Shown here one piece after another: positions 1 to 64,000 of a DNA stretch of 64,000 nt (the first letter of the stretch is position 1; every line of letters starts with the position of its first letter). A program made the translations under genes and the position numbers. This stretch comes from Deltaproteobacteria bacterium. Lineage in GTDB: Bacteria; Desulfobacterota; Binatia; UTPRO1. Under the pieces are notes generated by a model. It was not told where the DNA came from, did not search any database, and was given only the letters and a program-made list of their open reading frames with translations. The stretch is taken from positions 207,185-271,184 of the forward strand of contig JADLHM010000098.1 of the NCBI GenBank assembly GCA_020848745.1, read 5' to 3'.

Positions 1-1929
1 CTTGGTGACGCAGTTCGGGGCCGGGAAGGTGTGCTGGGCGCATTGACCGGCGGCCTGATGCACCGGCCCGCCGAGCACGACCGTCATGCGGAACGGGCCC
101 ACCGCCGGGGCGTAGGTGCCGTTCTTGCCCTTCACCTTGAAGGAGGCGCCCTTCGACTTGGCGGTCTTGTCCTGCGCCTGCGCCTGGCCGATGCCGAGCG
201 CCGAGCCGCCGACGCAGCCCGGCGGCACTGCGTCGAGCTTGGTCGCGAACTTCATGCTGGTGAACGTGCCGTTGGTCTTCCAGCCGTCCTTCGGCCCGCA
301 GATGTTCGGCACGAGGCCGGGCGGAATGTAGTGGTCGAAGATCACCGCGCTGCCGGCGCCGAGGTCGACGATCTGGACCCGCATGCCGTCGACCTGCACG
401 CTGAGCGGCGGGATCGGCAGCGGGAGGGGTGGCGGAAAGCTCAGGTTGCCCTGCATCTGGAGCTGATCGTCGCCGGCGGGCGCGAGCAGCTTCCCGAGCT
501 TCAGCTGCGCCTTCGTCATGCCGACGCCGCCCGTGCAGATGTCGCAGACGTCGCCGACGAGGTCGAGGTCGCCGTCGGCCTGCGTCGGGTCGAAGTCGAC
601 GGGGCAGTTGTCGCAGACGTCGCCGTCGCCGTCGAAGTCGCCGTCGGCCTGCCCCGGATTCGGCACCAGCGGGCAGGTGTCGCACTCGTCGGCGGGGCCG
701 TCGCCGTCGGTGTCGATGTTCGGCCCGGGAGCGAACGGGCAGAGATCCACCGGGCAGAGGTTGGCGGGGAACCCGGCGTTGCCGAAGCCGTCGCCGTCGA
801 GGTCGGTGCACGGATCGCAGGCGTCGCCGACGAGGTCGCCGTCGCTGTCCTCCTGACCGGGGTTGAAGACGCCGGGACAGTTGTCGCACGGCGCGACGCC
901 GTCACCGTCAGGAACGTCACCCATCGGCGGAACCGGGCACGGGTTGGTGACGAGCTCGAGGCCCTTCACGTCGTCGCCCGGCGCGAGGCCGAGGGCGAAA
1001 CCAGGGATGGCGACGGTGAGCGGCGGACCCGTGAAGAGATTCAGGACGTCTTCCGGGCCCGCCGGGATCGCGAGCAGCGATGGGGAGCCGGGGGCGAGCG
1101 AAACGACGGTGCTCGCGAGCGCGTCGACGTCGTCGCAGGCGGGGGGCGCGCATCCCGGGCCACCGCTCACGAGCCCGCTGAACGCCGCGGGTATGGCCAT
1201 CCCGAAGAACGGGGGTGGTCCGGGGCAGGCGATGAAGATGTCACCCGGCTCGCCGCCCAAGGGGCGGAGGGTATTGGTGCCGGGCGTCAGGGTCGGCGAG
1301 CCCGGGGCGAGGGAGAATTGCACGCAGAAGACGCGTCCGCGGCCCGGGGCGCCCCAGTCGAAGTCCGCGATCTGGTCGTTGAAGACGACGGGTGGGGCCG
1401 GATTCAGCTCGGAGAGCCCGAGGCCGAGGCCCGTGTAGCCGGTGAGCGGCGCGAGCGGCGGCCCGCCGTTGCCGTCCAGCACCTGCGTGTGGAAGGGCGG
1501 GAAGGCGCCCGTTGCCGGGTCGAGCACGGCGAAGATGTCGCTCGACGCCTCGGGCTGGATGCCGATCGGAACGCCGACGACCTCGGAGTTCACGTTCGGG
1601 GTCAACGGTCCGGCGGCGCTCATCGAGCCCCGGGTCACGGTGAAGTAGAGGGTGCTCGGACCCATGGGTCCGTCGTCACCGAACGAGATCGCGTCGACGA
1701 CGTCGCCGGCCATCAGCCCGAGGTCGGCGGGCGTGAGCCCGACGACTGGCGGCGGCAGCGGCCCCGGCGCCGGCGGGACGGCGGGCGTGAGGAGCGTGTT
1801 CGCGGCGGTGCCCGTCAGCGTGAGCGTGTTGGACGGCGGGTCGAGCGCGAAGGTCTGCGCGCGGGCGATGGCCGGGGCCAGCGCGACGGTGATCGTCGCG
1901 GCGGCCGCGAGCTTCACGAAACTCTTCAT
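1..1929 (-). CDS. Secreted thrombospondin type-3 (TSP3) repeat protein, 3' end beyond window (partial; not in ORF track because no in-window stop)
   Basis: Manual minus-strand translation from ATG at 1927-1929 (RBS GAGGAGG upstream) gives MKSFVKLAAAATITVALAPAIARAQ signal peptide, then repeated C-x-(D/N)-x-C-P-x-x-x-N-P-x-Q-x-D-x-D-x-D-G-x-G-D-x-C-D units (e.g. CDNCPGVFNPGQEDSDGDLVGDACDPCTDLDGDG), open to position 1 with no stop. Confidence 0.7.
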   Translation of the reverse strand, partial: MKSFVKLAAAATITVALAPAIARAQTFALDPPSNTLTLTGTAANTLLTPAVPPAPGPLPPPVVGLTPADLGLMAGDVVDAISFGDDGPMGPSTLYFTVTRGSMSAAGPLTPNVNSEVVGVPIGIQPEASSDIFAVLDPATGAFPPFHTQVLDGNGGPPLAPLTGYTGLGLGLSELNPAPPVVFNDQIADFDWGAPGRGRVFCVQFSLAPGSPTLTPGTNTLRPLGGEPGDIFIACPGPPPFFGMAIPAAFSGLVSGGPGCAPPACDDVDALASTVVSLAPGSPSLLAIPAGPEDVLNLFTGPPLTVAIPGFALGLAPGDDVKGLELVTNPCPVPPMGDVPDGDGVAPCDNCPGVFNPGQEDSDGDLVGDACDPCTDLDGDGFGNAGFPANLCPVDLCPFAPGPNIDTDGDGPADECDTCPLVPNPGQADGDFDGDGDVCDNCPVDFDPTQADGDLDLVGDVCDICTGGVGMTKAQLKLGKLLAPAGDDQLQMQGNLSFPPPLPLPIPPLSVQVDGMRVQIVDLGAGSAVIFDHYIPPGLVPNICGPKDGWKTNGTFTSMKFATKLDAVPPGCVGGSALGIGQAQAQDKTAKSKGASFKVKGKNGTYAPAVGPFRMTVVLGGPVHQAAGQCAQHTFPAPNCVTK

Positions 1930-2298
1930 GGCGTATCCTCCTCAGAAGGGGGAGAAAGTGGAATGGCTTGGCGCGCGCCGCCCTGCGGCGCGCGCCCCGA
2001 CGGCACGAATGACCTGCGGGCTACGACGCTCGGGACCGCATCGTCAAGGAAAAAGTATCGGAAAGCGTCGGGCCGCCCCCATCCGGAAGGTGCAGCTCGG
2101 CTATCCGTACGATATTGCTATCCGAGCACGAAGCGAACCCGGCATTTCCGCGCCAGGCGATTCGCTTCGCGGCGCGGATCGGCGTTCCAGACGGGCAACA
2201 TCGCTTCGCTCGCGGCGAGGATCATGCCGAGCGTTGGCGTCGGATGCGGCCGCAAGGGGGTGGACGGCACCGGGAAGCGCAGCGCCTCCGGCGGTCGT

Positions 2299-2835
2299 TC
2301 AGCGCTTCCCGGCAAGATCGAGGATCCTTTCGTGGATGCGCGCGTCGCCGAAGCGATCGCAGAGCCCCCGGAACGCCGCGCCGAGCAGGTCGATCCCGTT
2401 CGCCGCAGCGAGCTCGACGATGTCCACGGCGTCTTTGAGCATGCGCGCCTCACCCGAGAAGCGGAGCGCGTGGAGCTTCATCGCGATCAGATGCTCGACC
2501 GAGGGGACGAGGCAAGTGATGGTGCCGAAGACGACGGCCCGCGCGGCTCCCTTCATGGCGTCGAGCGTGCCGTCGTCGACGATGAGCAGGTCGATCGGCC
2601 ACCCGGATGGCGTCGGCGGGCTCAGCTGGACGAACGCGGCGTCCTCGTGGAAGACGGCGTAGCCGAGCGCGACGAGTCGGGTCCGCCACTCGACCGCGTC
2701 GCGTTCCCGGACGATCAGGTCGAGGTCGCCGGTCTTGCGGATCACTTGGTAGGCGTTCACGGCGTGGCCGCCGCAGACGAGGAAGTCGAGGCCTCCGGTC
2801 GTGGCCAGGCGTTCGACTTCGTCGAGCGGCGACAT
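2299..2835 (-). CDS. Nucleotidyltransferase-fold protein (Pol-beta superfamily-like; GG...DLDL motif)
   Basis: ORF 2299..2835; LVCGGHAVNAY...TGDLDLIV resembles GS/DxD minimal nucleotidyltransferase signature; non-Arg-rich composition unlike overlapping shadow ORFs. Confidence 0.5.
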   Translation of the reverse strand: MSPLDEVERLATTGGLDFLVCGGHAVNAYQVIRKTGDLDLIVRERDAVEWRTRLVALGYAVFHEDAAFVQLSPPTPSGWPIDLLIVDDGTLDAMKGAARAVVFGTITCLVPSVEHLIAMKLHALRFSGEARMLKDAVDIVELAAANGIDLLGAAFRGLCDRFGDARIHERILDLAGKR

Positions 2836-2913
2836 CGCCGAAGTGATGGCACGTTTTCGAGTGGCGGGCCACGGTCCGGGAGGCCGCTCCCGGATCGCTC
2901 CGCCGCGGGATTC

Positions 2914-4083
2914 TCAACGCAACGGACAGGTCGTGGGCGCGTGGCCGACGTACGCGACGCACTGGTTGCAGTGCGTGCAGAGCGTGCCGTCGAAGTCGCC
3001 GGCCTCGATGCGGCGCACCAGATCGGGTTGGCGGATGAGGGCGCGGCCGAGCGCGAGGAGATCGAAGCCCTCGCCGAGGGCGGCCTCCATCGTCGCCTGC
3101 TGGTTCACGCCGCCGAGCAGCATGAGCGGCATGCGGACGGCGGCGCGGAAGCGGCGGGCGAGCGGCGCGAAGAACGCCTCCTCGAAGCGGTAGTTCCGCA
3201 TGACGAGCTTGGCGCCGAAGCGGAGCGCGACGCGCCGGAACGGATTGCGCTCGCGCGCGAAGAGCGCGTCGATGGGCGAGTCGCCGCGCATCAGGAACAT
3301 CGGCGTCTTCGTGGTGTGGCCGCCGGTGAGCTGGAGGGCGTCGAGCGCGCCGTCGGCTTCCAGCATGCGCGCCACCTCGAGCCCGTCGTCGAGCGAGAGT
3401 CCGTTCGCGAAGCCGTCCTCCATGTTGAGCTTCGCCCAGATCGCGACGTCGCGTCCCGCCGCTTCCCGCACGGCGCGCACGATGCGGCGCGGAAAGCGGG
3501 CGCGATTCTCGAGGCTGCCGCCCCATTCGTCGCGGCGGCGGTTGTTGTAGGGCGAGAGGAACTGGCTGAGGAGGTAGCCGTGCCCGACGTGCACCTCGAG
3601 CGCGTCGAAGCCGGCCTCGACGGCGAGCCGCGCCGCCGCCGCGAAGTCGCGCTCGAGGCGATCGAGGTCGGCGGCCGTGAGCGCCCGCGCGAACGTCTGC
3701 GCGTGCAGACTGAAGGTCCGCGACGGTCCGAGCGGCCGCGTGCCGGTCGCCTTCGGGTCGGCGAACCATCCGGCGTGGCCGAGCTGGAGCGCCGCCTTCG
3801 CGCCCTCGGCGTGCATCGCAGCCGCGAAGCGGGCGAGGCCCGCCGCCGCCTCCGGGCGCATCACGATCTGATCCTTGAAGGTGCGGCCGTCGGCGGCGAC
3901 CGCGCAGTACGCGAGCGTCGTCATCGCGACCCCGCCCGCCGCCACCTCGCGGTGCCACTCGACGAGCGCGTCGGTGACGAGCCCGCCCTCGGCGCAGGTC
4001 TCGTAGGTCGCGCACTTCACGATGCGGTTGCGGAGGGTGAGCGGCCCGAGGCGCGTCGGGCTCAGGATCGGGCTCGTCGACAT
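2914..4083 (-). CDS. NADH:flavin oxidoreductase / Old Yellow Enzyme family
   Basis: Internal ATG (MSTSPILSPTRLGPLTLRNRIV) in ORF 2914..4260; OYE-like motifs (HxGHGYLLSQFLSP, GFDxLEVH), TIM-barrel flavoprotein length. Confidence 0.8.
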   Translation of the reverse strand: MSTSPILSPTRLGPLTLRNRIVKCATYETCAEGGLVTDALVEWHREVAAGGVAMTTLAYCAVAADGRTFKDQIVMRPEAAAGLARFAAAMHAEGAKAALQLGHAGWFADPKATGTRPLGPSRTFSLHAQTFARALTAADLDRLERDFAAAARLAVEAGFDALEVHVGHGYLLSQFLSPYNNRRRDEWGGSLENRARFPRRIVRAVREAAGRDVAIWAKLNMEDGFANGLSLDDGLEVARMLEADGALDALQLTGGHTTKTPMFLMRGDSPIDALFARERNPFRRVALRFGAKLVMRNYRFEEAFFAPLARRFRAAVRMPLMLLGGVNQQATMEAALGEGFDLLALGRALIRQPDLVRRIEAGDFDGTLCTHCNQCVAYVGHAPTTCPLR

Positions 4084-4123
4084 CGCGGCGATGAGAGCAC
4101 GGGCGGCGGCACGGCCACAAGCG

Positions 4124-6241
4124 CTACCGGTGTCGGGCCCCGCGCACCTCCACCGTCGCGCTCGCGCGCGTCCCGCGCGCCGCGTCGACGAGCGCCACGA
4201 CGTGCGTCCCGGGCGTCGGCTGCCAGAGGGCCAAAGCGGCGGCGGACCCGAGGTCGGCATCGTCGACGCGCCAGCGGAGCCCGTCGGCGCCGCCCGCCGC
4301 TTCGAGCGGGACGCGCTGCCGGTCGGCGGGGATGTCGGGGTCGAGCGCGACGATGGTGCCGTCGACCGGCGCCACGATGCGCGCCGCGCCGAGGGTGAGC
4401 GCGCGCGCGCCCGGCTCCGTGCCGGACGCGAGCCACTCGCGGCGCGCCGGCTCGACGCCGTTCGGGAACGCGACCTCCGCGGCGACGAGGCCGGGGGGCG
4501 GTGCGGGTGCGACGCTCGGGGTCGCGCGGTGGAGCCAGCTCATCACCTCGAGCCAGACGGGCGCGGCGCCCATGACGCCGCTCACGTCGTGCATGGGGGC
4601 GCCCGACGCGTTGCCGACCCAGGCGCCGACCGTGTAGCGCTCGGACCATCCGAGGCACCAGTTGTCGCGCATCTCCTTGCTGGTGCCGGTCTTCACGGCG
4701 GTGAAGAAGCGGGTGGCGAGCGCGCTCTCGAGGCCGAAGGTGGCGCTGCGGCCCTCGCGGTCGGCGAGGACGTCGCCCACCTGAAAAGCCGCGGCGGCCG
4801 AGAGCACGCGGCGCGGCGCGGCGGGCGCGCCGTCCCGATGCGCGCCGGTCGGCGCGTCGTCGGCCGACACACGGAGCGGCGACCAGACGCCGCCGTTCGC
4901 GAGCGCGCGGTAGGCACCGACGAGCTCGAAGAGCGTCACGTCGGCACCGCCGAGGGCGAGCGCCGGACCGTAGAACGCGCCCTCCTCGGTCACGCCGGCG
5001 AAGCCGAGGTCGTGGAGCAGCGCCACGAAGGCGTCGCCGCCGACGAGCCCGAGCGTTCGCACCGCCGGGACGTTCAGCGACGACGCGAGCGCGGTGCGCG
5101 CGCTGACGAGCCCGCGGAAGCGGTCGTCGTAATCGCGCGGTCGGTAGAGCCCGCCCGGCACCGCCAGCGCGAGCGGCGTGTCCTCGACCAGCGACGCCGG
5201 CGTCAGCAGGCGGCGCTCGAACGCGAGCCCGTAGAGGAAGGGCTTGAGCGTCGAGCCGGGTTGCCGGCGGGCGCGGACGACGTCGACGAAGCGGGCACGG
5301 GAGAGCATGCCGCTGCCGCCGACCCATGCGAGCACGTCGCCGCTCGCGTTGTCGGCGACGAGCACCGCGCCGTCCTCGACGTTGCGTCCGCGGAGGCCCG
5401 TGAGCGCGCGGACGAGGGCGTCGCGCGCGACGCGTTGGGTAGCGGCGTCGAGCGTCGTCGCGAGCAGCGCGGTGCGCTCGGCGAGCAGGCGGTGCGCGAG
5501 GTGCGGCGCGAGATCGGCGCGCGTGCTCCGGAGCGTCGCGGTCGCGACTCGATCGGCCGCGGCCGAGAGCGCATCGTCGTCGACCTCCGTGGCGCTCGCG
5601 GCCGCGAGGCGCGCGGCGCGCCGCACGACCGTGTCGCGCCCCGCGTTGGGGCCCCGCAACGTAGCCGCCAGCACCAGCGACTCCGCCGTGGCGAGTCCGT
5701 GGGGGGCTTTGCCGAAGAGGAACGCCGCCGCGGCGCCGACGCCACGGAGCTCGCCGCGGAAGCCGACGCGGTTCAGGTACGCCTCGAGGATCTCGTTCTT
5801 CGACCAGTGCCGCTCGATCGCGAGCGCCGCTCGCATCTGGCGGAGCTTCTGCGTGAACGTGCGCCCGCCGCGGGGCGGCGCGAGCGCGGGATCGAGGAGC
5901 GCCGCGAGCTGCATCGTGATCGTGCTCGCGCCGCGCGTCGCGCGACCGGCGAAACGCCCGAGCGCCGCGCCGGCGAGCGCCCGTACGTCGATGCCGTGGT
6001 GGTCCCGAAAGCGCCGGTCCTCGGCGGCGAGCACGGCCGGGACGAGGGCGGGCGACACGTCGGCGAGCGCGGTCCAGGCGAGGCGGCGCTCGCCCGCGTC
6101 GGTGCGAAGCTCGTGGAGGACCGCGCCGCGCCGATCGAGGAGGGGGACGTCGGAGGGGCGGTGGCGCGCGCGGACGGCGTCGAACGAGGGAACCGGGGTC
6201 GTCGCGACCGCGAGCCAAGCGGCGCCCGCGACGGTGAGCAT
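4124..6241 (-). CDS. pbpC: Penicillin-binding protein 1C (transglycosylase + transpeptidase)
   Basis: C-terminal 705 aa of giant ORF 4124..10873; TITMQLA transglycosylase motif, STLKPF (SxxK) transpeptidase motif, KTGT; immediately downstream of alpha-2-macroglobulin gene (classic yfhM-pbpC arrangement). Start (ATG 6239-6241) uncertain; a GTG ~45 nt upstream is possible. Confidence 0.8.
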   Translation of the reverse strand: MLTVAGAAWLAVATTPVPSFDAVRARHRPSDVPLLDRRGAVLHELRTDAGERRLAWTALADVSPALVPAVLAAEDRRFRDHHGIDVRALAGAALGRFAGRATRGASTITMQLAALLDPALAPPRGGRTFTQKLRQMRAALAIERHWSKNEILEAYLNRVGFRGELRGVGAAAAFLFGKAPHGLATAESLVLAATLRGPNAGRDTVVRRAARLAAASATEVDDDALSAAADRVATATLRSTRADLAPHLAHRLLAERTALLATTLDAATQRVARDALVRALTGLRGRNVEDGAVLVADNASGDVLAWVGGSGMLSRARFVDVVRARRQPGSTLKPFLYGLAFERRLLTPASLVEDTPLALAVPGGLYRPRDYDDRFRGLVSARTALASSLNVPAVRTLGLVGGDAFVALLHDLGFAGVTEEGAFYGPALALGGADVTLFELVGAYRALANGGVWSPLRVSADDAPTGAHRDGAPAAPRRVLSAAAAFQVGDVLADREGRSATFGLESALATRFFTAVKTGTSKEMRDNWCLGWSERYTVGAWVGNASGAPMHDVSGVMGAAPVWLEVMSWLHRATPSVAPAPPPGLVAAEVAFPNGVEPARREWLASGTEPGARALTLGAARIVAPVDGTIVALDPDIPADRQRVPLEAAGGADGLRWRVDDADLGSAAALALWQPTPGTHVVALVDAARGTRASATVEVRGARHR

Positions 6242-6303
6242 CGCCGCGCCGAGCGCGGCCGCGGCGCGCGCACGTCTCACGGGGACGATCCGCCGCGCGC
6301 GCC

Positions 6304-9300
6304 TCACGGCGCGACCTCGATCGGCGCGTTCGGGATCTCGCCGAACACGTCGGGCGCGTAGAGCGCCTCGACGCGCGTCGGCGGCAGCGCGAAGCGGCCT
6401 GCCTGGCTCAGCCGCATCGTGTACTCGACGGTGAAGCGTCCCTTCGGCACGAAGTCGTAGTAGGCGCGGAAGCCGTCGAACGCGCGCTCGACGAAGACGG
6501 GGCGCGCTCCCGGGTTTTCCTGCTCGCCGCTCGCGAGCACGGCCGAGTCGCCGCCGAGCCCGGTCCCGAGGTGCGTCGCGCCCGCCGGGATCGGGTCGTC
6601 GACGACGACCCACGTCATGTCGCGCTCGGCGTCGATTTCGAGGCGCACGCGGAGCACGTCGTCGCGGCTGGTCCCGCCGGGCGGGCGCGCCGCGCTCTCG
6701 ACGGGTGTCACGGTCTTCGTGATCCGGTAGCCGGCGGCGATCGGCTGCGTGAGCGGAACCGCGGCGCGCGCCTGGATCGTCGCCCAGGGCCGGCCGCCGC
6801 CGGCGTGCGCGAGGGCGAGCTCGCCCTCGCCTCCGCTCGGCCAGGAGAGCGCGAGGATCGCGCCCGCCGGCGCCGCCGCCCAGTCGAGGGCGCGCTCCGT
6901 GTCGGCGAGCGTGGCGCGGGTCGTGCCGGCGACCGGCGTCGTCTCGAAGGCCGCCGCGAACTTCTCGACCGCGAGCGTGCCCCAGGCGTTGGCGACCGTG
7001 GTCGACCACGCGCCGCGCCGCTGGCGGCCGAGCGCGCCGCGCGCGAGCCGCGGCAGGTCCTCGCGCCATGCGCCGTGCTCGAGGAGCGTCAGCACGAGCC
7101 GGACCGCGTTCACGTCGGCGTCGCTCATCAGCCAGAAGAGGCGGTCGCCGTCCTCGGTCGAGAACGTGAGGCTCGTGCCGGTGACCCGCAGGCGGGCGCG
7201 GAGCTCGTGCTCGACGTCGGCGACGTGCGCCGGATCGGGCTTCTTCGCGATCCGGTGCATCAGGCTCCACCAGTCGATCAAGGCCGAGGTCGGCCAGAGG
7301 CCGGGCTCGACGGTGATCGTGCTCATGAGGGCGGGCTCGACGGCGCCGACCCGCGAGAGCGCCTCGAGCGCCGTGATCTTGCGGAGCGCCAGGTCCGCGG
7401 TCGCGAGCGGCGGCGTGGTCGCCAGGGCGCCGCTCACGAAGCGGCGCAGCCCCTCTTCCATGTCGGCGCGTACGCGCCCGGGGAGCTCGCGACCGGCGGC
7501 GGTCGCGAGCGAGAGCACGTACGCGGTCAGCACCTCGCTGCCTTCCGCGCTCGTCGGGAAGTACTTGAGGAGGCCGTGCGCGTCGGCATACGAGGGCAGG
7601 GCCGTCGCGATCTCGTGCCAGAGGGCGTCGTCGTGGAGCGCGATCGCGCGCGACACGCGCTGCTCGAGGCAGCGATACGGGTAGCGGCGCATGGCGTCGC
7701 GCACGCCGTCGAGCCCGGCGGCGAGGCTCGGCGCGAGCGCCACCCGCACCTCGCCGCGCTCGGGAAGCGCGTCGGCGGGACGCGCGACCGGCTGGCGCGC
7801 GCCGTCCGCGTCGAGCTGGAGGAGCGCCGCCTGGAGCGTCCGCACCGGCACGGCCGGCCGGACCTGTTGCGCGACGCGCACCTCGTCGGCGGGCGCGCCG
7901 GCGGCCGTCGCGGTGACGGTGTACGTCAGCTGCGTGACGTCGGCCGGCGCGGTCATGTCCCAGCCGACGATCGCCGAGGCGTCCGCCGGCAAACGGACCG
8001 TCTGCGGCGCGAGGGACGGCACGGCGCGATCCGCCCGCGAGCCCCCGGCCTCCACCGTGCCCGCCACCGTCAGGTCCGCGGCGTGGCTGGTCGTGTTGCG
8101 CACGGTGAAGGCCGCGCGGAAGCGGTCGCCCTCGCGCACGAGCGGGGCGAGTCCCGGCAGGATCATGACGTCCTGGGTGGCGCGGATCGACGTGCCGCCG
8201 GTGCCGAAGCGGTCGAGGCCGCTCGCGGCGACCGCGACGATGCGGAAGCTCGTGAGCGAGTCGTTGAGCGGCACGTCGACCGTGGCGCGGCCGCGCGCGT
8301 CGAGCGGCACGCGCGCCTTCCAGAGGAGCAGCGTGTCGAAGAGCTCGCGCGTCGCGCTCCGACCGCCGCCGCCGCCGGCCGGCAGCGCCTTCAGCCCGTA
8401 GTGGCGCTTGCCGACGACCTGCATCTGCGCGGTCGCGGTCGTGACGCCGTAGGAACGCCGCCCCATCATGGCGTCGAGGAGCTTCCAGCTCTCGTTCGGC
8501 GCGAGCTCGAGGAGGCCGGCGTCGACCGCCGCGAGCGCGACCTCGCTGCCGGGCGCGAGCGCGGTGCCGTCGGCGGCGCGCACGGCGATCTTCACTTGCG
8601 CGGTCTCGCGCACGCGATGGACCGGATGGTCGGCGGCGACGCGGACCTTCAGCTCGTGCGCTTTCCAGCCGACGGCGAGCTCGGCGATGCCGAGCTTGAA
8701 GGTCGGACGCCCGAGATCGACGAGCGCGGTCGGCTGGACGTCGTCGGCGCGGCCGCGGAGCGCCAGGACCGACACGAAGACGTTCGGCGCCCACTCGGGG
8801 CGGATCGGCACCTCGATCACCGGATCCGTGCCCGCGAGCGCGACCACGCGCGCGTCGGCGACGCCCTCGCGCTCGATCGTGACGAGCGCGGTCGCGGCGC
8901 GAAACGGCATGCGCACCTGGAGGCGCGCCGTCTCGCCGGGCTCGTAGCGGCGCCGCTCCGGCAGCACGTCCATGCGGTCGCTGTCGCTGCCGCCGAACCA
9001 CCAGCGTCCTTCCTTGCCGGCCACCCAGACGTCGTGGTGCGCCGCCGAGCGCCGGCCGGACTCGTCGGTGGTCGACGCCTCCAGCACGACGTTGCCGGTG
9101 ACGCCGGCCGGCCCCTCGCAGTGGAGGAGCCCGTGCGCGTCGGTCGTGCCGCGGCAGACGGTGCCGAGCCGCTTCGTCTCGCGCACGCTGTCGTAGGCGT
9201 AGAAGCCGCCGACGACGCGCGTCCGGTGCGAGAAGAGCTTCCGCGAGAACGCGTCGACCCGGACCGGCGCGCCCGCCACGGGCGCTCCCCGTGGATCGAC

Positions 9301-12102
9301 GACGGCGACGCGCGTGCCTACCGTGTCGCGCGCCCCGGCCCACTCGTCGGGTGCGATCGCGACCAGGCGGGTCGCCGGCCAGACCGGCATCGTCGACGAC
9401 ACGGTCTGCACCTGGCCGGTCGGGTCGCGGAACTCGAGCTCGGTGCGGAGGCGCACGGGCGTCGTCGCGGGCGCGAGGTCGGTGATCGTCGCGCGGCCCG
9501 TGCCCGCGTCGTCGAGGGTGAGCGCGAGCCGCTGGTGGATCTTCGGGGCGCCGCCGTCGTCCTCGACCGGCTCCTCGTCGCCACGATGGACGACGCCTTC
9601 CTCGACCGGGCCGTTCGCGAGCGTGAAGCCCTCGAGGTCCTCCGGCGTCTCGGGCGTGAGGGGCGAGACCTGGGCGCGCACGACGACCGGGAGCCCGGCG
9701 GCGGCCCCGCCCGCCAGGTACCGCACGGCCAGGTCGACGGGGACGCTCGTCGCGGCGACGAGCGTCCCCGCCGGCGGCTGCAGCACGCCCTTCATCAAGG
9801 GGACGCGGAACTCCTCGACGCGGAAGCTCGCCGCGATCCAGTCGCCGCCGTTGGCGAAGGAGCTGTCGTACTCCTCGCCCTCGCCTTCGCCCGCCTCGCT
9901 CGCGCTGCGCGCCTGCGCCATCGCCGCGCTCAGGAGGTGCACCTCGTAGTAGCCGAGCTTGGCCTCGCGCGGGATCGTCCACGTGCTCTCGCCGACGCCG
10001 CTCGCGTCGAGGGCGAGCGGCTGCTCGAAGTGCTCGTCGCTGCCGACGTGGACGATCGAGAGGGTCGTCGGGAGGTCCGCCGCCGCGGCGGCGCCGAAGC
10101 CGCGCAGGCGCTTGGTGCGGAAGACGTGCTTCAGGTGCACCACCTCGCCGGCCCGGAAGAGGGGGCGGTCGAGGATCGTGTGTGCGGCCACGCCCCCGGC
10201 CTCGTCGACGTCGGGAAGATCGTAGCGCCACGGCTCGATGCCGTCGTCCCAGCTCGAGTGCACGAAGCTCGCGTCGTCGCCGCTCCGCGCGGTCACGAGG
10301 AGGCCGTCGTCGAGCTCGCGGAGCGCCGTCGTCTGCGACCCGTCGAACGGATCGGCGTCGGGGAGCCCGCTCGCGTAGCAGGTCGGGAGCGCGCGCGGCG
10401 CCGGCACGTCGGCGAGGCGCGCCAGGCCGTCGGCGTCGGTCGTGCCTTCCCGCACGAGCCCGCCGCGGCAGTCGCGGAGCGTCACCGCCGCGCCGGCGAC
10501 CGGCTTCGCCGCGTCGAGCGTCGTCACCCACACGACCGACTGCTCGGCGCCCCACTTGAAGTGGACGGAGAGGTTGGTGACGAGCGCGACCGTCGGCACG
10601 TACATCGGCCGCGGCTTCGCGAGGAGCGAGGCGCCGAGCCGGGCGCTCTCGAGCTCGACCACGTAGAGGCCGGGGCGCTCGAACGGGATGCCGACGACCT
10701 CGAACGCGCGCTCGCCGTTCGGCTTCGGGAGGGTGAACGTCTTGACCGCGCCGGGCGCGGGCGCCGGCGCCGCGGGCGGCGGTGCGGAAGCTCCCTTCCG
10801 CGCCGGCGCGGGCTTCGGCGGCGGGCCGAACACGGAGACCTCGCGCTTCGCGGTGCCGACGCGGCGGAGCCACGGCAGGACGTCGACCTCGCGCCCGGGC
10901 GCGATCCGCATGACGCTTCCGGTGACGCCCGGGGCGTACACGCGGGCGCGCGCCTCGGGCTCGAGGTTGCGGAGCGTCACCGGCAGCGTCGCGCCGGCCT
11001 TCGACTCGACGATCCCGAAGCGGGCATTGAACTTCGCGAGCGGCGGCAGCTCTCCGGTCCCGACGGCGAGGGGAAAACGGGCGGCGTTCACCGGCGTGCG
11101 GCCGCTCTCGTCGGCGATGCCCGCGGGCAGCTCGACGCGGAAGGCCGTGTTCTCGGGGAAGGGGCCCGGGAACGCGATGGCGTTCACGAGCGATACGTCC
11201 TCGTCGACCTCGGCGTGCGGGCGTGGTGTGCCGTCGGCCGCGAGGAGCGCGATGCCCTCGGCCGCGAGGCGCGTCACCGGCGCGGAGAACTCGAGCCGCA
11301 TGTCGCCGACCGGGTTGCAGGCGGCGCCGCGCTTCTCGCGCAAGCAGCTGAACGTCACGGTGAACGCGTCGCGCGTCTGGAAGGCGAGGCGCTGCGCGAC
11401 CGTGGTCGCGACGCCGGTCGTGGTCGCGACGCCCGGTCCCCAGACGAGCGCGATCTTCGCGCCGTTCGGGAACGCCTGCGCGGCGCGCACCACGACGTGC
11501 GGCCCGCGGCGGTAGGTCGGCTGGGCCTTCACGATCGCGTCGCGCTCGGCGCCGGTGACGACGCGCGCGGCGATCCGCTCCGGCAGGCCGGCGACCTCGA
11601 AGCCGACGTGGCCCGCGATCGACGCGGGATCGACCTCGGCGTCGAGCGCCAGGATGAACGCCTGGTCTTCCTCGATCGACCGCGAGCCTTCGTACGGCGC
11701 GGCGTCGCGGATCGAGGGGCCGCCGGTGTCGAACCGGAAGACCGTGCCGGACGCGAGCGTCGTGCCGTCGAGCGCCCGCACGCCCGGCACCAGCGTGAAG
11801 CTGCAGCGGAGTCCGGCGAGGAGGTCGGCCGCGAAGTCGTAGGACCAGGTGCGGCTATCGATCCAGCGGCCGGTTCCCGGCGCGGGACACGCGACCGCGA
11901 AGGGCGCGAGCGGCGCACGCGGGTCGCCGAGCGCGACCATCGGCCGCGGGAAGCGGGCGGTCGCCTGGCGCACCTGCTTCACGCTGCCTTGCGGGAAGAA
12001 CGCGATGGCGGGCAAGGCGGCCGGCGTCGGCGAGGCGGCGTGGCCTGAGCCGTGCGCCAACGCCGCGAGCAGCGCGACCGCGACCCACCGGACGGGCGTC
12101 AT
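6304..12102 (-). CDS. Bacterial alpha-2-macroglobulin family protein with intact thioester (CLEQ)
   Basis: ORF 6304..12513 trimmed to internal ATG giving signal peptide MTPVRWVAVALLAALAHGSGHAA; RRYPYRCLEQRVS thioester motif; ~1930 aa; followed by pbpC. Confidence 0.8.
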   Translation of the reverse strand: MTPVRWVAVALLAALAHGSGHAASPTPAALPAIAFFPQGSVKQVRQATARFPRPMVALGDPRAPLAPFAVACPAPGTGRWIDSRTWSYDFAADLLAGLRCSFTLVPGVRALDGTTLASGTVFRFDTGGPSIRDAAPYEGSRSIEEDQAFILALDAEVDPASIAGHVGFEVAGLPERIAARVVTGAERDAIVKAQPTYRRGPHVVVRAAQAFPNGAKIALVWGPGVATTTGVATTVAQRLAFQTRDAFTVTFSCLREKRGAACNPVGDMRLEFSAPVTRLAAEGIALLAADGTPRPHAEVDEDVSLVNAIAFPGPFPENTAFRVELPAGIADESGRTPVNAARFPLAVGTGELPPLAKFNARFGIVESKAGATLPVTLRNLEPEARARVYAPGVTGSVMRIAPGREVDVLPWLRRVGTAKREVSVFGPPPKPAPARKGASAPPPAAPAPAPGAVKTFTLPKPNGERAFEVVGIPFERPGLYVVELESARLGASLLAKPRPMYVPTVALVTNLSVHFKWGAEQSVVWVTTLDAAKPVAGAAVTLRDCRGGLVREGTTDADGLARLADVPAPRALPTCYASGLPDADPFDGSQTTALRELDDGLLVTARSGDDASFVHSSWDDGIEPWRYDLPDVDEAGGVAAHTILDRPLFRAGEVVHLKHVFRTKRLRGFGAAAAADLPTTLSIVHVGSDEHFEQPLALDASGVGESTWTIPREAKLGYYEVHLLSAAMAQARSASEAGEGEGEEYDSSFANGGDWIAASFRVEEFRVPLMKGVLQPPAGTLVAATSVPVDLAVRYLAGGAAAGLPVVVRAQVSPLTPETPEDLEGFTLANGPVEEGVVHRGDEEPVEDDGGAPKIHQRLALTLDDAGTGRATITDLAPATTPVRLRTELEFRDPTGQVQTVSSTMPVWPATRLVAIAPDEWAGARDTVGTRVAVVDPRGAPVAGAPVRVDAFSRKLFSHRTRVVGGFYAYDSVRETKRLGTVCRGTTDAHGLLHCEGPAGVTGNVVLEASTTDESGRRSAAHHDVWVAGKEGRWWFGGSDSDRMDVLPERRRYEPGETARLQVRMPFRAATALVTIEREGVADARVVALAGTDPVIEVPIRPEWAPNVFVSVLALRGRADDVQPTALVDLGRPTFKLGIAELAVGWKAHELKVRVAADHPVHRVRETAQVKIAVRAADGTALAPGSEVALAAVDAGLLELAPNESWKLLDAMMGRRSYGVTTATAQMQVVGKRHYGLKALPAGGGGGRSATRELFDTLLLWKARVPLDARGRATVDVPLNDSLTSFRIVAVAASGLDRFGTGGTSIRATQDVMILPGLAPLVREGDRFRAAFTVRNTTSHAADLTVAGTVEAGGSRADRAVPSLAPQTVRLPADASAIVGWDMTAPADVTQLTYTVTATAAGAPADEVRVAQQVRPAVPVRTLQAALLQLDADGARQPVARPADALPERGEVRVALAPSLAAGLDGVRDAMRRYPYRCLEQRVSRAIALHDDALWHEIATALPSYADAHGLLKYFPTSAEGSEVLTAYVLSLATAAGRELPGRVRADMEEGLRRFVSGALATTPPLATADLALRKITALEALSRVGAVEPALMSTITVEPGLWPTSALIDWWSLMHRIAKKPDPAHVADVEHELRARLRVTGTSLTFSTEDGDRLFWLMSDADVNAVRLVLTLLEHGAWREDLPRLARGALGRQRRGAWSTTVANAWGTLAVEKFAAAFETTPVAGTTRATLADTERALDWAAAPAGAILALSWPSGGEGELALAHAGGGRPWATIQARAAVPLTQPIAAGYRITKTVTPVESAARPPGGTSRDDVLRVRLEIDAERDMTWVVVDDPIPAGATHLGTGLGGDSAVLASGEQENPGARPVFVERAFDGFRAYYDFVPKGRFTVEYTMRLSQAGRFALPPTRVEALYAPDVFGEIPNAPIEVAP

Positions 12103-12167
12103 GGCGGCGACATCTTGCACATCGCCTCCGCTCGCGCACGCGGGGTGCTGCGGGACGGGCGCGCGTG

Positions 12168-14300
12168 CTACGGATGCGCCGCCGCGTGGCCCTGGATGGT
12201 CAGGCGGCCCGGACCCGGCAGGCCGACCACGTTGTTGACCGCGGCCGAGCTGGTCGGTCCGACGCAGAAGACCGAGGCGATGGTCGGGGCCGACGCGTCG
12301 CGGACCGGCAGGTCTGCCATGCCGGCGGCGACGAGCGTGTCGGTGCCTTCGTAACCCGAGCCCTGGAAGGTGCCGCCGCCGGTAAGGAAGCAGCGCCGCA
12401 CGGCCGACTCGCAGCTCCCGGCTCCGCCGCCGCAGTCGGCGTCCATCAAGCAAACACGCTGCGCGTGCCCCGACCCGAGCGAGCAGGTCTGATCGATCGG
12501 GCCTTCGGCGCACTTGCCTTGGCCGTCGCCGTTCTCGTCGAGGCAGGTCGCCATACCGTCCGGCGTGTAGTCCTCGATGCAGGAGCTCGGCTTGGTCGGC
12601 TCACCGAGCCGTGAACAGATGCTGGCGGGACAGGCGCTGTTGCCGGCGCACGGCGCGCCGTCGTTGGGGCCCCCGAGACAGCGGCGCCCGCCGCAGACGC
12701 CGGGGTTGCCGCCGCTCGGTGGGCAGTCGGTGTTCGCCGCGCACGGCTCGGCGCCGGCGTTGTTGCAGGTGTCGCAGAGGCACCTGCCGCCGAGTGCGCC
12801 CGAGCAGTTCGGGCTGTCCACCGTGAGCGTCTTCACGACCGTGTCGGTCGCGTTGCTGAGGTCGATCGGGAGGGTGGTGAGGAGCGCGCCGGGGATGGGC
12901 GGGCAGTCGAGGCTCGTGCGCCCGAAGTCGGGACGGCCGGGCACGGTGCCGTTGGCGTCGCACGGCAAGCCGACCCGGGCGCCGCCGTCGCAGGTGCCGC
13001 CGCGCGCGCCGTCGTTGATGCCGCCCGCGTCGGTGCAGCGCGGACAGGGATGGTCGATCGCGATGCCGGCGTAGACGCGCGACGTGAGGAGTGCGGTCGT
13101 GCTGGCCTCGCCGCTCTCGACGTTCACCGTACCGGTTACGGCGCCGGCGAACTGGTGCAGCACGCAGGTTGCGACGCCGCCCGCGGCGAGCGGCTGCGCG
13201 GAGCCGAAGTAGAAGTCGCAGGTGCCCGCCACCGGACACGCGCCCCCGGGACACGCCGAGTCGCCGGCGCACGCGGCGCCGTCGTTGGTCCCGCCGAGGC
13301 AGGTGCGGGCGGCGCAGACGGCGTCCGCCGCGCACGGCTTCGAGGCATCGGTCGTGCAGCGCCGGTTGTCGAGCTGGCCGCTCCCCGCCTGCGGGTTCGG
13401 CACCGGCCCCGAGACGGGGCAGACGCCGCAGGGGCGGCTCGTCGCGGTGCAGGCGAGCTGCATCGTCACGTCGCCGTTGCCGACGACCGGCGCGCGGTGC
13501 GCGATGCCGGTCCAGCCGCGGTCGAGGATCGTCCCCGGCGCGGTCGGGTCGGGCGAGAACACCACCGTCGTCGGGCAGGCGCAGTTGCAGGCGACGCAGC
13601 CGAAATCGGCGCCGCACTGATTCCACAGCGCCGCGGACGCCGACGCGTCGCACGCTTCGCCGGGATCGCTGAAGCCGTTGCCGCAGGTCGCACATTGCGG
13701 GTTGGAGGGATCGAACGCGCAGGTCTGCGCCTCGGCGAACGCCCCGGCCGCGTTCAGGAGGAACGCCGCCTGACCGGGGTGGGTGCAGTCGGTACGCTCC
13801 TCCGCCTTGGCGATGCCGTCGCCGAGCTTGGTGATCGCCTTGCCGAGGCAGGCGGGATCGACGCTGCCGGTCTTGCCGGAGGCCTTCGCGTAGCAGCCCG
13901 TGACGGCGGCGACGTATTTGCCGACGAGCTTCGTCTTCGCGGCGTCGCATTTTTCGGCGTGGCCGACGGCGCCGTCGACCTCCGCCGCGAAGGCCGCCGC
14001 GTCGCTCGCGCGCGTCGCGCCGGAGCCCTCCACGATGCAGGCGAGCTTCGTCTCGATCTTGTCGAGCGCCGGGTCGATCTTGGACATCGCCTTCCCGAGG
14101 CACGTCGCGGCGGCGGGGAGGTCCGTCGACGCCCCCTTCGCGTAGCAGTCCACGAGGGCGGCCGTGCCCTTGCCCACGATCTTGATCTGGCTCGCGAGGC
14201 ATTTGTCGACCGTCAAGGTCGTGAGGGCGGCGGCCGTGCCGGCATGCCCGAGGCATCCGGCCGCGATGCCGGCGACGACGATCGCGCGGGTGACGTCCAT
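12168..14300 (-). CDS. Secreted/lipoprotein-like cysteine-rich protein (GWTGIAH family, Myxococcus-type Cys-rich repeats)
   Basis: ATG at 14298-14300 with GGAGGAGG RBS; MDVTRAIVVAGIAAGC lipobox-like signal; repeated CxGGxNDGxxCxxxxxC modules; paralog of 49798..50928 (shared RGWTGIAH and GLPGPxRL motifs). Confidence 0.7.
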   Translation of the reverse strand: MDVTRAIVVAGIAAGCLGHAGTAAALTTLTVDKCLASQIKIVGKGTAALVDCYAKGASTDLPAAATCLGKAMSKIDPALDKIETKLACIVEGSGATRASDAAAFAAEVDGAVGHAEKCDAAKTKLVGKYVAAVTGCYAKASGKTGSVDPACLGKAITKLGDGIAKAEERTDCTHPGQAAFLLNAAGAFAEAQTCAFDPSNPQCATCGNGFSDPGEACDASASAALWNQCGADFGCVACNCACPTTVVFSPDPTAPGTILDRGWTGIAHRAPVVGNGDVTMQLACTATSRPCGVCPVSGPVPNPQAGSGQLDNRRCTTDASKPCAADAVCAARTCLGGTNDGAACAGDSACPGGACPVAGTCDFYFGSAQPLAAGGVATCVLHQFAGAVTGTVNVESGEASTTALLTSRVYAGIAIDHPCPRCTDAGGINDGARGGTCDGGARVGLPCDANGTVPGRPDFGRTSLDCPPIPGALLTTLPIDLSNATDTVVKTLTVDSPNCSGALGGRCLCDTCNNAGAEPCAANTDCPPSGGNPGVCGGRRCLGGPNDGAPCAGNSACPASICSRLGEPTKPSSCIEDYTPDGMATCLDENGDGQGKCAEGPIDQTCSLGSGHAQRVCLMDADCGGGAGSCESAVRRCFLTGGGTFQGSGYEGTDTLVAAGMADLPVRDASAPTIASVFCVGPTSSAAVNNVVGLPGPGRLTIQGHAAAHP

Positions 14301-14566
14301 GACCCTCCTCCTCGGCTCTACGCCATACAGCGCCGGATGCGGGTCGCGAGTCAACGGCTTCCTCGCCGCGCCGGTGCACGACGCGTCCCGCCGTCGTGCG
14401 GGGCTGCATGGTGCCAGGGGCGGGCGGATGCCGACGGAAGATCGCGGTCAGGAGGCATGGCATCGCGGTCGCAAGTAGCGGAGCCGCCACGCGATCGCGC
14501 TCCGGTCTCCGCGCGCCGCCGGCGCGCCGCCCGGCGTCGGCGTCGTCCTTGCTGTTCCAGGGCCTC

Positions 14567-14983
14567 GTGCCCGCGAGCGTGCTCGTGATCGCGGATCGGC
14601 TCGACATCGCCGCCTTGATCGGACGTTCGCTCGTCGGCGTCGGGCTCCGCCCGGCGGTGGTGAGCGACCTCCGGCAGGCCGCGCTCGTCATGGCGCGCGA
14701 GACGCCGGCGGCCGTCGTGCTCGACCTCGCCGCTCCCGGGCATTGCGACGCCGTGATGCGGTGGCTCCGGCGCGATCCGAAGCACGCCACGATCGCGGTC
14801 GTGCAGGTGAGCGCGCTGGCGCGCAACGGCGGCGCGCCGCGCGGCGAGATGCGCGCCGATCTCCACGTGCCGAAGCCCTTCACGCCGCGCCAGATCGTCG
14901 ACGGCGTCCGCACGGTGCTCGCGCGGCGCGCCGTACGCGAGCGCATGGGCGCCGGGTCGCTACCGCCGCGCGTCGTCGCCTGA
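14567..14983 (+). CDS. Single-domain response regulator (CheY-like receiver)
   Basis: Receiver-domain pattern in ORF 14396..14983 (VLVIADRLD..., VVLDLAAPG phospho-Asp region, VSAL, VPKPF conserved Lys); proposed GTG start at 14567 (VPASVLVIAD) because upstream 57 codons are Arg/Ser-rich shadow; start uncertain. Confidence 0.5.
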   Translation: MPASVLVIADRLDIAALIGRSLVGVGLRPAVVSDLRQAALVMARETPAAVVLDLAAPGHCDAVMRWLRRDPKHATIAVVQVSALARNGGAPRGEMRADLHVPKPFTPRQIVDGVRTVLARRAVRERMGAGSLPPRVVA

Positions 14984-15025
14984 CGTCGCGCCGCTCCGCG
15001 TCCGGGCCGTCGCGCCGGCGCGAGG

Positions 15026-15403
15026 TCAGCCGCGGACCCGCGCGACGAGGTCGAGCACCTGGTGCGCGTCGATCGGCTTCCGGAGCACGTCGAGCACGCC
15101 CTCCGCGCGCGCCGCCTGGCGGTCGACGTCCTCACCCGAGACGAGCACGACCGGGATGCCGTCGGTGGCGGGGTCGCGTTGCATCCGGCGCCAGAGGTCC
15201 CAGCCGCTCATGCCGGGCATCCGGATGTCGAGGAGCGCGAGACACGGCCGCGGCCCGTGCGCGAGCGTGTCGAGCGCCGCGCCGGCCGACGGCGCGCGAT
15301 CGACCACGATGCCGTGGAGCTCGAGCAGCGTGCCGAGCGCGTCGAGGACGTCGGCGTCGTCGTCGACGAGGAGGACGTGCGAGTGCGTGGAGGAGGAGCT
15401 CAT
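15026..15403 (-). CDS. Single-domain response regulator (CheY-like receiver)
   Basis: HVLLVDDDADVLDAL..., LLDIRMPGMSGWDL, VVLVSGED, LRKP motifs; 125 aa. Confidence 0.75.
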   Translation of the reverse strand: MSSSSTHSHVLLVDDDADVLDALGTLLELHGIVVDRAPSAGAALDTLAHGPRPCLALLDIRMPGMSGWDLWRRMQRDPATDGIPVVLVSGEDVDRQAARAEGVLDVLRKPIDAHQVLDLVARVRG

Positions 15404-15514
15404 CGCAGGCGCTGCCGCAACGCGCTTACCCGGTAGCCCGCGTGCGCAGGCCTTGTCAAAACGAACGGCGGGTCATGTTGACGCGTCCCGCCCGCTTCAG
15501 TACGGCAGCGCTCC

Positions 15515-16921
15515 ATGACGGTCCCCTTGTGGCGGCGCGGCGCCGGCGAGCTCGCCGCGCTGATCCGGTCGAGCGCGGTGTCGAGCCGGGAGGTGGTCGC
15601 GGCGCACCTCGCGCGCGTCGCGGCGGTGAATCCGGTCGTGAACGCGATCACCGAGGTGCGCGCCGACGAGGCGCTCGCAGCCGCCGACGCGGCCGACGCG
15701 GCGGTCGCGCGCGGCGACGCGCTCGGTCCGCTCCACGGCGTGCCCGTCACGGTCAAGGTGAACGTCGACGTCGCGGGGTCGGCGACGACGGCGGGGATGC
15801 CGGTCTTCGCCGAGGACCGGCCGGCCGGGGACGCGCCGCTCGTCGCGCGTCTGCGCTCCGCGGGCGCGATTCCCTTCGCGCGCACCAACATGCCGGACCT
15901 CGGGCTCCGCTGGCACACCGCGAGCTCGCTCCACGGGACGACGCGCAATCCCTGGAGCCCGCGCCGCACGCCGGGCGGCTCGAGCGGCGGCGAGGCGGCG
16001 GCGCTCGCGACCGGCATGAGCCCGCTCGGGATCGGCAACGACATCGGCGGCTCGGTGCGGTGGCCGTCGCAGTGCTGCGGCACGGTCGCGCTCCGTCCGA
16101 CGCTGGGGCGCGTTCCGCACTACGACACGACGGTGCCGATCGAGGTGCCGCTCGCGTTCCGTCTGATGATGACCGACGGTCCGATGGCGCGCACTGTCGC
16201 CGACGTCGCGCTCGCCTTCGAGGTGCTCGCCGGCGCCGATCCGCGCGATCCCTGGTCGGTGACGGCGCCGGCGCCGCGCCCCGCTGCGGGGCCGCTGCGC
16301 GTCGCCGGCACGACCGATCCCGGCGGGCTCGGCTGCGACCCGGCGATCGCCGCCGGCGTCGCCCGCGCGGCCGATATCCTCGCCGCCGCGGGGTGCCCGG
16401 TCGAGACGGTCGAGCCGCCCGCGCTCGGCGAGGCGCACGAGCTCTGGGGAACGCTCCTCTCGGCGGAGACCCGGACGATGGTGCTGCCGTTCGCGCGGAC
16501 GCTTCTCGCGCCCGACGCGCTCACGGTGATCGAGCACCTGATCGCCGGGTTCCCCGAGGTGGACCTCGCGGGCTACATGGAGGGCCTGGCGCGTCGGACG
16601 CGGGTGGCGCGCGAGTGGGCGCTCTTCCTCGACCGTTTCGACGTCGTGCTCGGCCCGGTGGCCTGCGTGCTGCCCTTCGCGCCCGACTCCGATCTCGCCG
16701 CGGATGCGATGGCGGCGATCATGCGCGGCATGCGGCTCGTGACGACGTGCAATCTCCTCGGCCTCCCCGCTGCGGTCGTACCGGTCGGCGTTGCCGAGGG
16801 GCTGCCGCAGGCCGTGCAGCTGATCGCGACGCGCTATCGCGACGACCGCTGCCTCGCGGCGGCGGCGCTCGTCGAGCGCGCGACGGCGCCCATCCTGCCG
16901 ATCGACCCTCTGGGCGCGTGA
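15515..16921 (+). CDS. Amidase (amidase-signature family)
   Basis: GGSSGGEAAALA and GNDIGGSVRWPS amidase signature motifs; 468 aa. Confidence 0.8.
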   Translation: MTVPLWRRGAGELAALIRSSAVSSREVVAAHLARVAAVNPVVNAITEVRADEALAAADAADAAVARGDALGPLHGVPVTVKVNVDVAGSATTAGMPVFAEDRPAGDAPLVARLRSAGAIPFARTNMPDLGLRWHTASSLHGTTRNPWSPRRTPGGSSGGEAAALATGMSPLGIGNDIGGSVRWPSQCCGTVALRPTLGRVPHYDTTVPIEVPLAFRLMMTDGPMARTVADVALAFEVLAGADPRDPWSVTAPAPRPAAGPLRVAGTTDPGGLGCDPAIAAGVARAADILAAAGCPVETVEPPALGEAHELWGTLLSAETRTMVLPFARTLLAPDALTVIEHLIAGFPEVDLAGYMEGLARRTRVAREWALFLDRFDVVLGPVACVLPFAPDSDLAADAMAAIMRGMRLVTTCNLLGLPAAVVPVGVAEGLPQAVQLIATRYRDDRCLAAAALVERATAPILPIDPLGA

Positions 16922-16979
16922 CCGTTCGCGCTCCCGGCGCCGGCGCCGCTCTTCACCGGCCCGCCGCGCCCGCAGCGGA

Positions 16980-17795
16980 CTACATGAAGATGCCGCCGTT
17001 CGGCGAGAGCGCCTGGCCGACGAAGTAGCTGGCGTCATCGGAGGCGAGGAACACGGCGGTCGCGGCGATCTCGGCGGGCGTGCCGAGCCGACCGGCCGGC
17101 GTCTGGGCCACGACCATCTGCCGCATCGCCGGCGTCATGACGTCGAGGAGCGGCGTCTCGACGTAGCCGGGCGCGATCGCGTTCACGCGCACGCCGGCGC
17201 CGATCACCTCGCGCGCGACCGACTTCGTGAAGCCGAGGATGCCCGCCTTGGCGGCGGAGTAGTCGGGCGCCCCCGCGATGCCCGTCAGCCCCGCGATCGA
17301 CGCCATGTTGATGATGCAGCCGCGGCGGTTGACCTCCATGATCTTGAGGGCCTCGCGGGTGCAGTAGAACGTGCCGTCGAGGTGGATCGCGAGGGTGCGG
17401 CGCCAGTGACCGTCCTCCATGGTCTTCGTCGCCTCGAGCGACATGGCGCTCTTGCCGGTCGTCAGCACCTGCTCGAGCATCTTCTCGCTGTTGCGCTTCA
17501 CGTGCTCTTCCATGAAGGCGGTACCGGCGTTGTTCACGAGCACGTCGAGGTTCTGGAAGGCCCCCATGTGGGCGGCGAACATCTTGTGCACGGCGCGGCT
17601 GTCGGCGACGTCGCAGGGGAGGGCGGCCGCCTCGCCGCCGAGCGCCTCGATTTCGCGGACGACCGCCTCGGCGTACTCGGGCCGGATGTCGTTGACGCCG
17701 ACGGCCGCGCCCTCGCGCGCGAAGGCGAGCGCGATCTCCCGGCCGAGCCCGGAGCCGGCACCCGTGACGAGAGCCACTTTGGTCTTGAGCTTCAT
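16980..17795 (-). CDS. SDR family oxidoreductase (3-oxoacyl-ACP reductase-like)
   Basis: Internal ATG 17793-17795 with GGGGG RBS; TGAGSGLGREIA Rossmann motif, NNAG, YSAAK catalytic motif. Confidence 0.8.
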   Translation of the reverse strand: MKLKTKVALVTGAGSGLGREIALAFAREGAAVGVNDIRPEYAEAVVREIEALGGEAAALPCDVADSRAVHKMFAAHMGAFQNLDVLVNNAGTAFMEEHVKRNSEKMLEQVLTTGKSAMSLEATKTMEDGHWRRTLAIHLDGTFYCTREALKIMEVNRRGCIINMASIAGLTGIAGAPDYSAAKAGILGFTKSVAREVIGAGVRVNAIAPGYVETPLLDVMTPAMRQMVVAQTPAGRLGTPAEIAATAVFLASDDASYFVGQALSPNGGIFM

Positions 17796-17944
17796 GGCGC
17801 CCCCTTCATTGCTCTGGAGCGTTCGACGTAGCGCAGCGTCCGGGCGCGTCCAAGCGGTCGGGACGGCGATCACTGCCCCGGGCGCTGTTCAGCCGCGTCG
17901 GGTGCCGACGTGTCTCGAAGCGGCACAGACGGGAGTGCGCGGCG

Positions 17945-18003
17945 CGGCTACACAAAATCGGCTACACAAAATCGTTGACGCCGTCCTTCCGCTTGAATTA
18001 ACG
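17945..18003 (+). promoter_or_regulatory. Tandem 14-bp direct repeat (CGGCTACACAAAAT x2) abutting candidate promoter (TTGACG -35, 17-nt spacer, weak TTAACG -10) upstream of metzincin gene
   Basis: Read directly: 17945-17958 and 17959-17972 identical units, then TTGACG 17975-17980; local low-GC island in otherwise high-GC DNA. Confidence 0.4.
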
Positions 18004-18034
18004 CCATTCGATCTTCTCGAGAGAGGACCATGCA

Positions 18035-20362
18035 ATGGCTTTTCGGGTCGCGGCGATAGTACTCTTGCTACTGACGGCCGGCTCGGCACGCGCCGAGCGG
18101 CTCTTCTCGGTCGATGCCGGTGCCAGGGTTCGTGACCCCGGCGCGGTGCGTGTCGACGGAGCCGTGGCCCGCGACCTCGCGAGCCGGCCGCGTGCGGTCG
18201 TGGTGACCGGCGTCCCGCTCGTCGGTGGCGTGACCGCGTCCTTCGACGTGGCGCCGGTCGAGGTCTTCACCGCGGACGCCCGCATCGTCGAGTTCGACGG
18301 CGTGCGCGAGCAGCCGATCGGCCGTCCCGACGTCGTCGTGTACGAGGGCACGGATGCCACGGACCCGTCACGAACCCTGGTGCTCAGCATCACCGGCGGG
18401 GCGCGCGTGGCGGCGACCGTGCGCGCCGGCCAACGCGTCGTCAGTATGATCGCCCCCGTCGACGGCGCGCACCGGCTCGTCGATCCGGCGACGACGCTTC
18501 CCGGAGCGGCGCGTGACGTGTGCAAGAACCATCTCGCGCCGGCGGGAATGCTCGACGTCTCGGGCGGCGCCCGTGCGGCGGCGGCCCCGCCGATCGCCGC
18601 TCTGCCGCCTGGTCCGACGCTCGCCGGGCAGATCCTCGTCGACGTCGGGAACGACCTCTACGTGAACGAGTTCGGGTCGAGCTCGACGACCGCGGCGGCA
18701 TACGCGGCCGGCGTCGTCGGCGCCGTATCGGCAATCTACCGGCGCGACGTGAACGTCGCGATGCTGATCGATCAGCTGGTGATCTGGACGGCACCCGATC
18801 CCTTCGGCGGCGTCGACTCCTCCGCGCAGCTGAACGCGTACCGCACCTGGAACCAGGCCAACCGCGTGGGCGTCCCACGCGACCTGGCGCACCTCCTCGC
18901 GAACCTCGGCGGCGGCGGCGGCATCGCGTACCTCGGACCCGGCAGCGTGCTCTGCGACGAGGGCTTCGGCTATGCCGTCAGCAACCTCGACGGCTACTAC
19001 GCGGCGTTCCCGACCGTCGGCTACCTATGGGACGTGAACGTCGTCGCCCATGAGACCGGCCACAACCTCGGCTCGCAGCATACGCACTGCTACATGCCGC
19101 CGCTCGATCACTGCTACAACACCGAGCCCGGCTGCTACGCCGGACCGGTTACGCCCTCGGTCGGCGAGACGATGAGCTACTGCCACCTCGTCCAGACGGT
19201 CGAGATGGGCTTCGGGAGCGTGGTGGCGCCGGTGCTCCGCACGGGCGCCGAGGGTGCCGCGTGCTTCGGGGCCGCTCCCGGCGTGTGCGGCGACGGCGTG
19301 CTCGCGCCGGGCGAGCATTGTGACGACGGCAACAACGTCAACGGCGACTGCTGCGCCGCGAATTGCGTCGCCGAGGCCGGCCAGGCCTGCGCGTCGGACG
19401 GCGATCCGTGCACCAGCGACGTCTGCAACGACGCGGCGGTCTGCACGCACGTCCCGCCCGGCAGTTGCACGCCGTGCAGTGCGGCCACCGTCATTCCGGC
19501 GGCCGGCGGCACCTTCCCGGGAACGACGAGCGGATCGAGTCAGATGAACGCAACCTGCGGCGGCAGCGCGGCGCCTGAGCAAGTCTTCCAATGGACGCCG
19601 GCCGTGTCGGGGCTCGCGCGCCTGAGCCTCTGCGGCAGCGGCTACGACACCGTGCTCTACGTGCGCTCTGGGCTCTGCGAGACGGGTCCCCAGGTCGCGT
19701 GCAACGACGACTCGTCACCGTGTGGGCAGGCGTCCACCGTGGAGACGTACGTGGAGGCCGGTACGACGTACTTCGTGGTCGTCGACGGCTTCGCCAGCTT
19801 GGCAGGCTCGTTCACGCTGAGCGTGTCGCCGCCGGGATGCGCAGCCGCCCCGGTCGGCGGCTGCAAGCTGTCGACCGCGCCGGCGAAGGGGAAGCTGCAG
19901 CTCAAGAACGCTGCCGACGACGCCAAAGACCAATTGTCGTGGACGTGGGGCAGCGGCGCCGCGACCAGCATGACGGAGCTCGGCAACCCGACGGGCCCGA
20001 ACGGCTACCAGATGTGCATCTACGACTTCGGTGGCCTCGTCTCGAGCGCCGCGGTCCCGCCCGGCGGCACGTGCGACGGCAAGCCCTGCTGGTCGGGGAA
20101 GCCGACGTCCTTCGCCTACAAGAACAAGGCGCGGACGCCGAACGGCATCGAGAAGATGCAGCTCAAATCGAGCGCCACCCCCGGCAAGGCGAAGATCGCG
20201 GTGAAGGGCAAGGGCGGCTTGCTCGCCATGCCGAACCTCCTCGCCATCACGCCGCCGGTGCGGGTACAGCTGGTCCGCCCGAGCGGCCCGTGCTGGGAAG
20301 CGTCGTTCAGCGCGCCGATCATCAAGCCGGACGGATCGCAGCTGACGGGCAAGTCGGACTGA
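18035..20362 (+). CDS. Secreted metzincin zinc metallopeptidase with Myxococcus cysteine-rich repeat and Lys-rich C-terminal module
   Basis: Signal peptide MAFRVAAIVLLLLTAGSARA; HETGHNLGSQH (HExxHxxGxxH) metzincin motif; CGDGVLAPGEHCDDGNNVNGDCCAANC matches the Myxococcus Cys-rich repeat pattern. Confidence 0.8.
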   Translation: MAFRVAAIVLLLLTAGSARAERLFSVDAGARVRDPGAVRVDGAVARDLASRPRAVVVTGVPLVGGVTASFDVAPVEVFTADARIVEFDGVREQPIGRPDVVVYEGTDATDPSRTLVLSITGGARVAATVRAGQRVVSMIAPVDGAHRLVDPATTLPGAARDVCKNHLAPAGMLDVSGGARAAAAPPIAALPPGPTLAGQILVDVGNDLYVNEFGSSSTTAAAYAAGVVGAVSAIYRRDVNVAMLIDQLVIWTAPDPFGGVDSSAQLNAYRTWNQANRVGVPRDLAHLLANLGGGGGIAYLGPGSVLCDEGFGYAVSNLDGYYAAFPTVGYLWDVNVVAHETGHNLGSQHTHCYMPPLDHCYNTEPGCYAGPVTPSVGETMSYCHLVQTVEMGFGSVVAPVLRTGAEGAACFGAAPGVCGDGVLAPGEHCDDGNNVNGDCCAANCVAEAGQACASDGDPCTSDVCNDAAVCTHVPPGSCTPCSAATVIPAAGGTFPGTTSGSSQMNATCGGSAAPEQVFQWTPAVSGLARLSLCGSGYDTVLYVRSGLCETGPQVACNDDSSPCGQASTVETYVEAGTTYFVVVDGFASLAGSFTLSVSPPGCAAAPVGGCKLSTAPAKGKLQLKNAADDAKDQLSWTWGSGAATSMTELGNPTGPNGYQMCIYDFGGLVSSAAVPPGGTCDGKPCWSGKPTSFAYKNKARTPNGIEKMQLKSSATPGKAKIAVKGKGGLLAMPNLLAITPPVRVQLVRPSGPCWEASFSAPIIKPDGSQLTGKSD

Positions 20363-20416
20363 GACGAGCGCGACGCGGACGGCGACGGTGAGGGGCACGG
20401 TCTGGATCGGCGGAGT

Positions 20417-21553
20417 GTGCCGGTTTCTGAACGAAAGTCGCTTCGGCGGCTTCGCCGCGAAGATGTCGTCGGGCACGTGAACGGAAGGGAACGTTCGGTT
20501 CGAGCGTCTCGACCTGTACCTCGCTGGGGCCCGGTGCTAGACGTCCCGCCCGTGCCGACTTCACAGCCCGATCTCGTCCACGTCGTGAGCCACGGACCGC
20601 ACTGCCTCGACGGCGTGACGTCCGCCGTCGCGGTCGCGCGCTTCCACGCCGGCAGCGAGATCGTGCCGGTCTTCGCCAACAACCCCGAGATCAACGAGGC
20701 GATCCAGGGCGTGCCCGTGCCGCCCGCCGGCCGGACGCACGAGCTCTGGATCACCGACATCAGCTGGAACCAGACGGCGACCGACGCGCATCTCCGGACG
20801 CTCGCCGCCGCGGGAACCCGCATCCGCTGGATCGACCATCACCGCACCGCGATCGAGCGCTTGAAGCGCGGCGCGATCGACGTGCCGTTCGCGACGATGG
20901 TGGTTGAGGACACGTATGCGGCCTCGCGGCTGGTCTACGAGCACTTGAAGGGCCGACTCGCGGCGGAAGGCGGGACCCCGAGCAGGCGCGGCGAGCACGC
21001 GGCCGCGTTCCTCGGCCTCGAGAAGCTCGTGGCGCTCGCCGACGACAACGACCGCTGGATCCACGCGCTCGCGGGATCGCGCGAGCTCGCGCTCACCGTC
21101 GGCGCGATGCATGACGCGACCGCCTACGAGGAGCTCCTCGCGATCGACGCCGAGGTGAGCCCGACCCCGCGCATGCGCGAGGCGGAGGCGCGGGTGACGG
21201 CCGAGGTCGCGGCGACGCACGCGCTCGCCGGGAAGACGCGCCGCGAGCGCCGCGTCGGCGACGTCACGGTGATCGCCGCCTGGTGCGTCGGCTATCCGAG
21301 CGAGATCGGCGACCAGTGGGGGAAGGCGACGCCGAACGCCGTGGTCGCGCTCTACGACACGAAGAGCGCGGGCGTGAGCTTCCGCCGCTCGCCCGCCTCG
21401 CAGGTGGATCTCTCGCGCGTCGCGGAGACCTTCGGCGGCGGCGGCCACGCTGCGGCGGCCGGGTGCAAGATTCCCGGCATGGGCGACCGCGACGCCGACG
21501 CGCTCGCGGGCCTCGTCGCCGACGCGGTCGCGCGGGTGGCGCGCCCGGCATGA
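20417..21553 (+). CDS. DHH/DHHA1 family phosphoesterase (NrnA-like nanoRNase/pAp phosphatase-like)
   Basis: IDHH motif, DHHA1 FGGGGHAAAAG motif; true start probably downstream (GTG near 20552, MPTSQPDLVHVV); stop overlaps next gene start (ATGA). Confidence 0.65.
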   Translation: MPVSERKSLRRLRREDVVGHVNGRERSVRASRPVPRWGPVLDVPPVPTSQPDLVHVVSHGPHCLDGVTSAVAVARFHAGSEIVPVFANNPEINEAIQGVPVPPAGRTHELWITDISWNQTATDAHLRTLAAAGTRIRWIDHHRTAIERLKRGAIDVPFATMVVEDTYAASRLVYEHLKGRLAAEGGTPSRRGEHAAAFLGLEKLVALADDNDRWIHALAGSRELALTVGAMHDATAYEELLAIDAEVSPTPRMREAEARVTAEVAATHALAGKTRRERRVGDVTVIAAWCVGYPSEIGDQWGKATPNAVVALYDTKSAGVSFRRSPASQVDLSRVAETFGGGGHAAAAGCKIPGMGDRDADALAGLVADAVARVARPA

Positions 21554-22098
21554 GCTCGCGGCACGACCTCGGCTGGCTCCGGAAGCGGTACGGCAAGTTC
21601 CCGCACGTCGAGGCGGTGCTCGCGAGCGGCGACTTCGCGCCGCTGCGCGGCGGCGGCGGCCGGCGGAGCGAGGTCGCGATGGCGATCCGTCGGCCGAGCG
21701 GCGGCATCCTCCTCCAGACGAAAGCCTTCTACCCGCCCGGCACGTTCCGCCTGCCGACCGGCGGCATCAAGGAGGGCGAGGACGTCGAGCACGCGCTGCT
21801 GCGCGAGGTCCACGAGGAGAGCAACCTCGACGTCGAGATCGAGCGGCTCGTCGCGGTGATCGACCACAGCGCCGTCGCGGGGAAGGCGCCCTTCCGCTCG
21901 TACATGTTCCTGCTCCGCGAGATCGGCGGCACGCTCAAGGTGAACGACCCCGACGAGAAGATCAGCGGCTGGGACGAGCGCGACGTCGTCGGCCTCGAGC
22001 GCGCCGCGCGCGAGCTCCGGAATCTCGCCGGGACGTGGCGGCGCTGGGGGCAGTTCCGCGCCGTGGCGCTCGAGGTGCTGGCGGGCGCCGTCCGGTGA
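21550..22098 (+). CDS. NUDIX hydrolase
   Basis: Nudix box GGIKEGEDVEHALLREVHEESNL; ATG 21550 overlaps upstream TGA (ATGA). Confidence 0.75.
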   Translation: MSSRHDLGWLRKRYGKFPHVEAVLASGDFAPLRGGGGRRSEVAMAIRRPSGGILLQTKAFYPPGTFRLPTGGIKEGEDVEHALLREVHEESNLDVEIERLVAVIDHSAVAGKAPFRSYMFLLREIGGTLKVNDPDEKISGWDERDVVGLERAARELRNLAGTWRRWGQFRAVALEVLAGAVR

Positions 22099-22129
22099 CG
22101 GCGCCCGGGGCGCGGGCGGGCGGCGTCGG

Positions 22130-23374
22130 ATGACCGCCGCGCCCCGCGATGGCGCGGCTGGTGCGGGCGCGGGGCCGAACCGCTTCGGCGCCCTCTTCGC
22201 CTGGGCGCTCTACGATCTCGCGAACACGACCTTCTCGCTGAACGTCGTCTCGCGCTACGTGCCCCTCCTGATCGTCGAGGATCTCGGCGGCCGCGACCTC
22301 GACGTGAGCGTCGCCTACAGCGGCGCGATGGTGCTGGTGGCGCTCGCGGCGCCGCTGCTCGGCGCGCTCTCGGACTGCTCGGGCCGCCGCATTCCGTTTC
22401 TCGCTGCGACGACGCTCCTCTGCGTCGGCGCGACGGCGCTCATGGGCTTCGGAAAGCCGGCGTGGCTCGTGCTCGGCCTCTTCGCGATCGCGACCTTCTT
22501 CTACCAGGCGGCGCTCGTCTTCTACGATGCGCTCCTCGCCAACGTGTCCGACGAAACGAACCGCGGTCGCGCCTCGGGCTTCGGCATCGCGCTCGGGTAC
22601 GGCGGTTCGATCTTCAGCCTCTACAGCGTGTCGCCGGTCGCGGAGCACTGGGGGAAGGCGGCGGCGTTCCCGACGACGGCCGCCATCTTCCTCGCCTTCG
22701 CGCTGCCGTGTCTCCTGATGGTGCCGGACGGACCCGGAGGACCCCTCTGGCGCCGCGGGCTCGCGGGCGAGACGTTCGTGCGGGTCGCGGCGACGCTCCG
22801 GCGCGTGCCGCGGATGCCCGCGCTCGGCCGGTTCCTCGCCGCGCACTTCCTCTACACCGATGCCGTCAACACGGTGATCCTCTTCATGGCCGTCTACGTG
22901 ACCAAGGTCGGCGGCTTCGCGAGCGCCGAGGTGACGCGCCTCCTCGCGCTCTCGACGGTCTTCGCGATCGTCGGTGCGTTCGGCGCGGGTCCGCTCATCG
23001 ACCGCGTCGGGGCCAAACGCGCGCTCCATGGGGCGCTCGCGTGCTGGGCCGTCGGGCTCTCGGTCGCGCTCGGGGCGCCCGGCAAGGGCGCGCTCTGGCT
23101 CGTCGGGCCGATCACCGGCACGGCGCTCGGCGCCACCTGGGCCGCCGATCGCGTCCTCATGTTCCGGCTCTCGCCGCCCGACGCGCTCGGCGAGCTCTAC
23201 GGCGTGTACGGCATGGTCGGCCGGTTCGCCGCCATCACCGGACCGCTCGTCTGGGGCGTCGTCGTGTACGCGCTCGAGGACACCGGCGCGCTCGCCTACA
23301 GGGCGGCGATCGGCGCGCTCCTCGCCATGCTGCTCGCGGGCGCGTGGGTGCTGCGCCGCGTGCCGACGGTCTGA
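22130..23374 (+). CDS. MFS transporter
   Basis: ~12 predicted hydrophobic helices, 414 aa, MFS-like organisation. Confidence 0.7.
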   Translation: MTAAPRDGAAGAGAGPNRFGALFAWALYDLANTTFSLNVVSRYVPLLIVEDLGGRDLDVSVAYSGAMVLVALAAPLLGALSDCSGRRIPFLAATTLLCVGATALMGFGKPAWLVLGLFAIATFFYQAALVFYDALLANVSDETNRGRASGFGIALGYGGSIFSLYSVSPVAEHWGKAAAFPTTAAIFLAFALPCLLMVPDGPGGPLWRRGLAGETFVRVAATLRRVPRMPALGRFLAAHFLYTDAVNTVILFMAVYVTKVGGFASAEVTRLLALSTVFAIVGAFGAGPLIDRVGAKRALHGALACWAVGLSVALGAPGKGALWLVGPITGTALGATWAADRVLMFRLSPPDALGELYGVYGMVGRFAAITGPLVWGVVVYALEDTGALAYRAAIGALLAMLLAGAWVLRRVPTV

Positions 23375-23389
23375 ACCGGCGCCGCGGCT

Positions 23390-25246
23390 TCAGCGCGCTT
23401 CGGAGAGACCCGCCTGCCGCGCGAGCGCGGTGAGGTCGGGTCGCAGGCGAACCGCCTCCGCCGCGTGCGCGCGCGCTTCGGCGCCGCGCCCCTGCTGCGC
23501 CAGCGCGAGGGCCAGGTTGAAGTGGACCTCCGCGTAGTCGGGACGGAGCGCGAGCGCGCGCTCGTACTCGGCGATCGCCTCGGCGGCACGCCCCTGCCGG
23601 ATCCGGAGGTTGCCGAGGTTGCTGTGCGGCTCGGCGTAGCCGGGCGAGAGCCGCATGGCCTCGGCATAGAGCGCCGTCGCCTCGTCCCACGCTCCGCGCT
23701 GCATGACCGCGACCGCGAGGTTGTTCATCGCCTCCGCGTAGCCCGGCCGGAGGCGGAGCGCCTCGCGGTAGTACGGCTCGGCCTCGGCGAAGCGCTTCTC
23801 GTCGGCGAGCGTCGCGCCCCAGTTGTTGTGCGCGTCGGCGGAGGTCGGCTTCAAGCGGATCGCCTCGGCGTAGTGCGCCATCGCCTCGCTCCGCGCGCCG
23901 CGGTCGGCGAGCGCACGGCCGAGGTGGACGTGCGCCTCGGCGTAGGACGGGTCGACGGCGAGCGCACGCCGCGCCGCCGCCGCCGCGTCGTCGACGCGTC
24001 CCTCGGCGAGGCATGCCTGCGCGAGGTTGCTCCACGCCCGCGGGTTCGCGGGGCGTTTCGCGGCGACGTCGGTCCACATCGCGTGCGGGCTCCGGTAGTC
24101 GTGGTTGCGGCCGATGGTGAGCGCGACGAGCGCGACGACGACGATCGCGACGGCGGCGGTCGCGACCCGGCGTTCGCGGATGCGCCCGAGCCGCGCGCGT
24201 CGGATCGCCGTCCAGGCGCCGAGGACGAGCAGCGCCACGAGCGGCGCGAGCGGCAGGTACATGCGGTGCTCGAAGGCGAGATCGCGGATCGGGATCACGC
24301 TCGAGCTCGGCGCCAGGACGAGGAGGAACGCGAGAACGAGGAAGCGGGGGCGCGGCCGGCCGCGAAGCGCGTAGAGGATTCCTCCGATGCCGGCGGCGAG
24401 CGCCAGGGTCGGCGCGACGACCGCGAGCCCCTTCGCCGGCGGCCACCCGTAGTCGAGCACGAGCCCGCGCGGCGCGACGACGAGCCGGAGATAGCGGAGG
24501 ACCACGCCCGGCTGGCTCCGCGCGAACTCGGCGAGCGACACGTCCCGCATCGCGAAGCCCGCCGTCGCCGCCGACTCGTGCTCCTGGCCGACGAGGAGGA
24601 GCAGCAGGATGCCCCAGGTCGCGGCGAGTCCGAGGTAGAGCCGGCGCCGGTGCCGCCACGCCGCGCGCCACGAGCCGGCGAGGAACGTGCGGTCGTAGAG
24701 GAGGACGACGAGCGGCGCCGTCACCATGACCGGCTTGCAGAGCATTCCGAGCGCGCACGCCGCGACCGCGGCGCCGTACCATGGCGCCGGACGCGCCGAC
24801 ACCGCGCCCCGGATCACCCCGTAGAGCGTCACGAGGAAGAGGAGCCCCGTCAGCGACTCCGCGCGCTGTACGACGTAGGTGACGCTCTCGGTCTGGAGCG
24901 GGTGCACCGCCCACACGAGCGCGATCGCGAGCGCCATCGCCGTCGCGCCGAGCGTCCGCGCCGCCACGCCATAGAGCGCGAGCGCCGCGAGACAGTGCAC
25001 GGCGACGTTCACCACGTGGTAGCCGACCGGGTTCGCGCCGCCGAGCGCCCAGTCGAGCGCGAAGGAGAGCTGGACGAGCGGCCGCGACGTTCCGCGCACG
25101 GTCGCCCACGAGAACTCGTGCAGCGCGGGATTCTCGAGGATGCCGGCGTCGTCGAAGAGGAACGGCGTGCGGAGCGCGTTGGCGTACGCGATCAGCACGC
25201 CGCCGACGATGAGCAGCGGCAGCAAGCGCTCGGCGGGACGCGGCAT
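23390..25246 (-). CDS. Membrane protein with PMT/ArnT-like N-terminal domain and C-terminal TPR repeats
   Basis: N-terminus LLIVGGVLIAYANALRTPFLFDD typical of PMT_2-family TPR proteins; multiple transmembrane segments; C-terminal TPR repeats (AxxxYxxALxxxPxxAEA). Start at internal ATG (MPRPAERLLPLL); coordinates ±3. Confidence 0.7.
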   Translation of the reverse strand: MPRPAERLLPLLIVGGVLIAYANALRTPFLFDDAGILENPALHEFSWATVRGTSRPLVQLSFALDWALGGANPVGYHVVNVAVHCLAALALYGVAARTLGATAMALAIALVWAVHPLQTESVTYVVQRAESLTGLLFLVTLYGVIRGAVSARPAPWYGAAVAACALGMLCKPVMVTAPLVVLLYDRTFLAGSWRAAWRHRRRLYLGLAATWGILLLLLVGQEHESAATAGFAMRDVSLAEFARSQPGVVLRYLRLVVAPRGLVLDYGWPPAKGLAVVAPTLALAAGIGGILYALRGRPRPRFLVLAFLLVLAPSSSVIPIRDLAFEHRMYLPLAPLVALLVLGAWTAIRRARLGRIRERRVATAAVAIVVVALVALTIGRNHDYRSPHAMWTDVAAKRPANPRAWSNLAQACLAEGRVDDAAAAARRALAVDPSYAEAHVHLGRALADRGARSEAMAHYAEAIRLKPTSADAHNNWGATLADEKRFAEAEPYYREALRLRPGYAEAMNNLAVAVMQRGAWDEATALYAEAMRLSPGYAEPHSNLGNLRIRQGRAAEAIAEYERALALRPDYAEVHFNLALALAQQGRGAEARAHAAEAVRLRPDLTALARQAGLSEAR

Positions 25247-25429
25247 CGGCGCCGGAGCTTGGAGGAAACCGCAGCGGGACGCCAGGCGCGCTGGGCACGC
25301 TCTTGGGTGTGGTGCCAACGAAGCAACGAAACCTCGCGGCGTATCGTTCTATGATTCTCACACAAGGCCTACTCGGACTTCTTGTCCCTCGAACGGCGCG
25401 CGCTCACGGTCGTGCGATCGCGCCCGTGG

Positions 25430-25507
25430 TTTCGTCCTTCTTTGGTATCGTCCTGGCAGCGGATGAAGGCAGGTTTGGGTCTGGACAAGATCGCACCTTT
25501 GGAATGA
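25430..25507 (+). pseudogene. Possible internally deleted remnant of a DUF4160-family gene (partner of DUF2442)
   Basis: Frame c encodes SSFFGIVLAADEG (cf. DUF4160 N-terminal FYGIVI motif); a different frame ends ...DKIAPLE* (cf. DUF4160 C-terminal KIxPLE); only ~75 nt, so not intact. Confidence 0.3.
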
Positions 25508-25516
25508 AGATCGCGC

Positions 25517-25768
25517 ATGACCTTCCTCCCCGTCGTCGTACGGGCCGAGCACCGCGGTGAGTACAAGATCCACGTGCTCTTCAACGACGGCGTCCAGCGT
25601 ACGATCGACTTCTCGCGCTGGATCCAGAGGCCGATCTTCGAGCCGCTGAAGGACGTCGAGTACTTCCGGCGTTTCGTGGTCGAGGCCGGGACCGTGTCGT
25701 GCCCGAACGGTGCCGACGTGGCCCCGGAAACCCCCTACGCGCGGGCGACCTCTACCGAAGCGGCGTGA
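25517..25768 (+). CDS. DUF2442 domain protein
   Basis: 83 aa; YKIHVLFNDGVQRTIDFSRW... pattern of DUF2442; lower-GC island. Confidence 0.6.
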   Translation: MTFLPVVVRAEHRGEYKIHVLFNDGVQRTIDFSRWIQRPIFEPLKDVEYFRRFVVEAGTVSCPNGADVAPETPYARATSTEAA

Positions 25769-25786
25769 CGAGTCGCGCGGCGCTCC

Positions 25787-26698
25787 TCAGCCGCCCTGCG
25801 CTTCGGCCTCCGCGATCACCGACGCGACCAGCGCCGGGTCCTCCATCGGCATGAAGTGCGTCCGGTCGGAGCGGTGCACGTCGCGGGCGCGGCGGAGCTG
25901 CGACGCGAGGGCGGGCCACGTCGGCGAGTAGCGGAAGTCGGCGAGGTCGGCGGGCGTGCGCGGCTCCATCGCGCGGAGCAGCGTGACGGGCAGGTCGAGG
26001 GCGCAGACGTGCTCGTGGATTCCCGGGTTGCCGAACGCGCCGCTGTAGACGGCGCCTTCCATCTCCGGCGAGCAGGCGAGCTCGAAGCCGGGCGGATCGA
26101 CGCTCGGTACGAGGCCCCACGTGCAGTAGTCGCGGAGCGCCGCCGCCGTGAAGCTCGCGAACGAGGGTCGTTCGCGCAGGCGCTCGATCATCTCGTCGAT
26201 CGAGGTGAAGTGGCGGCGCCGCTTCACGGCGGGATGGGTGGCCGCGGCGACCCGGATCCAGGCGCCGTCTCCGGCCGCCCCGCGCGCGGCGTAGTGCTCG
26301 GGCGCCAGGATCGTCGGGTCGACGAGCACGAGGCGTCGAAAGCGGGCCGGCTCGAGCGCCGCGGCCTCGACCATCGCGTGCCCGCCCGCCGAGTGGCCGA
26401 CCCCGACGACGTCGCGCAGGTCGAGTCGGCGCGCGATCTCCGCGACGTCATGGCCGAATTCGCGCCAGCGGATGGCGTCGACCTTGTCGCTCCGCCCGTG
26501 GCCGCGCTGGTCGATCGCGATCACCCGCCGTCGTCCGAGCCGGCGCCCGACCTGCCTCACGACCTGATCCCAGCAGCGCGCGTGGAAGCCCGTCGCGTGC
26601 ACGAGCACCAAGGGATCGCCCGCGGCGCCGCGGCCCCACTCGAAATAGGTGAGGGAGACGCCGTTCACGGACACGGAGGCTTCGATCGGCGCGCGCAT
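25787..26698 (-). CDS. Alpha/beta hydrolase
   Basis: GHSAGG nucleophile elbow, HGxxRSD, 303 aa. Confidence 0.75.
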   Translation of the reverse strand: MRAPIEASVSVNGVSLTYFEWGRGAAGDPLVLVHATGFHARCWDQVVRQVGRRLGRRRVIAIDQRGHGRSDKVDAIRWREFGHDVAEIARRLDLRDVVGVGHSAGGHAMVEAAALEPARFRRLVLVDPTILAPEHYAARGAAGDGAWIRVAAATHPAVKRRRHFTSIDEMIERLRERPSFASFTAAALRDYCTWGLVPSVDPPGFELACSPEMEGAVYSGAFGNPGIHEHVCALDLPVTLLRAMEPRTPADLADFRYSPTWPALASQLRRARDVHRSDRTHFMPMEDPALVASVIAEAEAQGG

Positions 26699-26848
26699 GG
26701 TCGGCGATACATGGGAGAGATCGAACGGTCATGCAAGCGGCGACGACAACCGTTGCGTGCGGCGATGCGTCCGCTCGGGCGTCGGATCAGCGCCGGCGGC
26801 GAGTGTGTTCCGCGTTCGGCGGCCGACGGCCGAGCGCGCGCCCGCGTC

Positions 26849-28468
26849 CTACGGCATCGCGTCGTAGACGCCGGACCAGAACTCGCACTCGGTCCGCCGG
26901 AATTGCTTGATGCGCTTGATGCCGTTCGCGATCTCGGGGGCGTCGAAGCGCAGCATCGGCCAGGGGCGCTCCTTGAAGCGCGGCCACGCCGCGCTCTTGG
27001 TGGCGCCCGGATTGCGGCCCTTGCGGGCGAAGCTCGTCCAGTACTCCTGCATGCGGCTGCCGAGCTGGGCATCGAAGAAGTTCGGAGCCGGGACGGAGTT
27101 GAAGACGTACGGGATCTCGGCGCCGTGGAACGCGCCGAGGTCGAGGATGTTCACGAACGGCAGCGGAATGACGCGCGCGAAGTTGTAGACGTAGGTGCGC
27201 GGATTCTTCGCCGCCGACACGCGCCGCGCGACGTCGATCGTCGGGCAGACGAGCGTGGCGTCGCCGACGACGCGGACGAACGCGTCCTGCGGCGTCGGGA
27301 AGCTCGTGACGGGGTAGACGGCCTCGACCTGCGGCGCGAGCGCGCCGTAGCGGGCGGTGAGGGCGGCGGTGTACTCGGCGGGGGTCGCGATCGGCGTGGA
27401 GCCGATGAAGAACAGGGTCCCTTCGTCCGAGTTGAACCCGAGCATGTACGGCACGTGGGAGAAGGCGCCGGTGTCGAAGAGCGTCCGCGGGTGCGCGGGA
27501 AGGAACGCGCCGTCGATCGAGATCGGCGTCCCGGCGAGCTCGACGTTCCCGAAGGCGTCGAGCAGCGCGGCGACCGGAGCGGCCCGCAGGCACGCCAGGA
27601 CGTCGAGCGCGCCGTCGCATCCGACCGCCGCCGTGATGCCGTCGGCGCGGGTCGCGCTCTCGGCGGCCGTCGCGATGCCCGCCGTACAGCCGCCGCTCTC
27701 GCTGATCGCGCGGTGGAAGAGCCCGCGCGACGTCGGCGACGCGACGTGCGCGCACACGTTCCACGCGCCGGCCGACTCGCCGAAGATCGTCACGTTCGCG
27801 GGATCGCCGCCGAAGGCGAGGATGTTGTCGCGCACCCACTCGAGCGCGAGCCGTTGGTCGAGGAGCCCCTGGTTCCCCGTGTACGGGTACCCGGGATCCT
27901 CGCCTGCCAGCGCCGCGTGTCCGAAGAACCCGAACACGCCGAGTCGGTAGTTCATGCTCACGACGACGACGTTGCGGTCGCCGGCGAGATTGTGCGCGTC
28001 GTACAGGCGGTAGCTTTCGTAGGGTGGGAACGGGACGAAGTTGCCCGAGGCGCCCGCGACGTCGCCGCCGCCGTGGATCCACACCATGACCGGCAGCGGC
28101 TCGGCGGGCGCCGGATCCGGCGTCCAGACGTTCAGGTACAGACAGTCCTCGCTGTCGCTGCCGTCGCTCGTGAGCGAATCCAGCTGGGCGCAGGCGGGCG
28201 GATACGACGACGCGTCGAGCGCGCCGACCCAGGGCGCGTTCGGCACCGGCGGCCGCCACCGGAGCACGCCGACCGGGGGCGCCGCATAGGGAATCCCCAG
28301 GAACTCGCGCGCCGCGCCGTTGACGTGGCCCTGCACCGGGCCGTCGGCGAGCGTGATCGACGTGCCGGTCTGGATGCCCTGGGCGCGCGCGGCGACGGGC
28401 GCCGCGGCCGCGATGGCGATCGTCAGCACGGCGAGCCGCAGCATGCGAGGATACCGAACGAAGTTCAT
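26849..28468 (-). CDS. Secreted carboxylesterase type B (para-nitrobenzyl esterase-like)
   Basis: Internal ATG gives signal peptide MNFVRYPRMLRLAVLTIAIAAAAPVAARA; EDCLYLNVW, GESAG motifs. Confidence 0.8.
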   Translation of the reverse strand: MNFVRYPRMLRLAVLTIAIAAAAPVAARAQGIQTGTSITLADGPVQGHVNGAAREFLGIPYAAPPVGVLRWRPPVPNAPWVGALDASSYPPACAQLDSLTSDGSDSEDCLYLNVWTPDPAPAEPLPVMVWIHGGGDVAGASGNFVPFPPYESYRLYDAHNLAGDRNVVVVSMNYRLGVFGFFGHAALAGEDPGYPYTGNQGLLDQRLALEWVRDNILAFGGDPANVTIFGESAGAWNVCAHVASPTSRGLFHRAISESGGCTAGIATAAESATRADGITAAVGCDGALDVLACLRAAPVAALLDAFGNVELAGTPISIDGAFLPAHPRTLFDTGAFSHVPYMLGFNSDEGTLFFIGSTPIATPAEYTAALTARYGALAPQVEAVYPVTSFPTPQDAFVRVVGDATLVCPTIDVARRVSAAKNPRTYVYNFARVIPLPFVNILDLGAFHGAEIPYVFNSVPAPNFFDAQLGSRMQEYWTSFARKGRNPGATKSAAWPRFKERPWPMLRFDAPEIANGIKRIKQFRRTECEFWSGVYDAMP

Positions 28469-28659
28469 GGTGGGCTCTCCCTTTGTGACGCGAGGCGCGG
28501 CAACGTGTCGCGGGCGCATCGGATCGGCGAAGTCGTCACACCGTAGGCGAAGCGCCTCGGGATCGGCAAGCGAAATCTCGGGCGAAACGAGCGACCGTGC
28601 GCCGAAGTGTCTCAGTGCAATTCTCGCAAGGCGGAGTGATGCGGAAGCGGTGGCCGCAG

Positions 28660-28787
28660 GTGGGCGGGTCGAGGCGGGCCTCTACGGTCGCCGGGGTCCT
28701 GCCACCCGGCGCGTACGACCCGCCGGTGCTTCTCTGTCTTGTGCACGACGCGAGCTGCGGCTCCCCGAGGTCCGCCCCGACCCACCC
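28660..28787. repeat. ~130-bp hairpin-forming MITE-like element, copy A (termini GTGGGCGGGTCGAGG...GAGGTCCGCCCCGACCCACCC)
   Basis: Read directly; ~20-bp terminal inverted repeats; inverted copy of 28908..29037 (35-bp identical core CTACGGTCGCCGGGGTCCTGCCACCCGGCGCGTAC at 28682-28716 vs reverse complement of 28981-29015). Confidence 0.6.
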
Positions 28788-28907
28788 GTCTGCCGCAGCA
28801 GACCTCATTCTTCGTGATTCTTCGTGCGGGCATCTTCGTGCCGCCGTCGGATGCGGCACGGCGAGTCGGCGCGCTGGTCGCTCGGGCCGTGCTGCGACGC
28901 TTCGGCG

Positions 28908-29037
28908 GTGGGTGGGTCCAGGATGGTGCCGGGGAGCGGCAGCTCGCGTTGTGCGCAGGCCAGGGCGGCACCGGCGAGCTGTACGCGCCGGGTGGCAGGA
29001 CCCCGGCGACCGTAGGCACTATCCTGGACCCACCCAC
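28908..29037. repeat. ~130-bp hairpin-forming MITE-like element, copy B (inverted orientation)
   Basis: Termini GTGGGTGGGTCCAGGATGGTGCC ... GGCACTATCCTGGACCCACCCAC (22-bp stem, 1 mismatch); overall ~75-80% identical to reverse complement of copy A. Confidence 0.6.
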
Positions 29038-29158
29038 CGCCGACACCGAACGCAGGCGGCTTGCGACAGACCGAGGCTCTGCTGCATGATCGAACCGAGG
29101 CGCCACCCGTGCGCCGCCGACTTGCAACACGGGGCGCCGACCGGCAGCCTGGCCTGTC

Positions 29159-32100
29159 ATGGCGCGTCCGGTGGAGGATGACGGCGGCAGGCCCCCGGTC
29201 GATGCGCTGCGCGGGGTGGTCGCGAAGCTGCGCGCGTTCCCGCCGATGGTGCGGCATCGCGGCCAGGAGTACGCCCGGAGCGGCCGCGTCGGACGACTGA
29301 TCTTCGAGGACGATGCCGTACGCGCCAAGGTGCACGGCTCGCGGCTCTACGACGCGGCGTGGTCGTGGGGGCGCCTCGACGCGAGCCGGCCGGCGTGCTC
29401 GTGTCCGGTCGGACCCTACTGCAAGCACGCCTACGCGCTCGCGTGCTGCCTGCTCGCCGCGGCGCACGAGGAGCACGGCTTCGTCGATCCGCGCCTGGCG
29501 CAATTCCTGCCCGCCGGCCTCGTTCCGAAGGATGGCGCGGTCGTACCGATCGCGTCGGGAGGAGCCGGCGGCGAGCGGCGCCGCGAGGCCGCGGCGCGCA
29601 CGTCGTCGTCGGCGCGCTCGGCGTCGGCGCCTTCGTCCACGCTCGAGCGCCTGCGCGCGGCGCCGCCGGGATGGCAGCGCGAGCACGCGCTCGAGCGGCT
29701 GCTCGCGGGCGGTCCGGCGCGCGGGCTCTCGGGCTACCTGCCGCCGTTTCCCGAGATCCTCGAAGAAGAGGATCCGGACCTCATGTGCTGGCGGCTCGCG
29801 CAGGAGATCCAGACGCGTGCCGAGGGTTGGCTGCCGCGCGAGCTCGGGCCCTACCGCGATCGTCCCGACCTGGCTGCGCGCCACGCCGAGCGGGCACGCG
29901 CCGAGCTGCTGGAAGAGCTCGCGTCGTGGGCGCGGCGGCGCGCCGCCGTCACGCCGCGCAGCTTGCGGCTCCTGTTCGGCCTCGTCGACCGCCCCGGCGT
30001 CGGCCCGACGGTTACCGTCGAGGCGCGCGTCACGAGCACGCAGATGAACGACGAGCCGCGCTCGCTGATGCAGCTCGTCCAGCTCCGGACGCAGGTGCAT
30101 CGGACGCCGGGCGTGCTGCCGGCCGACCAGGCCGCGGCGCTCGACTGGCTCTGCGACCACAACGTCGGGGGCCGGCACGACTACTACGCCGGGCAGACCG
30201 GCATCGCGCCGGCGTTGCTGGCGCGCCTCCTCGAGCGGGTGACGAGCCTGCCCTTCGTCGCCTGGCGCGACGACATCGAGCCCGGGCTCGCGGCGGCGGC
30301 CGGCGTGCGCGCCGGCGACCCCGTCCGGCTCGGCGGCGACCTCGTACGCTATCTGCCGGCCTCGGTCACGCGCGAGGGCGAGGTGTGGGTCGATCTCCGC
30401 TTCGTCTGGCCCGACGGGCGCGAGCACCGCCGCGAGGACGCCGTCTATCTGCGCGATCCCGGCGGCTGGTCGCCGTCGGGCCGTGTGAGCCTCGTGCTCG
30501 CCGACGGCGCCTTCTGGGTCGTCGGCGAGGAGCCGCCCGAGTCGGTCGTCGAGCTCTTCGCGGCCTCGGGCGGTCTGCCGCTTCCCGAGGAGTCGCGCGC
30601 CGAGACGCTCGGGCTCCTCGCGACGAGCTTCCCGCACCTCGAAGCGTCGCTCGTCGCGCACACGCGGACGCACGCGGTCACGCCGATCGTCGCGCTCGAT
30701 CTCCGCGCCGACGACTGGATCCAGCTCCGCGTGTTCGCGCGCGCCGCTGCCGCCGACGCGGCGGACGTCGCGTTCGAGTACCTTCCCGAGGGGCGCTGGG
30801 CGCGCTGCCCGCGGAGCGCGCTGCCGGGCGGCGTCGGGATCGACGGCCTCGCGGCGTTCCAGCCCGATGCCGCGCCGCCGGGCGCCGCCGCGGCGGACCA
30901 CGCGGCCGATGCGCCGAGCGACGGCCCGCCGGCGCCGATCGAGGTCTGGCTCGACGTCCCGCGCGGCGAGGACGTCGCGCCGCTCGTGGCCTGGCTCGAG
31001 GAGACCGGCGCGGCCGCGGGCGCGCGCCGCGGCCCCGGAGGCGTCGCGCCCCCCGACGACGCGCGCGAGCGCGGCTGGTGGATCTTCTGCGGCCGGCGCC
31101 GGATGGAGCGCTTCGCCGACGTGTGGGAGATGCGGCCGCCGGGCGTCGATTGGTACGGTTCCGAGCGCGCGCGGCGCCTCCTCGCCGGGGCCCAGCGCGT
31201 CGCGCCGCGCGTCCGCATCGAGGCGAGCGGCGTCGACTGGTTCAAGGTATCGGCGGCGTGGGAAGCGGAGGGTCGCGAGCTTTCCGACGCCGACCTGGCG
31301 AAGCTCCGCGCCGCGATGACCCGTTTCGTGAAGCTCGACTCGGGCTGGGTGCGCCGCGACGTGACCGCGAGCTTCGACGAGATGAGCACGCTGCTTGCCG
31401 ACCTCGGTCTCGAGCTCGGCGACGAGCCGCAGCAGGTGACGGTGTGGCAGCTCGCGGGCGCCGATCCCGAGTCGCTTGCGAGCCTCGAGCGGCTCGGCAC
31501 CGACGCCGAGACGCTCGCTGCGGCGCGGACGTTGCGGGAGCGAGTGGCGGGCTTCACCGGCCTGCCGACCGTCACGCCGCCGTCCGAGTTCACAGGCGAG
31601 CTCCGTCCGTACCAGCAGGCCGGATTCGACTTCCTCGCGCACGCGTCGTCCCTCGGCGTCGGCGCGATCCTCGCCGACGACATGGGGCTCGGGAAGACCG
31701 TGCAGGCGCTCGCGTGGCTCACGCATCTCCGGCGCCTGGACCCGCTCGGCGGGCCGAGCCTGGTCGCCTGCCCGGCGTCGGTCGTCCACAACTGGGCGCG
31801 CGAGGCCGAGCGTTTCGCGCCGTCGCTGCGCGTGCTGCTGCTGACGAGCGGCGAGGGCCGACACGCCGCGTGGAACGCGATCGCCGACCACGACCTCGTC
31901 GTCACGAACTACGCGCTCCTGCGGCGCGACGCGGAGCGCTGGCGCGCGATCGATCTCCGCGCGGTGATCCTCGACGAGGCGCAGAACATCAAGAATCCGA
32001 GCGCCGCGGTGACGCGCGCCGCGACCGCGCTCCGCGCCCGCCATCGCCTCGCGCTCACCGGCACGCCGCTCGAGAACCGCGCGCTCGACCTCTGGAGCAT

Positions 32101-32980
32101 CGCGTCCTTCGTGAATCCGGGCTACCTCGGGAACCGCACCGCGTTCGGCGAACGCTACGACGGTCCCGAGGCGCCGCCGTACGCGCGCACGCTCCTCTCC
32201 GCGAAGCTCCGTCCGATGTTGCTGCGACGCACCAAGCGCGCGGTCGCGCCGGATCTGCCGCCGCGCATCGAGGAGCGGCGCGACTGCGAGCTCACCAAGG
32301 GGCAGCGCCATCTCTATCTCGCCGAGCTCCGCCGCAGCCGCGCGCTCGTCGAGGCGCTCGCGGCGGCGCCGGGCGGCGTCGAGCGCAACAAGATCACCGT
32401 GCTCGCCGCGCTCACGCGGCTCCGGCAGATCTGCTGCCATCCGGCGCTCGCGGGCGGCGACCCCGGCCTCGGGTCGGGAAAGGTCGAGGCGCTCGTCGAG
32501 CTCCTGGAGCCGCTCCTCGCCGAGGGGCACAAGGTCCTCGTGTTCTCGCAGTTCGTGAGCCTGCTGAAGCTCCTCCAGCCGGCGCTCGCGGCGCGGGGCG
32601 TGAAGCAGCACTTCCTGAGCGGCCAGACCCAGAGGCGCGAGCAGGTGGTCGCCGCCTTCCAGAACGATCCGGAGCCGTGCGTCTTCCTGGTGTCGCTGAA
32701 GGCGGGCGGTACGGGGCTGAACCTCACCGCCGCGAGCTACGTCGTGCTCTTCGACCCGTGGTGGAATCCCGCGGTCGAGGCGCAGGCGATCGACCGCTCG
32801 CACCGGATCGGCCAGGATCAGACCGTGATCGCCTACCGCCTGCTCGTCCGCGGCACGATCGAGGAGAAGATCTGGGAGCTCCAGCAGCGCAAGGCCGCCC
32901 TCTCGCGCGAGCTCCTCGGCGAGGACGGCTTCGCGCGCGCGCTCGACCGCGACGCCCTCCAGTTCCTGTTGGAGGAGTGA
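29159..32980 (+). CDS. SNF2/Rad54-family helicase with N-terminal SWIM zinc finger
   Basis: SWIM CxCx(n)CxH (CSCPVGPYCKHAYALAC); SNF2_N motifs LRPYQQAGFDFL, GLGKTVQALA, DEAQNIKN; helicase C motifs LKAGGTGLNLT, DRSHRIGQ. Confidence 0.85.
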   Translation: MARPVEDDGGRPPVDALRGVVAKLRAFPPMVRHRGQEYARSGRVGRLIFEDDAVRAKVHGSRLYDAAWSWGRLDASRPACSCPVGPYCKHAYALACCLLAAAHEEHGFVDPRLAQFLPAGLVPKDGAVVPIASGGAGGERRREAAARTSSSARSASAPSSTLERLRAAPPGWQREHALERLLAGGPARGLSGYLPPFPEILEEEDPDLMCWRLAQEIQTRAEGWLPRELGPYRDRPDLAARHAERARAELLEELASWARRRAAVTPRSLRLLFGLVDRPGVGPTVTVEARVTSTQMNDEPRSLMQLVQLRTQVHRTPGVLPADQAAALDWLCDHNVGGRHDYYAGQTGIAPALLARLLERVTSLPFVAWRDDIEPGLAAAAGVRAGDPVRLGGDLVRYLPASVTREGEVWVDLRFVWPDGREHRREDAVYLRDPGGWSPSGRVSLVLADGAFWVVGEEPPESVVELFAASGGLPLPEESRAETLGLLATSFPHLEASLVAHTRTHAVTPIVALDLRADDWIQLRVFARAAAADAADVAFEYLPEGRWARCPRSALPGGVGIDGLAAFQPDAAPPGAAAADHAADAPSDGPPAPIEVWLDVPRGEDVAPLVAWLEETGAAAGARRGPGGVAPPDDARERGWWIFCGRRRMERFADVWEMRPPGVDWYGSERARRLLAGAQRVAPRVRIEASGVDWFKVSAAWEAEGRELSDADLAKLRAAMTRFVKLDSGWVRRDVTASFDEMSTLLADLGLELGDEPQQVTVWQLAGADPESLASLERLGTDAETLAAARTLRERVAGFTGLPTVTPPSEFTGELRPYQQAGFDFLAHASSLGVGAILADDMGLGKTVQALAWLTHLRRLDPLGGPSLVACPASVVHNWAREAERFAPSLRVLLLTSGEGRHAAWNAIADHDLVVTNYALLRRDAERWRAIDLRAVILDEAQNIKNPSAAVTRAATALRARHRLALTGTPLENRALDLWSIASFVNPGYLGNRTAFGERYDGPEAPPYARTLLSAKLRPMLLRRTKRAVAPDLPPRIEERRDCELTKGQRHLYLAELRRSRALVEALAAAPGGVERNKITVLAALTRLRQICCHPALAGGDPGLGSGKVEALVELLEPLLAEGHKVLVFSQFVSLLKLLQPALAARGVKQHFLSGQTQRREQVVAAFQNDPEPCVFLVSLKAGGTGLNLTAASYVVLFDPWWNPAVEAQAIDRSHRIGQDQTVIAYRLLVRGTIEEKIWELQQRKAALSRELLGEDGFARALDRDALQFLLEE

Positions 32981-33093
32981 CCCGAGAATCGCGGAAACCA
33001 ATTGACGGCGCACGGGGCCCTTTGGCAGGGTGCGGGAGGATCGCGGCGCCGTGTCGGATGCGATCCCCCACCTCAGTCGAACAGGAGATCCCG

Positions 33094-34776
33094 ATGCGCC
33101 GTCTGCTCCATGCCGTGCTCGCCCTCTGCGCCGTTTCCGTCGTGGGAGCGGGGATCGCCGCCGCGGGCCCGTCGCCCGCGCGCAAGTGCCAGGCGGCCAA
33201 GCTGAAGGCGGCCGGGAAGGCGTGCGAGTGCCGCCACGCCGTCGCCGCGAAGGCGCTCGCGAGCGGCGCCACGCCGGACTTCACGAAGTGCGCCGGCAAG
33301 CTCGCCGACGCCTTCGCCAAGGCGGAGGCCAAGGGCTCGTGTCCAGCGACCGGCGAGGACGCGACGGTCGACGGCCGCCTCGTCGATCTCGTGACCGATC
33401 TCTCGACGTCGTTGCAAGCGAGCGGCGCGACGGGCGACGCCGCGGCGTGCGTCGCCGCGAAGCTCAAGGCGGCGGGCAAGGAGTGCGCCTGCCTCCAGAA
33501 GGTCCAAGCGACGGCGACGCTGAAGGGGATGACGCCGGACTTCTCGACGTGCGACGCGAAGCTCGCCGCGGCGTACGGCAAGGCGGAGACCAAGGGCGCA
33601 GGGGCCTGTCCCACCAGCGGCGACGGCGGCACCGTCGGGGACGACGTGCGCGCGTCGTGCGCGGAGGTCGAGGCCGACGTCGCCGACCGCGACACGTCCA
33701 CGTACTCGCAGCCCGGTCCGTACGGCGTCGGCGTGCGTACGGTCACGCTGATCGACACGTTGCGTGCAACTCCGCCGAACGGGTCGTACGCGGGCGCGCC
33801 CGAGCGGACCCTCGTCACCGAGATCTGGTACCCGGCCGCGCCGAACGGCGTGAACGAGGCCTCGAACGTCGCGATTGCGCCGAACGGCGGCGCCTTCCCG
33901 TTGATCGTCCGCGCCCACGGCTTCTCCGGCTTGCGGCGCGATTCCACCTACATCGTGCGCCAGCTCGCGAGCTGGGGCTACGTCGTCGTGGCGCCCGACT
34001 TCCCGCTCTCGAACCTGAGCGCCCCCGGCGGTCCGACCCTCGCCGACATCGGCAACCAGGCGGGCGACGTGTCGTTCCTCATCGACCACTTCCTCGCCGA
34101 GAACGCCAACGGCACGAGCTTCCTCTTCGAGCGCATCGACGCGTCCCGCATCGGCGCGATCGGTCACTCGCTCGGCGGCGCGACCGTGCTCCTCGCAACG
34201 TACCACGCGACGCTCCGGGATCCGCGCATCGACGCCGCGGTCGCCCTCTCGCCGCTCGGCTGCATGTTCCTCGACGGCTTCTTCGACGCTTCCACCGCGC
34301 CGCTCCTCATCGAAGGCGGCACGGTCGACATGATCACGCGGTACGCGAGCAATCACCTCCAGCCGTATGGCTTCGTGAACGCGCCGAAGTACCTCATGAC
34401 CTTCGACGGCGGCACGCACCTCGGCTTTTCGGATCGCCTCCTCTTCAACCAGAACGAGAACGGCGACGACGCGGTCGGCTGCAGCATCTTCGTGGGGCCG
34501 GGCGACCCGCGGCCGGTCACCTTCGAGGCCAATCTGCCGCCGGACTTCCTCGGCGGCCCGGCCCTCGGCATCGACCCGAGCGGCTCGCTCTGCGAGCCCA
34601 TCTGCCCGCTCCCGCCGCCGAGCTTCATGCTGCACGGCCGTCAGAACGCGCTCGCGAAGGCGGGGTCGGTGGCGTTCTTCGAGGCGAAGCTCCGCGGCAG
34701 CGTGTCGGGCGGGCGGATGATCACGGGCCGGATCGACGCGGACAACGCCGACCTCTCGCTCGCCTACGAGGAGTAG
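33094..34776 (+). CDS. Secreted protein: tandem 4-Cys Lys/Ala-rich N-terminal modules + alpha/beta hydrolase domain
   Basis: ATG 33094 with AGGAGA RBS; signal MRRLLHAVLALCAVSVVGAGIAAA; two copies of KCxAAKLKAAGKxCxC...TPDFxxCxxKLAxAxxKAExKGxxxCP; IGHSLGG nucleophile elbow. Confidence 0.75.
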   Translation: MRRLLHAVLALCAVSVVGAGIAAAGPSPARKCQAAKLKAAGKACECRHAVAAKALASGATPDFTKCAGKLADAFAKAEAKGSCPATGEDATVDGRLVDLVTDLSTSLQASGATGDAAACVAAKLKAAGKECACLQKVQATATLKGMTPDFSTCDAKLAAAYGKAETKGAGACPTSGDGGTVGDDVRASCAEVEADVADRDTSTYSQPGPYGVGVRTVTLIDTLRATPPNGSYAGAPERTLVTEIWYPAAPNGVNEASNVAIAPNGGAFPLIVRAHGFSGLRRDSTYIVRQLASWGYVVVAPDFPLSNLSAPGGPTLADIGNQAGDVSFLIDHFLAENANGTSFLFERIDASRIGAIGHSLGGATVLLATYHATLRDPRIDAAVALSPLGCMFLDGFFDASTAPLLIEGGTVDMITRYASNHLQPYGFVNAPKYLMTFDGGTHLGFSDRLLFNQNENGDDAVGCSIFVGPGDPRPVTFEANLPPDFLGGPALGIDPSGSLCEPICPLPPPSFMLHGRQNALAKAGSVAFFEAKLRGSVSGGRMITGRIDADNADLSLAYEE

Positions 34777-34933
34777 CACCGCGGCGATCGTGCACGGAGC
34801 GTCGGCGCCCCGCGCATTGACACCCAATGAAGGCCGTCGGTATGGTCCCCGCGCTCCGAGGGGGGATCGACACGCACCACGGGCGCCGCTCCAGGCGTCG
34901 CTCCCGCATCACGGGCTCGAAAGGGGTCGTCCG

Positions 34934-36229
34934 ATGTCCAAGGTCACGCCGCTTCGCTTCACCGCCGCACTGACGCTCGCCTGCGGTCTCGCGCTCGGCT
35001 CCCCTCCCGTCGGCCGTGCGGAGGTGCAGCCGGGCGACATGATCACCAAGGAGAACCAGGACAAGATCAAAGGGCTCGTCGCCGACGGCGTGCAGTGGTG
35101 CGTGAACCGCGGGATGGAGATGAAGATCGTCCCGACCAAGAAGATCCCGCTGCCGAAGCTCTATCAGGAGGCCACCGAGAAGTACGCCTCCCAGGTGAAG
35201 CTCAAGGAGGACCAGACGCTCGAGGGGTACGTCGCGGGCCGGCCGTTCCCTCAGGTCGACATGGCCGATCCGAAGGCGGCGACGAAGCTCATGTACAACT
35301 TCGAGCGCACCCACTACTTCACCGACGACCTTGCGCTCCATCTCTTCGACGCCGACACCGGCCAGCTGCAGGTCGATCAGGGCGGCAACCAACGCTACAC
35401 CGTCGAGCGCCACTTCGTGCTCGATTGGCTCCGCGCCCTCCAGTTCACCGGCCGCCTCCACATCGACCCGAAGCCGGAGATCGAACCGAACAAGGACGGT
35501 GCGTTTCGCAAGGCCGGTCTCTATCCCGTGGTCGAGCCGTTCGACCTGAAGGGCATCGGTGGCCTCAACTACCGCTACCTCGACCCGCTCCGGCAGGACG
35601 ACCTCTGGCTCTACCTGCCGAGCCTGCGCCGCGTGCGTCGCCTCTCGAGCGCGCAGCGCTCCGAGGCGCTCTTCGGGCAGGACATCGACGTCGACAGCTA
35701 CGGCGGCTACGCGGGGCAGATCCCGTGGTTCACGTGGAAGCTCCTCACCAAGAAGCCGATGCTCGCGTCGCTCCACGGCGAGAACATGCCGCCGGTGCCG
35801 TGCAAGACCGACGGCGGTATGACCTTCTGCGAGGCCTGGGAGATGCGGCCGGAAGTGCTCGTCGTCGAGGGCACGCCGAAGGCCGACGCGTACGCGTATT
35901 CGAAGCGCGTCATCTACCTCGACCACGAGAGCTTCTTCATCGTCTACACCGACCTCTACGATCGTGGCGGCGAGCTCTGGAAGACGGTCATGCAGAGCAT
36001 CCGCACGTCGAACAGGCCGAATCCGAAGGTCAATTTCGAGTATCCCGAGGAACGCATGTTCATCTACGCGTTCACGGTGGTCGACATGCAGCTCGAGCAC
36101 GGCACGCGCGTCGCGATCCCGGGCATGGCGTTCCAGGACGAGCCCGGCTGGTACGTCGACGTCGGTCCGAAGTACGGCGGCGAGGAGGAGTGGTTCACGA
36201 TCGCCGCGCTCATCAGCGCGGGGCATTGA
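34934..36229 (+). CDS. Secreted hypothetical protein (possibly DUF1329/LolA-like family; tentative)
   Basis: ATG 34934 with AAAGGGG RBS; signal MSKVTPLRFTAALTLACGLALG; non-repetitive composition; family assignment from memory only. Confidence 0.6.
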   Translation: MSKVTPLRFTAALTLACGLALGSPPVGRAEVQPGDMITKENQDKIKGLVADGVQWCVNRGMEMKIVPTKKIPLPKLYQEATEKYASQVKLKEDQTLEGYVAGRPFPQVDMADPKAATKLMYNFERTHYFTDDLALHLFDADTGQLQVDQGGNQRYTVERHFVLDWLRALQFTGRLHIDPKPEIEPNKDGAFRKAGLYPVVEPFDLKGIGGLNYRYLDPLRQDDLWLYLPSLRRVRRLSSAQRSEALFGQDIDVDSYGGYAGQIPWFTWKLLTKKPMLASLHGENMPPVPCKTDGGMTFCEAWEMRPEVLVVEGTPKADAYAYSKRVIYLDHESFFIVYTDLYDRGGELWKTVMQSIRTSNRPNPKVNFEYPEERMFIYAFTVVDMQLEHGTRVAIPGMAFQDEPGWYVDVGPKYGGEEEWFTIAALISAGH

Positions 36230-36272
36230 GCGGGCGGCGATTCACGGCCCCCGATTCGCCGACGGTGCCGGC

Positions 36273-36680
36273 ATGCCTCCGCGCCTCACGCACATAGCGC
36301 TCCGGGCGGCCGACCTCGACCTCTCGATCGACTTCTACGCGCGCTATGCCGGTCTCGTCGTCGCCCACGAGCGCGACGAGAAGGGAACGCGCGTGGTCTG
36401 GCTCGCCGAGCGCGCGGAGGATCCCGCCTTCGTCTTCGTGCTGATCCCGATGGCGCACTCCGAAGGCGAGCGCTCCGGCGTGCACCACTTCGGGTTCTCG
36501 GTCGCGCGCCGCGACGACGTCGACGCGCTCGCCGCGCGGGCGCGCGCCGAGGGCATCCTGCGCGAGGGACCGCGCGACGCCGGGCCGGTGGTCGGCTACT
36601 TCTGCATCGTCGAGGATCCGGACCGGAACTGGGTCGAGTTCTCCTTCGGCCAGCCGATCAATCCGCGCGCGCTCGCGTAG
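36273..36680 (+). CDS. VOC/glyoxalase family protein
   Basis: THIALRAADLDLSIDFY..., HHFGFSV, WVEF pattern; 135 aa. Confidence 0.7.
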   Translation: MPPRLTHIALRAADLDLSIDFYARYAGLVVAHERDEKGTRVVWLAERAEDPAFVFVLIPMAHSEGERSGVHHFGFSVARRDDVDALAARARAEGILREGPRDAGPVVGYFCIVEDPDRNWVEFSFGQPINPRALA

Positions 36681-36718
36681 CCGCGACGCGGCGCGTGCGT
36701 ACCCTTCGCGTTCGGCCG

Positions 36719-37390
36719 TCAGGCCGCGGCGAGCCGGCCGCCGTCGATCCGGAACACGAGATCGGCCGCCGCCTCCACGAGCGCGGCGTCGTGCGTGACG
36801 ACCACCTGGGTCATCCCGTCGGCGCGGACCCGCGCGAGCACCTCTACGAGCTCGCTCCGCCGCGCCGGGTCGAGCGCACTCGTCGGCTCGTCGTAGAGGA
36901 GGCAGGCGGGCGCCATGGCGAGCGCGCGCGCGATCGCGACCCGTTGGCATTGCCCGCCGGAGAGCCGGGCCGGGTGCTCGTCCACCTTGGCGGCGAGGCC
37001 GAGGCGGTCGAGGATCTCGCGGGCCCCCGCCTCGGCGGCGCTGCGCGCCGCGCCGCGGACGCGCCGCGGCGCGAGCACGCAATTCTCGAGCACGGTGAGG
37101 TGGGGGAAGAGCTCGAAGCTCTGGAAGACGAGGCCGATGTGGCCGCGGAGGGTCGCGGCGGCACTGCGTCCCGCGACGACGACGCGATCGCCGACGGCGA
37201 TCGTGCCGCGCTCGGCGCGGTCGAGTCCGGCGAGACAGCGGAGCAAGGTCGTCTTCCCCGCTCCGCTCTCGCCGACGATCGCCGCGATCGCGCCCGCCGG
37301 CACCGCGAACGACACGTCGCGGAGCGTCGGCGCGGCGGCGCCGCGATGGCGATGGGCGAGGCCTTCGACGCGGAGCGCGGCGCCGTTCAC
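36719..37390 (-). CDS. ABC transporter ATP-binding protein (polar amino acid type)
   Basis: Walker A GESGAGKTT, Q-loop, LSGGQCQRVAIARAL signature, Walker B LLYDEPTSALD; GTG start overlaps upstream stop (GTGA). Confidence 0.8.
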   Translation of the reverse strand: MNGAALRVEGLAHRHRGAAAPTLRDVSFAVPAGAIAAIVGESGAGKTTLLRCLAGLDRAERGTIAVGDRVVVAGRSAAATLRGHIGLVFQSFELFPHLTVLENCVLAPRRVRGAARSAAEAGAREILDRLGLAAKVDEHPARLSGGQCQRVAIARALAMAPACLLYDEPTSALDPARRSELVEVLARVRADGMTQVVVTHDAALVEAAADLVFRIDGGRLAAA

Positions 37391-38982
37391 GCGGCGCTCC
37401 GCAGGTGCCGCCCGAGCCGCGCCTCGGCGCGGCGGGCGAGCCACGCGAACGGCAGGCCGATCGCGAGGTACCAGGCCGCCACCAGGAGGCCGAGGCCGAG
37501 GTGGTCGCGCATCGCGTTCGCGAGGTTCAAGTAGGTCTTGGTGAGCTCGGTGAGCGTCACGAGCGAGACGAGCGAGCTGTCCTTGAGGAGCGCGATGAAG
37601 TCGTTGGTGGCGGGCGGGATCGCGACCCGCACCGCTTGCGGTCCGATCACGAAGCGCAGCGCCTGCATCGTCGACAGGCCGAGCGACCACGAGGCTTCGA
37701 GCTGTCCCGCCGGCACGCTCTCGAGCCCGGCGCGGTAGTTCTCGGCCTCGGCGGCGGCGTAGTTGAGGCCGAGGGCGACGGCGCCCGCGACGAACGGGTC
37801 GAGCGTGACGCCGAGCTCGGGCAGCCCGAAGTACAGCATGATGAGCTGCACGAGAAGCGGCGTCCCGCGCACGAACTCGATGTAGCCGATCGCGAGCGCG
37901 CGGAGCGGCAGCGGCCCGTACTTCCGGCAGAGCGCGAGCCCGATGCCGAGCGGCACGGCGAGCGCCATCGCCGTGAAGGACAACGCCAGCGTGAGCGCGG
38001 CGCCGCGCGCGAAGAGCGCGAGCGTGCGCGGGTAGCGATCGCGCAGGCGCTCGAGGAGGGGCGGGGGCTTCCCGACCGCCGTGCGCCACGCTTCGAGCGC
38101 CTCGGCGACGCCGCGCCCGCCGCCGGCGGGCGCGCCGAGGAGCGCGGCGGTCGCGTCGTTCCAGAGGCCCCACCGCTCGTAGATGGCGCGCAGCCGGCCG
38201 TCGGCGGCGAGGCGCGCGAGCGCGTCGTCGAGCGCGGCGCGCAAGGGCTCCTCGCCGAGCGGCACCGCGACCGCGTAGCGCACCTCGCCGAAGTCGCCCG
38301 GCACCGCTTCGAGCGCGGGCTCGATCTCGCCGTAGTAGAGGCTGATCGGGGCGTCGAGCAGCACCGCGTCGGTGCGGCCGAGGACGAGGTCGGCGTAGAT
38401 CTCGTTCTGGCCGCCGTCGTACGTGCGCACCTCGGCGCCCGCGCGCCGCAGGATGCGCTCGGCGAGCGAGCCGGGCAGCGTGCCGACGAGGCGCCCGCGG
38501 AGCGCGGCCGGCGTGCGCGGCGCGGCGGCGTCGCCGCGGCGGACCGTGAGACGCTCGGGCGCGACGTAGTAGGGGCGGGTGAGGAGCGCGACCCGGAGCT
38601 TCTCGTCGGCGACCTCGATGCCGTTCAGCGCGGCGTCGAAGTCGCCGCGTCCGAGGAGATCGAGCAGCATGTCCCACTGTCCCTGTACCGGCCGCGCGCG
38701 GACGCCGAGCTCGGCCGCGAGCGCGGTCGCGAGGTCGACCTCGAACCCGATCAGGTGGTTCGGGTCCATCGGATCCTGGAACACGTAGGGCGCGCCGCCT
38801 TGCGCGTCGGCGCCCCAGCGCAGCTCGCCGGCGGAGCGGATGCGGCCGAGGGCGCCGGCGGGCTCGTCGTCCTCCTCGGCGCAGGCGACGCGGGCGGCGG
38901 CGACGGGAAGGCACGCCGTCACGACGAGCGCCGCGACGACGACGCGCCATGCCGATCGCCGGGGGCACGCGCCGCGCATCAC
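37387..38982 (-). CDS. Fused periplasmic substrate-binding domain + permease of amino-acid ABC transporter
   Basis: Signal-like N-terminus; SBP_bac_3-like region; C-terminal permease with EAA-like loop (ENYRAGLESVPAGQLEAS); 531 aa. Confidence 0.75.
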   Translation of the reverse strand: MMRGACPRRSAWRVVVAALVVTACLPVAAARVACAEEDDEPAGALGRIRSAGELRWGADAQGGAPYVFQDPMDPNHLIGFEVDLATALAAELGVRARPVQGQWDMLLDLLGRGDFDAALNGIEVADEKLRVALLTRPYYVAPERLTVRRGDAAAPRTPAALRGRLVGTLPGSLAERILRRAGAEVRTYDGGQNEIYADLVLGRTDAVLLDAPISLYYGEIEPALEAVPGDFGEVRYAVAVPLGEEPLRAALDDALARLAADGRLRAIYERWGLWNDATAALLGAPAGGGRGVAEALEAWRTAVGKPPPLLERLRDRYPRTLALFARGAALTLALSFTAMALAVPLGIGLALCRKYGPLPLRALAIGYIEFVRGTPLLVQLIMLYFGLPELGVTLDPFVAGAVALGLNYAAAEAENYRAGLESVPAGQLEASWSLGLSTMQALRFVIGPQAVRVAIPPATNDFIALLKDSSLVSLVTLTELTKTYLNLANAMRDHLGLGLLVAAWYLAIGLPFAWLARRAEARLGRHLRSAA

Positions 38983-39113
38983 GCCGAGCGCTCTAGCAAG
39001 GTTGCTGAAAAAGGGCGATCTGCTTCGTTGCGCGGTCGCTCCCTCGCGCCTTGAGCGTGCGACCCGTCGCGGCGTCTTGTCAGCCGCGGGCCGCGTCGCT
39101 ACACGATGCCGCC

Positions 39114-40223
<1,110 letters not shown>

Positions 40224-40284
40224 GAGCGGCGGGTCGGCACGCTTGCATCGGCCGTCCGGTCGTGGCGGTAAGTTGATTCGGAAA

Positions 40285-40971
40285 ATGGCGACGCTTCGTT
40301 TCTATTTCGACTACATCTCCACCAACGCCTACCTTGCCTGGCTCCAGATGCCGACGATCGCCCGGCGGTACGGCTGGGTGCTGGAGCCCGTGCCGGTGTT
40401 GTTCGCGGGCCTGCTCGAGGCGCACGGGACGAGCGGGCCGGCCGAGACGCCGGCGAAGGCGCTCTGGATGTGGAAGAACAACCTCCGGAAGGCGGCGCTC
40501 TCGGGCGTGCCGCTGAACCCGCCGGCGTTCCACCCGTTCAACCCGCTGCTCGCGCTCCGGGTGACGACGCTCGCGCGCGACCTCGACGAATGCGACGAGC
40601 TCATCACGCGGCTCATGGAAGCCGTGTGGGTGCGGGGCGAGCACGTGAGCGAACCGGAGGTGATCGAGCGCGCGTGTCGCGACGTCGGGCTCGACGGCGG
40701 GGCGCTCGTCGCCGCGGCGGGCGCCGCGAAGGCGAAAGCCGCTCTCCGCCGCCAGACCGACGACGCGATCGCGCGCGGCGTCTTCGGCGTGCCGACCATG
40801 GAGGCGAGCGGGGAGATCTTCTGGGGCTACGACGATCTGCCCTACCTCGAGCTCTTCATGGCGGGCGACGACCCGCTGGCGCGCACCTCGTTCGGCAAGA
40901 GCGATACGCCGGCGCCGCGCGCGTCGGCGATGCGGCGGCAGCACCGCGAGCGCATCGAGCGCGGCACGTGA
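40285..40971 (+). CDS. DsbA-like 2-hydroxychromene-2-carboxylate isomerase family protein (kappa-GST-like)
   Basis: MATLRFYFDYISTNAYLAW N-terminus and GVFGVPT motif typical of HCCA isomerase/GST-kappa family. Confidence 0.6.
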   Translation: MATLRFYFDYISTNAYLAWLQMPTIARRYGWVLEPVPVLFAGLLEAHGTSGPAETPAKALWMWKNNLRKAALSGVPLNPPAFHPFNPLLALRVTTLARDLDECDELITRLMEAVWVRGEHVSEPEVIERACRDVGLDGGALVAAAGAAKAKAALRRQTDDAIARGVFGVPTMEASGEIFWGYDDLPYLELFMAGDDPLARTSFGKSDTPAPRASAMRRQHRERIERGT

Positions 40972-40975
40972 CGAC

Positions 40976-42841
40976 GTGAAGCAGATCGTTCTGATCAAGC
41001 AGGTCCCGGCCGTCGCGGAGCTCGCCTTCGACCCGCAGACGCGCACGCTGAAGCGCGAGGGCGTGCGTCTGGAAGTGAGCTCGTTCGACGTTCGGGCACT
41101 GCTCCGCGCGGTCGAGCTCCGCGCCGAGCACGGCGGCGAGGTGGTCGTGCTCACCATGGGGCCTCCGGCGGCGCGCGAAGCGCTCGTATACTGCCTTGCG
41201 CTCGGCGCCGATCGCGGCATCCATCTCTGCGACCGTGCGTTCGCCGGCGCCGATACGCTCGCGACGGCGCGCGCGCTCGCGGCGGCAGTGGCGCGCGAGC
41301 GCCCCGACCTCGTGCTGTGCGGGCGTGCGAGCGTCGATGCCGAGACCGCGCAGGTCGGGCCCGAGGTCGCCGAGCTGCTCGACGTGCCGCAAGTGTGCAG
41401 CGCCCGGACGCTCGTCGTCGATGCCGCCGCGCGCACCTTCACCGCGGAGCGCGAGACCGACGACGGTGCGGAGACCGTGACGGGCGCGCTCCCGGCGCTC
41501 GTCACGGCGGGCGAGGATCTGGCGCCGGAGCGCTTTCCGCGCCGGGGGGACAAGGAAGCGGCGAAGGTGAAGCCGATCGTCGAGCTGACGGCGGCCGCTC
41601 TCGGCCTCGACGCGACGACGATCGGCGCCGCCGGCTCGCCGACCTGGGTCGAAGGGCTCGAGGCGATCGACGTCGCGCGCCCGGGTCGCGTCCTCGAGGG
41701 CGGCGTCGATGCGGCGATTGCCACACTGGTTGCCGAGCTCGAGGCGCGCGGGATCTTCGCCCCGGCCGGCATCGGCGACCCGGGCGACGCGGCGCCTGCG
41801 GCGTCCGCTCCGACGGCGGAACGCGCGGGGGCGGTGGCGCGTGATCGCGACGTGTGGGTCGTGGCCGAGCTCTTCGATGGCGCCGTCCGTCGCGTGACGC
41901 TCGAGCTCCTCGCGAGGGCTCGCCGCCTCGCCGCCGCGCGCGGCGGCCGCGTCGCGGCGGTGCTGCTCGGGCACGACGTCGGCCGCCACGTCGCGCTCCT
42001 CGCGGGCCACGGAGCCGATCGCGTGCTCGTCGCCGACGATCCACGCCTTGCGACCTACGCCACCGAGCCCTACGCGGCGCTGCTCGCGCGGGCGATCGGC
42101 GCCGAGCGTCCGGGCGCGGTATTGGTGCCGTCGACCTACGTCGGCCGCGATCTCGCGCCGCGCGTCGCGGGGCGCCTCGGGCTCGGACTCACCGGCGATT
42201 GCGTCGACCTCTCGATCGACGACGAGGGCCGTCTGGTGCAGTGGAAGCCGGCGTTCGGCGGCAACGTCGTCGCGCCGATCCTCTCGCGCACGCGCCCCGA
42301 GATGGCGACGGTCCGTCCGGGCGTGCTGCCGGCGGCGTCGGCGCGCGCGGGCGCGACGGCGCGAGCCGACGCGCTGTCGCTCGTCGATCTCCCGGCGAGC
42401 CGGCTCCGTGTCGTCGACCGCCGGCGCGATCCGTCGGCGGCGCGTGCCGCCGCGCTCGACGAGGCGGAGATCGCGGTTGGCGTCGGGCTCGGCATCGGCG
42501 GTCCCGAGGCGCTCCCGGTGATCGAAGCGCTCGCGGCGGCGCTCGGCGGCGCGCCGCCCGCGGCCACCCGCGACGTCGTCGACAAGGGATGGCTGCCGCG
42601 CCAGCGCCAGGTCGGCCTCACGGGCCGCGCCATCGCGCCGCGCTGCTACTTCGCGATCGGTATCCGCGGCGCCGCCGAGCACATGGTCGGCGTGCGCCGC
42701 TCCGGGACGATCGTCGCCGTCGACAAGAACCCGCAGGCGCCGATCTTCGCGCAGGCGGATCTCGGAATCGTCGGCGATTGGGCCGAGGTCGTGCCGCGCC
42801 TCACGCACGCGCTTGCGGCCCGACGCAAGAGCTCCGAATAG
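40976..42841 (+). CDS. Fused electron transfer flavoprotein beta-alpha (EtfB-EtfA) polypeptide
   Basis: N-terminus MKQIVLIKQVPAVAELAFDP... (ETF beta); C-terminus GIRGAAEHMVGVRRSGTIVAVDKNPQAPIF...ADLGIVGDW (ETF alpha FAD-binding); single 621-aa ORF, GTG start. Confidence 0.8.
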   Translation: MKQIVLIKQVPAVAELAFDPQTRTLKREGVRLEVSSFDVRALLRAVELRAEHGGEVVVLTMGPPAAREALVYCLALGADRGIHLCDRAFAGADTLATARALAAAVARERPDLVLCGRASVDAETAQVGPEVAELLDVPQVCSARTLVVDAAARTFTAERETDDGAETVTGALPALVTAGEDLAPERFPRRGDKEAAKVKPIVELTAAALGLDATTIGAAGSPTWVEGLEAIDVARPGRVLEGGVDAAIATLVAELEARGIFAPAGIGDPGDAAPAASAPTAERAGAVARDRDVWVVAELFDGAVRRVTLELLARARRLAAARGGRVAAVLLGHDVGRHVALLAGHGADRVLVADDPRLATYATEPYAALLARAIGAERPGAVLVPSTYVGRDLAPRVAGRLGLGLTGDCVDLSIDDEGRLVQWKPAFGGNVVAPILSRTRPEMATVRPGVLPAASARAGATARADALSLVDLPASRLRVVDRRRDPSAARAAALDEAEIAVGVGLGIGGPEALPVIEALAAALGGAPPAATRDVVDKGWLPRQRQVGLTGRAIAPRCYFAIGIRGAAEHMVGVRRSGTIVAVDKNPQAPIFAQADLGIVGDWAEVVPRLTHALAARRKSSE

Positions 42842-42878
42842 CCATCGCCACCGCATGACGCCGTGCTAGGGTGGCGAC

Positions 42879-43466
42879 ATGGCGGAACCCAAGCGGCGGG
42901 CGACGTACGAGGACCTCATGCAGGTCCCCGAATGGAAGGTCGCGGAGATCATCGAGGGCGAGCTGATCGTGAGCCCGCGCCCGGCGACACCGCACGCGTA
43001 CACCGGAACGGTCATGATCGCCGATCTCGGGGGGCCGTTCGGTGGTCCGCCCGGTGCTCCGGGGCGACCCGGCGGGTGGTGGGTCTTGTACGAGCCGGAA
43101 TTGCACTTCGGGGAGGACGTTCTCGTCCCGGACGTCGCTGCGTGGCGGCGGGAACGATTTCCACAGCTACCCAATGCCGCGTTCATCTCCCAGGCGCCCG
43201 ACTGGGTGTGCGAGGTCATCTCTCCCTCGACCGGCACGATCGACCGCGGCCGCAAGATGCGCATCTACGCGCGCGAAGGCGTCGGGCACCTCTGGTTCGT
43301 CGAGCCGCTCGCGCGCACGCTCGAGGTCTATCGCCTCGACGACGAGGGGCACTGGGTCGTCGTCGAGAACTTCGGTGGCGACGACGTCGTGCGCGCGGCG
43401 CCCTTCGACGCCATCGCGCTCGACCTCGCGCGCTGGTGGCTGCCGGGGACCGAGCCCACGCGCTGA
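42879..43466 (+). CDS. Uma2-family (DUF820) putative restriction-endonuclease-like protein
   Basis: YELIxGELIVSP, PDWVCEVISPST, WxVEP pattern; 195 aa. Confidence 0.75.
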   Translation: MAEPKRRATYEDLMQVPEWKVAEIIEGELIVSPRPATPHAYTGTVMIADLGGPFGGPPGAPGRPGGWWVLYEPELHFGEDVLVPDVAAWRRERFPQLPNAAFISQAPDWVCEVISPSTGTIDRGRKMRIYAREGVGHLWFVEPLARTLEVYRLDDEGHWVVVENFGGDDVVRAAPFDAIALDLARWWLPGTEPTR

Positions 43467-43562
43467 CGGCCCCGCGAGGCGCAGCAGCTCGTTACGCTGA
43501 TCTTCGAGGACTGCTCCGGTCTCCGCCGCGATCGTGCGGTGTCCGACGGTCCGCGATGCTCT

Positions 43563-44300
43563 TCACGGTGTTTCGGTTTCCGTCGGTGTCGGTGACGCTT
43601 CGGGCGTCGGGGTTTCGTCCGGGCTTTCGGTCGGCGTCGGGCTGACCGTCTCGACTGCGGTTTCGGTCACGGTCGGCGTTGCGGTCGGAGTGACCGGCGG
43701 CGTGGCAGTGCGCGTCGCCGACGGGGTCACGGTACGCGTCGGTGATGGCGTCGCGGTGCGGGTCGGGGTCACGGTGCGCGTTCGCGTCGGGGTCACGGTG
43801 CGGGTCGGTGTCGGCGTGGCGGTGCGGGTCGGCGTGAGCGTCCGGGTAGGCGTCAGGGTCGGCGTGGGCGTGGCACTTTCCGTCGGGGTGGCCGTGAGCG
43901 TCGGCGTCGCGGTGCGCGTCGGGGTCGCGGTCCGCGTCGGTGTCACGGTGCGCGTCCGGGTCGGCGTCACGGTCCGCGTTGCCGTCAGCGTCGGGGTAGC
44001 AGTGCGGGTCGGCGTGGGGGTGCGGGTTCTGGTCGGCGTGCCGGTGCGAGTGGGCGTCCCGGTCGCGGTCGGTGTTGGCGTGTCGGTCGGCGTTGGCGTT
44101 GGGGTCGCGGTCGGCGTGTCGGTGGCGGTGGGCGTCGGTGTCGGCGTTGGGGTCGGCGTGGGCGTGGGGGTGTCGGTCGCGGTCGCGGTCGGCGTGTCGG
44201 TTGGCGTTGGCGTTGGGGTCGCGGTCGGTGTGTCGGTGGCGGTGGGCGTCGGTGTCGGCGTTGGAGTTGGCGTGTCGGTCGCGGTCGGCGTCGCCGACGT
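43563..44300. repeat. Tandem degenerate short DNA repeats (GTCGGCGTGGGCGTG-type) encoding the Pro-Thr tail
   Basis: Directly visible periodic GGCGTSGSGGTS units over ~740 bp; open in multiple frames. Confidence 0.7.
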
Positions 44301-45419
44301 GATCGGGGTCGTCGGGTACGCCGGCGTCGGACAGGGGAGGCCGCTCGCGTCGGCCTCGATCGTGGCCAGCAGCGAGGGGCTTTGCGGAACGGCCGCTCGC
44401 AGAATGGCGAGACTCGCGCAGGTGTGGCTGCGGACGAGACATTCCGTGTACCCGGACAGCGATTCGACCGCGGTGTCGAATGCGAGGCACTGCGGTGCGA
44501 CGGTCGACAGGTGGGCGCCGCTCGGAGCGAGCAGCGTGGCGAACGGGACGGCACCGCATCTGCGCTCGATGTTTCGCCGGAAGCGGACCGTCGCATCGGC
44601 GAGGTCGGCTCGCCATATGGCGCACCGCCGCGCGCCGCGCTCGAGACACCCGGAACCGCCAGCTTCCCGACGGCAGGCCAGCGCCGCTTCGAGGCAACGC
44701 CGATCTCCGGCCAGTCGGCGCCCGAGGAGGCCGGCGCCTTCGACTCCGACGGCATCGATACACTTCGTGAGCTCGGGAACGGCGGGATCGAACGTGCCGT
44801 CGCCGCCGTAGTCCGCAAGGCAGGCGGCGTCTCCGAGGTCGACGCCGTTCAGACGCAGCAGCTCGCCGGCGCGCGCGTGCTCGAGGACGAGCACGCGGTC
44901 GCTCTCGCACGCATGGCGCCGCGCGATGCATGCCGCGATCGCGCCGTGATCGTCGAGCGTGAGGCCGAAGTCGGCCCAGCAGCCGTCGGCCGCCTGTTGG
45001 TGCCCGAGCCCGCTGGCGTCGAGCATCTCGGTGAGGGAAACCGTCGTCGCGTTGCAGCGCCGAAGGATCCTGCGGGCGAATCGCCGCGTGTCCTCGGCGA
45101 GCGCGGCGCGCGTCGCGACGCACGTGGTTTGTGCGTGATTGCGGCACGCGTCGCCGCCGGGATGGATACGAGCGCACCATGCGACGGCGCGAAGGCATCG
45201 GCCGAGCCGCGTCAACCGCGTCGTGACCGCGCGTGCGCCCGCTCGGGTGATGGCGCGCGCGCAGAGGTCGAGCCGTGCGAGCGCTTCGGCGCGGACCGGT
45301 CGCACGACCGCGCCACTCGCGGCGAACGAGATCAGGAGCGCCAGCGCGATCGTCACACCGCGGCGCGGGGTGAGAAGGGGGACGCGGGGGGACAGCATGG
45401 AAACGAGGGAAGGGAGCAT
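43563..45419 (-). CDS. Secreted protein: N-terminal tandem Cys-rich domains + long Pro-Thr-rich tandem-repeat C-terminal tail
   Basis: Signal peptide (…[24 protein letters not shown]); two copies of a Cys-rich domain ending CIARRHAC / CLVRSHTC; C-terminal ~250 aa of [16 protein letters not shown]… Opposite strand is also open (Gly-Val-rich) so strand assignment rests on signal peptide and domain similarity to 54947..57682. Confidence 0.55.
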
Positions 45420-45594
45420 CTCCCGTGCCGAGCGCGACCGCGCCGTCCCGCGCGGCGCGCGGTCCGGGCACCAGGGGCAGAAGGGCCCCGGTGACGGAAA
45501 CTCCCGCAGCGGTGGTCAAAAGTCTGACAACGGGGGGTCGGCTCGCGCCGCGCCTTGACTCGTGGTTCCTTCTGACCGACGCTTCACGCCCGCC

Positions 45595-46788
45595 ATGGGC
45601 TCGTACCTCCACGACGTGGCGCGCCGCCTGATCGCGTTCGACACGGTGAGCGCCGGGAGCAACGCGGGCGCCGCGGCGGTGCTCGCCGACGAGCTCGCCC
45701 GTCACGGGTTTCGCGTCGCCTGTCAGGAGTACGAGAGCGAGGGCGTGACGAAGGTGAACGTCGTCGCGACGGCCGGACCGCCGGTCGCCGGCGGCCTCAT
45801 CGTGTCGGGTCACGTCGACGTCGTGCCCTTCGCGAACCAGGCGGGCTGGACGCGCGACCCGCTGGCCTTCACCGTCGACGATGCGCGCGCGTACGGCCGG
45901 GGCACGAGCGACATGAAGGGGTTCCTCGCCCAGTGCGTCGCCGCGGCCGCGGTGATCGACCGCGCGCGGCTCGCGCGGCCGCTCGCCTTCGTCTTCACCG
46001 CCGACGAGGAGATCGGCTGCGGTGGCGCCCGCCGCCTCGTCCCCGCGCTTCCCGCACTCCTCGCCGGCGTGCCGCTTCCGACCCTCGCGTGGATCGGCGA
46101 GCCGACGGCGTGGCGCGTGTACCACACCCACAAGGGCATCGTCGTCTTCACGATCACGGCGCACGGCGTGGCCGGGCACAGCAGCCTTCCGGAGCGCGGT
46201 CAGAACGCGATCGCCGTCATGGCGCGGGCGATCGCGGTGATCGGCGCGTACCAGGCCGAGCTGCGCGCGGCGGCTCCGCGCGCAAGCGCCGCCGACTTCC
46301 CGGAATGCCCGTACACGCCGCTGAATCTCGGCGGCGTGCGCGGCGGCAGCGCCGACAACATGATTGCCGATCGCTGCACGCTGACCGTGAGCTACCGGCC
46401 GTTGCCCGACGAGGATCCGCTCGCGGTGCATCGGGAGGTCGCGCGCCGGCTCGCGGCGGCCGATCTCCGCGACCCGGGATCGCCCGAGGCGCCGGCGCGC
46501 GTGGACGTTGGCGCGGCGTCGGTCGTCGCGGGCATGCGCTCGCCGCGCGCCACGCCGCTCGCGGCGGCGCTCGCGGACGCGCTCGGTCCCCGCAGCGCGG
46601 GCGGCGCGGGGGGCGCGCCCTTCGCGACCGACGGCGGCGAGTTCGCGCGGGGTGGCGTCGCGAGCCTCGTCTGCGGTCCGGGCGAGCTCGGGCAGGCGCA
46701 CCAGCCGAACGAGAGCATCGCCCGCGCCGCCTTCGAGGAAGGAGTGGAAGTGATCGGCCGCGTCGTCGCCCGGCTCTGCGTCGGCTGA
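45595..46788 (+). CDS. M20 family metallopeptidase (ArgE/DapE-like deacylase)
   Basis: HVDVVP, GTSDMKG, ADEEIG motifs; internal ATG 45595. Confidence 0.75.
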   Translation: MGSYLHDVARRLIAFDTVSAGSNAGAAAVLADELARHGFRVACQEYESEGVTKVNVVATAGPPVAGGLIVSGHVDVVPFANQAGWTRDPLAFTVDDARAYGRGTSDMKGFLAQCVAAAAVIDRARLARPLAFVFTADEEIGCGGARRLVPALPALLAGVPLPTLAWIGEPTAWRVYHTHKGIVVFTITAHGVAGHSSLPERGQNAIAVMARAIAVIGAYQAELRAAAPRASAADFPECPYTPLNLGGVRGGSADNMIADRCTLTVSYRPLPDEDPLAVHREVARRLAAADLRDPGSPEAPARVDVGAASVVAGMRSPRATPLAAALADALGPRSAGGAGGAPFATDGGEFARGGVASLVCGPGELGQAHQPNESIARAAFEEGVEVIGRVVARLCVG

Positions 46789-46892
46789 ACGGGGGTTTTG
46801 ACTAGCGCTGCGGACGCGAGCAAAACGAAACGACCACCGCCCCTGCCGCCACTCCGCTCTTCTATAGAGAATGCGCGGCCCAGGAAGGACCC

Positions 46893-47300
46893 ATGAGCAA
46901 GATCTACGACGCCCTCCAGCATCTCGAGGCCCAGAGGAAAGCGATGGAAAGCGGTCAGGCCCCCGATCTCGGGGCGAATCCACTCGACCTGCAGGAGCGG
47001 CCGACGCCGGCGTCCGCGCCGCGTCCCGGCAGCACCGCCCAGAGCCTGCTCGAGCACGCCGGTGCCGTGATGCGCTTCGAGTCCGAGCTGCACCGCCGCA
47101 TGGGCGAAGCGGGTTTCAACGGCCTGCACGGCCTGTTCGCGCTCGCCGAGCAGCTCGAGCGCGCGCTCGCGACCGTGTCGCGGCACGAGCTCGACGGCGC
47201 CGAAAGCGACCTCGAGCGCGTCGCCGACCGCATCCGTGGGATGCAGCACGACCTCCGCCAGCTGAAGGCGGTGAAGACGGACTTCGAAGGACTGCGCTGA
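46893..47300 (+). CDS. Hypothetical small protein (135 aa)
   Basis: ATG with GGAAGGA RBS; non-Arg-rich, helical-looking composition; convergent with aroG. Confidence 0.5.
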   Translation: MSKIYDALQHLEAQRKAMESGQAPDLGANPLDLQERPTPASAPRPGSTAQSLLEHAGAVMRFESELHRRMGEAGFNGLHGLFALAEQLERALATVSRHELDGAESDLERVADRIRGMQHDLRQLKAVKTDFEGLR

Positions 47301-47336
47301 GCGGAGCGCGGCGCGCGGCGTTCCGGGCTCCGGCCG

Positions 47337-48398
47337 CTACGCCGCGCTCTTCGTGCGCGTCGCTGCGGCGATCTCGCCGAGCAGCGTCTCCGTCTCGTCC
47401 CACCCGATGCACGCGTCGGTGATCGACACGCCGTAGCGGAGATCGGTGCCGGCGACCCAGTCCTGCCGGCCGGGCTCGAGATTGCTCTCGACCAGCAGGC
47501 CCATCACGGCGCCGTTGCTCGTGCCGAGATGCGCGAGCACCTCGCGGCAGACGATCGGCTGGCGCGTGTAGTCCTTGCTCGAGTTGCCGTGCGAGCAGTC
47601 GATCATGACCGGTCGCGCGAGCCCCTCGCCCGCCACCATCTCGGCCGCGCGCGCGACGTCGGCCGCGCTGTAGTTCGGGCCGCCGCCGCCGCCGCGCAAC
47701 ACGACGTGGCGGTCGGGGTTGCCGCCCGTCTTGATCATCGCGGTGGCGCCGTCGGCGCCGATGCCGAGGAAGGTGTGCGGGTGGCGCGCCGAGATCATCG
47801 CGTGGAGCGCCACCTGCAAGCCGCCGTCGGTCGAGTTCTTGAAGCCGATCGGCATCGAGAGGCCGCTCGCCATCTCGCGGTGGGTCTGACTCTCGATGGT
47901 GCGGGCGCCGATCGAAGCCCAGCTGAGGAGATCCGAGATGTACTGCGGCGTGATGGGATCGAGGACCTCGCCGCCGCACGGCAGCCCGAGCTCGTTGATC
48001 TCGAGGAGGGTCTTGCGGGCGAGCTGCAGGCCGGTCGCGATGTCGCACGAGCCGTCGAGGTGCGGGTCGTTGATGAGGCCCTTCCAGCCGATCGTCGTGC
48101 GCGGCTTCTCGAAGTAGGTGCGCATGACGACGATCAGGCGGTCGCGGGTGGCCCTCGCGACCTCGAGCAGCCGGTGCGCGTAGTCGTGCGCCGCGTCGGG
48201 GTCGTGGATGGAGCAGGGGCCCACGACGACCACCAGGCGGTCGCGATCGCGTCCGTGCAGGACGTCGCGAATCGCGCGCCGGGTCTCCAGCACGAGGTCC
48301 GCGGCGCGCTTCGTGAGCGGCTGCGCCGCCTTCACGGCGCGCGGCGAGATGAGCGGCATGATGTCCTCCACGTTCCGGTCTTCGATTTTCTCGATCAC
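47337..48398 (-). CDS. aroG: 3-deoxy-7-phosphoheptulonate (DAHP) synthase, class I
   Basis: LVVVVGPCSIHD, KPRTTIGWKGL, IGARTIESQTHRE motifs; GTG start 48396-48398 with AAGGAG RBS 6 nt upstream. Confidence 0.85.
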   Translation of the reverse strand: MIEKIEDRNVEDIMPLISPRAVKAAQPLTKRAADLVLETRRAIRDVLHGRDRDRLVVVVGPCSIHDPDAAHDYAHRLLEVARATRDRLIVVMRTYFEKPRTTIGWKGLINDPHLDGSCDIATGLQLARKTLLEINELGLPCGGEVLDPITPQYISDLLSWASIGARTIESQTHREMASGLSMPIGFKNSTDGGLQVALHAMISARHPHTFLGIGADGATAMIKTGGNPDRHVVLRGGGGGPNYSAADVARAAEMVAGEGLARPVMIDCSHGNSSKDYTRQPIVCREVLAHLGTSNGAVMGLLVESNLEPGRQDWVAGTDLRYGVSITDACIGWDETETLLGEIAAATRTKSAA

Positions 48399-48422
48399 GA
48401 CGTGCTCCTTTGTCTTCCCCGG

Positions 48423-48460
48423 CTCGTGGTCCCCAAAAAACGAAGGCCCCGAGATCGCTC
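48423..48460 (-). terminator. Intrinsic terminator in aroG leader (11-bp GC-rich stem, 6-nt loop, then CGTTTTTT)
   Basis: Minus-strand RNA AAGGCCCCGGGAGCGAUCUCGGGGCCUUCGUUUUUUGGGG read directly; ends ~26 nt upstream of aroG start codon. Confidence 0.7.
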
Positions 48461-48494
48461 CCGGGGCCTTCGGATTCTGCGGAATGGTCTCTCG

Positions 48495-48572
48495 TCTAGC
48501 CGTTCACGCAGCCGCCTGCCCCGAGGTCGGGCCAAGTAAAGTACGCAAAATAGGCGGCGGCGAACGTCGACA
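48495..48572 (-). CDS. Candidate aromatic-amino-acid leader peptide (25 aa: MSTFAAAYFAYFTWPDLGAGGCVNG)
   Basis: ATG 48570-48572 preceded by GGGAG RBS; Phe/Tyr/Trp-rich run uses rare AT-rich codons TAT TTT TAC TTT ACT TGG in very high-GC genome; stop 34 nt before terminator hairpin. Confidence 0.55.
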
Positions 48573-48815
48573 TGTGAAGGCTCCCTATACCGGCGGCGGG
48601 GGCCAGGTCAAAGGCGCCGGCGCTCAGACCACGTCGGCCGCGGCGAAGAACTCCATCCGACGTGCCGTACGGCGCGGGGTTACGGCGCGATGACGCGGCT
48701 TCGGATCACGTCGCGCACCTTCACGTCGGACACGATGCGGACCTGACCGGACTCGCGCGTGGCTGCGAGTACTCGAATGCTGTCGCGGCCCCGAGGTTTG
48801 CCGTAAGACGGGACG

Positions 48816-49772
48816 ATGTGGGGCGGAGGAGGGCCGGGACGCGCGGATGCCGAGCGCGCCGGGCTCGTCTTCGCGGGGCTCTGCGCCGTGAACGGCGCGT
48901 TCGTGCCGGCCGTCGCCCGGCTGACGAGCGTCCAGGTCGATCCGCTCCTCGTCGCGACCGTGTCGAGCCTTTTCGCCGGCGCCTTCGCGCTCGCCGTGCT
49001 CGGGGCGCGCGGCGAGCTCGGCGTGCTGTTCGCGCCTGGCAAGGCGCCGCGGTTCGCGCTGGTCGGCTTGCTCGGCACGGCGCTCGCGTTCGTCCTCTTC
49101 TACGCGGGGGCGCGGCGGACGAGCGCGATCGAGGCGGCGCTCGGCTTGCAAGTCGAGCCGATCTATTCGCTCTTCGGCGCCTGGCTCGGGCTCGGTCATC
49201 GGCCGACGCTGCGGCGCGTGCTCGCGCTCGGCGTCCTGCTCGCGGGCCTCGCGCTCGCCCTCGGCGCGCACGAGCTGTCCACCTCGAGCGGCGTCTGGCT
49301 GATCCTCCTGACGCCGCTCTGCTGGCAGCTCTCGCACCTCGTCGTGCTGCGCGGGCTCCGGGGCGTCGACGGCGTGACGCCGTCGGTGCTGACGGGGGCG
49401 CGCTACGTGTACGGGGGAGCGATCCTCACGGTCGCCTGGCTCGCGTTCGGCCGCGGCGACGACGCGCTCGCGGCGCTCGGTCCGAGCCTGGCGCTCCTCG
49501 CGTTCCAGGGGATCGTGCTCTCCTATCTCGGCACGATCGTCTGGTACGCCGCCATCGTCCGCCTCGACCTCGCGCGCACGACCGCGATCGTCGTGCCGTC
49601 GATTCCGGTGTTGTCGCTCGCGGCGTCGTTCGCCCTGCTCGGCGAGGTCCCGACGCTGCGGCAGGCGCTCGGCATGGCGCTCACGGCGGCCGGCGTGCTC
49701 GCCTTCGTCACCGCGCCGCACGCGGAGCCGGCGCGGCGCCGCGTCCCGACGCTGACGCTGCGCGCGCACTGA
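48816..49772 (+). CDS. DMT (EamA-like) family transporter
   Basis: 10 hydrophobic helices in two halves; 318 aa. Confidence 0.65.
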   Translation: MWGGGGPGRADAERAGLVFAGLCAVNGAFVPAVARLTSVQVDPLLVATVSSLFAGAFALAVLGARGELGVLFAPGKAPRFALVGLLGTALAFVLFYAGARRTSAIEAALGLQVEPIYSLFGAWLGLGHRPTLRRVLALGVLLAGLALALGAHELSTSSGVWLILLTPLCWQLSHLVVLRGLRGVDGVTPSVLTGARYVYGGAILTVAWLAFGRGDDALAALGPSLALLAFQGIVLSYLGTIVWYAAIVRLDLARTTAIVVPSIPVLSLAASFALLGEVPTLRQALGMALTAAGVLAFVTAPHAEPARRRVPTLTLRAH

Positions 49773-49797
49773 TGGTCCGCCGCGCGCTCCGGCGTTC

Positions 49798-50928
49798 TTA
49801 CTCCACCCGCTCGAGCGGCAGCACCAGCCGCGACGGACCCGGCAGCCCCGCCGACGAGTTCAAGGCGGCGGCGCGCGTCTGCGGCGTGCAGAAGACCGCG
49901 ACGTAGGTCGGGCGCGTCGGGTCGCAGCGGCCCGTCGCGGTGATCGTCTCGCCGAAGCACGGACGCTCGGCGAGACGGCACTCGCCGCTCCCCGGCGCGA
50001 CGGCGTCGCAGTCCTCGCGGCCGGTGCCGGGACGACAGTCGCGATACGGCGCGGTGCTGCACGCGCCGTCGACGGGCCCTTCGGGGCAGCGTCCGTCGGC
50101 GGCGCAGCGGTCACCGACGCAGGGGTTCGCCTGCACCTGGGCGGGACAGAAGCAGCGGGGCGCGTCCTTGCCGGTGCTCACCTTGCAGACGAGCGTCGCG
50201 GCGAGCGCGGCCGTGCCGGTCGTGAGGGGGGCGAGGTCGATCGTGAGGTCGCCGGCGCTCTTGGCCGACGCGGGCTCGCAATCGTTCGAGGTCGCGCCGA
50301 AGTCGGAGCTCGCGCCTTGCGCGTCGCACGGCTGGCCGTCGGCCCGCCCGCCCTGGCACCGCCCGTCGCGCTTGCCGTCGTTCGGCATCCCGTCGCCGCG
50401 GCAGGCGGGGCAGGGGCGGGCAACCTCGTCGCCCGTGTAGATGGCGGAGGCGAGATGGAGCAGGAGCTCGCCGCATCCGGTCTGCGGATCGACGCTGCCG
50501 CCCACGCCCGTCCGCAGGCGATTCACCACGCACGCCGGGACGCCGCCCGACGAGAGCGGGATCGGCGCGCCGAAGGAGTCGCCGCGCCTGCCGCCGACGG
50601 CGGCGCAGCGCGGCCCGCCGGCGCCGCAGTCGAGCGCGAACGCGAGGCGTTGCTCGCTCGGCCACGGCTCGTCGTGCGCGATGCCGGTCCAGCCGAGGTC
50701 GGCGCGCGCCTCCGGGCGGATGCGATAGGCGACCGGCACGGGTCCCGGAGCGGCCGCGCCGGCCCCCGGCGCCGCTGCTGCCCCGGCCCTCGGTGTCGCC
50801 GCCGCGCCGGCCGCCGGGGTCCCGGCCGGATGCGGTTCCGCCCCGCGCCCCTCGTGCGCCCGCCCCGGCGTCGCGGCGACGCTCGCGAGCAGGAGCGCCG
50901 CGAAGGCGGCGCGACAACGACACCGCAT
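49798..50928 (-). CDS. Secreted cysteine-rich protein (GWTGIAH family), paralog of 12168..14300
   Basis: Signal MRCRCRAAFAALLLASVAATPGRA; shared DLGWTGIAHD and GLPGPSRLVL motifs with the other copy; ATG overlaps stop of upstream acyl-CoA dehydrogenase (TGATG). Confidence 0.65.
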   Translation of the reverse strand: MRCRCRAAFAALLLASVAATPGRAHEGRGAEPHPAGTPAAGAAATPRAGAAAAPGAGAAAPGPVPVAYRIRPEARADLGWTGIAHDEPWPSEQRLAFALDCGAGGPRCAAVGGRRGDSFGAPIPLSSGGVPACVVNRLRTGVGGSVDPQTGCGELLLHLASAIYTGDEVARPCPACRGDGMPNDGKRDGRCQGGRADGQPCDAQGASSDFGATSNDCEPASAKSAGDLTIDLAPLTTGTAALAATLVCKVSTGKDAPRCFCPAQVQANPCVGDRCAADGRCPEGPVDGACSTAPYRDCRPGTGREDCDAVAPGSGECRLAERPCFGETITATGRCDPTRPTYVAVFCTPQTRAAALNSSAGLPGPSRLVLPLERVE

Positions 50929-52748
50929 CAGATGAACTCGAAGCGGCCGGCCGCGACCAGGCGTTCGGCGAGCCGGGTCTTGGTGTCGATCGTGCGGAGC
51001 GGGATGAACGGGGTGAAGGCGCGGACCGTCTCCAGGTGCCGCTCCAGCTCCTCGCCCTCGAGCTCGTTGCAGAGGAGGCGCGCGGCGTGCGCGGCGACGC
51101 GCTGGTTCGCCGACGCGACGAACACGTAGGTCATGGCGAGCTCGGCGGTCGCGTCGGCGTCGGGTCGGATCCGCATCTGCTCGAGAACGCGCGCCGTCAC
51201 GCTCTCCATCGCGTAGACGTCGATGATCATGTCGGCGAGGAGCATCAGGTGCTGCTGTTTCGCCGCGAGGTCGGCGAGGCCGCGCTGCATGATGACCTGC
51301 ACCGAGTAGGCGACCACGCGCTTCGCCATCTCGCAGGCCTGCGCCTCCTGGCCGAGAGGGCCCAGTGTACAGAGCGGCCGCCGCCCGACGTCGTCGATCT
51401 CCTCCTGCACCTTCTGGAGGAACCCGAGATACGGCAGGCCGCCCTTGGCGACGCGCTTCATCAGCGTCGCCGGGATGATGAGACGGTTGATCTCGTTCGT
51501 GCCCTCGAAGATGCGGTTGATGCGCGCGTCGCGATAGTGGCGCTCGATCGGGTACTCGTCGATGAAGCCGTAGCCGCCGAGCGTCTGGAGCGCCTCGTCA
51601 GCGACGAAGTCGAGACACTCGGTGCCGAAGACTTTGATGATGGAGCACTCGATCGAGTATTCGTCGAGCACGTCGACGACCTGGCGCTGGTAGTCGGACG
51701 CGCTCTCGTCGAGGGCGCGCGTCGCGTCGTCCATCAGACCGGCGGTGCGGTACGACATCGCGTCGGCGACGAAGATGCGGGTCGCCATGTCGGCGAGCTT
51801 CTGCTGAATGGCGCCGAAGGACGCGATCGGCTTCCCGAACTGCGTGCGCTCGGAGGCGTAGCGGATCGCGCCGTCGAGGCACTCGCGCGCCGCGCCGGCG
51901 GCGCCGCAGCCGAGCTTGAAGCGCCCGACGTTCAGGATGTTGAAGGCGATCTTGTGGCCGCGGCCGATCTCGCCGAGGAGGTTCGCGGCCGGAACCCGCG
52001 CGTCTTCGAGGATGAGCTGGCGCGTCGACGAGCCCTTGATGCCGAGCTTCTGCTCCTCGGGGCCCGTCGAGAGGCCGGGGGTCGCGCGCTCGACCAGGAA
52101 CGCGGTGAACTTGTCGCCGTCGATCTTCGCGAAGACGGTGAAGAGATCGGCGAAGCCGGCGTTGGTGATGAACTGCTTCACGCCGTTCAGGACGTAGTGG
52201 GAGCCGTCGGGGGTGAGCACGGCGGTCGTGCGGGCGCCGGTCGCGTCGCTGCCCGACCCGGGCTCGGTGAGCGCGTAGGCGGCGAGCATCTCGCCGGTCG
52301 CGAGCTTCGGGAGGTAGCGCGCTTTCTGCTCGCCGGTGCCGTAGTAGACGAGCGGCAGGGTCCCGATACCGGTGTGGGCGCCCCAGGAGACGCTGAACGA
52401 TGCGCACTTCGCGGCGCGCTCGGAGACCAGCATCGACGTCGCCTTGTCGAGCCCGAGCCCGCCGTCGCGCTCGGGGATGTCGATCATGAGGAGGCCGAGC
52501 TCGCCGGCGCGCTTCAAGAGCCGGGGCATGAGCCCTTCTTCCTTGCGCTCGATCGCGTCGAGCCGCGGCAGGATCTCCTTGGTGACGAACTCCTCGGCGG
52601 TCTCCGCGTAGGCGAGCTGCTCCTCGGTGAACTCGCCCGTGATGAAGATGTCGCGGCTGCCGATCGGCTCGATCAGAAAGGCGCCGCCGCGGGGGTTGCC
52701 GGGGAGGCGGACGACCTCCGGGGACGGACTCTCGCTCGTGGGTTCCAT
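50928..52748 (-). CDS. Acyl-CoA dehydrogenase (long FadE-like form)
   Basis: YALTEPGSGSD, GxKxFITNA motifs, C-terminal extension; 606 aa. Confidence 0.85.
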   Translation of the reverse strand: MEPTSESPSPEVVRLPGNPRGGAFLIEPIGSRDIFITGEFTEEQLAYAETAEEFVTKEILPRLDAIERKEEGLMPRLLKRAGELGLLMIDIPERDGGLGLDKATSMLVSERAAKCASFSVSWGAHTGIGTLPLVYYGTGEQKARYLPKLATGEMLAAYALTEPGSGSDATGARTTAVLTPDGSHYVLNGVKQFITNAGFADLFTVFAKIDGDKFTAFLVERATPGLSTGPEEQKLGIKGSSTRQLILEDARVPAANLLGEIGRGHKIAFNILNVGRFKLGCGAAGAARECLDGAIRYASERTQFGKPIASFGAIQQKLADMATRIFVADAMSYRTAGLMDDATRALDESASDYQRQVVDVLDEYSIECSIIKVFGTECLDFVADEALQTLGGYGFIDEYPIERHYRDARINRIFEGTNEINRLIIPATLMKRVAKGGLPYLGFLQKVQEEIDDVGRRPLCTLGPLGQEAQACEMAKRVVAYSVQVIMQRGLADLAAKQQHLMLLADMIIDVYAMESVTARVLEQMRIRPDADATAELAMTYVFVASANQRVAAHAARLLCNELEGEELERHLETVRAFTPFIPLRTIDTKTRLAERLVAAGRFEFI

Positions 52749-52767
52749 CGCTGCCTCCGGTCGCCGT

Positions 52768-53178
52768 TCAGGCGCGGCTCAGACGTTCGATCTCCTTCCA
52801 CTCCGCGGCCGCGACCGGCATCGCCGAGAGCCGCGGCAGGCGCACCAACGGAAAGTCCTTCAACGACGGACGCTGCTTCAGCTCGGCGAGCGTCACGGGG
52901 CGCGCCAGGCGCTCCACGGGCGCGAGGTCGACGACCGCGGCCTTCGCGTCCTTCTGCTTCGGGTCGGGATAGCCGTCCGAGAGCGCCTTCGCGATCCCGA
53001 TCACCGCCTTCTCGTCGCCCGTGTGGTAGATCAGTACCTGGTCGCCGCGCTTCACCGCCGCGATGTGCTTGCGTGCGACGGGGTTCTTCACGCCGTCCCA
53101 GACGGTCTTCCGATCGCGCTCCAGCTGGCCGTACGCGTACGCGCTCGGTTCGGTCTTGAAGAGCCAGATGCTCGCCAC
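52768..53178 (-). CDS. EVE (PUA-like) domain protein
   Basis: Proposed GTG start (VASIWLFKTEPSAY) with GGGAGG RBS; EVE-typical WLxKxEP...Y N-terminus. Confidence 0.6.
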   Translation of the reverse strand: MASIWLFKTEPSAYAYGQLERDRKTVWDGVKNPVARKHIAAVKRGDQVLIYHTGDEKAVIGIAKALSDGYPDPKQKDAKAAVVDLAPVERLARPVTLAELKQRPSLKDFPLVRLPRLSAMPVAAAEWKEIERLSRA

Positions 53179-53288
53179 TTGGGGCACCTCCCGTGGCTGC
53201 CTAAACACGCGCGACGTGGACCGTCAATTCGCGCGCCTGTCAGATTTCGGCAGTTGTACCTATTGGTGCATCAGATTAGTGTCACATC

Positions 53289-53579
53289 ATGGGCACCAAA
53301 CGACGGACCGTGGTGAATGCCGAGCCCCGCCAGATCGAGCGGGCGATGCGGCTCGTGAAGCAGGGGCGGTATCGGACCTTGTCGGAGTTCGTCCGCGAGG
53401 CGGTCGACGAAAAGCTCGCAAGGATCGACGACGCGCTGCTCGAGGACGAGGTGGCGCGATATTGCGCCGCCGGCCACGCCGACGAGGACGTCGATCTCGT
53501 GGTGGGCCAGCGCTTCGACGAGGGCGAGCATTCCCGTCGGCGCCCGCCGGCAAGGAAAGCTCCGCGTGCGGCGCGGTGA
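53289..53579 (+). CDS. Ribbon-helix-helix (CopG-like) antitoxin
   Basis: RYRTLSEFVREAVDEKL RHH-like; overlaps downstream MazF-like gene by 14 nt; AT-rich operator-like region upstream. Confidence 0.6.
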   Translation: MGTKRRTVVNAEPRQIERAMRLVKQGRYRTLSEFVREAVDEKLARIDDALLEDEVARYCAAGHADEDVDLVVGQRFDEGEHSRRRPPARKAPRAAR

Positions 53580-53916
53580 CGTGTGGTGGGGAGCGCCGCC
53601 GCTCCCCGGTGGATCGCGCAAGCGGCGGCCCTTTCTCGTCGTCTCGCTCGACGCGTTCAACCGCAACGAGCTCTACCCCAAGGTGATGGTCGTCCATCTG
53701 ACGACGACCCAGCGCTCGGGTGATCCGTTCCAGTGGGAGGTCGAGGTGCCGCGCGGCGTCGCCGGGTTGCAAGCGGCGAGCACGGTGAAGTGCAACGAGG
53801 TCTACACCCTGCGGAAGGCGCACCTCGAGACGCCGGTGGGCACGTTGCCGCGGTCGTACCTCGAGCGTGTCGATCGCGCGCTCGGCGTGGCGCTCGGCAT
53901 CGGCGCGCCGCGCTGA
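53566..53916 (+). CDS. MazF/PemK-family endoribonuclease toxin
   Basis: GDVWW...RPFLVVSLDAFN...KCNEVYTLRKAHL pattern; GTG start with AAGGAAAG RBS. Confidence 0.75.
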   Translation: MRRGDVWWGAPPLPGGSRKRRPFLVVSLDAFNRNELYPKVMVVHLTTTQRSGDPFQWEVEVPRGVAGLQAASTVKCNEVYTLRKAHLETPVGTLPRSYLERVDRALGVALGIGAPR

Positions 53917-53983
53917 GGCGACGTCGCCGACGAACTTCAGGATCGCGCGCGCCGGGCGACCGCCGCCGACTGCGACCCCCGCG

Positions 53984-54451
53984 TCAACTCGCGAAGCGCC
54001 CCTGCGCGCGGAACGCGTCCATGATCGGCCCGTAGTCGGCCGGCTGCCGGTCGTACTCCAGGCGTCCCGCCGCGCGCCCGATCCACGGCTGCGCGCTGCG
54101 CGTCCAGATATCGGCGACGGGCTCGAGCCAGCTCGTGTCGTCGAGCGTGCCGCCGCGGATGCTCAACACACCGTTCGACGGCCGCGCCCCGTGCCCGATG
54201 CGGCTCCCGCACGCGCCGCAGAAGGAGCCCCAGCGCGTGTTGCCGGCCTCGGACGTCCACTCGACGACCCGGGGCTCGCCCGCGACCACGCGGAACGCCG
54301 CCTCGAGGACGGTGATCGGCGTCGAGAATGCGCCGCCGCCGATCTTCTGGCAGTTCGTGCAGTGGCAGTTGTAGACCATGAGCGGCGCCATCGTGATCTC
54401 GTAGCGCAGCGCCCCGCATTGACACCCGCCGGTGAGCGGTAGTGCGACCAT
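53984..54451 (-). CDS. GFA-family protein (glutathione-dependent formaldehyde-activating / CENP-V-like)
   Basis: GGCQCGALRY, CHCTNC, SFCGACGS Cys motifs; internal ATG with GGGGGAGG RBS. Confidence 0.75.
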   Translation of the reverse strand: MVALPLTGGCQCGALRYEITMAPLMVYNCHCTNCQKIGGGAFSTPITVLEAAFRVVAGEPRVVEWTSEAGNTRWGSFCGACGSRIGHGARPSNGVLSIRGGTLDDTSWLEPVADIWTRSAQPWIGRAAGRLEYDRQPADYGPIMDAFRAQGRFAS

Positions 54452-54518
54452 CGTGCCGACCTCCCCCGGTGTCGGTAGCGCATCGGCCGAGCGCACGCGA
54501 GGCGCGCGGCCCCCGCGA

Positions 54519-54791
54519 CTACAGGAGCTCGCGGACCTTCTGGTAGCCGTGGCGCAGCTCGTCGACGGCGAGCTGCAGCGCGGCCCCGACCTCCACCGCC
54601 GCCTTGCCGGCCTCTTCGCCGATGACGCCGAGCTTCGCCCGGACGTGCTCCCACTCGTGCTCCAGGCGCTCGAACTCGTCCCGGGCGTCGGCCTTGGCGA
54701 GGTGCATACGGACACGGATCTCGTCGCGCTGCTGTTTCAGATCCTCGACGATCGCACCGAGATCGAAGCGCTTCTCCGTCATGATCGTCAC
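54519..54791 (-). CDS. Hypothetical small helical protein (90 aa)
   Basis: ATG with GGGAGGTG RBS; charged/helical composition distinct from GC-shadow ORFs. Confidence 0.45.
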   Translation of the reverse strand: MTIMTEKRFDLGAIVEDLKQQRDEIRVRMHLAKADARDEFERLEHEWEHVRAKLGVIGEEAGKAAVEVGAALQLAVDELRHGYQKVRELL

Positions 54792-54946
54792 CTCCCTTCG
54801 TCAAGAAGAGGTGGTGCAAGCGGCTCGCCAACGCGACGCGTCGCGGAATCGCGACGTTGCGCCGCGCACCGCTCCGGCCTTTCCCGATCGCGGGAAATGC
54901 CCGCCATCCGTTTCCGCCCCGCTGCGAACGACCCGGGATCGGCTCT

Positions 54947-57682
54947 TCAGGGCGTCAGGGCGCCGAGCTCTTGGCCGCGGGGAGTCTGGCCGATCAGCAG
55001 TTGATCGACGCGGCAAGCGTGATGCGCGGCGACGCAGCTCGCGACGCCGGCGATCGAGTCGGCGGGCGTATCGAGCGCGGCGCACTCCGCGCTCCGCGCG
55101 TCGAAGCCGACGCCGTTCGCAGCCGCGAGATCCGCCAGGGCAGGACAGCTCTTCGTGAGCGCGGCGTGCAGCTTCGCCGCGGCCCCGGTGATCTTGACGG
55201 CGAGCTTCGCGCACTTCGCCTCCGCCTTCGCGCGACAGGCGGCATCGTTCCCCTTCGGCTGCACGCACTGGAAGACGCCGTCGGCGCACTTCTGCCCGGC
55301 CTTGAGGCGGGTCGCGCCGTAGGCGGCGGCGGCCTTGGCGAGCGCCTTCTGGCACTTGAGGACGGGTTTTGCGTCGCCGGCCGCGCCGCCGGGGCCGACC
55401 GCCGGGAGGCACGGCGTTTCGAGCGACGCGTCGCGGCCGGTCGCGACGAGGAGCGCGCGCGCGCGCGGGATCTCCGTGCCGACGAGCGCTTCGGCGCGGC
55501 ACGCGTGGTGCGCGACGAGACAGGTCGCGACGCCGTCCGCGTCCGCGAGCGACGCGCCGAAGGCGGCGCAGCGGGCGTCCTCGCTCGCGAATCCGAGCCC
55601 GGCCGCCGCACCGAGGTCGGCGGCCGCGAGCGGCGGATCGCCGCAGCTCTTCGCGACGGCGGCCCGGACCTTGGTGATCGCCGCCTGGCGCGCGCGCTCG
55701 GCCTTGGCGCAGGCGGCGCCCGCTTTCGCGAGACACGCCGGATCGCCGCCGGCCTGCACGCACGCGAATGCCTTCTGGAGGCACGCCGACAGGGCCTTCA
55801 CGCGCTTGGTCGCGAAATCCGTTCCGAGCTTGCCGAGCTTCTTCTGGCACTTGAAAGCCGTCTTCGCGGCGTCGCCGGCGAGCCCGGCGCCCGCGCCGTC
55901 CGCGTACGACGGACAGTCGGGGTCGGTGCGGTCGACGGCGCCGTCGAAGTCGTTGTCGAGGCAGTCGTCGCAGCGATCGGGCGCTTCGGGCGCCGGGGTG
56001 CGGGTCGCGAGTGGCGTCGGCGTACCGGCGGCCGTCGTGGTGGCGCTCGGCGTCGCGCCGCCGCCGGACGTGGCCGTCGGCGTCGGTCCGGGTGCCGGAT
56101 CATCGGTCGCGAAGAGCTCGAGGAGGTCGGCGCTCTCCTGGTCGGCGAGGTAGACGATCGTCTGACCGTCGGGCGTGAAGACCGCGCCGCGGGCGACGTC
56201 GCCGTTCGGGGCGAGATTCGGATGGACCTTCTGGGGACCGCCGCTCGCGAGGCCCGTACTGAAGAGCTCGTTCACGCCGTCGGTGTCCTGGTCGGCGAGG
56301 TAGATGACGGTGACGCCGTCGGGACTGACGGTGAACCCCGCGGGATCGACGTCGCCGCTCGCGGGCATCGGGTTCTTGCTGAGCCTCACGGCCGTGCCGC
56401 CGTTCTCGGGGATGCTGTAGAGCTCGATGACTCCCGCCGCGTCGAGCTCGGCGGCGAAGACGACGCGGGCGCTCGCGGCATCGAACGCGAAGTGGTCCCA
56501 GGCGCCGAGGCCCGCGAGCACGGGTGGCGTGAGCTCCGTGTCGTCGCCCCCCGCGAGGCTCACGGTGAAGAGCCGATACTTGCCGCCGCCGAACGCGCGA
56601 TAGGCGAAGGACTGTCCGTTCGGGCTCATCGCGTAGTCCGAGACGACGACGTTCTGGCCGACGCCGCTCACCGGCTGCTCGCTCGTGCTGCCGTCCACGG
56701 GCACGCGGTAGAGGCGGAAGGCGGGGTAGGTGCCGGCGGTGAAGACGGCGTAGGTTCCATCGGGCGTCAGGCGGAAGTCGGGGAAGTAGATCGCGAGCGG
56801 GCCGGCGAGCTTGGTCGGCGCGGCCTGGGCGATGGGCGTCGCCCAGAGCTCGTATTGCTGCGGATTCATCGCGTTCGGACGCGAGAAGAAGAGGACCGTC
56901 GTGCCGTCCGGCGTGATCGCAGGAGCTTGGGGGCTGTTCTCGCCGGGCAGGACGATCGCGGGCTGGTTCGTGAGCTCGAGCGGCGCCTGTGAGCCGTCGA
57001 TCGGCACGCTGTAGATCTGCCGCCCGCCGCCCATGCCGTCGTCGAACGTGAAGACGACGCGCGCCGCGTCCGGCGAGATGCGATAGCGCGGCAGGAAGGA
57101 GCCCGTCCCCGTCCCGAGCTCGACCGGCGTGCCGCCGGTCGTCGGCACGCTGTAGATCTCGTCCGTCGGCGCCACCTCGAAGACCACCCGCGACGCGTCG
57201 CTCGCCACCCGGAACGTGTCGACGTCGTTCGGCGCCGGCGCGGTGTTGAGCTTGAGCGGCGCGGCGGAGCCGTCGATCGGGACCCGGAAGAGGTCCATGC
57301 GGAATTGCTGGGCGTCCTTGTCGGAGAGGAAGACGACGCCGGCGCCGTCGGGGGTGATGCTCCACGAATCGACCGAGCGCTGCGCTCCCGAGACCGGGAT
57401 GTCGACGAGGGTGGTCGCGCCGCCGCCCGCGACCGGGACCGCAACGAGCCGCAGCACGTAGCCCGATCCCGAGTCGGCGAGGGCGTAGACGGCGGTCTGT
57501 CCGTTCGGCGTGAGCGCGAACGCGTCGATCGCGTAGTCCATCGGCAGGGCGGCGTTGAGCTTGACCGCGGCGGCGTCACCGCCGCCCGCGACGACGAGGG
57601 CGAGCGCGAGGACCAGGCCGGACGCGACGGAGCGCGCGCGGCGGGCAGGGGAATGCGGCGTGGAGCAGGTCGTGGGGAGCAT
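54947..57682 (-). CDS. Large secreted protein: TolB/PD40-like beta-propeller repeats, Pro-Thr linker, tandem Cys-rich C-terminal domains
   Basis: Signal-like N-terminus; many repeated (I/V)(T/S)PDG...VVF blades; linker PAPGPTPTATSGGGATPSATTTAAGTPTP; two Cys-rich domains ending CLVAHHAC / CVAAHHAC. Confidence 0.7.
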   Translation of the reverse strand: MLPTTCSTPHSPARRARSVASGLVLALALVVAGGGDAAAVKLNAALPMDYAIDAFALTPNGQTAVYALADSGSGYVLRLVAVPVAGGGATTLVDIPVSGAQRSVDSWSITPDGAGVVFLSDKDAQQFRMDLFRVPIDGSAAPLKLNTAPAPNDVDTFRVASDASRVVFEVAPTDEIYSVPTTGGTPVELGTGTGSFLPRYRISPDAARVVFTFDDGMGGGRQIYSVPIDGSQAPLELTNQPAIVLPGENSPQAPAITPDGTTVLFFSRPNAMNPQQYELWATPIAQAAPTKLAGPLAIYFPDFRLTPDGTYAVFTAGTYPAFRLYRVPVDGSTSEQPVSGVGQNVVVSDYAMSPNGQSFAYRAFGGGKYRLFTVSLAGGDDTELTPPVLAGLGAWDHFAFDAASARVVFAAELDAAGVIELYSIPENGGTAVRLSKNPMPASGDVDPAGFTVSPDGVTVIYLADQDTDGVNELFSTGLASGGPQKVHPNLAPNGDVARGAVFTPDGQTIVYLADQESADLLELFATDDPAPGPTPTATSGGGATPSATTTAAGTPTPLATRTPAPEAPDRCDDCLDNDFDGAVDRTDPDCPSYADGAGAGLAGDAAKTAFKCQKKLGKLGTDFATKRVKALSACLQKAFACVQAGGDPACLAKAGAACAKAERARQAAITKVRAAVAKSCGDPPLAAADLGAAAGLGFASEDARCAAFGASLADADGVATCLVAHHACRAEALVGTEIPRARALLVATGRDASLETPCLPAVGPGGAAGDAKPVLKCQKALAKAAAAYGATRLKAGQKCADGVFQCVQPKGNDAACRAKAEAKCAKLAVKITGAAAKLHAALTKSCPALADLAAANGVGFDARSAECAALDTPADSIAGVASCVAAHHACRVDQLLIGQTPRGQELGALTP

Positions 57683-57786
57683 GGCGCCCTATCGTCGCTT
57701 CCGGGCGCGCGACGCGTCAAGGGCCTTGGTCATCCGTTGTTCCGAGCGACGCCGGCGGCGCGGCGCACTCGGCGCCGTGGCGGGCG

Positions 57787-59319
57787 CTATGGCGCCGCGA
57801 GCATGAAATCGCCGCCGGCCGCCACCCGGACGGCGCGCCCGACGGCTTCCTCGCGCATGAGCGCGTCGAGGAGAGCCGGGGCGGAGCTCCGCACCACCGT
57901 GCGCGCGCCGTCCGGCAGGTCGCAGATCGCGATCGCGTGCGACGGCGCGCCGCCCGCGAAGACGACCGTATAGCCGGCGACCGTCGCCGTGCCGACGTAG
58001 TCGTCACGGAGCGGCACCGGCGGGTCGGCGGCGGCGACCTCCTCGGTCACGTCCGCGGAGCGCCAGCCGTGCGGTCCCGGAGCGCTCGCCAGCACCATGC
58101 ACGCCTGCTTGCTGAAGATGCCGCTCAGGTTCGAGACGATGCCGACGCGCGCTCGGCCGGCGTCGCGCGACCCGCCGGACGCCCCGTTGCCGCGCAGCAC
58201 CTCCACCATGCGGCCGACGCCTTCGAGGGTCGCGTTGTTGAAGGGACCGCCGGCGAACGCCATCGATCCCGTGACCGTCCACGGGCAACCCTCGGGGATC
58301 GGCAGATCGAGCGCGAACGACTGGATCGCCGCCGGAAAGCAGCTGTAGAGCTCGGCGTCGGTGACGTCGGCGCGGCGGACGCCGGCGAGCGCGAGGGCAC
58401 GCTCGCCGGTCACGACGCTGCCGTGATGACTCTCGAGCCGGCGCATCTGCGCGAGCGGCACGACGTGCTTCGAGAGCGCGGCGCCGCGCGGGAAGACCCA
58501 GCGGCGCGGATCGAGACCGAGCATGCGGGCGCGCCCGACGGAGCACACGATGATCGCGACCGCCTGGTTGACGTTCCACTGGCTCGCGTGCGCCTTGGTG
58601 TAAGGGAACGCCAGCATCGGATTGCGCGGCGAGGGGTCGCGGATCGCGGCCGCCGGGAGCGCGTCGCGTTTCCACGCGTGCGGGTTCTCGGCCGCGATCG
58701 CGCTGAACCCGCTGTAGAGGGCGGCGAGCTCGTCGCGATGGCGCTCGACGTCGAGCCCGCGCGCGTGGCGGAGCGCCGACTCGATGATGGCGAAGAACTC
58801 GACCGGCGAGGTGAGGCCGCGGCGCGACTCGAGGTCGGAGCACCACATGTCCTGCGACGTCTGGTGCACGTCGGGCGGCGGCAGGTCGTCGGTCGCCGTT
58901 TCGCTCACCGGCTCCCCGGTGATGGTGCTGCGCAGGCGCCGATATTTGGCCTCGCCAGCGGCGACGACGCCGACCTCGCGCTCGCCGGCGGCGATCGCGT
59001 CGCAGAGGTCGGTCACGAGCTGGAGCTGGAGCACGCCGAGGCCGGCGAGGATCGTGGTCGCCTTCGGGCAGCCGAGCCCGTCGGCGACGAGCTTCGCGGG
59101 GTTGCGGTACTCCCACATGCCCTGCGGCACCGCGATCGACTCGAGCGCTCCGACGAGCGCCTCCGCGCCGGCGTCGGCGGCGGCCCGCCGCACCGCTTCC
59201 ACCATCAGCACGTAGGGCTCGGCGCTTGCCTTCGGGTCCTCGAGCTTCTCCTGGCGGAACCCGACCCCGACGATCACCGGCGTCCGCGGGTCGAGCCCGT
59301 CGATCGCGGCCACCGTCAC
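57787..59319 (-). CDS. Thiolase-like protein (SCP-x-type acetyl-CoA acetyltransferase family)
   Basis: Thiolase-fold length and composition, GxxAxGGxxN-type C-terminal motif (FAGGPFNNATLEG); start overlaps crotonase stop. Confidence 0.7.
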   Translation of the reverse strand: MTVAAIDGLDPRTPVIVGVGFRQEKLEDPKASAEPYVLMVEAVRRAAADAGAEALVGALESIAVPQGMWEYRNPAKLVADGLGCPKATTILAGLGVLQLQLVTDLCDAIAAGEREVGVVAAGEAKYRRLRSTITGEPVSETATDDLPPPDVHQTSQDMWCSDLESRRGLTSPVEFFAIIESALRHARGLDVERHRDELAALYSGFSAIAAENPHAWKRDALPAAAIRDPSPRNPMLAFPYTKAHASQWNVNQAVAIIVCSVGRARMLGLDPRRWVFPRGAALSKHVVPLAQMRRLESHHGSVVTGERALALAGVRRADVTDAELYSCFPAAIQSFALDLPIPEGCPWTVTGSMAFAGGPFNNATLEGVGRMVEVLRGNGASGGSRDAGRARVGIVSNLSGIFSKQACMVLASAPGPHGWRSADVTEEVAAADPPVPLRDDYVGTATVAGYTVVFAGGAPSHAIAICDLPDGARTVVRSSAPALLDALMREEAVGRAVRVAAGGDFMLAAP

Positions 59320-60113
59320 TCTCCCGTGTAGGTCGGCGTCCGCTTCTCGGCGAAGGCGCGCATGCCTTCCTTCGCGTCGCGCGTGCCGAAGATCGGGCTG
59401 CCGTGCTCGAGCTCCTTCGCGAGCGCGTCGACTTCCGACCAGCTCTCGTCGATCTCACGCAGCATGCGCATGAGGGCGCGGATCGAGAGCGGCGCGTTCG
59501 CCGCCACCTGCTCGGCGACCCGCATCGCCTCGGCGAGCGCCTGGCCCTTCGGCACCAGCCGGCCGACGAGCCCGAACGCGAGCGCCTCGCGGGCGGTCAC
59601 GTGGCGCCCGGTGAGGAGGATCTCGGCCGCGAGCGTGTACGGGATCTGCCGGCGCAGGCGCACGCTCGAGCCGCCGAGCGGGAAGAGCCCGCGGCGCGCC
59701 TCGGTGACGCCGAAGGTCGCGTCCTCCGCCGCCACCCGGATGTCGGTGCCCTGCAGGATCTCGGTGCCGCCCGCGACCGCGAAGCCCTCGACGGCGGCGA
59801 CGATCGGCTTCGTCGGGCGGTTGTGGCGGAGCAGCGCCTGCCAGTGGATGTCGGGCACCTCCGACATGAGCTGCATGAAGTCGTCGTCGACCTCGCCCGC
59901 GCCCATCGCCTTGAGGTCCGCGCCGGCGCAGAAGACGTCGCCCTTGCCGGTCAGCACCGCGACGCGCAGCTCGGGATCGTCGTCGAGGCGGCGCCATGCC
60001 CGGTACATGCCGGCGAGCATGCCGGGGCTGAGGGCGTTCTTCGCTTCGGGGCGGTTCAAGGTGATCACGAGCACGTGGGCGTGACGTTCGACGAGGCAAT
60101 GGTCGGTGTTCAT
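59316..60113 (-). CDS. Enoyl-CoA hydratase/isomerase (crotonase family)
   Basis: LNRPEAKNAL, FCAGADLK, AAVEGFAVAGG, TFGVTEARRGL motifs; internal ATG 60111-60113. Confidence 0.8.
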   Translation of the reverse strand: MNTDHCLVERHAHVLVITLNRPEAKNALSPGMLAGMYRAWRRLDDDPELRVAVLTGKGDVFCAGADLKAMGAGEVDDDFMQLMSEVPDIHWQALLRHNRPTKPIVAAVEGFAVAGGTEILQGTDIRVAAEDATFGVTEARRGLFPLGGSSVRLRRQIPYTLAAEILLTGRHVTAREALAFGLVGRLVPKGQALAEAMRVAEQVAANAPLSIRALMRMLREIDESWSEVDALAKELEHGSPIFGTRDAKEGMRAFAEKRTPTYTGE

Positions 60114-60223
60114 GGGGTCATCCTTCGGGAGCGGTTCGATCGCTCGGGCGCCGGCCCGGCGTGTTCGATGGCGAGCCCGTCTACCACGAACAGGGGGTAT
60201 GCCGCCCAATCGATCGCCGCCAC

Positions 60224-60610
60224 CTACCAGATCCTACGCACGCCGTAGCGCGTGAACACGGGATCGCGCGTGACGATCGCGATGTCCTCCTCGAGGGCCT
60301 GGGCAGCGAGCAGGCGATCGAACGGATCGCGGTGGTGGAAGGGAAGCCTGGCGACACGGGCGACGTGAGCGAGCTCGATCGCGAGCGCGTGGAACCCGCC
60401 CCCCACGAGATGTCGCTCGACAAAAACATCGACGGAATCCGGGAGATCGAGCTTCTCGAGACTGAGCTTGATCGCCATCTCCCAGAGACTTCCGAGACTG
60501 AAGAGACAATCGTTGCCCGGATCCGCGACGGCCGTCTTGGCGCGCCGCGAAAGTGCTGGATCGTCCTCGGCCCACCACAGGAGGACGTGGGTATCGAGGA
60601 GAAGTCTCAC
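60224..60610 (-). CDS. PIN-domain (VapC-like) toxin
   Basis: LLDTHVLLWW...D, TRD PIN acidic residues; overlaps upstream antitoxin stop (ATGA). Confidence 0.75.
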   Translation of the reverse strand: MRLLLDTHVLLWWAEDDPALSRRAKTAVADPGNDCLFSLGSLWEMAIKLSLEKLDLPDSVDVFVERHLVGGGFHALAIELAHVARVARLPFHHRDPFDRLLAAQALEEDIAIVTRDPVFTRYGVRRIW

Positions 60611-60855
60611 TTCACATAGTCCTTGAAGTCCTCGGGCGTTGCGTCGAAGTCCGGCGCCATGCGGATCGTGCCCCGCGCCGATCCGGGCTTTCGCGGCGTG
60701 CGCTGCTCGAGGGGAACGAGCCGCAAGATGGGACGGTTGTCCTTGGCGATGACGACCTCCCCGCCTGCGAGGGCCCGCCGGACGAGCTCGGAAAACCGAG
60801 CCTTCGCCTCGGCGACGTTGACCTGGGTCGGGAGCTTCCGAGCCATCTTGGTCAT
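60607..60855 (-). CDS. Phd/YefM-type antitoxin
   Basis: VNVAEAKARFSELVRRALAGGEVVIAKDNRPILRLVP pattern; 82 aa. Confidence 0.6.
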   Translation of the reverse strand: MTKMARKLPTQVNVAEAKARFSELVRRALAGGEVVIAKDNRPILRLVPLEQRTPRKPGSARGTIRMAPDFDATPEDFKDYVK

Positions 60856-60969
60856 CTTATCTGGTCAATCGGAGAGGGACAAGGCAGGCCGGGCGCTCAC
60901 GTGCCTTTGCGTCGGCGACGCGGGAGCGACGCTTGCAAGCGGTCGCGTTCCGTCGCACACCGCTCGACC

Positions 60970-61926
60970 ATGGCCGATCCTTTGATCCCGAGCTCCCGCG
61001 TCGAGTGCGGCGCCGTGCTCACTTCCCAACATCGCGACGGGGTGCTCCGCCTCGCGCGCGCCTTCGAGGCCGGAGGCTTCGACTCGGTCTGGGCGGGCGA
61101 CCACGTCTCCTTCTACGTGCCGATCCTCGAGTCGTTGACGCTGCTGTCGTTCGTCGCCGGCGCGACCGAGCGCGTGAAGATCGGCAGCAGCGTGTATCTC
61201 CTGCCGCTCCGTCACCCGACGACGACCGCGAAGGCCGTCTCGACCCTCGACGTGCTCTCGGGCGGGCGCCTGCTTTTCGGGGTCGGCGTCGGCGGCGAGT
61301 TCCCGCCCGAGTTCGAGGCGAGCGGTGTTCCGGTGAGGGAACGCGGCAGCCGCACCGACGAGGCGATCGGCCTCCTGCGCCGCCTCTGGTCCGAGGACGG
61401 CGTCGCGCATCACGGGCGGCATTTCGAGTTCGGCCCCATCTCGATGGATCCGAAGCCCGTCCGACCGGGCGGCCCGCCGATCGTCGTCGGCGGCCGCAAG
61501 GCGCCGGCGCTCCGCCGAGCCGGCCGGCTCGGCGACGGCTACATCTCCCACATGTGCTCCGCCGAGCAGTACGCCGGGAACATGACCGCGATCCGCCGCC
61601 ACGCGGAGGAGGCGGGCCGCCGTGACGTTCCGTTCGAGACCGCCGCGTTCCTCTTCACGATCCTCGACGACGACTACGAGCGCGCGCTCGACGGCGCCGC
61701 CAATCTCCTCCAGATGATCTACAACCGGCCCTTCCGCGACGCTGCGAAGAAGTACTGCCTCCTCGGCCGCCCCGAGGACTGCCTCGAGCAGCTACAGCGC
61801 TTCGCCGACGCCGGCTGCCGCCACTTCGTGCTCTCGCCGCTCATGGACCCCGACGAGTTCGCAGCGCGCGCGGGCGGGAAGCTGGTTGCGGCGATCAAGG
61901 GGATCGTACCGAAGCAAGCGTCGTGA
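60970..61926 (+). CDS. LLM-class (luciferase-like) F420-dependent oxidoreductase
   Basis: GFDSVWAGDHV, LLFGVGVGGE motifs; internal ATG 60970. Confidence 0.8.
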   Translation: MADPLIPSSRVECGAVLTSQHRDGVLRLARAFEAGGFDSVWAGDHVSFYVPILESLTLLSFVAGATERVKIGSSVYLLPLRHPTTTAKAVSTLDVLSGGRLLFGVGVGGEFPPEFEASGVPVRERGSRTDEAIGLLRRLWSEDGVAHHGRHFEFGPISMDPKPVRPGGPPIVVGGRKAPALRRAGRLGDGYISHMCSAEQYAGNMTAIRRHAEEAGRRDVPFETAAFLFTILDDDYERALDGAANLLQMIYNRPFRDAAKKYCLLGRPEDCLEQLQRFADAGCRHFVLSPLMDPDEFAARAGGKLVAAIKGIVPKQAS

Positions 61927-61946
61927 CCGTGCGGGAGGGGTGACGC

Positions 61947-62351
61947 TCACGGTGCGACCGCGCGTGCGCCCGCGAGCGGCGCACGCGCCAGCACCTCTTC
62001 GTCGCTCGTCACGAGGGGAAGGTTCTCCCGCGCGGCGACCCACACGTACACCGCGTCTGCCGCCCTCAGCCTGGTCGTCGCGGCGACGGTCGCGGTGGTG
62101 CGAGCCGCACGCGGGCCGAGCGTGACCAACCGACGCGACGGCAGGTGCTCCGCGAAGAACGCGAGGATCCGTTCGGGTGGGATGCCCCGACGGACGAGCG
62201 CCGACGTCACCTCCACGTCGAAGAGGACCGGCACGACGATGTCGTCCCGGCCCTCGAACAGCCGAGCGCACCGGCGGAGCGCGGCGGCGTGCCCGGGCTC
62301 GGTGGCTCGCAACGCCGCCACCGCGACCGATGCGTCGAGCACGAACGTCAA
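61947..62351 (-). CDS. PIN-domain (VapC-like) toxin, proposed TTG start
   Basis: FVLDASVAVAAL..., LVTSDEEV PIN pattern; TTG 62349-62351 overlaps antitoxin stop (TTGA) with AGGA RBS. Confidence 0.6.
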   Translation of the reverse strand: MTFVLDASVAVAALRATEPGHAAALRRCARLFEGRDDIVVPVLFDVEVTSALVRRGIPPERILAFFAEHLPSRRLVTLGPRAARTTATVAATTRLRAADAVYVWVAARENLPLVTSDEEVLARAPLAGARAVAP

Positions 62352-62617
62352 CGCCGTCCTCGCCGGAGATCTTCGACGGCGGATACCCCGGGCTCGAACG
62401 CGCTGAATTCGTCGACGAACGTTCGGATGCTCCGGCGGACGGTCGCGGGGCGACCCCGACGACGTTTCGGGGCGGGAGGAAACGCCACGTCGACGGGCAC
62501 GATGGCCGCGGCCGGCTTGCCGTGACGCAAGATCAAGATGCGCCTTCCGCGGTGCTCGGCATCGTCGACGATCGCCGAGAGACGGGCCTTGGCGTCCGCC
62601 AGCGAGGTTTTCCGCAT
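62348..62617 (-). CDS. Phd/YefM-like antitoxin
   Basis: MRKTSLADAKARLSAIVDDAEHRGRRILILRHGKPAAAIVP pattern; AT-rich promoter/operator upstream (62620-62640). Confidence 0.55.
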   Translation of the reverse strand: MRKTSLADAKARLSAIVDDAEHRGRRILILRHGKPAAAIVPVDVAFPPAPKRRRGRPATVRRSIRTFVDEFSAFEPGVSAVEDLRRGRR

Positions 62618-62843
62618 GTGACCAATATGACCATACTGCTGCCGGACGAGCAACGCGCTCCTGGACCTTCGTCGAGCATGTGACGAGCCGTTCCATGCGC
62701 GGCGGCGACGCAAAGTTGACGCTCGGCGCCGGGGGCGGCGCTCCCGGTTCGCGATGCCATCGATTCGTCAGCGACTTACCGGTCGCGGGGATCGAGTCCC
62801 GTGGCATCCGCTTTGCTCCGTGCGATCAGCGGAGGGCACTCCC

Positions 62844-63875
62844 ATGGGACTCGCGGGCTTCATCCGCAAGCAGTTCATCGACGTCATCGACTGGACGGAG
62901 GAGGGCGACGACGTCCTCGCCTGGCGCTTCCCGACCGCCGACCTCGAGATCCAGCAAGGCGCCGCGCTGATCGTCCGCGACACCCAGGTGGCGGTCTTCG
63001 TCGACGAGGGCCGCATCGCCGACCGCTTCGAGGCGGGGCGGTACGTGCTCCGCACCAGGAACCTGCCCGTCCTCACGAACCTCCGGCACTGGGCGAAGAT
63101 GTTCGAGTCACCGTTCAAGAGCGAGGTCTACTTCTTCTCGACGCGCCGGCGCGTCGGGCAGTCGTTCGGGACGCCGCAGCCGCTGACGGTGCGCGACCGC
63201 GAGCTCGGCGCGGTGCAGGTGCGGGCCTTCGGCGTCTACAGCTTCCGCATCGTCGACGCCGGGCTCTTCCACCAGCAGATCTCCGGGACGCGGGACGTCT
63301 ATCGGGTCGCCGACCTCGAGGGGCAGCTGCGCGCGATGCTGGTGAGCGCGCTCGCGGCCGAGCTCGGCACCGGCGCGGTGCCGTTTCTCGACCTCGCGGC
63401 GAACCAGCCCGCGCTCGCGGCCGCGGTCGCGGCGCGCACGAGCGCCGACTGCGCTCCGCTCGGCCTCGCGATCGCCGACGTGCGGCTCGAGAGCCTGACG
63501 CTCCCCGACGAGCTGCAGAAGCGGCTCGAGGAGCGCATCGGCATGACGATGGTCGGCGGCGACCTCGGCCGCTACACGCAGTTCCAGACGGCGCGCTCGA
63601 TCCCGCTCGCGGCGGCGAGCGAGGGCGGCGCCGCCGGTGCCGGGGTCGGCGTCGGGGCGGGCGTCGCGATGGGGCAGGCGATGGCGCAGACGATCGGCGC
63701 GGCGGGCGCCGCGGGCGGCGCGGCGCCACCGTCGGGCGCGGGCGGGCCGAGCGCACCGCGCGCTCCGCAGCCCGGTCCCGCCCCCGCGGCGGCGGCGACG
63801 ACGTGTCCCTACTGCTACACGCCGCTCACGCAGCCGGGCCGCTTCTGCTCGGCGTGCGGCGGCGAGCTGAGCTGA
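62844..63875 (+). CDS. SPFH/band-7 domain protein with C-terminal zinc ribbon (COG4260-like)
   Basis: MGLAGFIRKQFIDVIDWTEE N-terminus, C-terminal CPYCYTPLTQPGRFCSACGGEL; ATG with GGAGGG RBS. Confidence 0.7.
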   Translation: MGLAGFIRKQFIDVIDWTEEGDDVLAWRFPTADLEIQQGAALIVRDTQVAVFVDEGRIADRFEAGRYVLRTRNLPVLTNLRHWAKMFESPFKSEVYFFSTRRRVGQSFGTPQPLTVRDRELGAVQVRAFGVYSFRIVDAGLFHQQISGTRDVYRVADLEGQLRAMLVSALAAELGTGAVPFLDLAANQPALAAAVAARTSADCAPLGLAIADVRLESLTLPDELQKRLEERIGMTMVGGDLGRYTQFQTARSIPLAAASEGGAAGAGVGVGAGVAMGQAMAQTIGAAGAAGGAAPPSGAGGPSAPRAPQPGPAPAAAATTCPYCYTPLTQPGRFCSACGGELS

Positions 63876-63879
63876 CGCG

Positions 63880-64000
63880 TTGGGCGACGTTCGTTCGCTC
63901 ACCTGTCCCGGCTGCAGCCGGCCGACGACGCCGCAGGCGCTCCAGGGGAAGTACGGGCAGCCGCTCGGGCTCGACCTCTGCTTTCCGTGCAGCATCGTCT
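63880..64000 (+). CDS. Possible zinc-ribbon protein, 5' fragment (runs off window end)
   Basis: Frame open to window end; LTCPGCSRP...LDLCFPCS CxxC pairs; start (TTG?) uncertain. Confidence 0.3.
   Translation, partial: MGDVRSLTCPGCSRPTTPQALQGKYGQPLGLDLCFPCSIV

Follow-up and report, generated by a model that had tools for sequence, protein, structure and literature searches.

A carboxylesterase gene on the minus strand (COesterase, PF00135; 26849-28468) and a gene for an SNF2-family helicase on the plus strand (PF00176 and PF00271; 29159-32980) are separated by an intergenic gap of 690 nt (28469-29158) in the 64-kb stretch of DNA analyzed here (the window). The N-terminus of the helicase contains a CxC...CxH SWIM-like motif, and its homologues carry the name SWIM zinc finger protein. 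The original prediction had placed two inverted, hairpin-forming units of ~130 bp in the gap between these divergent genes, with ~75-80% inverted identity and a perfectly identical core of 35 bp, and each of these features was recovered computationally. A repeat search located inverted arms at 28659-28787 and 28910-29038 (129 nt, 79% complementary, 122 nt apart), which form the longest inverted repeat of the window, and alignment of the two units, designated A and B, contained the 35-nt identical core, CTACGGTCGCCGGGGTCCTGCCACCCGGCGCGTAC. Secondary structure prediction folded both units as long hairpins. The terminal arms of B (28902-28930 and 29015-29043) are 97% complementary over 29 nt, and its folding energy is -112 kcal/mol on the plus strand (z = -8.6) and -102 kcal/mol on the minus strand. 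The corresponding values for A are -81.1 kcal/mol on the minus strand (z = -4.2) and -77.6 kcal/mol on the plus strand. The better-folding strands are minus for A and plus for B, because of the G·U pairs present in the window copies (two in A on the minus strand and one in B on the plus strand).

A transcript of the full length is predicted to form a single 200-bp foldback (-349 kcal/mol, z = -13). Within the 64-kb window, the motif found at the hairpin ends occurs nowhere but at this locus. The only public contig with the esterase protein (Logan L001) terminates within the 35-nt core, a sequence repeated in A and B at which a k-mer assembler would break.

The orthologous site in relatives

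A scan with the SNF2 protein identified one close relative, the metagenome-assembled genome (MAG) "Deltaproteobacteria bacterium SJ588" (locus L002), whose protein is 88% identical over its full length; the other matches were at most 52% identical. SJ588 has the same divergent esterase/SNF2 pair, but the intergenic region is 164 bp long rather than the 690 bp of the window. When the window was compared to the SJ588 locus by blastn, homology stopped at 28597 and resumed at 29117, with flanks that are 89-90% identical, and the breaks enclose 519 nt in the window and 7 nt in SJ588. The position of these breaks indicates that both hairpins, with the intervening 122 nt and a further ~55 nt on the left and ~70 nt on the right, represent one indel. 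In a second relative (L082), in which the SNF2 gene is 82% identical in DNA, the upstream gene is different and homology to the window starts at 29121; no sequence of the block was found upstream of the SNF2 gene at that locus. Comparison of the orthologous intergenic regions thus identified a polymorphic insertion that is absent from SJ588.

Within the 690-bp gap, a 504-bp insertion splits a divergent promoter region of 164 bp. A putative core promoter for the SNF2 gene, TTGCAA-N17-CAGCCT (29122-29151, plus strand), is conserved in the window, L002, and L082 and ends 7 nt before the start codon. A putative esterase core promoter, TTGCCG...TACGGT (28541-28569, minus strand), is conserved between the window and L002. 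A consensus scan of the window returned no sigma-70 sites at its thresholds. Their conservation suggests that the two blocks may be the core promoters of the flanking genes, both of them situated just outside the insertion, which lies ~5 bp upstream of the putative SNF2 -35 box and ~35 bp upstream of the putative esterase -35 box. In SJ588, the putative -35 boxes of these back-to-back promoters are ~40 bp apart. The inserted element would separate the two promoters and may in this way affect the neighboring genes.

Repeat family, anatomy, and target-site duplications

Metagenome sequences were scanned for the hairpin ends alone (GGTGGGYGGGTC-N95-125-GACCCRCCCACC), yielding 79 stretches, compared to a handful expected by chance from base composition. 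Most matches have a spacing of exactly 131 nt and originate from samples Ga0163144, Ga0163151, and Ga0163152, with several per contig, and the interiors are homologous to A and B in 62 of 80 hairpin-end matches. Sample Ga0163144 contains at least 46 pattern-exact hairpins, distributed over 34 contigs. At least 38 units, situated at unrelated loci, show a composite of leader, first hairpin module (H1), spacer, second hairpin module (H2), and trailer. In the family unit, the leader (GGTA)CTGTCTCAGTTCGATTCTCGCGGCAGCGG..GGTGGCAGCC is followed by a hairpin in the A orientation, a spacer of ~85 nt, a hairpin in the B orientation, and a trailer ending ..CGAACAGACTGAGACACTACC. A 449-nt profile constructed from 38 units matched the window at 28605-29051 (231 bits, E = 7e-69) and at no other position in it. 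The profile match and the shared composite identify the window block as a complete family unit. The consensus ends, GGTACTGTCTCAGT and ACTGAGACACTACC, are inverted repeats of one another at 13 of 14 positions (terminal repeat consensus of 14 bp, GGTA[C/G]TGTCTCAGT), and family members are ~450-500 bp long, with 131-nt modules and spacers of 85-120 nt.

In 525 kb of family-bearing loci, a covariance model of the module (CM R1) detected 107 modules, with scores of 105-170 bits for the module strand, compared to 30-57 bits for its complement. According to crude gene calls, ~65 units are all free of overlap with ORFs of coding-like GC3, and they are found in every gene-orientation context. Modules were not detected by CM R1 in L002, in L082, or in the 116 kb that surround a conserved gene in five additional relatives; this sample of 138 kb includes SJ588, UTPRO1 MAGs, and a 7-Mb genome. 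The source genome contributes one unit within 64 kb, and the multicopy status refers to the metagenome population. Some of the copy-bearing loci show synteny to other regions of the window, with DNA identities of 68-79%, and one of them (L115) matches the window genes at 23.4-26.7 kb and carries a unit beside an abhydrolase gene. Synteny at this level of identity assigns the abundant copies to a relative of the host, where they occupy different sites. Homologues of one protein encoded in the window come under the names Deltaproteobacteria bacterium, Polyangiaceae bacterium UTPRO1, and Candidatus Binatia.

Family variants include a single hairpin (L099, 10743-10947), a unit with a tandem second hairpin (L083), and a mini-element (L154, 6094-6220). 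The last is a 127-bp internal-deletion derivative, consisting of the ends and a hairpin stub, with TGGAGATT on both sides. These forms are what recombination between repeated modules would produce. The exact 23-mer core CGCCGGGGTCCTGCCACCCGGCG was absent from genome, metagenome, and viral collections; this core variant is specific to the window copy, so its absence carries no information about the family. Rfam 15, at gathering and permissive thresholds, offered no family for the window and none for 12 family loci (the best sub-threshold match was a plant miRNA model, E = 0.23), and blastn in distant mode gave no match in the plasmid collection. Literature searches on miniature inverted-repeat transposable elements (MITEs) in Myxococc* and on the 12-mer turned up nothing of relevance. 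The block represents a new MITE-like family of a Binatia/UTPRO1-like lineage, previously undescribed.

The mobile unit is the whole block at 28604-29107 (504 bp), a single non-coding element with a left inverted repeat and leader, H1, a spacer, an inverted H2, and, after the trailer, the right inverted repeat; the two hairpins make up most of its length. It is bordered on either side by CGTGCGCC, an 8-bp direct repeat without mismatches that constitutes a target-site duplication (TSD). The left copy of the TSD (28596-28603) is identical to the right copy (29108-29115) and sits precisely at the border of the indel that separates the window from L002; homology to L002 resumes at 29117. The left terminal inverted repeat GAAGTGTCTCAGT (28604-28616) conforms to the family consensus at 12 of 13 positions, and the nhmmer alignment to the family profile begins at 28605, corresponding to model position 3. 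Repeat and leader together span 28604-28658 (plus strand) and are homologous to the family leader GGTACTGTCTCAGTTCGATTCTCGCGGCAGCGG...GGTGGCAGCC; ARAGORN predicted no tRNA, despite a T-loop-like sequence in the leader (GTTCGATTC). H1, the A unit (28659-28787), has its module-sense strand on minus and was detected by CM R1 at 28653-28796 (112.6 bits, E = 6e-22). H2, the B unit (28910-29038), is oriented on the plus strand (CM R1 28901-29044, 141.3 bits, E = 3e-28). In the central spacer (28788-28909), homology to the family spacer (GCGAGTCTGCGCG...GTTGTGATGCCTCGCC) is found in the right half, GCGAGTCGGCGCG...GCTGCGACGCTTCGGC, and three direct repeats at 28807-28840 (ATTCTTCGTG, ATTCTTCGTG, and ATCTTCGTG) are specific to the window copy. 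The trailer and right terminal inverted repeat (29039-29107, plus strand) are homologous to the family trailer GGCGACACCGCC..CTCACGAACAGACTGAGACACTACC. This region includes an internal duplication of the end segment (CGACAGACCGAGGCTCTGC ... CGAACCGAGGCGCCACC), and the right repeat itself, ACCGAGGCGCCACC (29094-29107), agrees with the consensus at 10 of 14 positions, so that the window unit terminates in ..GAGGCGCCACC. Given this partial decay of the right end, the window copy is probably no longer mobile.

The interior of A is of the H2 type (CCCGGCG, GAGCCGCAG), with an H1-like stem. Such a combination points to gene conversion between the inverted modules, which would explain the identical core of 35 nt; the module interiors of the window copy would have been homogenized in this way at a later time. 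The giant ORFs that extend across the element are shadow ORFs only and are artefacts. A six-frame peptide search with a chimeric translation of hairpin B against 5.8 billion proteins was empty at E ≤ 10.

Perfect 8-bp TSDs also border other copies (GAGGTCCG at L136, GTCAGTCC at L146, CGTGCTCC at L154, and CCCCGTGG at L140), and the duplication at L086 is retained at 7 of 8 positions. In a null set of 110 mismatched pairings of left and right flanks, none reached 7/8. Many of the older copies have TSDs that have decayed. The window and ~0.8 Mb of retrieved loci contained neither an autonomous element nor a transposase gene bounded by such ends; a cognate autonomous IS is usual for MITEs and is not required for the name. 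End-motif scans of all loci recovered short units only, and the pair of ends at L150 (6352/7668) proved to belong to two units on either side of an ordinary gene.

Its size, lack of coding capacity, terminal repeats, constant TSD length, dispersed intergenic copies, and empty orthologous site together identify a MITE-like, non-autonomous transposon, and 28604-29107 is very probably one copy of such a non-coding element of ~450-500 bp. The element would have inserted between the core promoters of the esterase and SWIM-SNF2 genes, duplicating the 8-bp target CGTGCGCC. Cleavage or copying at the outer repeats would have depended on a trans-acting transposase, and the two hairpins would have been carried along together as internal modules. 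The original prediction of a non-autonomous mobile repeat therefore stands with respect to mobility, in view of the dispersed copies in a related population, the TSDs, and the empty site, but its two elements are replaced by one 504-bp unit. The GTGGG...CCCAC sequences that had been taken for the terminal repeats of each hairpin are internal stems, and the real ends are the outer 14-bp repeats. The search for further copies and duplications (107 modules in related metagenome loci and several perfect 8-bp TSDs) and the comparison to relatives also showed that the block is not a unique sequence conserved in synteny, the pattern that would have spoken against a mobile repeat. The other option raised at the outset, a regulatory or sRNA locus fixed at this site, is not supported in that form, the block being absent from the orthologous region of SJ588.

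Two other histories of the block were weighed against a single insertion. Two independent insertions of 130-bp MITEs in opposite orientation, as originally proposed, would account for the long inverted arms that each hairpin possesses, and a 7-bp direct repeat, GCCGCAG, does flank A (28653-28659 and 28792-28798). These positions, however, belong to the leader and spacer sequence of the family (GGTGGCAGCC and GGCTGCATC) and not to target DNA. The H1-spacer-H2 arrangement, accompanied by a homologous leader, spacer, and trailer, is shared by at least 38 units, one 8-bp TSD surrounds the whole block, a single indel distinguishes it from SJ588, and no solitary hairpin without leader or trailer was present among the family copies seen; separate insertions are thus extremely improbable. 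It is also very unlikely that the block is an ancestral, fixed regulatory palindrome, lost from SJ588 through a deletion between short direct repeats. Such repeats, when found at indel borders, do mark slippage deletions as well, and the SJ588 site has no intact 8-mer (its empty site, CGCTCCCG, agrees with the TSD at just 4 of 8 positions). Such a deletion would leave aside the dispersed family with its own 8-bp TSDs at many unrelated loci, the lack of any such sequence upstream of the SNF2 gene in L082, and the conservation of the putative promoters outside the block. An element of the retron, attC, or IS200/IS605-like type was rejected, given that no reverse transcriptase gene lies nearby and no attC-type core sites can be seen in the sequence, while TSDs and two-fold symmetry are present.

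Module conservation and strand-biased stems

Mean pairwise identity among family copies is 0.49 and 0.48 in the terminal repeats, 0.57 in the trailer, 0.70 in the leader, 0.76 in the spacer, 0.90 in H1, and 0.92 in H2; the search pattern had selected for the ends of H2 (not those of H1), and the values for the element ends are lowered by truncated copies. The better conservation of the modules relative to the ends is unusual and is not predicted by simple neutral decay of a MITE. Inside the modules, the unpaired junction bases GGGGAG and CGACCGTAG are the same in all copies, and the loops are hypervariable. In the outer helix, 98.3% of cells are paired and 16 of the 26 pairs have changes on both sides, most of these double changes being a single H1-versus-H2 difference inherited by many copies, with few independent events. 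None of 500 shuffles reached the observed pairing values, and slid controls were nowhere near them.

Read in the module orientation, the outer helix contains 66 G·U cells compared to 12 A·C cells. The excess is found in each module separately (32 to 2 in H1 and 23 to 4 in H2, in 10-14 columns each), and in the inner helix, G·U wobbles of the consensus become G-C or U-A pairs in some copies. Because H1 and H2 lie on opposite strands, the G·U bias cannot be explained by replication bias, by one read-through transcript, or by one single-stranded intermediate. The bias hints at a constraint that would act on the strand running outward from the spacer, in the form of either RNA or DNA.

These patterns raise an additional possibility, compatible with the mobile-element explanation, that the mobile element carries modules that function as structured RNAs or, alternatively, as single-stranded DNA structures specific to one strand. 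This is considered unlikely. The modules would be read outward (H1 leftward and H2 rightward) as three-way junctions on a basal stem of 24-29 bp, and might serve as a 5' leader or as a stability or processing element for the flanking transcripts. Consistent with such a role are the G·U bias of the outer helix in H1 and H2 despite their opposite strands, the wobble pairs of the inner helix, the compensatory changes in the outer helix, and the combination of invariant junction bases and hypervariable loops in modules far better conserved than the ends. In the window, the minus strand of A and the plus strand of B are also the better-folding ones, and the family consensus has a possible -10 motif, GTGATG, 6-10 nt upstream of the module 5' ends. 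These -10-like motifs are not kept in the window copy, however, and predictions for two family units and for the window gave neither a sigma-70-like promoter nor an intrinsic terminator. Rfam provided no family match, independent double changes are few (mostly one H1-versus-H2 difference), and a read-through transcript would instead fold as the single 200-bp foldback. Conservation of the modules could also result from selection for cis-acting DNA among active transposon lineages. The more specific proposal, that the modules are three-way-junction RNAs transcribed outward from the spacer and kept by selection at most copies, is slightly more doubtful again, and would make the element more than a selfish MITE.

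Two further functions were considered and rejected. The loops might have been programmable guides, as in bridge RNAs of the IS110 type, but the longest match of a loop to its own flanks has a mean length of 6.5 nt, compared to 6.9 nt for the flanks of other units; in the absence of complementarity to their own flanks, a guide-like role for the loops is not supported. Assignment of the block as a 5'-UTR element is at odds with the promoter-like blocks conserved outside the insertion and with the site in SJ588, where the block is missing.

Relation to known mobile elements

Correia elements of Neisseria and the ERIC sequences of enterobacteria are hairpin-forming bacterial MITEs of 100-160 bp, and Correia elements duplicate TA. 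The new family shares with them a non-coding, intergenic, and multicopy character, terminal repeats, a TSD, presence/absence polymorphism, and the potential to form a hairpin if transcribed. It differs from them in its length of ~450-500 bp, in its two inverted 131-nt three-way-junction modules with separate outer repeats of 14 bp, in its 8-bp TSD, in internal modules that are much better conserved than the ends, and in having no known cognate IS. REPINs are REP doublets mobilized by RAYT transposases; their REP units are 20-40 nt long, with neither separate terminal repeats nor a TSD. As in REPINs, the replicating unit described here is a doublet of inverted, hairpin-forming repeats and not a single repeat, but membership of the REP/REPIN group was rejected because of the 131-nt units, the outer repeats, and the 8-bp TSDs.

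IS26, a member of the IS6 family, has the ends GGCACTGTTGCAAA and generates an 8-bp TSD, and the ends of IS6-family elements follow GG(C/T)(A/T)CTGT. The start of the element, GGTACTGT, and its 8-bp TSD recall these ends, with a resemblance of ~8 nt only, and we take the IS6/IS26 family to be one candidate mobilizer. Presumably, other families with TSDs of 8-9 bp (IS256, ISL3, and IS1595) are equally possible. Unlike in IS6/IS26, no transposase gene of any family was detected beside the element ends. The family also resembles the IS200/IS605-derived PATEs, associated with omega/reRNAs, in being non-autonomous, in its conserved subterminal hairpins, and in a possible link to structured RNA. PATEs, however, lack both a TSD and terminal inverted repeats, and the activity of their hairpins is confined to one DNA strand, whereas TSDs are present here and the strand bias is two-fold symmetric, with H1 and H2 on opposite strands.

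Collectively, these results define a repeat family in an uncultured, high-GC lineage, where it is a useful marker of recent genome dynamics. The repeats also break short-read assemblies, for which the contig that ends in the 35-nt core is an example. The conserved modules and their G·U asymmetry provide a concrete case in which RNA-level constraint on the hairpins of a MITE can be tested. If the modules were indeed outward-transcribed RNAs kept by selection, the family would act as a movable cassette, setting a structured 5' leader or an outward promoter beside flanking genes, and the genes served at this locus would be those for the esterase and the SWIM-SNF2 helicase.

Upstream region and body of the SNF2 gene

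Directly 5' of the SNF2 start codon, a TTGCAAC-N17-CAGCCTGG block is conserved in three genomes: the window (29122–29158), its closest relative, MAG SJ588 (L002, 3964–4000), and a second relative with an SNF2 orthologue (L082, 4933–4971). This block is a putative promoter, and the SNF2 mRNA may be leaderless or near-leaderless. The orthologue in L082 (an ENA contig; 5001–8868) is broken into five called genes, and the breaks look like frameshift errors of a long-read assembly rather than the signature of a real pseudogene.

Repeats also lie elsewhere in the window. Positions 43658–44317 hold an extended run of imperfect repeats with a 6-nt period, in which 29 overlapping copies are spaced 12, 18, or 24 nt apart; this run is probably a low-complexity part of a protein-coding gene. 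Repeats of 69 nt (GTCGCAGACGTCGCCG...) occur at 517–913 inside a gene; for its product, a faint match to the thrombospondin type-3 repeat is on record (L168).

Other hairpins with the same ends

The metagenome loci retrieved with the hairpin-end motif included a second hairpin family of 119–120 nt, in which an interior unrelated to the hairpins of the element is bounded by identical 12-nt ends, GGTGGGTGGGTC...GACCCACCCACC (L085, L091, L094, L110, L120, L123, L124, L130, L137, L139, L145, and L152; for example, L094 9590–9708). A search of Rfam gave no match for this family. In all copies, the stem extends outward by 19–30 perfectly complementary base pairs of copy-specific sequence. L110 and L120 are orthologous loci in which the hairpin lies 12 nt 3' of a stop codon. 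Between these two loci, several positions of the outer stem vary, and both arms have changed. AT-rich hairpin elements of 127–148 nt on low-GC metagenome contigs (L096, L100, L131, L135, and L160; contig GC 35–44%) also carry GGTGGGTGGGTC/GACCCACCCACC ends. These could be accidental fits to a search pattern that left the interior free, or the end motif could be of wide occurrence.

Spacer, target DNA, and ends of the element

The spacer of the window copy contains three direct repeats, ATTCTTCGTG, ATTCTTCGTG, and ATCTTCGTG (28807–28840), that are not in the family consensus and form the AT-richest part of the esterase/SNF2 intergenic region. The DNA left of the element (28583–28604, CGAAACGAGCGACCGTGCGCCG) is similar to its right end and target-site duplication (29091–29116, CGAACCGAGGCGCCACCCGTGCGCCG). 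The likeness reaches past the 8-bp duplication and may be due to chance or hint at a target preference.

In L154, a metagenome locus carrying copies of the family, positions 6094–6220 correspond to a 127-bp mini-derivative retaining only the ends and a hairpin stub. Because this mini-derivative is flanked on both sides by a perfect TGGAGATT duplication, it suggests that the outer ends of the element are sufficient for mobility.

Follow-up and report, generated by a model that had tools for sequence, protein, structure and literature searches.

DAHP synthase sets the flow of carbon into phenylalanine, tyrosine, tryptophan, and many secondary metabolites, and the textbook control of its genes consists of the repressors TyrR and TrpR together with feedback inhibition. 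Attenuation of such a gene has a precedent in the aroR-aroF system of Corynebacterium glutamicum, which was reportedly validated by experiment (by Neshat et al. in 2014). Passages in PMC11802643, PMC4046766, and PMC7356990 describe aroR as a leader peptide with the residues F-Y-F that attenuates aroF under phenylalanine limitation, when stalled ribosomes raise its expression. For the Escherichia coli aroF-tyrA and aroH genes, attenuation was proposed by Camakaris (1980) and Zurawski (1981), as PMC2659441 relates.

The locus described here lies in a 64-kb stretch of DNA, the whole of which was analyzed and is referred to as the window, from a probable Binatota MAG. As in aroR-aroF, a short ORF with aromatic codons directly precedes a class I DAHP synthase gene (here called aroG), and target gene, logic, and signal are shared, a likeness that is drawn with aroR as those papers describe it. 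The two systems differ in their hosts, since that of aroR-aroF belongs to the Actinomycetota; in the peptide, which here contains all three aromatic residues (Y-F-A-Y-F-T-W) instead of F-Y-F; and in their support, which is experimental there and a prediction from sequence here. The layout also resembles the enterobacterial leaders pheL-pheA (RF01859) and trpL (RF00513), with which it has in common a leader ORF bearing regulatory codons and, by prediction, a four-segment design in which segments 1 and 2 would pair as a hairpin (1:2), segments 2 and 3 as the antiterminator, and segments 3 and 4 as the terminator ahead of its U-tract. However, those leaders regulate a terminal-branch gene, carry a homopolymeric codon run, and have an ORF led by a Shine-Dalgarno (SD) sequence, whereas here the first common step would be regulated, the F/Y/W codons are mixed, and a leaderless ORF is probable. 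In the proposal for E. coli aroF-tyrA and aroH, a DAHP synthase isozyme gene is likewise placed under tRNA-dependent termination control, but those genes are controlled by TyrR and TrpR without an established aromatic leader ORF, whereas the present locus shows an ORF, a terminator, and an antiterminator explicitly, and relatives conserve them. Finally, TnaC also comes from a short ORF that contains Trp and Pro and governs the transcription of what lies downstream. It requires a conserved peptide and stop codon context and induces a catabolic operon through Rho; here, in contrast, the C-terminal peptide is unconserved and an intrinsic terminator stands before a biosynthetic target.

The identity of the downstream gene as a DAHP synthase gene, proposed in the preliminary description of this DNA, was borne out: its product (353 amino acids, GTG start, positions 47337..48398 on the minus strand) matches Pfam DAHP_synth_1 with an E value of 2.8e-82, is of class I (AroG/F/H-type), and shares 95% identity with a MAG protein that carries the annotation 3-deoxy-7-phosphoheptulonate synthase. 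The gene is monocistronic, the gene after it being convergent in the window and in relatives, and an SD sequence, AAGGAG (48405..48410, minus strand), can be read from the sequence 6 nt before the GTG. Ahead of aroG on the same strand stands the F/Y/W-rich ORF of 25 codons that had been noted, MSTFAAAYFAYFTWPDLGAGGCVNG (48573..48496; ATG start, 25 codons plus TAG), called as an ORF and with homologs in at least 28 relatives. Six of its 25 residues are aromatic (F4, Y8, F9, Y11, F12, and W14); the densest eight-residue stretch (YFAYFTW) holds five of them and not six as first counted. Codon usage and comparison delimit a regulatory run, TAT TTT GCG TAC TTT ACT TGG (Y8 F9 A10 Y11 F12 T13 W14; 48532..48552, minus strand). 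Over the 13,303 codons of the window, GC3 is 93%, in keeping with the earlier remark that the third position is almost always G or C, and TTT accounts for 2.9% of Phe codons, TAT for 11% of Tyr codons, and ACT for 0.7% of Thr codons. The accompanying claim that the run is made of rare AT-rich synonyms holds for TAT, TTT (twice), and ACT but not for TAC and TGG, which are not rare.

Comparison with relatives showed that these codons belong to the reading frame. F, Y, and W make up 26.6% of the residues encoded in the ORF frame of 25 homologs versus 3.1% and 8.1% in the other frames; the aromatic enrichment is specific to the leader ORF frame, 8-fold and 3-fold above the other two. Y, F, and W replace one another at equal positions among the relatives, and 24 of the 25 leaders in the family keep at least one TTT Phe codon, position 12 being TTT in almost every case. 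The C terminus of the peptide, by contrast with its aromatic run, is unconserved: a 1-nt insertion in the window and in two related loci (L161 and L162) alters the frame and the stop codon and leaves the RNA sequence GGGGCAGGCGGCTGCGTGA unchanged, and this group differs in C-terminal frame and stop from the group of L164, L165, L168, and L081, whose RNA is almost identical. The stop codon (TGA) is supplied in most relatives by the conserved CTGCGTGA, which the insertion has put out of frame in the window. The distance from the leader stop to segment 2 (see below) is fixed at −21 to −13 in most members, and in the window the stop codon comes 9 nt later than it does in most relatives.

The textbook intrinsic terminator reported ahead of aroG was confirmed at 48435..48472 on the minus strand. 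It has a 14-bp stem (48472-48459 with 48454-48441) with 10 G-C pairs, a loop of four nucleotides (GCGA), and then TTTTTT (U6, 48440-48435), although the distance from T-tract to GTG is 36 nt and not the roughly 26 nt first given. Only one other terminator-like site occurs within 47000-50000. In a comparison of 19 sequences, pairing is kept in 89.8% of cells and compensatory changes occur at 7 of the 14 pairs; none of 500 shuffles attained the covariation score. The U-tracts of close relatives are degraded (L162, UUCUGCGUUU; L168, UUCGUCGUUU). A bidirectional terminator was considered and rejected, as no plus-strand gene ends there and no plus-strand T-run follows the stem.

Upstream of the terminator, the RNA offers alternative pairings. 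Segment 1 (UGGCCCG, the Trp-Pro-Asp codons; 48528..48534, minus strand) is in RNAfold predictions the 5′ half of a local anti-antiterminator hairpin. Segment 2, CUCGGGGC (48518..48525, minus strand), has, by folding and comparison, two alternative partners, segment 1 and the 5′ arm of the terminator. A leader segment resembling the terminator 3′ arm had been pointed out, and segment 2 proves to be an exact copy of that arm over 8 nt (48525-48518); the further suggestion that it could pair with the 5′ arm as an antiterminator agrees with a 6-bp core that is complementary in 148 of 150 cells. The core contains one G-C to A-U double change, in seven sequences, and in relatives segment 2 tracks the arms, CGGGGC becoming CAGGGC or CAGGGU along with both of them. 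Double changes are found in one column only, with a covariation score that 20 of 500 shuffles reached, and probably trace back to a single evolutionary event or to two; the helix is for the most part invariant and, to that extent, uninformative for or against the pairing. The duplex of segment 2 with the 5′ arm has a folding energy of −20.0 kcal/mol in the window versus −14.5 kcal/mol in shuffles (p = 0.04), and across 25 sequences the mean z-score is −1.5, with p ≤ 0.05 in 10. Comparison also revealed an inner hairpin (CUGCG...CGCAG; 48477..48511, minus strand) that lies inside the antiterminator and holds the leader stop codon; 81% of its cells are paired, and three of its five pairs show double changes. 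The local 1:2 hairpin was scored by folding each sequence; a single register on the MAFFT alignment was unworkable because clades use shifted registers. It is predicted in all 19 aligned leaders, its sequence varying by clade (GCCC/GGGC, CCCUGG/CCAGGG, or CCCCGG/CCGGGG), but is short, with z-scores that are mostly nonsignificant in GC-rich RNA.

Equilibrium folding of the full-length leader always returned the terminator, with or without ribosome-masked nucleotides, and thus cannot separate the states; nascent RNA was therefore folded up to the terminator loop instead. With a ribosome on codons 8 to 12 the nascent RNA folded into the antiterminator (−34 to −37 kcal/mol), without a ribosome it formed the 1:2 hairpin, and a ribosome placed at the stop codon left the 5′ arm free. 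These nascent-transcript folds yield the mutually exclusive structures that the preliminary description had proposed to look for by folding the leader, and the choice among them is set by ribosome position. Since equilibrium favors the terminator even when the ribosome is stalled, the switch would have to be kinetic (cotranscriptional), as is assumed here. In the window, where the stop codon is further downstream, a ribosome terminating there would leave segment 2 uncovered, so that the OFF state would depend on the weak 1:2 hairpin.

To follow the element beyond the window, a covariance model of it, R1, was searched over the 64-kb window and the fetched aroG loci. In all, 172 loci were gathered, none from Corynebacterium, and the relatives listed are mostly 50 to 66% identical, so that family counts are lower bounds. 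R1 matches the window once and at least 28 other distinct loci at 35 to 132 bits. Every match in those other loci lies on the aroG strand upstream of aroG, and in nearly all loci no more than about 140 nt separate its end from the aroG start, the exception being L082, where about 550 nt and an apparent inserted ORF intervene. The upstream neighbors vary from locus to locus (EamA, response regulator, epimerase, acyl coenzyme A [acyl-CoA] dehydrogenase, SDR, and HAD). The element is present in every listed locus with aroG identity of at least 74%, and the short F/Y/W-rich ORF and hairpin, whose conservation had been named as a check, are kept before aroG orthologs whose protein identities range between 96% and about 58%. 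As a control for chance, a short ORF rich in aromatic codons with a terminator no more than 90 nt behind it was sought; this pattern occurred in 21 of 158 regions upstream of aroG relatives, in none of the 158 reverse complements, and in none of 5×158 dinucleotide shuffles. It is not due to chance. Leaders of the same design dominated by Tyr were found at four further loci (L080, L154, L134, and L075), and one from the cultured species Paractinoplanes lichenicola (L072) is similar, with VTQAFYWFTRP... and a terminator; R1 does not match this actinobacterial leader. In Opitutae loci the same gene is preceded by a conserved hairpin element without an aromatic ORF.

Conservation starts exactly at a −35-like hexamer, TTGACC (48606..48611, minus strand), and the sequence further upstream is divergent. 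A −10-like element, TATAGGGA (48582..48589, minus strand), follows, and both are recognized by comparison as a putative promoter of the form TTGACC-N16-18-TAnnnn that stands 7 to 9 nt before the leader ATG. Among the first family members inspected, TTGAC lies 35 to 39 nt before the leader start codon in 15 of 23; 20 of 31 leaders have a TA dinucleotide at position −14 or −13 relative to their start codon, and the −10-like hexamers of relatives (TATCTT, TAAATT, TACAGT, TATGCT, and similar) are accompanied by no purine-rich SD. A strict sigma-70 scan of 47000-50000 found no promoter, the conserved one being visible by comparison only. The GGGAG once taken for the ribosome-binding site of the leader is indeed in the sequence, but it forms part of the −10-like element and is not conserved as an SD: SD-like motifs precede 11 of 31 leader starts versus 23 of 31 aroG starts, and a leader SD was rejected because no purine-rich motif is conserved at this position, whereas the TA at −14/−13 is. 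GGGAG is thus more likely to be the −10 of the conserved promoter than a ribosome-binding site. A −10 element 7 to 9 nt before the ATG would put the transcript start at or within a few nucleotides of the ATG, which suggests that the leader ORF is probably leaderless or nearly so. The window hexamer lacks the canonical final T and was missed by the sigma-70 scan, and this leaves room for GGGAG to serve as an SD at this locus with a more distant promoter, which is not the more likely reading.

The leader has the clustered end-product codons, the terminator without an intervening promoter, and the antiterminator on the 5′ arm that mark attenuators. The analysis shows its parts and how they are conserved, aromatic codons specific to one frame, and alternative pairings, and comparison with relatives (conservation of the element, frame specificity of the codons, and the copied arm) strongly supports the view that it is very probably a ribosome-mediated (leader-peptide) transcription attenuator controlling the monocistronic DAHP synthase gene. 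For transcription start, stalling, and regulated read-through, we infer the following course. Transcription would begin from the conserved promoter and the 25-codon ORF would be translated from a 5′ end with little or no leader, and what follows would hinge on how much charged tRNA is available. With ample charged tRNA-Phe, -Tyr, and -Trp, the ribosome would pass Y-F-A-Y-F-T-W and reach the stop codon; segment 2 would then be held in the 1:2 hairpin with UGGCCCG, or lie at or under the terminating ribosome, leaving the 5′ arm free to form the 14-bp terminator and stop transcription at the U6, 36 nt before aroG. When any of the three tRNAs is scarce, the ribosome would stall on codons 8 to 12, which include the rare, wobble-read TTT and TAT, and would mask segment 1 but leave segment 2 exposed. 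Segment 2 could then pair with the newly made 5′ arm, GCCCCGGG, enclosing the CUGCG/CGCAG hairpin, so that the terminator would be blocked and RNA polymerase would read into aroG.

Other explanations of the same features have to be weighed against attenuation. The terminator might be regulated by a TRAP-like, T-box-like, riboswitch-like, or Rho-dependent sensor to which the ORF is incidental, as the aromatic-ORF-free hairpin element of the Opitutae at the same gene and the statistically weak covariation of the antiterminator would allow. Such a sensor is very unlikely, if the least so of the alternatives considered here: the aromatic codons are enriched in the ORF frame only, the start codon keeps a fixed distance from the promoter and the stop codon a fixed distance from segment 2, and Tyr-dominated variants of the design exist. 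Moreover, the window has no Rfam match at the gathering score, nor does Rfam report a T-box or riboswitch aptamer fold in the interval from the aromatic run to the terminator, which spans only about 50 nt. It is also conceivable that the promoter-like element and the strong terminator belong to an independent small gene, an sRNA or a micropeptide, that merely adjoins an aroG expressed from its own signals; passages on rnTrpL/peTrpL describe attenuator-derived RNAs and leader peptides that act in trans elsewhere, and weak Rfam sRNA matches (BjrC68 at 24.7 bits and sX12) cover the terminator. Those matches, like one to ar35, are below gathering scores and were rejected as reflecting merely the terminator hairpin. 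Between U-tract and GTG lie 36 nt, which include the SD and leave no room for a separate aroG promoter, and the promoter scan found none there. In addition, the element is tied to aroG in at least 28 other loci whatever gene lies upstream, and the frame shift at the C terminus between close relatives implies that conservation of a functional peptide stops at the aromatic run. We therefore regard an unconnected gene as highly improbable; a trans role of the leader could exist beside cis control, not in its place.

The most improbable alternative is that the peptide is a TnaC-like arrest sensor for free aromatic amino acids or that the element controls aroG translation. W-P and P-G motifs do recur after the aromatic run, and in relatives with poor U-tracts the hairpin might act at another level. 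However, these prolines and glycines recur because of RNA segments 1 and 2 (CCC and GGGGC), and the window reads the region in a different frame, giving D-L-G-A-G instead of P-G-R/Q; a C-terminal peptide and stop context of the kind TnaC needs is not conserved among the compared leaders. Arrest induced by amino acids would also turn a biosynthetic gene on when its product is abundant, which is physiologically backwards, and the aroG SD, 30 nt past the terminator hairpin, is not sequestered by it.

Ribosome-mediated attenuation at this locus is of a known kind, with aroR-aroF as its precedent, but it is uncatalogued for the DAHP synthase family outside Corynebacterium and is absent from Rfam. 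Rfam leader families, including Phe_leader (RF01859) and Trp_leader (RF00513), gave no match in 47800-49200 even at E ≤ 10, and the whole window returned no match at gathering score and no tRNAs. As a positive control, RF01859 scored 92.6 bits on the pheL of Lonsdalea (L058), a genuine leader that R1 matches weakly, at 29.8 bits. The searchable literature, with subscription-journal comparative surveys of attenuation lying outside its scope, held no prior description of the leader family in delta-type or other lineages. The earlier supposition that aroG attenuation was unreported in this lineage thus stands as far as that search goes, but C. glutamicum aroR-aroF precedes it as attenuation of a DAHP synthase gene.

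The present leader probably belongs to an uncultured member of the Binatota, a host that metagenomes alone have revealed. An actinobacterial source, which the high GC had suggested, was rejected because the closest of the listed proteins come from MAGs of the Binatia/UTPRO1 type. More broadly, it seems fairly likely that the window holds the first recognized member of a sizeable uncatalogued "aro leader" cis-RNA family, in which a leaderless ORF reads all three aromatics, with a near-invariant wobble-decoded UUU, for the committed shikimate step. The family would occur in uncultured Binatota, in MAGs labeled Myxococcota or Deltaproteobacteria, and in a spirochaete MAG, and would have independently built analogs elsewhere, Tyr-rich in other delta-type MAGs and F-Y-W-F in Paractinoplanes. 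If this is true, classical attenuation extends well beyond its documented range of Proteobacteria, Actinobacteria, and Firmicutes, and the leaderless attenuator design also exists outside Actinobacteria. R1 would be usable for genome annotation as a new Rfam-type family, and about 25 "hypothetical small ORFs" would be flagged as leader peptides. The leaderless layout and the nearly invariant rare UUU would offer testable rules for stalling sensitivity in GC-rich genomes, and removal of the attenuator may be an engineering handle for aromatic production, as was done with aroR in C. glutamicum. A single attenuator that integrates three aromatic tRNA pools would provide simple, protein-free regulation in lineages without genetics.

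The aroG gene of the window (GTG at 48398, minus strand; a 353-aa ORF with a match to Pfam DAHP_synth_1, E 2.8e-82) is preceded by what is very probably a leader-peptide transcription attenuator. On the minus strand, a TTGACC box (48611-48606) is followed, after a spacer of 16 to 18 nt, by the −10-like TATAGGGA (48589-48582) and then by a leader ORF of 25 codons, running from an ATG at 48573 to a TAG at 48498-48496 and encoding MSTFAAAYFAYFTWPDLGAGGCVNG. A further 23 nt separate this ORF from a 14-bp hairpin, CGAAGGCCCCGGGA-GCGA-UCUCGGGGCCUUCG (48472-48441), which ends in U6 (48440-48435). The preliminary description of ORF, terminator, and aroG was borne out, small errors aside: the best stretch of eight residues holds five aromatics rather than six, and the gap from U6 to the GTG, which includes AAGGAG, is 36 nt rather than about 26 nt. 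The leader codons had also been described as rare synonyms. Counted over 24 long window ORFs of high GC3 (13,303 codons), TTT accounts for 2.9% of Phe codons, TAT for 11% of Tyr codons, and ACT for 0.7% of Thr codons; despite this rarity, the leader ORF uses TTT twice and TAT and ACT once each. The description therefore holds for these three codons and not for TAC and TGG, which are not rare. That the hairpin terminates some other gene is ruled out by the arrangement of the neighbors, since the EamA-family transporter upstream (48816-49772, plus strand) is divergent and the gene downstream of aroG is convergent; for the same reason, aroG is monocistronic.

The element was sought in 172 fetched loci encoding DAHP synthase relatives. 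The enzyme of the window shares 95% identity with a protein of a MAG labeled "Deltaproteobacteria bacterium" and 90% with a protein of "Polyangiaceae bacterium UTPRO1," and the loci of both share the gene order of the window. In species-representative genomes, the best among the matches listed carry Candidatus Binatia labels (80% and 74%); UTPRO1 is one of seven orders in the uncultured phylum Binatota (PMC8262859). Judged by best hits and synteny, the source of the window is most likely a Binatota/UTPRO1-type organism rather than an actinobacterium. Mechanical scanning of 500-nt upstream regions found an aromatic-rich short ORF followed by a terminator in many orthologues. Under a fixed rule (an ORF of 10 to 45 codons, at least four F/Y/W in eight residues, and a terminator no more than 90 nt downstream), the arrangement occurred in 21 of 158 real upstream regions and in none of the 158 reverse complements or 790 dinucleotide shuffles. 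A covariance model built from 19 aligned leaders (R1) detected exactly one copy in the 64-kb window (132.9 bits) and a single copy apiece in 28 further distinct loci (35 to 132 bits; E 1e-8 to 1e-38), always on the aroG strand and 5′ of aroG; 10 loci with matches lay outside the seed alignment. The short F/Y/W-rich ORF and hairpin that had been proposed for a search upstream of aroG homologues are, by both approaches, conserved. The element was present in every fetched locus with an enzyme identity of at least 74%, was patchy between 58% and 73%, and was absent from the loci of the Nitrospira group. The genes upstream of it vary by locus (EamA, response regulator, epimerase, acyl-CoA dehydrogenase, SDR, and HAD hydrolase), and the element itself belongs to aroG. 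In nearly all loci, no more than about 140 nt separate the end of the copy from the aroG start. The exception is one locus (L082:2315-3000) in which the attenuator (82 bits) lies ~550 nt upstream rather than the usual ~30 nt, a small unrelated ORF having apparently been inserted between terminator and aroG. In another locus (L097:550-690), the same interval holds a repetitive palindromic insert, a long inverted repeat of CTGAGTCCTGAGT-like units.

The leader ORF has the character of a sensor. Across 25 family members, F, Y, and W account for 26.6% of the residues when the DNA is read in the ORF frame, but for 3.1% and 8.1% when it is read in the other two. The three residues interchange at equivalent positions (YFAYFTW, FFGYFSW, FWFGYFCF, YWFYAYFTFPW, and FYGYFSYSWW), and all three occur together in 22 of the 25 peptides. 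In 24 of the 25, one or more TTT codons are kept, and the TTT at the F12 position is nearly invariant. The C-terminal half shows no conservation as protein: in the window and two related loci (L161 and L162), one extra nucleotide (GACCUCGGGG versus ACCUCGGGG in relatives) changes the frame (DLGAGGCVNG versus TSGQAAA) while the nucleotide sequence is almost identical. The family stop is a TGA inside the conserved CTGCGTGA; in these three leaders it is a TAG 9 nt further on. Because the aromatic residues are enriched in one frame and the RNA is kept where the peptide is not, selection acts solely on the aromatic codons and on the RNA downstream of them, which is the signature of an attenuator leader.

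The RNA structures were compared across the same family. In 19 sequences, the terminator is paired in 89.8% of cells, with compensatory changes in 7 of 14 pairs and a score reached by none of 500 shuffles. In two close relatives of the window, a UTPRO1-type genome among them, the U-tract is interrupted (UUCUGCGUUU at L162:2950-2966 and UUCGUCGUUU at L168:2940-2955) and the terminator is otherwise identical, so termination efficiency may differ between strains. The leader segment previously noted as resembling the 3′ arm of the terminator proved identical to it (CUCGGGGC, 48525-48518; segment 2). The antiterminator brings segment 2 together with the 5′ arm (GCCCCG), and in 25 sequences its 6-bp core keeps 148 of 150 cells paired. 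In a clade in which both arms have changed (GCCCUG/CAGGGC), segment 2 has also become CAGGGC; one locus (L085) has CAGGGU in both segment 2 and the 3′ arm, and three (L132, L170, and L172) have G-U intermediates. Only one column covaries, and 20 of 500 shuffles scored at least as high for covariation; this support for the antiterminator is real but statistically modest. Nested inside the antiterminator is a 5-bp hairpin, CUGCG/CGCAG, that is 81% paired with double changes in three pairs. In an alignment-free comparison, the 5′ arm formed a stronger best duplex with the post-aromatic leader than with shuffled leaders (mean z −1.5; p<=0.05 in 10 of 25), and the position of this duplex is fixed in most members, 13 to 21 nt before the stop codon. 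A short local hairpin between segment 2 and segment 1, the codons just past the aromatic run, was predicted in 19 of 19 leaders; segment 1 is UGGCCCG in the window (48528..48534) and CCCUGG or CCCCGG elsewhere.

At equilibrium, the full leader of the window always adopts the terminator fold, as is expected of a kinetic switch. Nascent RNA was therefore modeled by cutting the leader at the terminator loop and placing a ribosome footprint on it. With the ribosome on codons 8 to 12, the antiterminator is predicted to form (−34 to −37 kcal/mol); without a ribosome, segment 2 is predicted to lie within the local hairpin; and when the ribosome stands at the stop codon, the prediction is a 5′ arm that is unpaired and free for the terminator. 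The mutually exclusive folds suggested earlier are thus predicted in nascent RNA, dependent on ribosome position. The geometry agrees with this: when UUU(12) occupies the A site, the ribosome would reach approximately nt 46 of the leader ORF, so that it would cover segment 1 (nt 40-46) and leave segment 2 (nt 49-56) open.

The GGGAG before the leader ORF was read in the preliminary description as a ribosome-binding site, but it is probably part of a promoter. Conservation among relatives starts abruptly at TTTGACC, and TTGAC lies 35 to 39 nt 5′ of the leader start codon. In 20 of 31 leaders, a TA dinucleotide occupies position −14 or −13, within hexamers such as TATCTT, TAAATT, TACAGT, TATATA, and TATGCT, behind which the relatives have no purine-rich motif. 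SD-like motifs stand before 11 of the 31 leader ORFs, in most cases within TAGGAG or TAGGGA, compared with 23 of 31 aroG starts. The hexamer of the window (TATAGG or TAGGGA) is without the canonical last T and was not called by a strict sigma-70 scan. A −10 hexamer ending 7 to 9 nt before the ATG would place the transcription start of this conserved promoter at or next to the start codon, which makes it most likely that the sensor ORF is leaderless.

Other leader designs were encountered upstream of aroG. Loci of Opitutae/Verrucomicrobiota carry a different, highly conserved element of ~140 nt, 66 to 272 nt upstream of aroG (L029:2780-2945, with equivalents in L036, L037, L041, L042, L044, L045, L055, L057, L065, L066, L068, L127, L151, L152, and L157). 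At its start are a promoter-like TTGAC box and a hairpin with a covarying stem (CUCCCGC-CUA-GCGGGAG); UUUUGGGGUAACUAAGAAAGCAAA comes next, and the element ends in a terminator with a covarying stem (GGCCGGCCAC / GGCGGGCCGC / GGCCGGUCGC), a conserved loop (UUAGGGGUAA), and a T-run. It has no aromatic-rich ORF, matches no Rfam family at gathering score, and is a candidate uncatalogued cis-regulatory RNA, ligand or protein binding. Four loci (L080, L154, L134, and L075) have a tyrosine-dominated leader about 100 to 210 nt upstream of aroG (MITGSRFYYRYYFYGANGLPVLR, MNLQTRGYYFWYFYYPPGLSEVR, ...FRYRYYVYYYATGLPEVR, and ...YRYYYCYYYTCGLSAAP) with its own terminator (GCCGCAGGC...GCCUGCGGC plus a U-run), apparently an analogue tuned to Tyr that serves a more distant clade of DAHP synthases (51 to 55% identity). 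In the cultured actinobacterium Paractinoplanes lichenicola (L072, about 2820-2940), TATGCT-N7-GTG introduces a leaderless-looking ORF, VTQAFYWFTRPAPAGASAMTIV, and a terminator lies between this ORF and aroG, the same design as in the window; the element does not match R1, and this organism could be experimentally tractable. Conserved ORFs 140 to 300 nt upstream of aroG in Dehalococcoidia/Chloroflexota (L048, L051, L052, and L073), with F-x-F motifs before an ending ...(F/Y)RW(F/S/T)Y(I/T)CRRRA, are possibly another aromatic leader family. A short conserved ORF in Nitrospira (L006, L011, L014, and L091), MD(I/F)xFx(I/T)RYI..., at −105 to −36 from aroG, has no obvious terminator and may be a translational rather than a transcriptional leader, or chance.

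Ribosome-mediated attenuation is textbook knowledge for trp, pheA, his, leu, thr, and ilv. No Rfam 15 family matches the aroG element. As a positive control, the Rfam Phe_leader model recognized the true pheL adjoining aroF-tyrA in Lonsdalea iberica (L058:6436-6561, minus strand; RF01859, 92.6 bits); R1 also scores 29.8 bits there, a generic resemblance between the aroG element and Phe_leader attenuators. For DAHP synthase, there is one experimentally supported case, in Corynebacterium glutamicum, where stalling on the F-Y-F leader peptide aroR 5′ of aroF under Phe limitation raises expression (PMC11802643; PMC4046766; PMC7356990). Older work, as cited in another paper, suggested tRNA-dependent control of Escherichia coli aroF (PMC2659441). 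A 2010 survey added Firmicutes to leader-peptide systems then known only from Proteobacteria and Actinobacteria (PMC2965389). Our search of the openly accessible literature found no account of this aroG leader family. We consider the finding genuine and the attenuator interpretation supported. The kind of regulator and the kind of target are known, and the mechanism is not new; what is new is this member, the seed of a conserved family. Its value lies in the breadth and clarity of that family and its absence from curated RNA libraries, in a sensor for three amino acids that carries a near-invariant rare UUU codon, and in a probable leaderless design in lineages without experimental genetics.

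Follow-up and report, generated by a model that had tools for sequence, protein, structure and literature searches.

A paired cysteine-rich module in secreted proteins of Binatota

Two secreted proteins encoded in the window, the whole 64,000-nucleotide stretch of DNA that was analyzed, carry a cysteine-rich unit that is an obligate tandem pair, about 320 amino acids in total with 20 to 22 cysteines, and that is undescribed, without a known family or a solved relative. This unit is referred to here as the twin module. The family appears restricted to the uncultured phylum Binatota, as all of the named genomes that carry it are Binatota MAGs; these were named through one peptide pattern, that of the acidic loop, which covers form I of the module only, so that this range is a minimum. 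Members of the phylum are common in soils and sediments, but we know of no cultured one and of nothing reported about their cell surface. A phylum-restricted module on hundreds of secreted proteins offers a simple sequence handle on the Binatota exoproteome.

Protein A (54947..57682, minus strand; an ORF of 911 aa) consists, in order, of a signal peptide, a PD40/TolB-like beta-propeller, a Pro/Thr linker, an acidic three-cysteine loop and a C-terminal twin module in form I. The Sec-type signal peptide, recognized by inspection, occupies aa 1-38 (57569..57682, minus strand; MLPTTCSTPHSPARRARSVASGLVLALALVVAGGGDAA), and the propeller was identified by PD40 of Pfam (E 1.5e-14) and as TolB-type by NCBIfam. 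In the translation, the Pro/Thr/Gly-rich linker from propeller to module (aa 527-568; 55979..56104, minus strand) is followed by the acidic loop CDDCLDNDFDGAVDRTDPDC with its three cysteines (aa 571-590; 55913..55972, minus strand), by copy 1 (aa 606-760; 55403..55867, minus strand; nine core cysteines and the tail cysteine C758) and by copy 2 (aa 771-911; 54950..55372, minus strand; nine core cysteines), whose chain terminates ...GALTP just short of the tail-cysteine position. The range assigned to the pair in the preliminary description of this DNA, 54947..55800, takes it in apart from about 22 residues of copy 1, and omits the conserved acidic loop.

Protein B (43563..45419, minus strand; an ORF of 618 aa) has a signal peptide, a twin module in form II at the mature N-terminus and, in place of a passenger, only a Pro-Thr repeat of about 250 aa. 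Copy 1 (aa 47-202; 44814..45281, minus strand) and copy 2 (aa 214-365; 44325..44780, minus strand) each hold nine cysteines and a tail cysteine (C200 and C363, respectively), and the Pro-Thr tail (43566..44324, minus strand; 68% P+T) is repetitive in the DNA too, as tandem repeats. No Pfam or NCBIfam match was obtained for protein B.

The presence of two tandem copies in each of these proteins, as first described, was confirmed by alignment of the four copies, in which nine cysteines are invariant at near-identical spacings of 22, 7, 9-10, 8, 22, 21-25, 16-17 and 7, with a tenth cysteine about 29 residues past C9. The four copies are homologous (pairwise blastp E 1e-7 to 6e-25). The length of about 120 aa originally given fits the C1-to-C9 core of about 117 aa, while conservation extends through the tail to give a unit of about 150 aa. 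Membership in the family was defined by two tandem copies of the pattern C-x21-C-x6-C-x9-C-x7-C-x21-C-x22-24-C-x16-C-x6-C with G-L-G and P-R motifs, and the copies of proteins A and B, which belong by this definition, score 180-213 bits each against the HMM seeded with the four (202 and 213 bits for protein B). Protein B is a divergent member, with at most 34% identity to any other and with P-R replaced in both copies. Across 144 family pairs the cysteine columns are 96-100% conserved, so that proper alignment showed the framework to be strictly kept, and copy 1 together with the linker after it holds ten cysteines in 142 of 152 proteins. The end motif, reported earlier as C-[LIV]-x-x-[HR]-H-x-C, takes the form C-x2-R-x-H-x-C in the family, with the His present in 77% and the Arg in 62%; both are surpassed in conservation by the P-R after the motif, at 98-99%.

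A third secreted protein, the alpha/beta hydrolase C (33094..34776, plus strand), had been thought to hold shorter versions of the same domain. Its N-terminus carries two copies of a different, helical 4(5)-Cys repeat (33169..33693, plus strand; aa 26-112 and 113-200) with the framework C-x11-C-x-C-x19-C-x16/18-C, which differs from the twin module in both framework and length. The HMM of the four copies did not detect hydrolase C even at E<=10, and hhalign of the repeat against the twin-module copies gave a probability of 0.07% (0.2% with deep profiles) with 4-15 residues aligned. A single domain family in all three proteins, with shortened copies in the hydrolase, could appeal to the common start K-C-Q-x-x-x-x-K-A-[AG]-x-K, which lies in a predicted helix in both repeat types, and to the occurrence of both in secreted Binatota proteins, but is very improbable in view of these comparisons. 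The hydrolase repeat is, as far as its sequence indicates, a separate 4-Cys repeat family. The claim of one domain in three proteins is thus retained for proteins A and B, on blastp and cysteine spacing, and dropped for hydrolase C. A Pro-Thr linker, which had been ascribed to hydrolase C as well, is absent there; the N-termini of all three proteins do resemble Sec signal peptides by inspection, in agreement with their description as secreted.

In proteins A and B the pair lies outside every Pfam and NCBIfam match above cut-off, no family covers the twin module in eight isolated pairs at E<=1, and no Pfam family covers the pair in 118 family members among the matches listed. PDB sequences and Foldseek against the PDB gave no significant match (Foldseek best E 2.1 and 0.08, TM <0.45), and no description of a cysteine-rich domain was found in the literature on Binatota or Binatia. 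The initial view of a lineage-specific, disulfide-rich domain outside any named family is upheld by these searches, which returned no well-described family in Pfam, NCBIfam or the PDB. Because all family members are currently annotated as "hypothetical protein", the twin module merits a curated family entry.

Size, pairing and distribution of the family

A profile of the four copies matched 714 representative proteins at E<=1e-3 and 258 at E<=1e-30 among the 1.84 billion searched; a word-index homology search returned two fragments with one copy as the query, and 13 matches without informative names with a 59-sequence alignment. Exactly two tandem copies, separated by a gap of 8-22 aa (mostly 13-18), were present in 151 of 152 proteins, a figure to be read with the best-150 list in mind, which favors two-copy proteins because such proteins score higher. 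The same number was also found in 38 of the 41 genes of independent genome loci, and the remaining three look like incomplete gene calls. The nearest neighbor of copy 1 was another copy 1 in 57/59 cases and that of copy 2 another copy 2 in 61/61, and this clustering by position indicates that the duplication is ancient. Short representatives of about 340 aa were considered as stand-alone pairs and rejected; their sequences have no signal peptide and begin within the Pro/Thr linker or the acidic loop, which points to truncated gene calls on short contigs.

Genomes hold many paralogues each; counts with a single search pattern gave at least eight genes in MFD00822.bin.1.245 and at least six loci in SOY_34. 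Plasmid and phage collections contained no match to the family. The 44 loci compared had no conserved neighbor gene, such as one for a receptor or a processing enzyme, and only local synteny between orthologous loci was seen. Protein A was absent from the contig index searched. The obligate pairing, the acidic three-cysteine loop of form I and the restriction to Binatota were missed in the preliminary description.

Predicted fold, disulfides and clasp cysteine

Structure prediction with AF2 gave an all-helical model for copy 1 of protein A (pLDDT 80.9) and likewise for the tandem pair (pLDDT 81.6, pTM 0.84), which packs as a single unit. About the predicted hairpin turn, the spacing 22,7 / 9-10 / 8,22 forms a symmetric pattern. 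Five sequences have lost both C9 and C10 of copy 1, and three lack C7 together with C8 of copy 2. This joint loss and the symmetric spacing point to five disulfides per copy, which we infer to be C1-C6, C2-C5 and C3-C4, nested within one another, plus C7-C8 and C9-C10. Each copy would thus begin with a long helical hairpin stapled by the three nested disulfides, followed by a smaller helical part holding the other two, and the two copies would pack into a compact body, perhaps a pseudo-symmetric ring. If so, the twin module would be a compact, heavily disulfide-stapled all-helical fold without a solved relative.

The abundance of cysteines and the His two residues ahead of C9 might instead be read as signs of a redox, metal-binding or haem-binding domain that uses the cysteines and the H-x-C motif. 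This is, however, most improbable: CxxCH is absent from the 144 family pairs and from proteins A, B and C, the only CxxC in these three proteins is in the acidic loop of protein A, the His is incompletely conserved, no cytochrome or thioredoxin-type match was obtained, and the paired cysteine loss and symmetric spacing point to structural disulfides.

The acidic, Ca-loop-like three-cysteine motif belongs to form I, where it precedes the pair with the pattern C-x2-C-x-D-x-D-x-D-G-x-x-D-R-x-D-x-D-C, and is missing in form II. Its third cysteine (present in 64 sequences) and the tail cysteine of copy 2 (present in 76) never occur together, and four sequences have neither. The third acidic-loop cysteine is a probable clasp partner of copy-2 C9 in form I; copy-2 C9 would then pair with a cysteine of the acidic segment before copy 1 in form I, as in protein A, and with the tail cysteine after copy 2 in form II, as in protein B. 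Such a swap of the clasp cysteine between the chain ends would be a natural example of one body adapted to N- or C-terminal fusion. P0006 and P0072 had been taken as proof that the third loop cysteine alone suffices and were withdrawn, both being truncated gene calls. The acidic loop of 7 out of 8 members gave weak hits to the acidic double-disulfide repeat NF033662, with E values of 0.0018 to 3.6e-6 in all, and protein A scored 15.6 and 18 bits against it in two scans, under the curated cut-off of 41. NF033662 consists of repeated four-Cys units, whereas the acidic loop is a single unit with three cysteines, and the match spans this 20-aa loop only and not the twin module.

An obligately duplicated unit that lies at a protein terminus and carries an acidic, Ca-loop-like motif (DxDxDGxxDxxD-like) also calls to mind dockerin and cohesin, and the pair could dock varied secreted proteins onto one shared scaffold or surface-layer protein; the many paralogues per genome and a weak Cohesin match in one member are in line with this. 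Dockerin type I (PF00404) is likewise a duplicated terminal unit on many enzymes, with Ca-binding D-x-D-x-D-G loops, but it is about 70 aa long, has no cysteine framework and needs a cohesin, whereas the twin module has one acidic loop, in form I only. We consider such docking unlikely, as form II does without the loop, no dockerin match was found in the isolated pairs, no Pfam dockerin or cohesin signal was found in the pair of family members among the matches listed, and no recurrent partner gene is linked to the 44 loci.

Passengers and placement of the pair

The pair is fused to unrelated extracellular domains in secreted proteins that number in the hundreds and include enzymes, toxins and proteins resembling adhesins. 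Repeat and propeller-type partners include beta-helix domains and DUF5122, SBBP, PD40 and BNR propellers; enzyme partners include M4, M64, S8 and M11 peptidases and GH64; others include Big_2, PKD, Laminin_G_3, CBM96, lectins and a teneurin-like TTR-NHL-YD shell/RHS. This spectrum matches that of surface-anchoring modules in other phyla. The pair is located either at the extreme C-terminus (96/152 proteins) or directly after the Sec signal peptide, and is usually joined to the passenger across a Pro/Thr-rich linker. The Sec signals directly before N-terminal pairs, together with these linkers, indicate that the module is extracellular and modular.

Placement mostly at the extreme C-terminus of very diverse secreted passengers, some of which accompany T9SS cargo elsewhere (e.g., GBD_T9SS_assoc), could also suit an export or sorting domain for a dedicated secretion machine, perhaps cut off after transport. 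The T9SS C-terminal domain is similarly one terminal element across the diverse exoproteome of one lineage, with similar passengers. It and other sorting domains are, however, small, either a beta-sandwich of about 80 aa or a brief TM tag, and confined to the C-terminus, whereas the twin module is helical and disulfide-rich, far bigger at about 320 aa and about ten disulfides, and in a sizeable minority of proteins lies at the mature N-terminus right behind the Sec signal with the passenger downstream. Additionally, neither Por_Secre_tail nor another sorting family was found among the best 25 of 26 and the best 25 of 39 Pfam families, and no machine gene is linked to the loci. Sorting therefore appears quite improbable.

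A possible role in surface tethering

The explanation that we put forward, tentatively and at somewhat less than an even chance, is that the twin module of Binatota is exported by Sec and tethers varied passengers to the surface of the producer. After Sec export the module, which forms either the start of the mature protein or its very C-terminus and is usually set off by a Pro/Thr spacer, would use the Lys/Arg-rich faces of its hairpins to bind LPS, capsule or exopolysaccharide, anionic components of the envelope or matrix, and so keep the passenger at the cell surface. Both the ligand and the tethering role are our best guess. Eleven hairpin positions carry K+R at 61-89%, and protein B has Arg at every Lys position, which suggests that charge rather than residue identity is preserved. 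Aromatic residues are scarce in the module (W 0.1%, Y 0.7%, F 2.4%), and this near absence, together with the conserved cationic hairpins, favors surface tethering and polyanion binding. The cationic surface is a likely one by sequence logic, and the "binding module" of the preliminary description agrees with these conserved positions as a plausible reading. Protein B, with a Pro-Thr tail alone, fits if the pair is an anchor. Weighing against tethering are the lack of a conserved neighbor gene in the 44 loci and the net charge per copy, which has a median of +4 to +5 but ranges widely among members, from -16 to +16.

SLH domains (PF00395) offer a close likeness. Many secreted enzymes and surface proteins that are otherwise unrelated bear a set of them at one terminus, N or C, as a non-covalent tether to an anionic envelope polymer, and like the twin module they are helical and function only as a fixed tandem set that packs into a single pseudo-symmetric body. 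The resemblance in terminal position, obligate tandem and partner spectrum is accompanied by differences, SLH having three repeats of about 55 aa without disulfides and the twin module two copies of about 150 aa with about ten. No PF00395 match was found in proteins A and B, in the isolated pairs or, among the matches listed, in family members.

The same positive charge could serve a targeting module for an external polymer or for the envelope of other cells, which would deliver hydrolases, proteases and YD-shell toxins much as a carbohydrate-binding module or a bacteriocin's receptor-binding part does. Lytic or attacking passengers (GH64 beta-1,3-glucanase, M4 and S8 peptidases, the teneurin-like YD shell/RHS) would suit this function, and cationic stapled helices with nested disulfides recall saposin-like proteins (SAPLIP), which are membrane-active and are helical, often cationic, and nested 1-6, 2-5, 3-4 as proposed for the first hairpin. 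Saposins are, however, four- or five-helix proteins of about 80 aa, from which the twin module departs in its spacing (x21, x6, x9, x7, x21) and its copies of about 150 aa; it lies outside the SAPLIP definition, and neither a saposin nor a carbohydrate-binding module was among the Foldseek PDB matches. So low an aromatic content sets the module apart from classical carbohydrate-binding modules, a large number of passengers have no catalytic function, being propellers, Ig-like or lectin domains, and protein B has no passenger at all. Targeting is the less likely of the two, at well below an even chance, but tethering and binding to a foreign surface are indistinguishable with the present data, and the twin module may represent a new principle of anchoring or targeting.

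A confirmed tethering role would make the module a possible display tag. It is also conceivable, although unlikely on balance, that the twin module acts as the universal anchor of a phylum-wide surface display in Binatota, holding much of the exoproteome on an anionic polymer of the envelope and having no relation to SLH, dockerin, T9SS-CTD or a fold already solved. A clasp cysteine supplied from either chain end would then let one body serve as an N- or C-terminal anchor, and the passengers would be proteases, glycosidases, adhesin-like propellers and YD-shell toxins. The last of these are exemplified by P0115 and P0144, in which a signal peptide is followed by the twin module, TTR, NHL and a YD shell. 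WapA, the wall-associated Rhs toxin of Bacillus subtilis, has a signal peptide, a surface-binding N-terminal region and an Rhs/YD shell; its wall-binding repeats are unrelated in sequence to the twin module, and the analogy with P0115 and P0144 is one of architecture only.

The Cys-rich module of proteins A and B

That a single Cys-rich domain recurs in three secreted proteins, as the preliminary description had proposed, held for proteins A and B but not for the hydrolase (protein C), whose repeats have a different framework and no detectable homology to it. Protein A (54947..57682, reverse strand; ORF of 911 aa) begins with a signal-like segment followed by a PD40/TolB-type beta-propeller (Pfam PD40, E 1.5e-14), a Pro/Thr/Gly linker (aa 527-568), an acidic loop, CDDCLDNDFDGAVDRTDPDC (aa 571-590; window 55913..55972, reverse strand), and two Cys-rich stretches (aa 606-760 and 771-911). 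In protein B (43563..45419, reverse strand; ORF of 618 aa), a signal peptide precedes the Cys-rich stretches (aa 47-202 and 214-365), after which there is only a Pro-Thr repeat tail of ~250 aa (43566..44324, reverse strand; 68% P+T) with no further domain. Its coding sequence is tandemly repetitive too, with periods of 18-114, the best being period 114 with 93% matches. The G+C content of the window is 72.7%, and the coding GC3 pattern at both loci was seen in the two named frames only; ORFs in other frames across these genes are the usual high-GC artefacts.

The nine core Cys of each copy (C1-C9) are separated by 22,7,9,8,22,25,16,7 and 22,7,10,8,22,21,16,7 residues in protein A, and by 22,7,10,8,22,25,17,7 and 22,7,9,8,22,23,16,7 in protein B. 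All nine were invariant in a four-way alignment (9/9), and pairwise blastp between the copies gave E values of 1e-7 to 6e-25, placing the common domain well beyond chance. An HMM of the four copies, compared with the six-frame translation of the window, matched exactly these copies and no other place at E<=10.

A word-index search with one copy returned two fragments only, P0001 and P0002. The ENA contigs carrying them (L001 and L002) have broken module genes and many other genes split into pieces, such as a citrate synthase in three parts, and appear to be error-prone assemblies from a close relative. An exhaustive profile search of 1.84 billion representative proteins recovered 714 proteins at E<=1e-3, 502 at E<=1e-10 and 258 at E<=1e-30. 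Exactly two copies were present in 151/152 examined proteins, with a gap of 8-22 residues (mostly 13-18). Independently, among the 44 loci of a genome scan, 38/41 genes had two copies and none had three or more; the remaining three appear to be incomplete gene calls. The nearest relative of copy 1 was another protein's copy 1 in 57/59 cases, and that of copy 2 was another copy 2 in 61/61, so the duplication predates the radiation of the family, and the pair forms the functional unit.

In an alignment of 144 pairs, the Cys columns were conserved at 96-100%. Other conserved features were G-L-G, H-x-C (with His at only 77%) and, downstream of the last core Cys, P-R-A-x-E-L-L, in which P and R reached 97-100%. 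The A/B module of Binatota is obligately twinned and has a defined framework of 20-22 Cys.

Occurrence and comparison with known families

The genome scan matched the full pair at 42 of its 44 loci and the acidic loop alone at 2. These MAGs were labeled Candidatus Binatia, "Polyangiaceae bacterium UTPRO1", Deltaproteobacteria, "uncultured delta proteobacterium" and, in one case, Thermodesulfobacteriota. UTPRO1 is an order of Binatota, whose genomes were formerly placed in Deltaproteobacteria, Myxococcota or Desulfobacterota (PMC8262859). The nearest locus was JADYZW010000003.1 (77% identity), and the protein A orthologue in UTPRO1, OQY68485.1, is annotated "hypothetical protein". Even with one search pattern, single genomes showed many paralogues; the counts are lower bounds, namely at least 8 genes for MFD00822.bin.1.245 and for SOY_34 at least 6 loci. 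No match to the module was found in the plasmid and phage collections searched.

The twin module had no match in Pfam, NCBIfam or PDB sequences, and a Pfam scan of 118 members returned no family covering the pair itself. Foldseek against the PDB gave no match, only generic helical bundles at TM <0.45 (the best E was 2.1 with the single domain as query and 0.08 with the tandem), and literature searches found no description of this module. The initial view of a lineage-specific, extracellular, disulfide-rich module without a named family is supported and can be made more precise. A cytochrome identity was ruled out because CxxCH was absent from all 144 pairs, and we consider redox or metal binding in general highly improbable. 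The twin module represents a new domain family. It is of a familiar type, the accessory modules carried by secreted proteins, and its function is putative.

Two forms and a proposed disulfide framework

A tenth Cys (C10) lies 29-30 residues past copy-1 C9 in 142/152 proteins. In form I, represented by protein A, a three-Cys acidic loop lies upstream of copy 1 and the chain ends (...GxxTLP) just short of the tenth-Cys position of copy 2; in form II, represented by protein B, the upstream Cys are absent and a tenth Cys follows copy 2. The acidic loop, present in ~44% of the family, and the copy-2 tail Cys are mutually exclusive: 64 pairs had the third loop Cys only, 76 the tail Cys only, 4 neither and none both. 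The loop consensus, C-x2-C-x-D-x-D-x-D-G-x-x-D-R-x-D-x-D-C, resembles Ca-binding D-x-D-x-D-G loops, and NF033662 ("acidic double-disulfide repeat") gave weak sub-threshold matches to this loop alone.

Rare members have lost Cys in pairs (copy-1 C9 and C10 in 5 sequences, copy-2 C7 and C8 in 3). In addition, the spacing of the first six Cys (22,7 / 9-10 / 8,22) is symmetric about the turn between two long predicted helices (H2-38/H43-74 for the single domain and H42-82/H87-119 for the tandem), and the residues that follow the loop Cys (C-P-x-x-A-D-G-x-G-x-G-L...K-C-Q) are similar to the linker between the copies, downstream of C10. From these observations and the exclusivity of loop and tail Cys, we infer five disulfides per copy, C1-C6, C2-C5, C3-C4, C7-C8 and C9-C10, the first three of which would staple a long hairpin. 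In form I, the third loop Cys would replace the missing tail Cys as partner of copy-2 C9, so that the clasp Cys could come from either end of the module. A closed body with pseudo-two-fold symmetry, the end of copy 2 adjoining the beginning of copy 1, would agree with this scheme. For the pair, the AlphaFold model of the tandem (pLDDT 81.6, pTM 0.84) supports one compact body.

Architecture and putative function

In 96/152 proteins the pair occupies the extreme C-terminus, with a P/T/S/G-rich stretch ahead of it. A real minority of members have it 10-15 residues downstream of a classic Sec signal peptide, with a Pro/Thr linker and then the passenger behind it. These N-terminal pairs, and the size of the module, weaken its interpretation as an export or sorting domain, which we regard as improbable. 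Four proteins of ~340 aa (P0006, P0012, P0035 and P0072) were rejected as true stand-alone pairs; they start inside the Pro/Thr linker or acidic loop, have no signal peptides and are truncated gene calls on ~1.5-kb contigs.

Judged by their domain matches, the passengers are mutually unrelated extracellular domains, including right-handed beta-helix, DUF5122, SBBP, PD40 and BNR propellers, FG-GAP, peptidases (thermolysin M4, M64, M11 and subtilase S8), GH64 glucanase, Big_2, PKD, Laminin_G_3, CBM96 and PA14. Two proteins of ~2,400 aa outside the window (P0115 and P0144) carry the twin module directly after the signal peptide, followed by TTR, NHL and YD-shell/RHS. They resemble teneurin-like or polymorphic-toxin proteins of bacteria in which the twin module forms the N-terminal element.

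SLH domains are non-covalent surface-anchoring modules, and the twin module resembles them in export, flexible spacers, broad passengers, many paralogues, placement at either terminus and a fixed tandem. Exported and heavily disulfide-stapled, it functions as a fixed tandem body, linked by flexible spacers to a very broad passenger range; it is placed at either terminus and has many paralogues per genome. Eleven hairpin positions have K+R at 61-89%, and each copy has a median net charge of +4 to +5. Protein B is an outlier with Arg for every Lys of the module, so the charge is kept. With aromatic residues nearly absent (W 0.1%, Y 0.7%), a classical site for carbohydrate stacking is disfavored. 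The simplest reading of protein B, in which the pair is joined to a Pro-Thr tail alone, is that of an anchored filament of Pro-Thr repeats. Taken together, these features lead us to favor, tentatively, a tethering role, with an anionic polymer of the envelope or matrix as the target. Targeting of foreign surfaces or substrates is a less probable reading, and dockerin-like protein docking is unlikely; no conserved neighboring gene at the 44 loci backed tethering or any of its alternatives.

The hydrolase repeat and other genes of the window

The hydrolase (33094..34776, forward strand) is of the alpha/beta type; its matches are PETase- and PAF-AH-like. Its N-terminus has two repeats of ~85 aa (aa 26-112 and 113-200; window 33169..33693, forward strand; 42% identity) with the framework C-x11-C-x-C-x19-C-x16/18-C and the motifs 'KC.AAKLKAAGK' and 'F.KAEAKG.CP'. 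Profile-profile comparison with the four-copy alignment gave a probability of 0.07%. A deeper comparison, of 299 A/B-type copies with 14 C-type repeats gathered from homologues, gave 0.2% and aligned only the first 15 residues ("KC..K.G.K"). Because of these values, and because the four-copy HMM left the hydrolase repeats unmatched in the window, a single domain in all three proteins was rejected, and the C-type repeat constitutes a separate small 4-Cys helical repeat family. It had no Pfam, NCBIfam or PDB match; among its few relatives are a Candidatus Binatia protein and one containing DUF1566 (PF07603).

A DUF1329/LolA-like gene (34790..36229, forward strand) starts 14 bases past the hydrolase stop codon on the same strand, and the two may form an operon. 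Elsewhere, a 2,069-aa bacterial alpha-2-macroglobulin-like gene (6304..12513, reverse strand) has bMG3, MG2, A2M_BRD, A2M and bMG10 domains, and a 531-aa ORF (37387..38982, reverse strand) fuses two domains, a solute-binding protein of family 3 and an ABC-transporter permease. One 621-aa ORF (40976..42841, forward strand), with two ETF-domain stretches and an ETF_alpha FAD-binding domain, may encode a beta-alpha fusion of the electron-transfer flavoprotein or reflect a missed stop or frame change.
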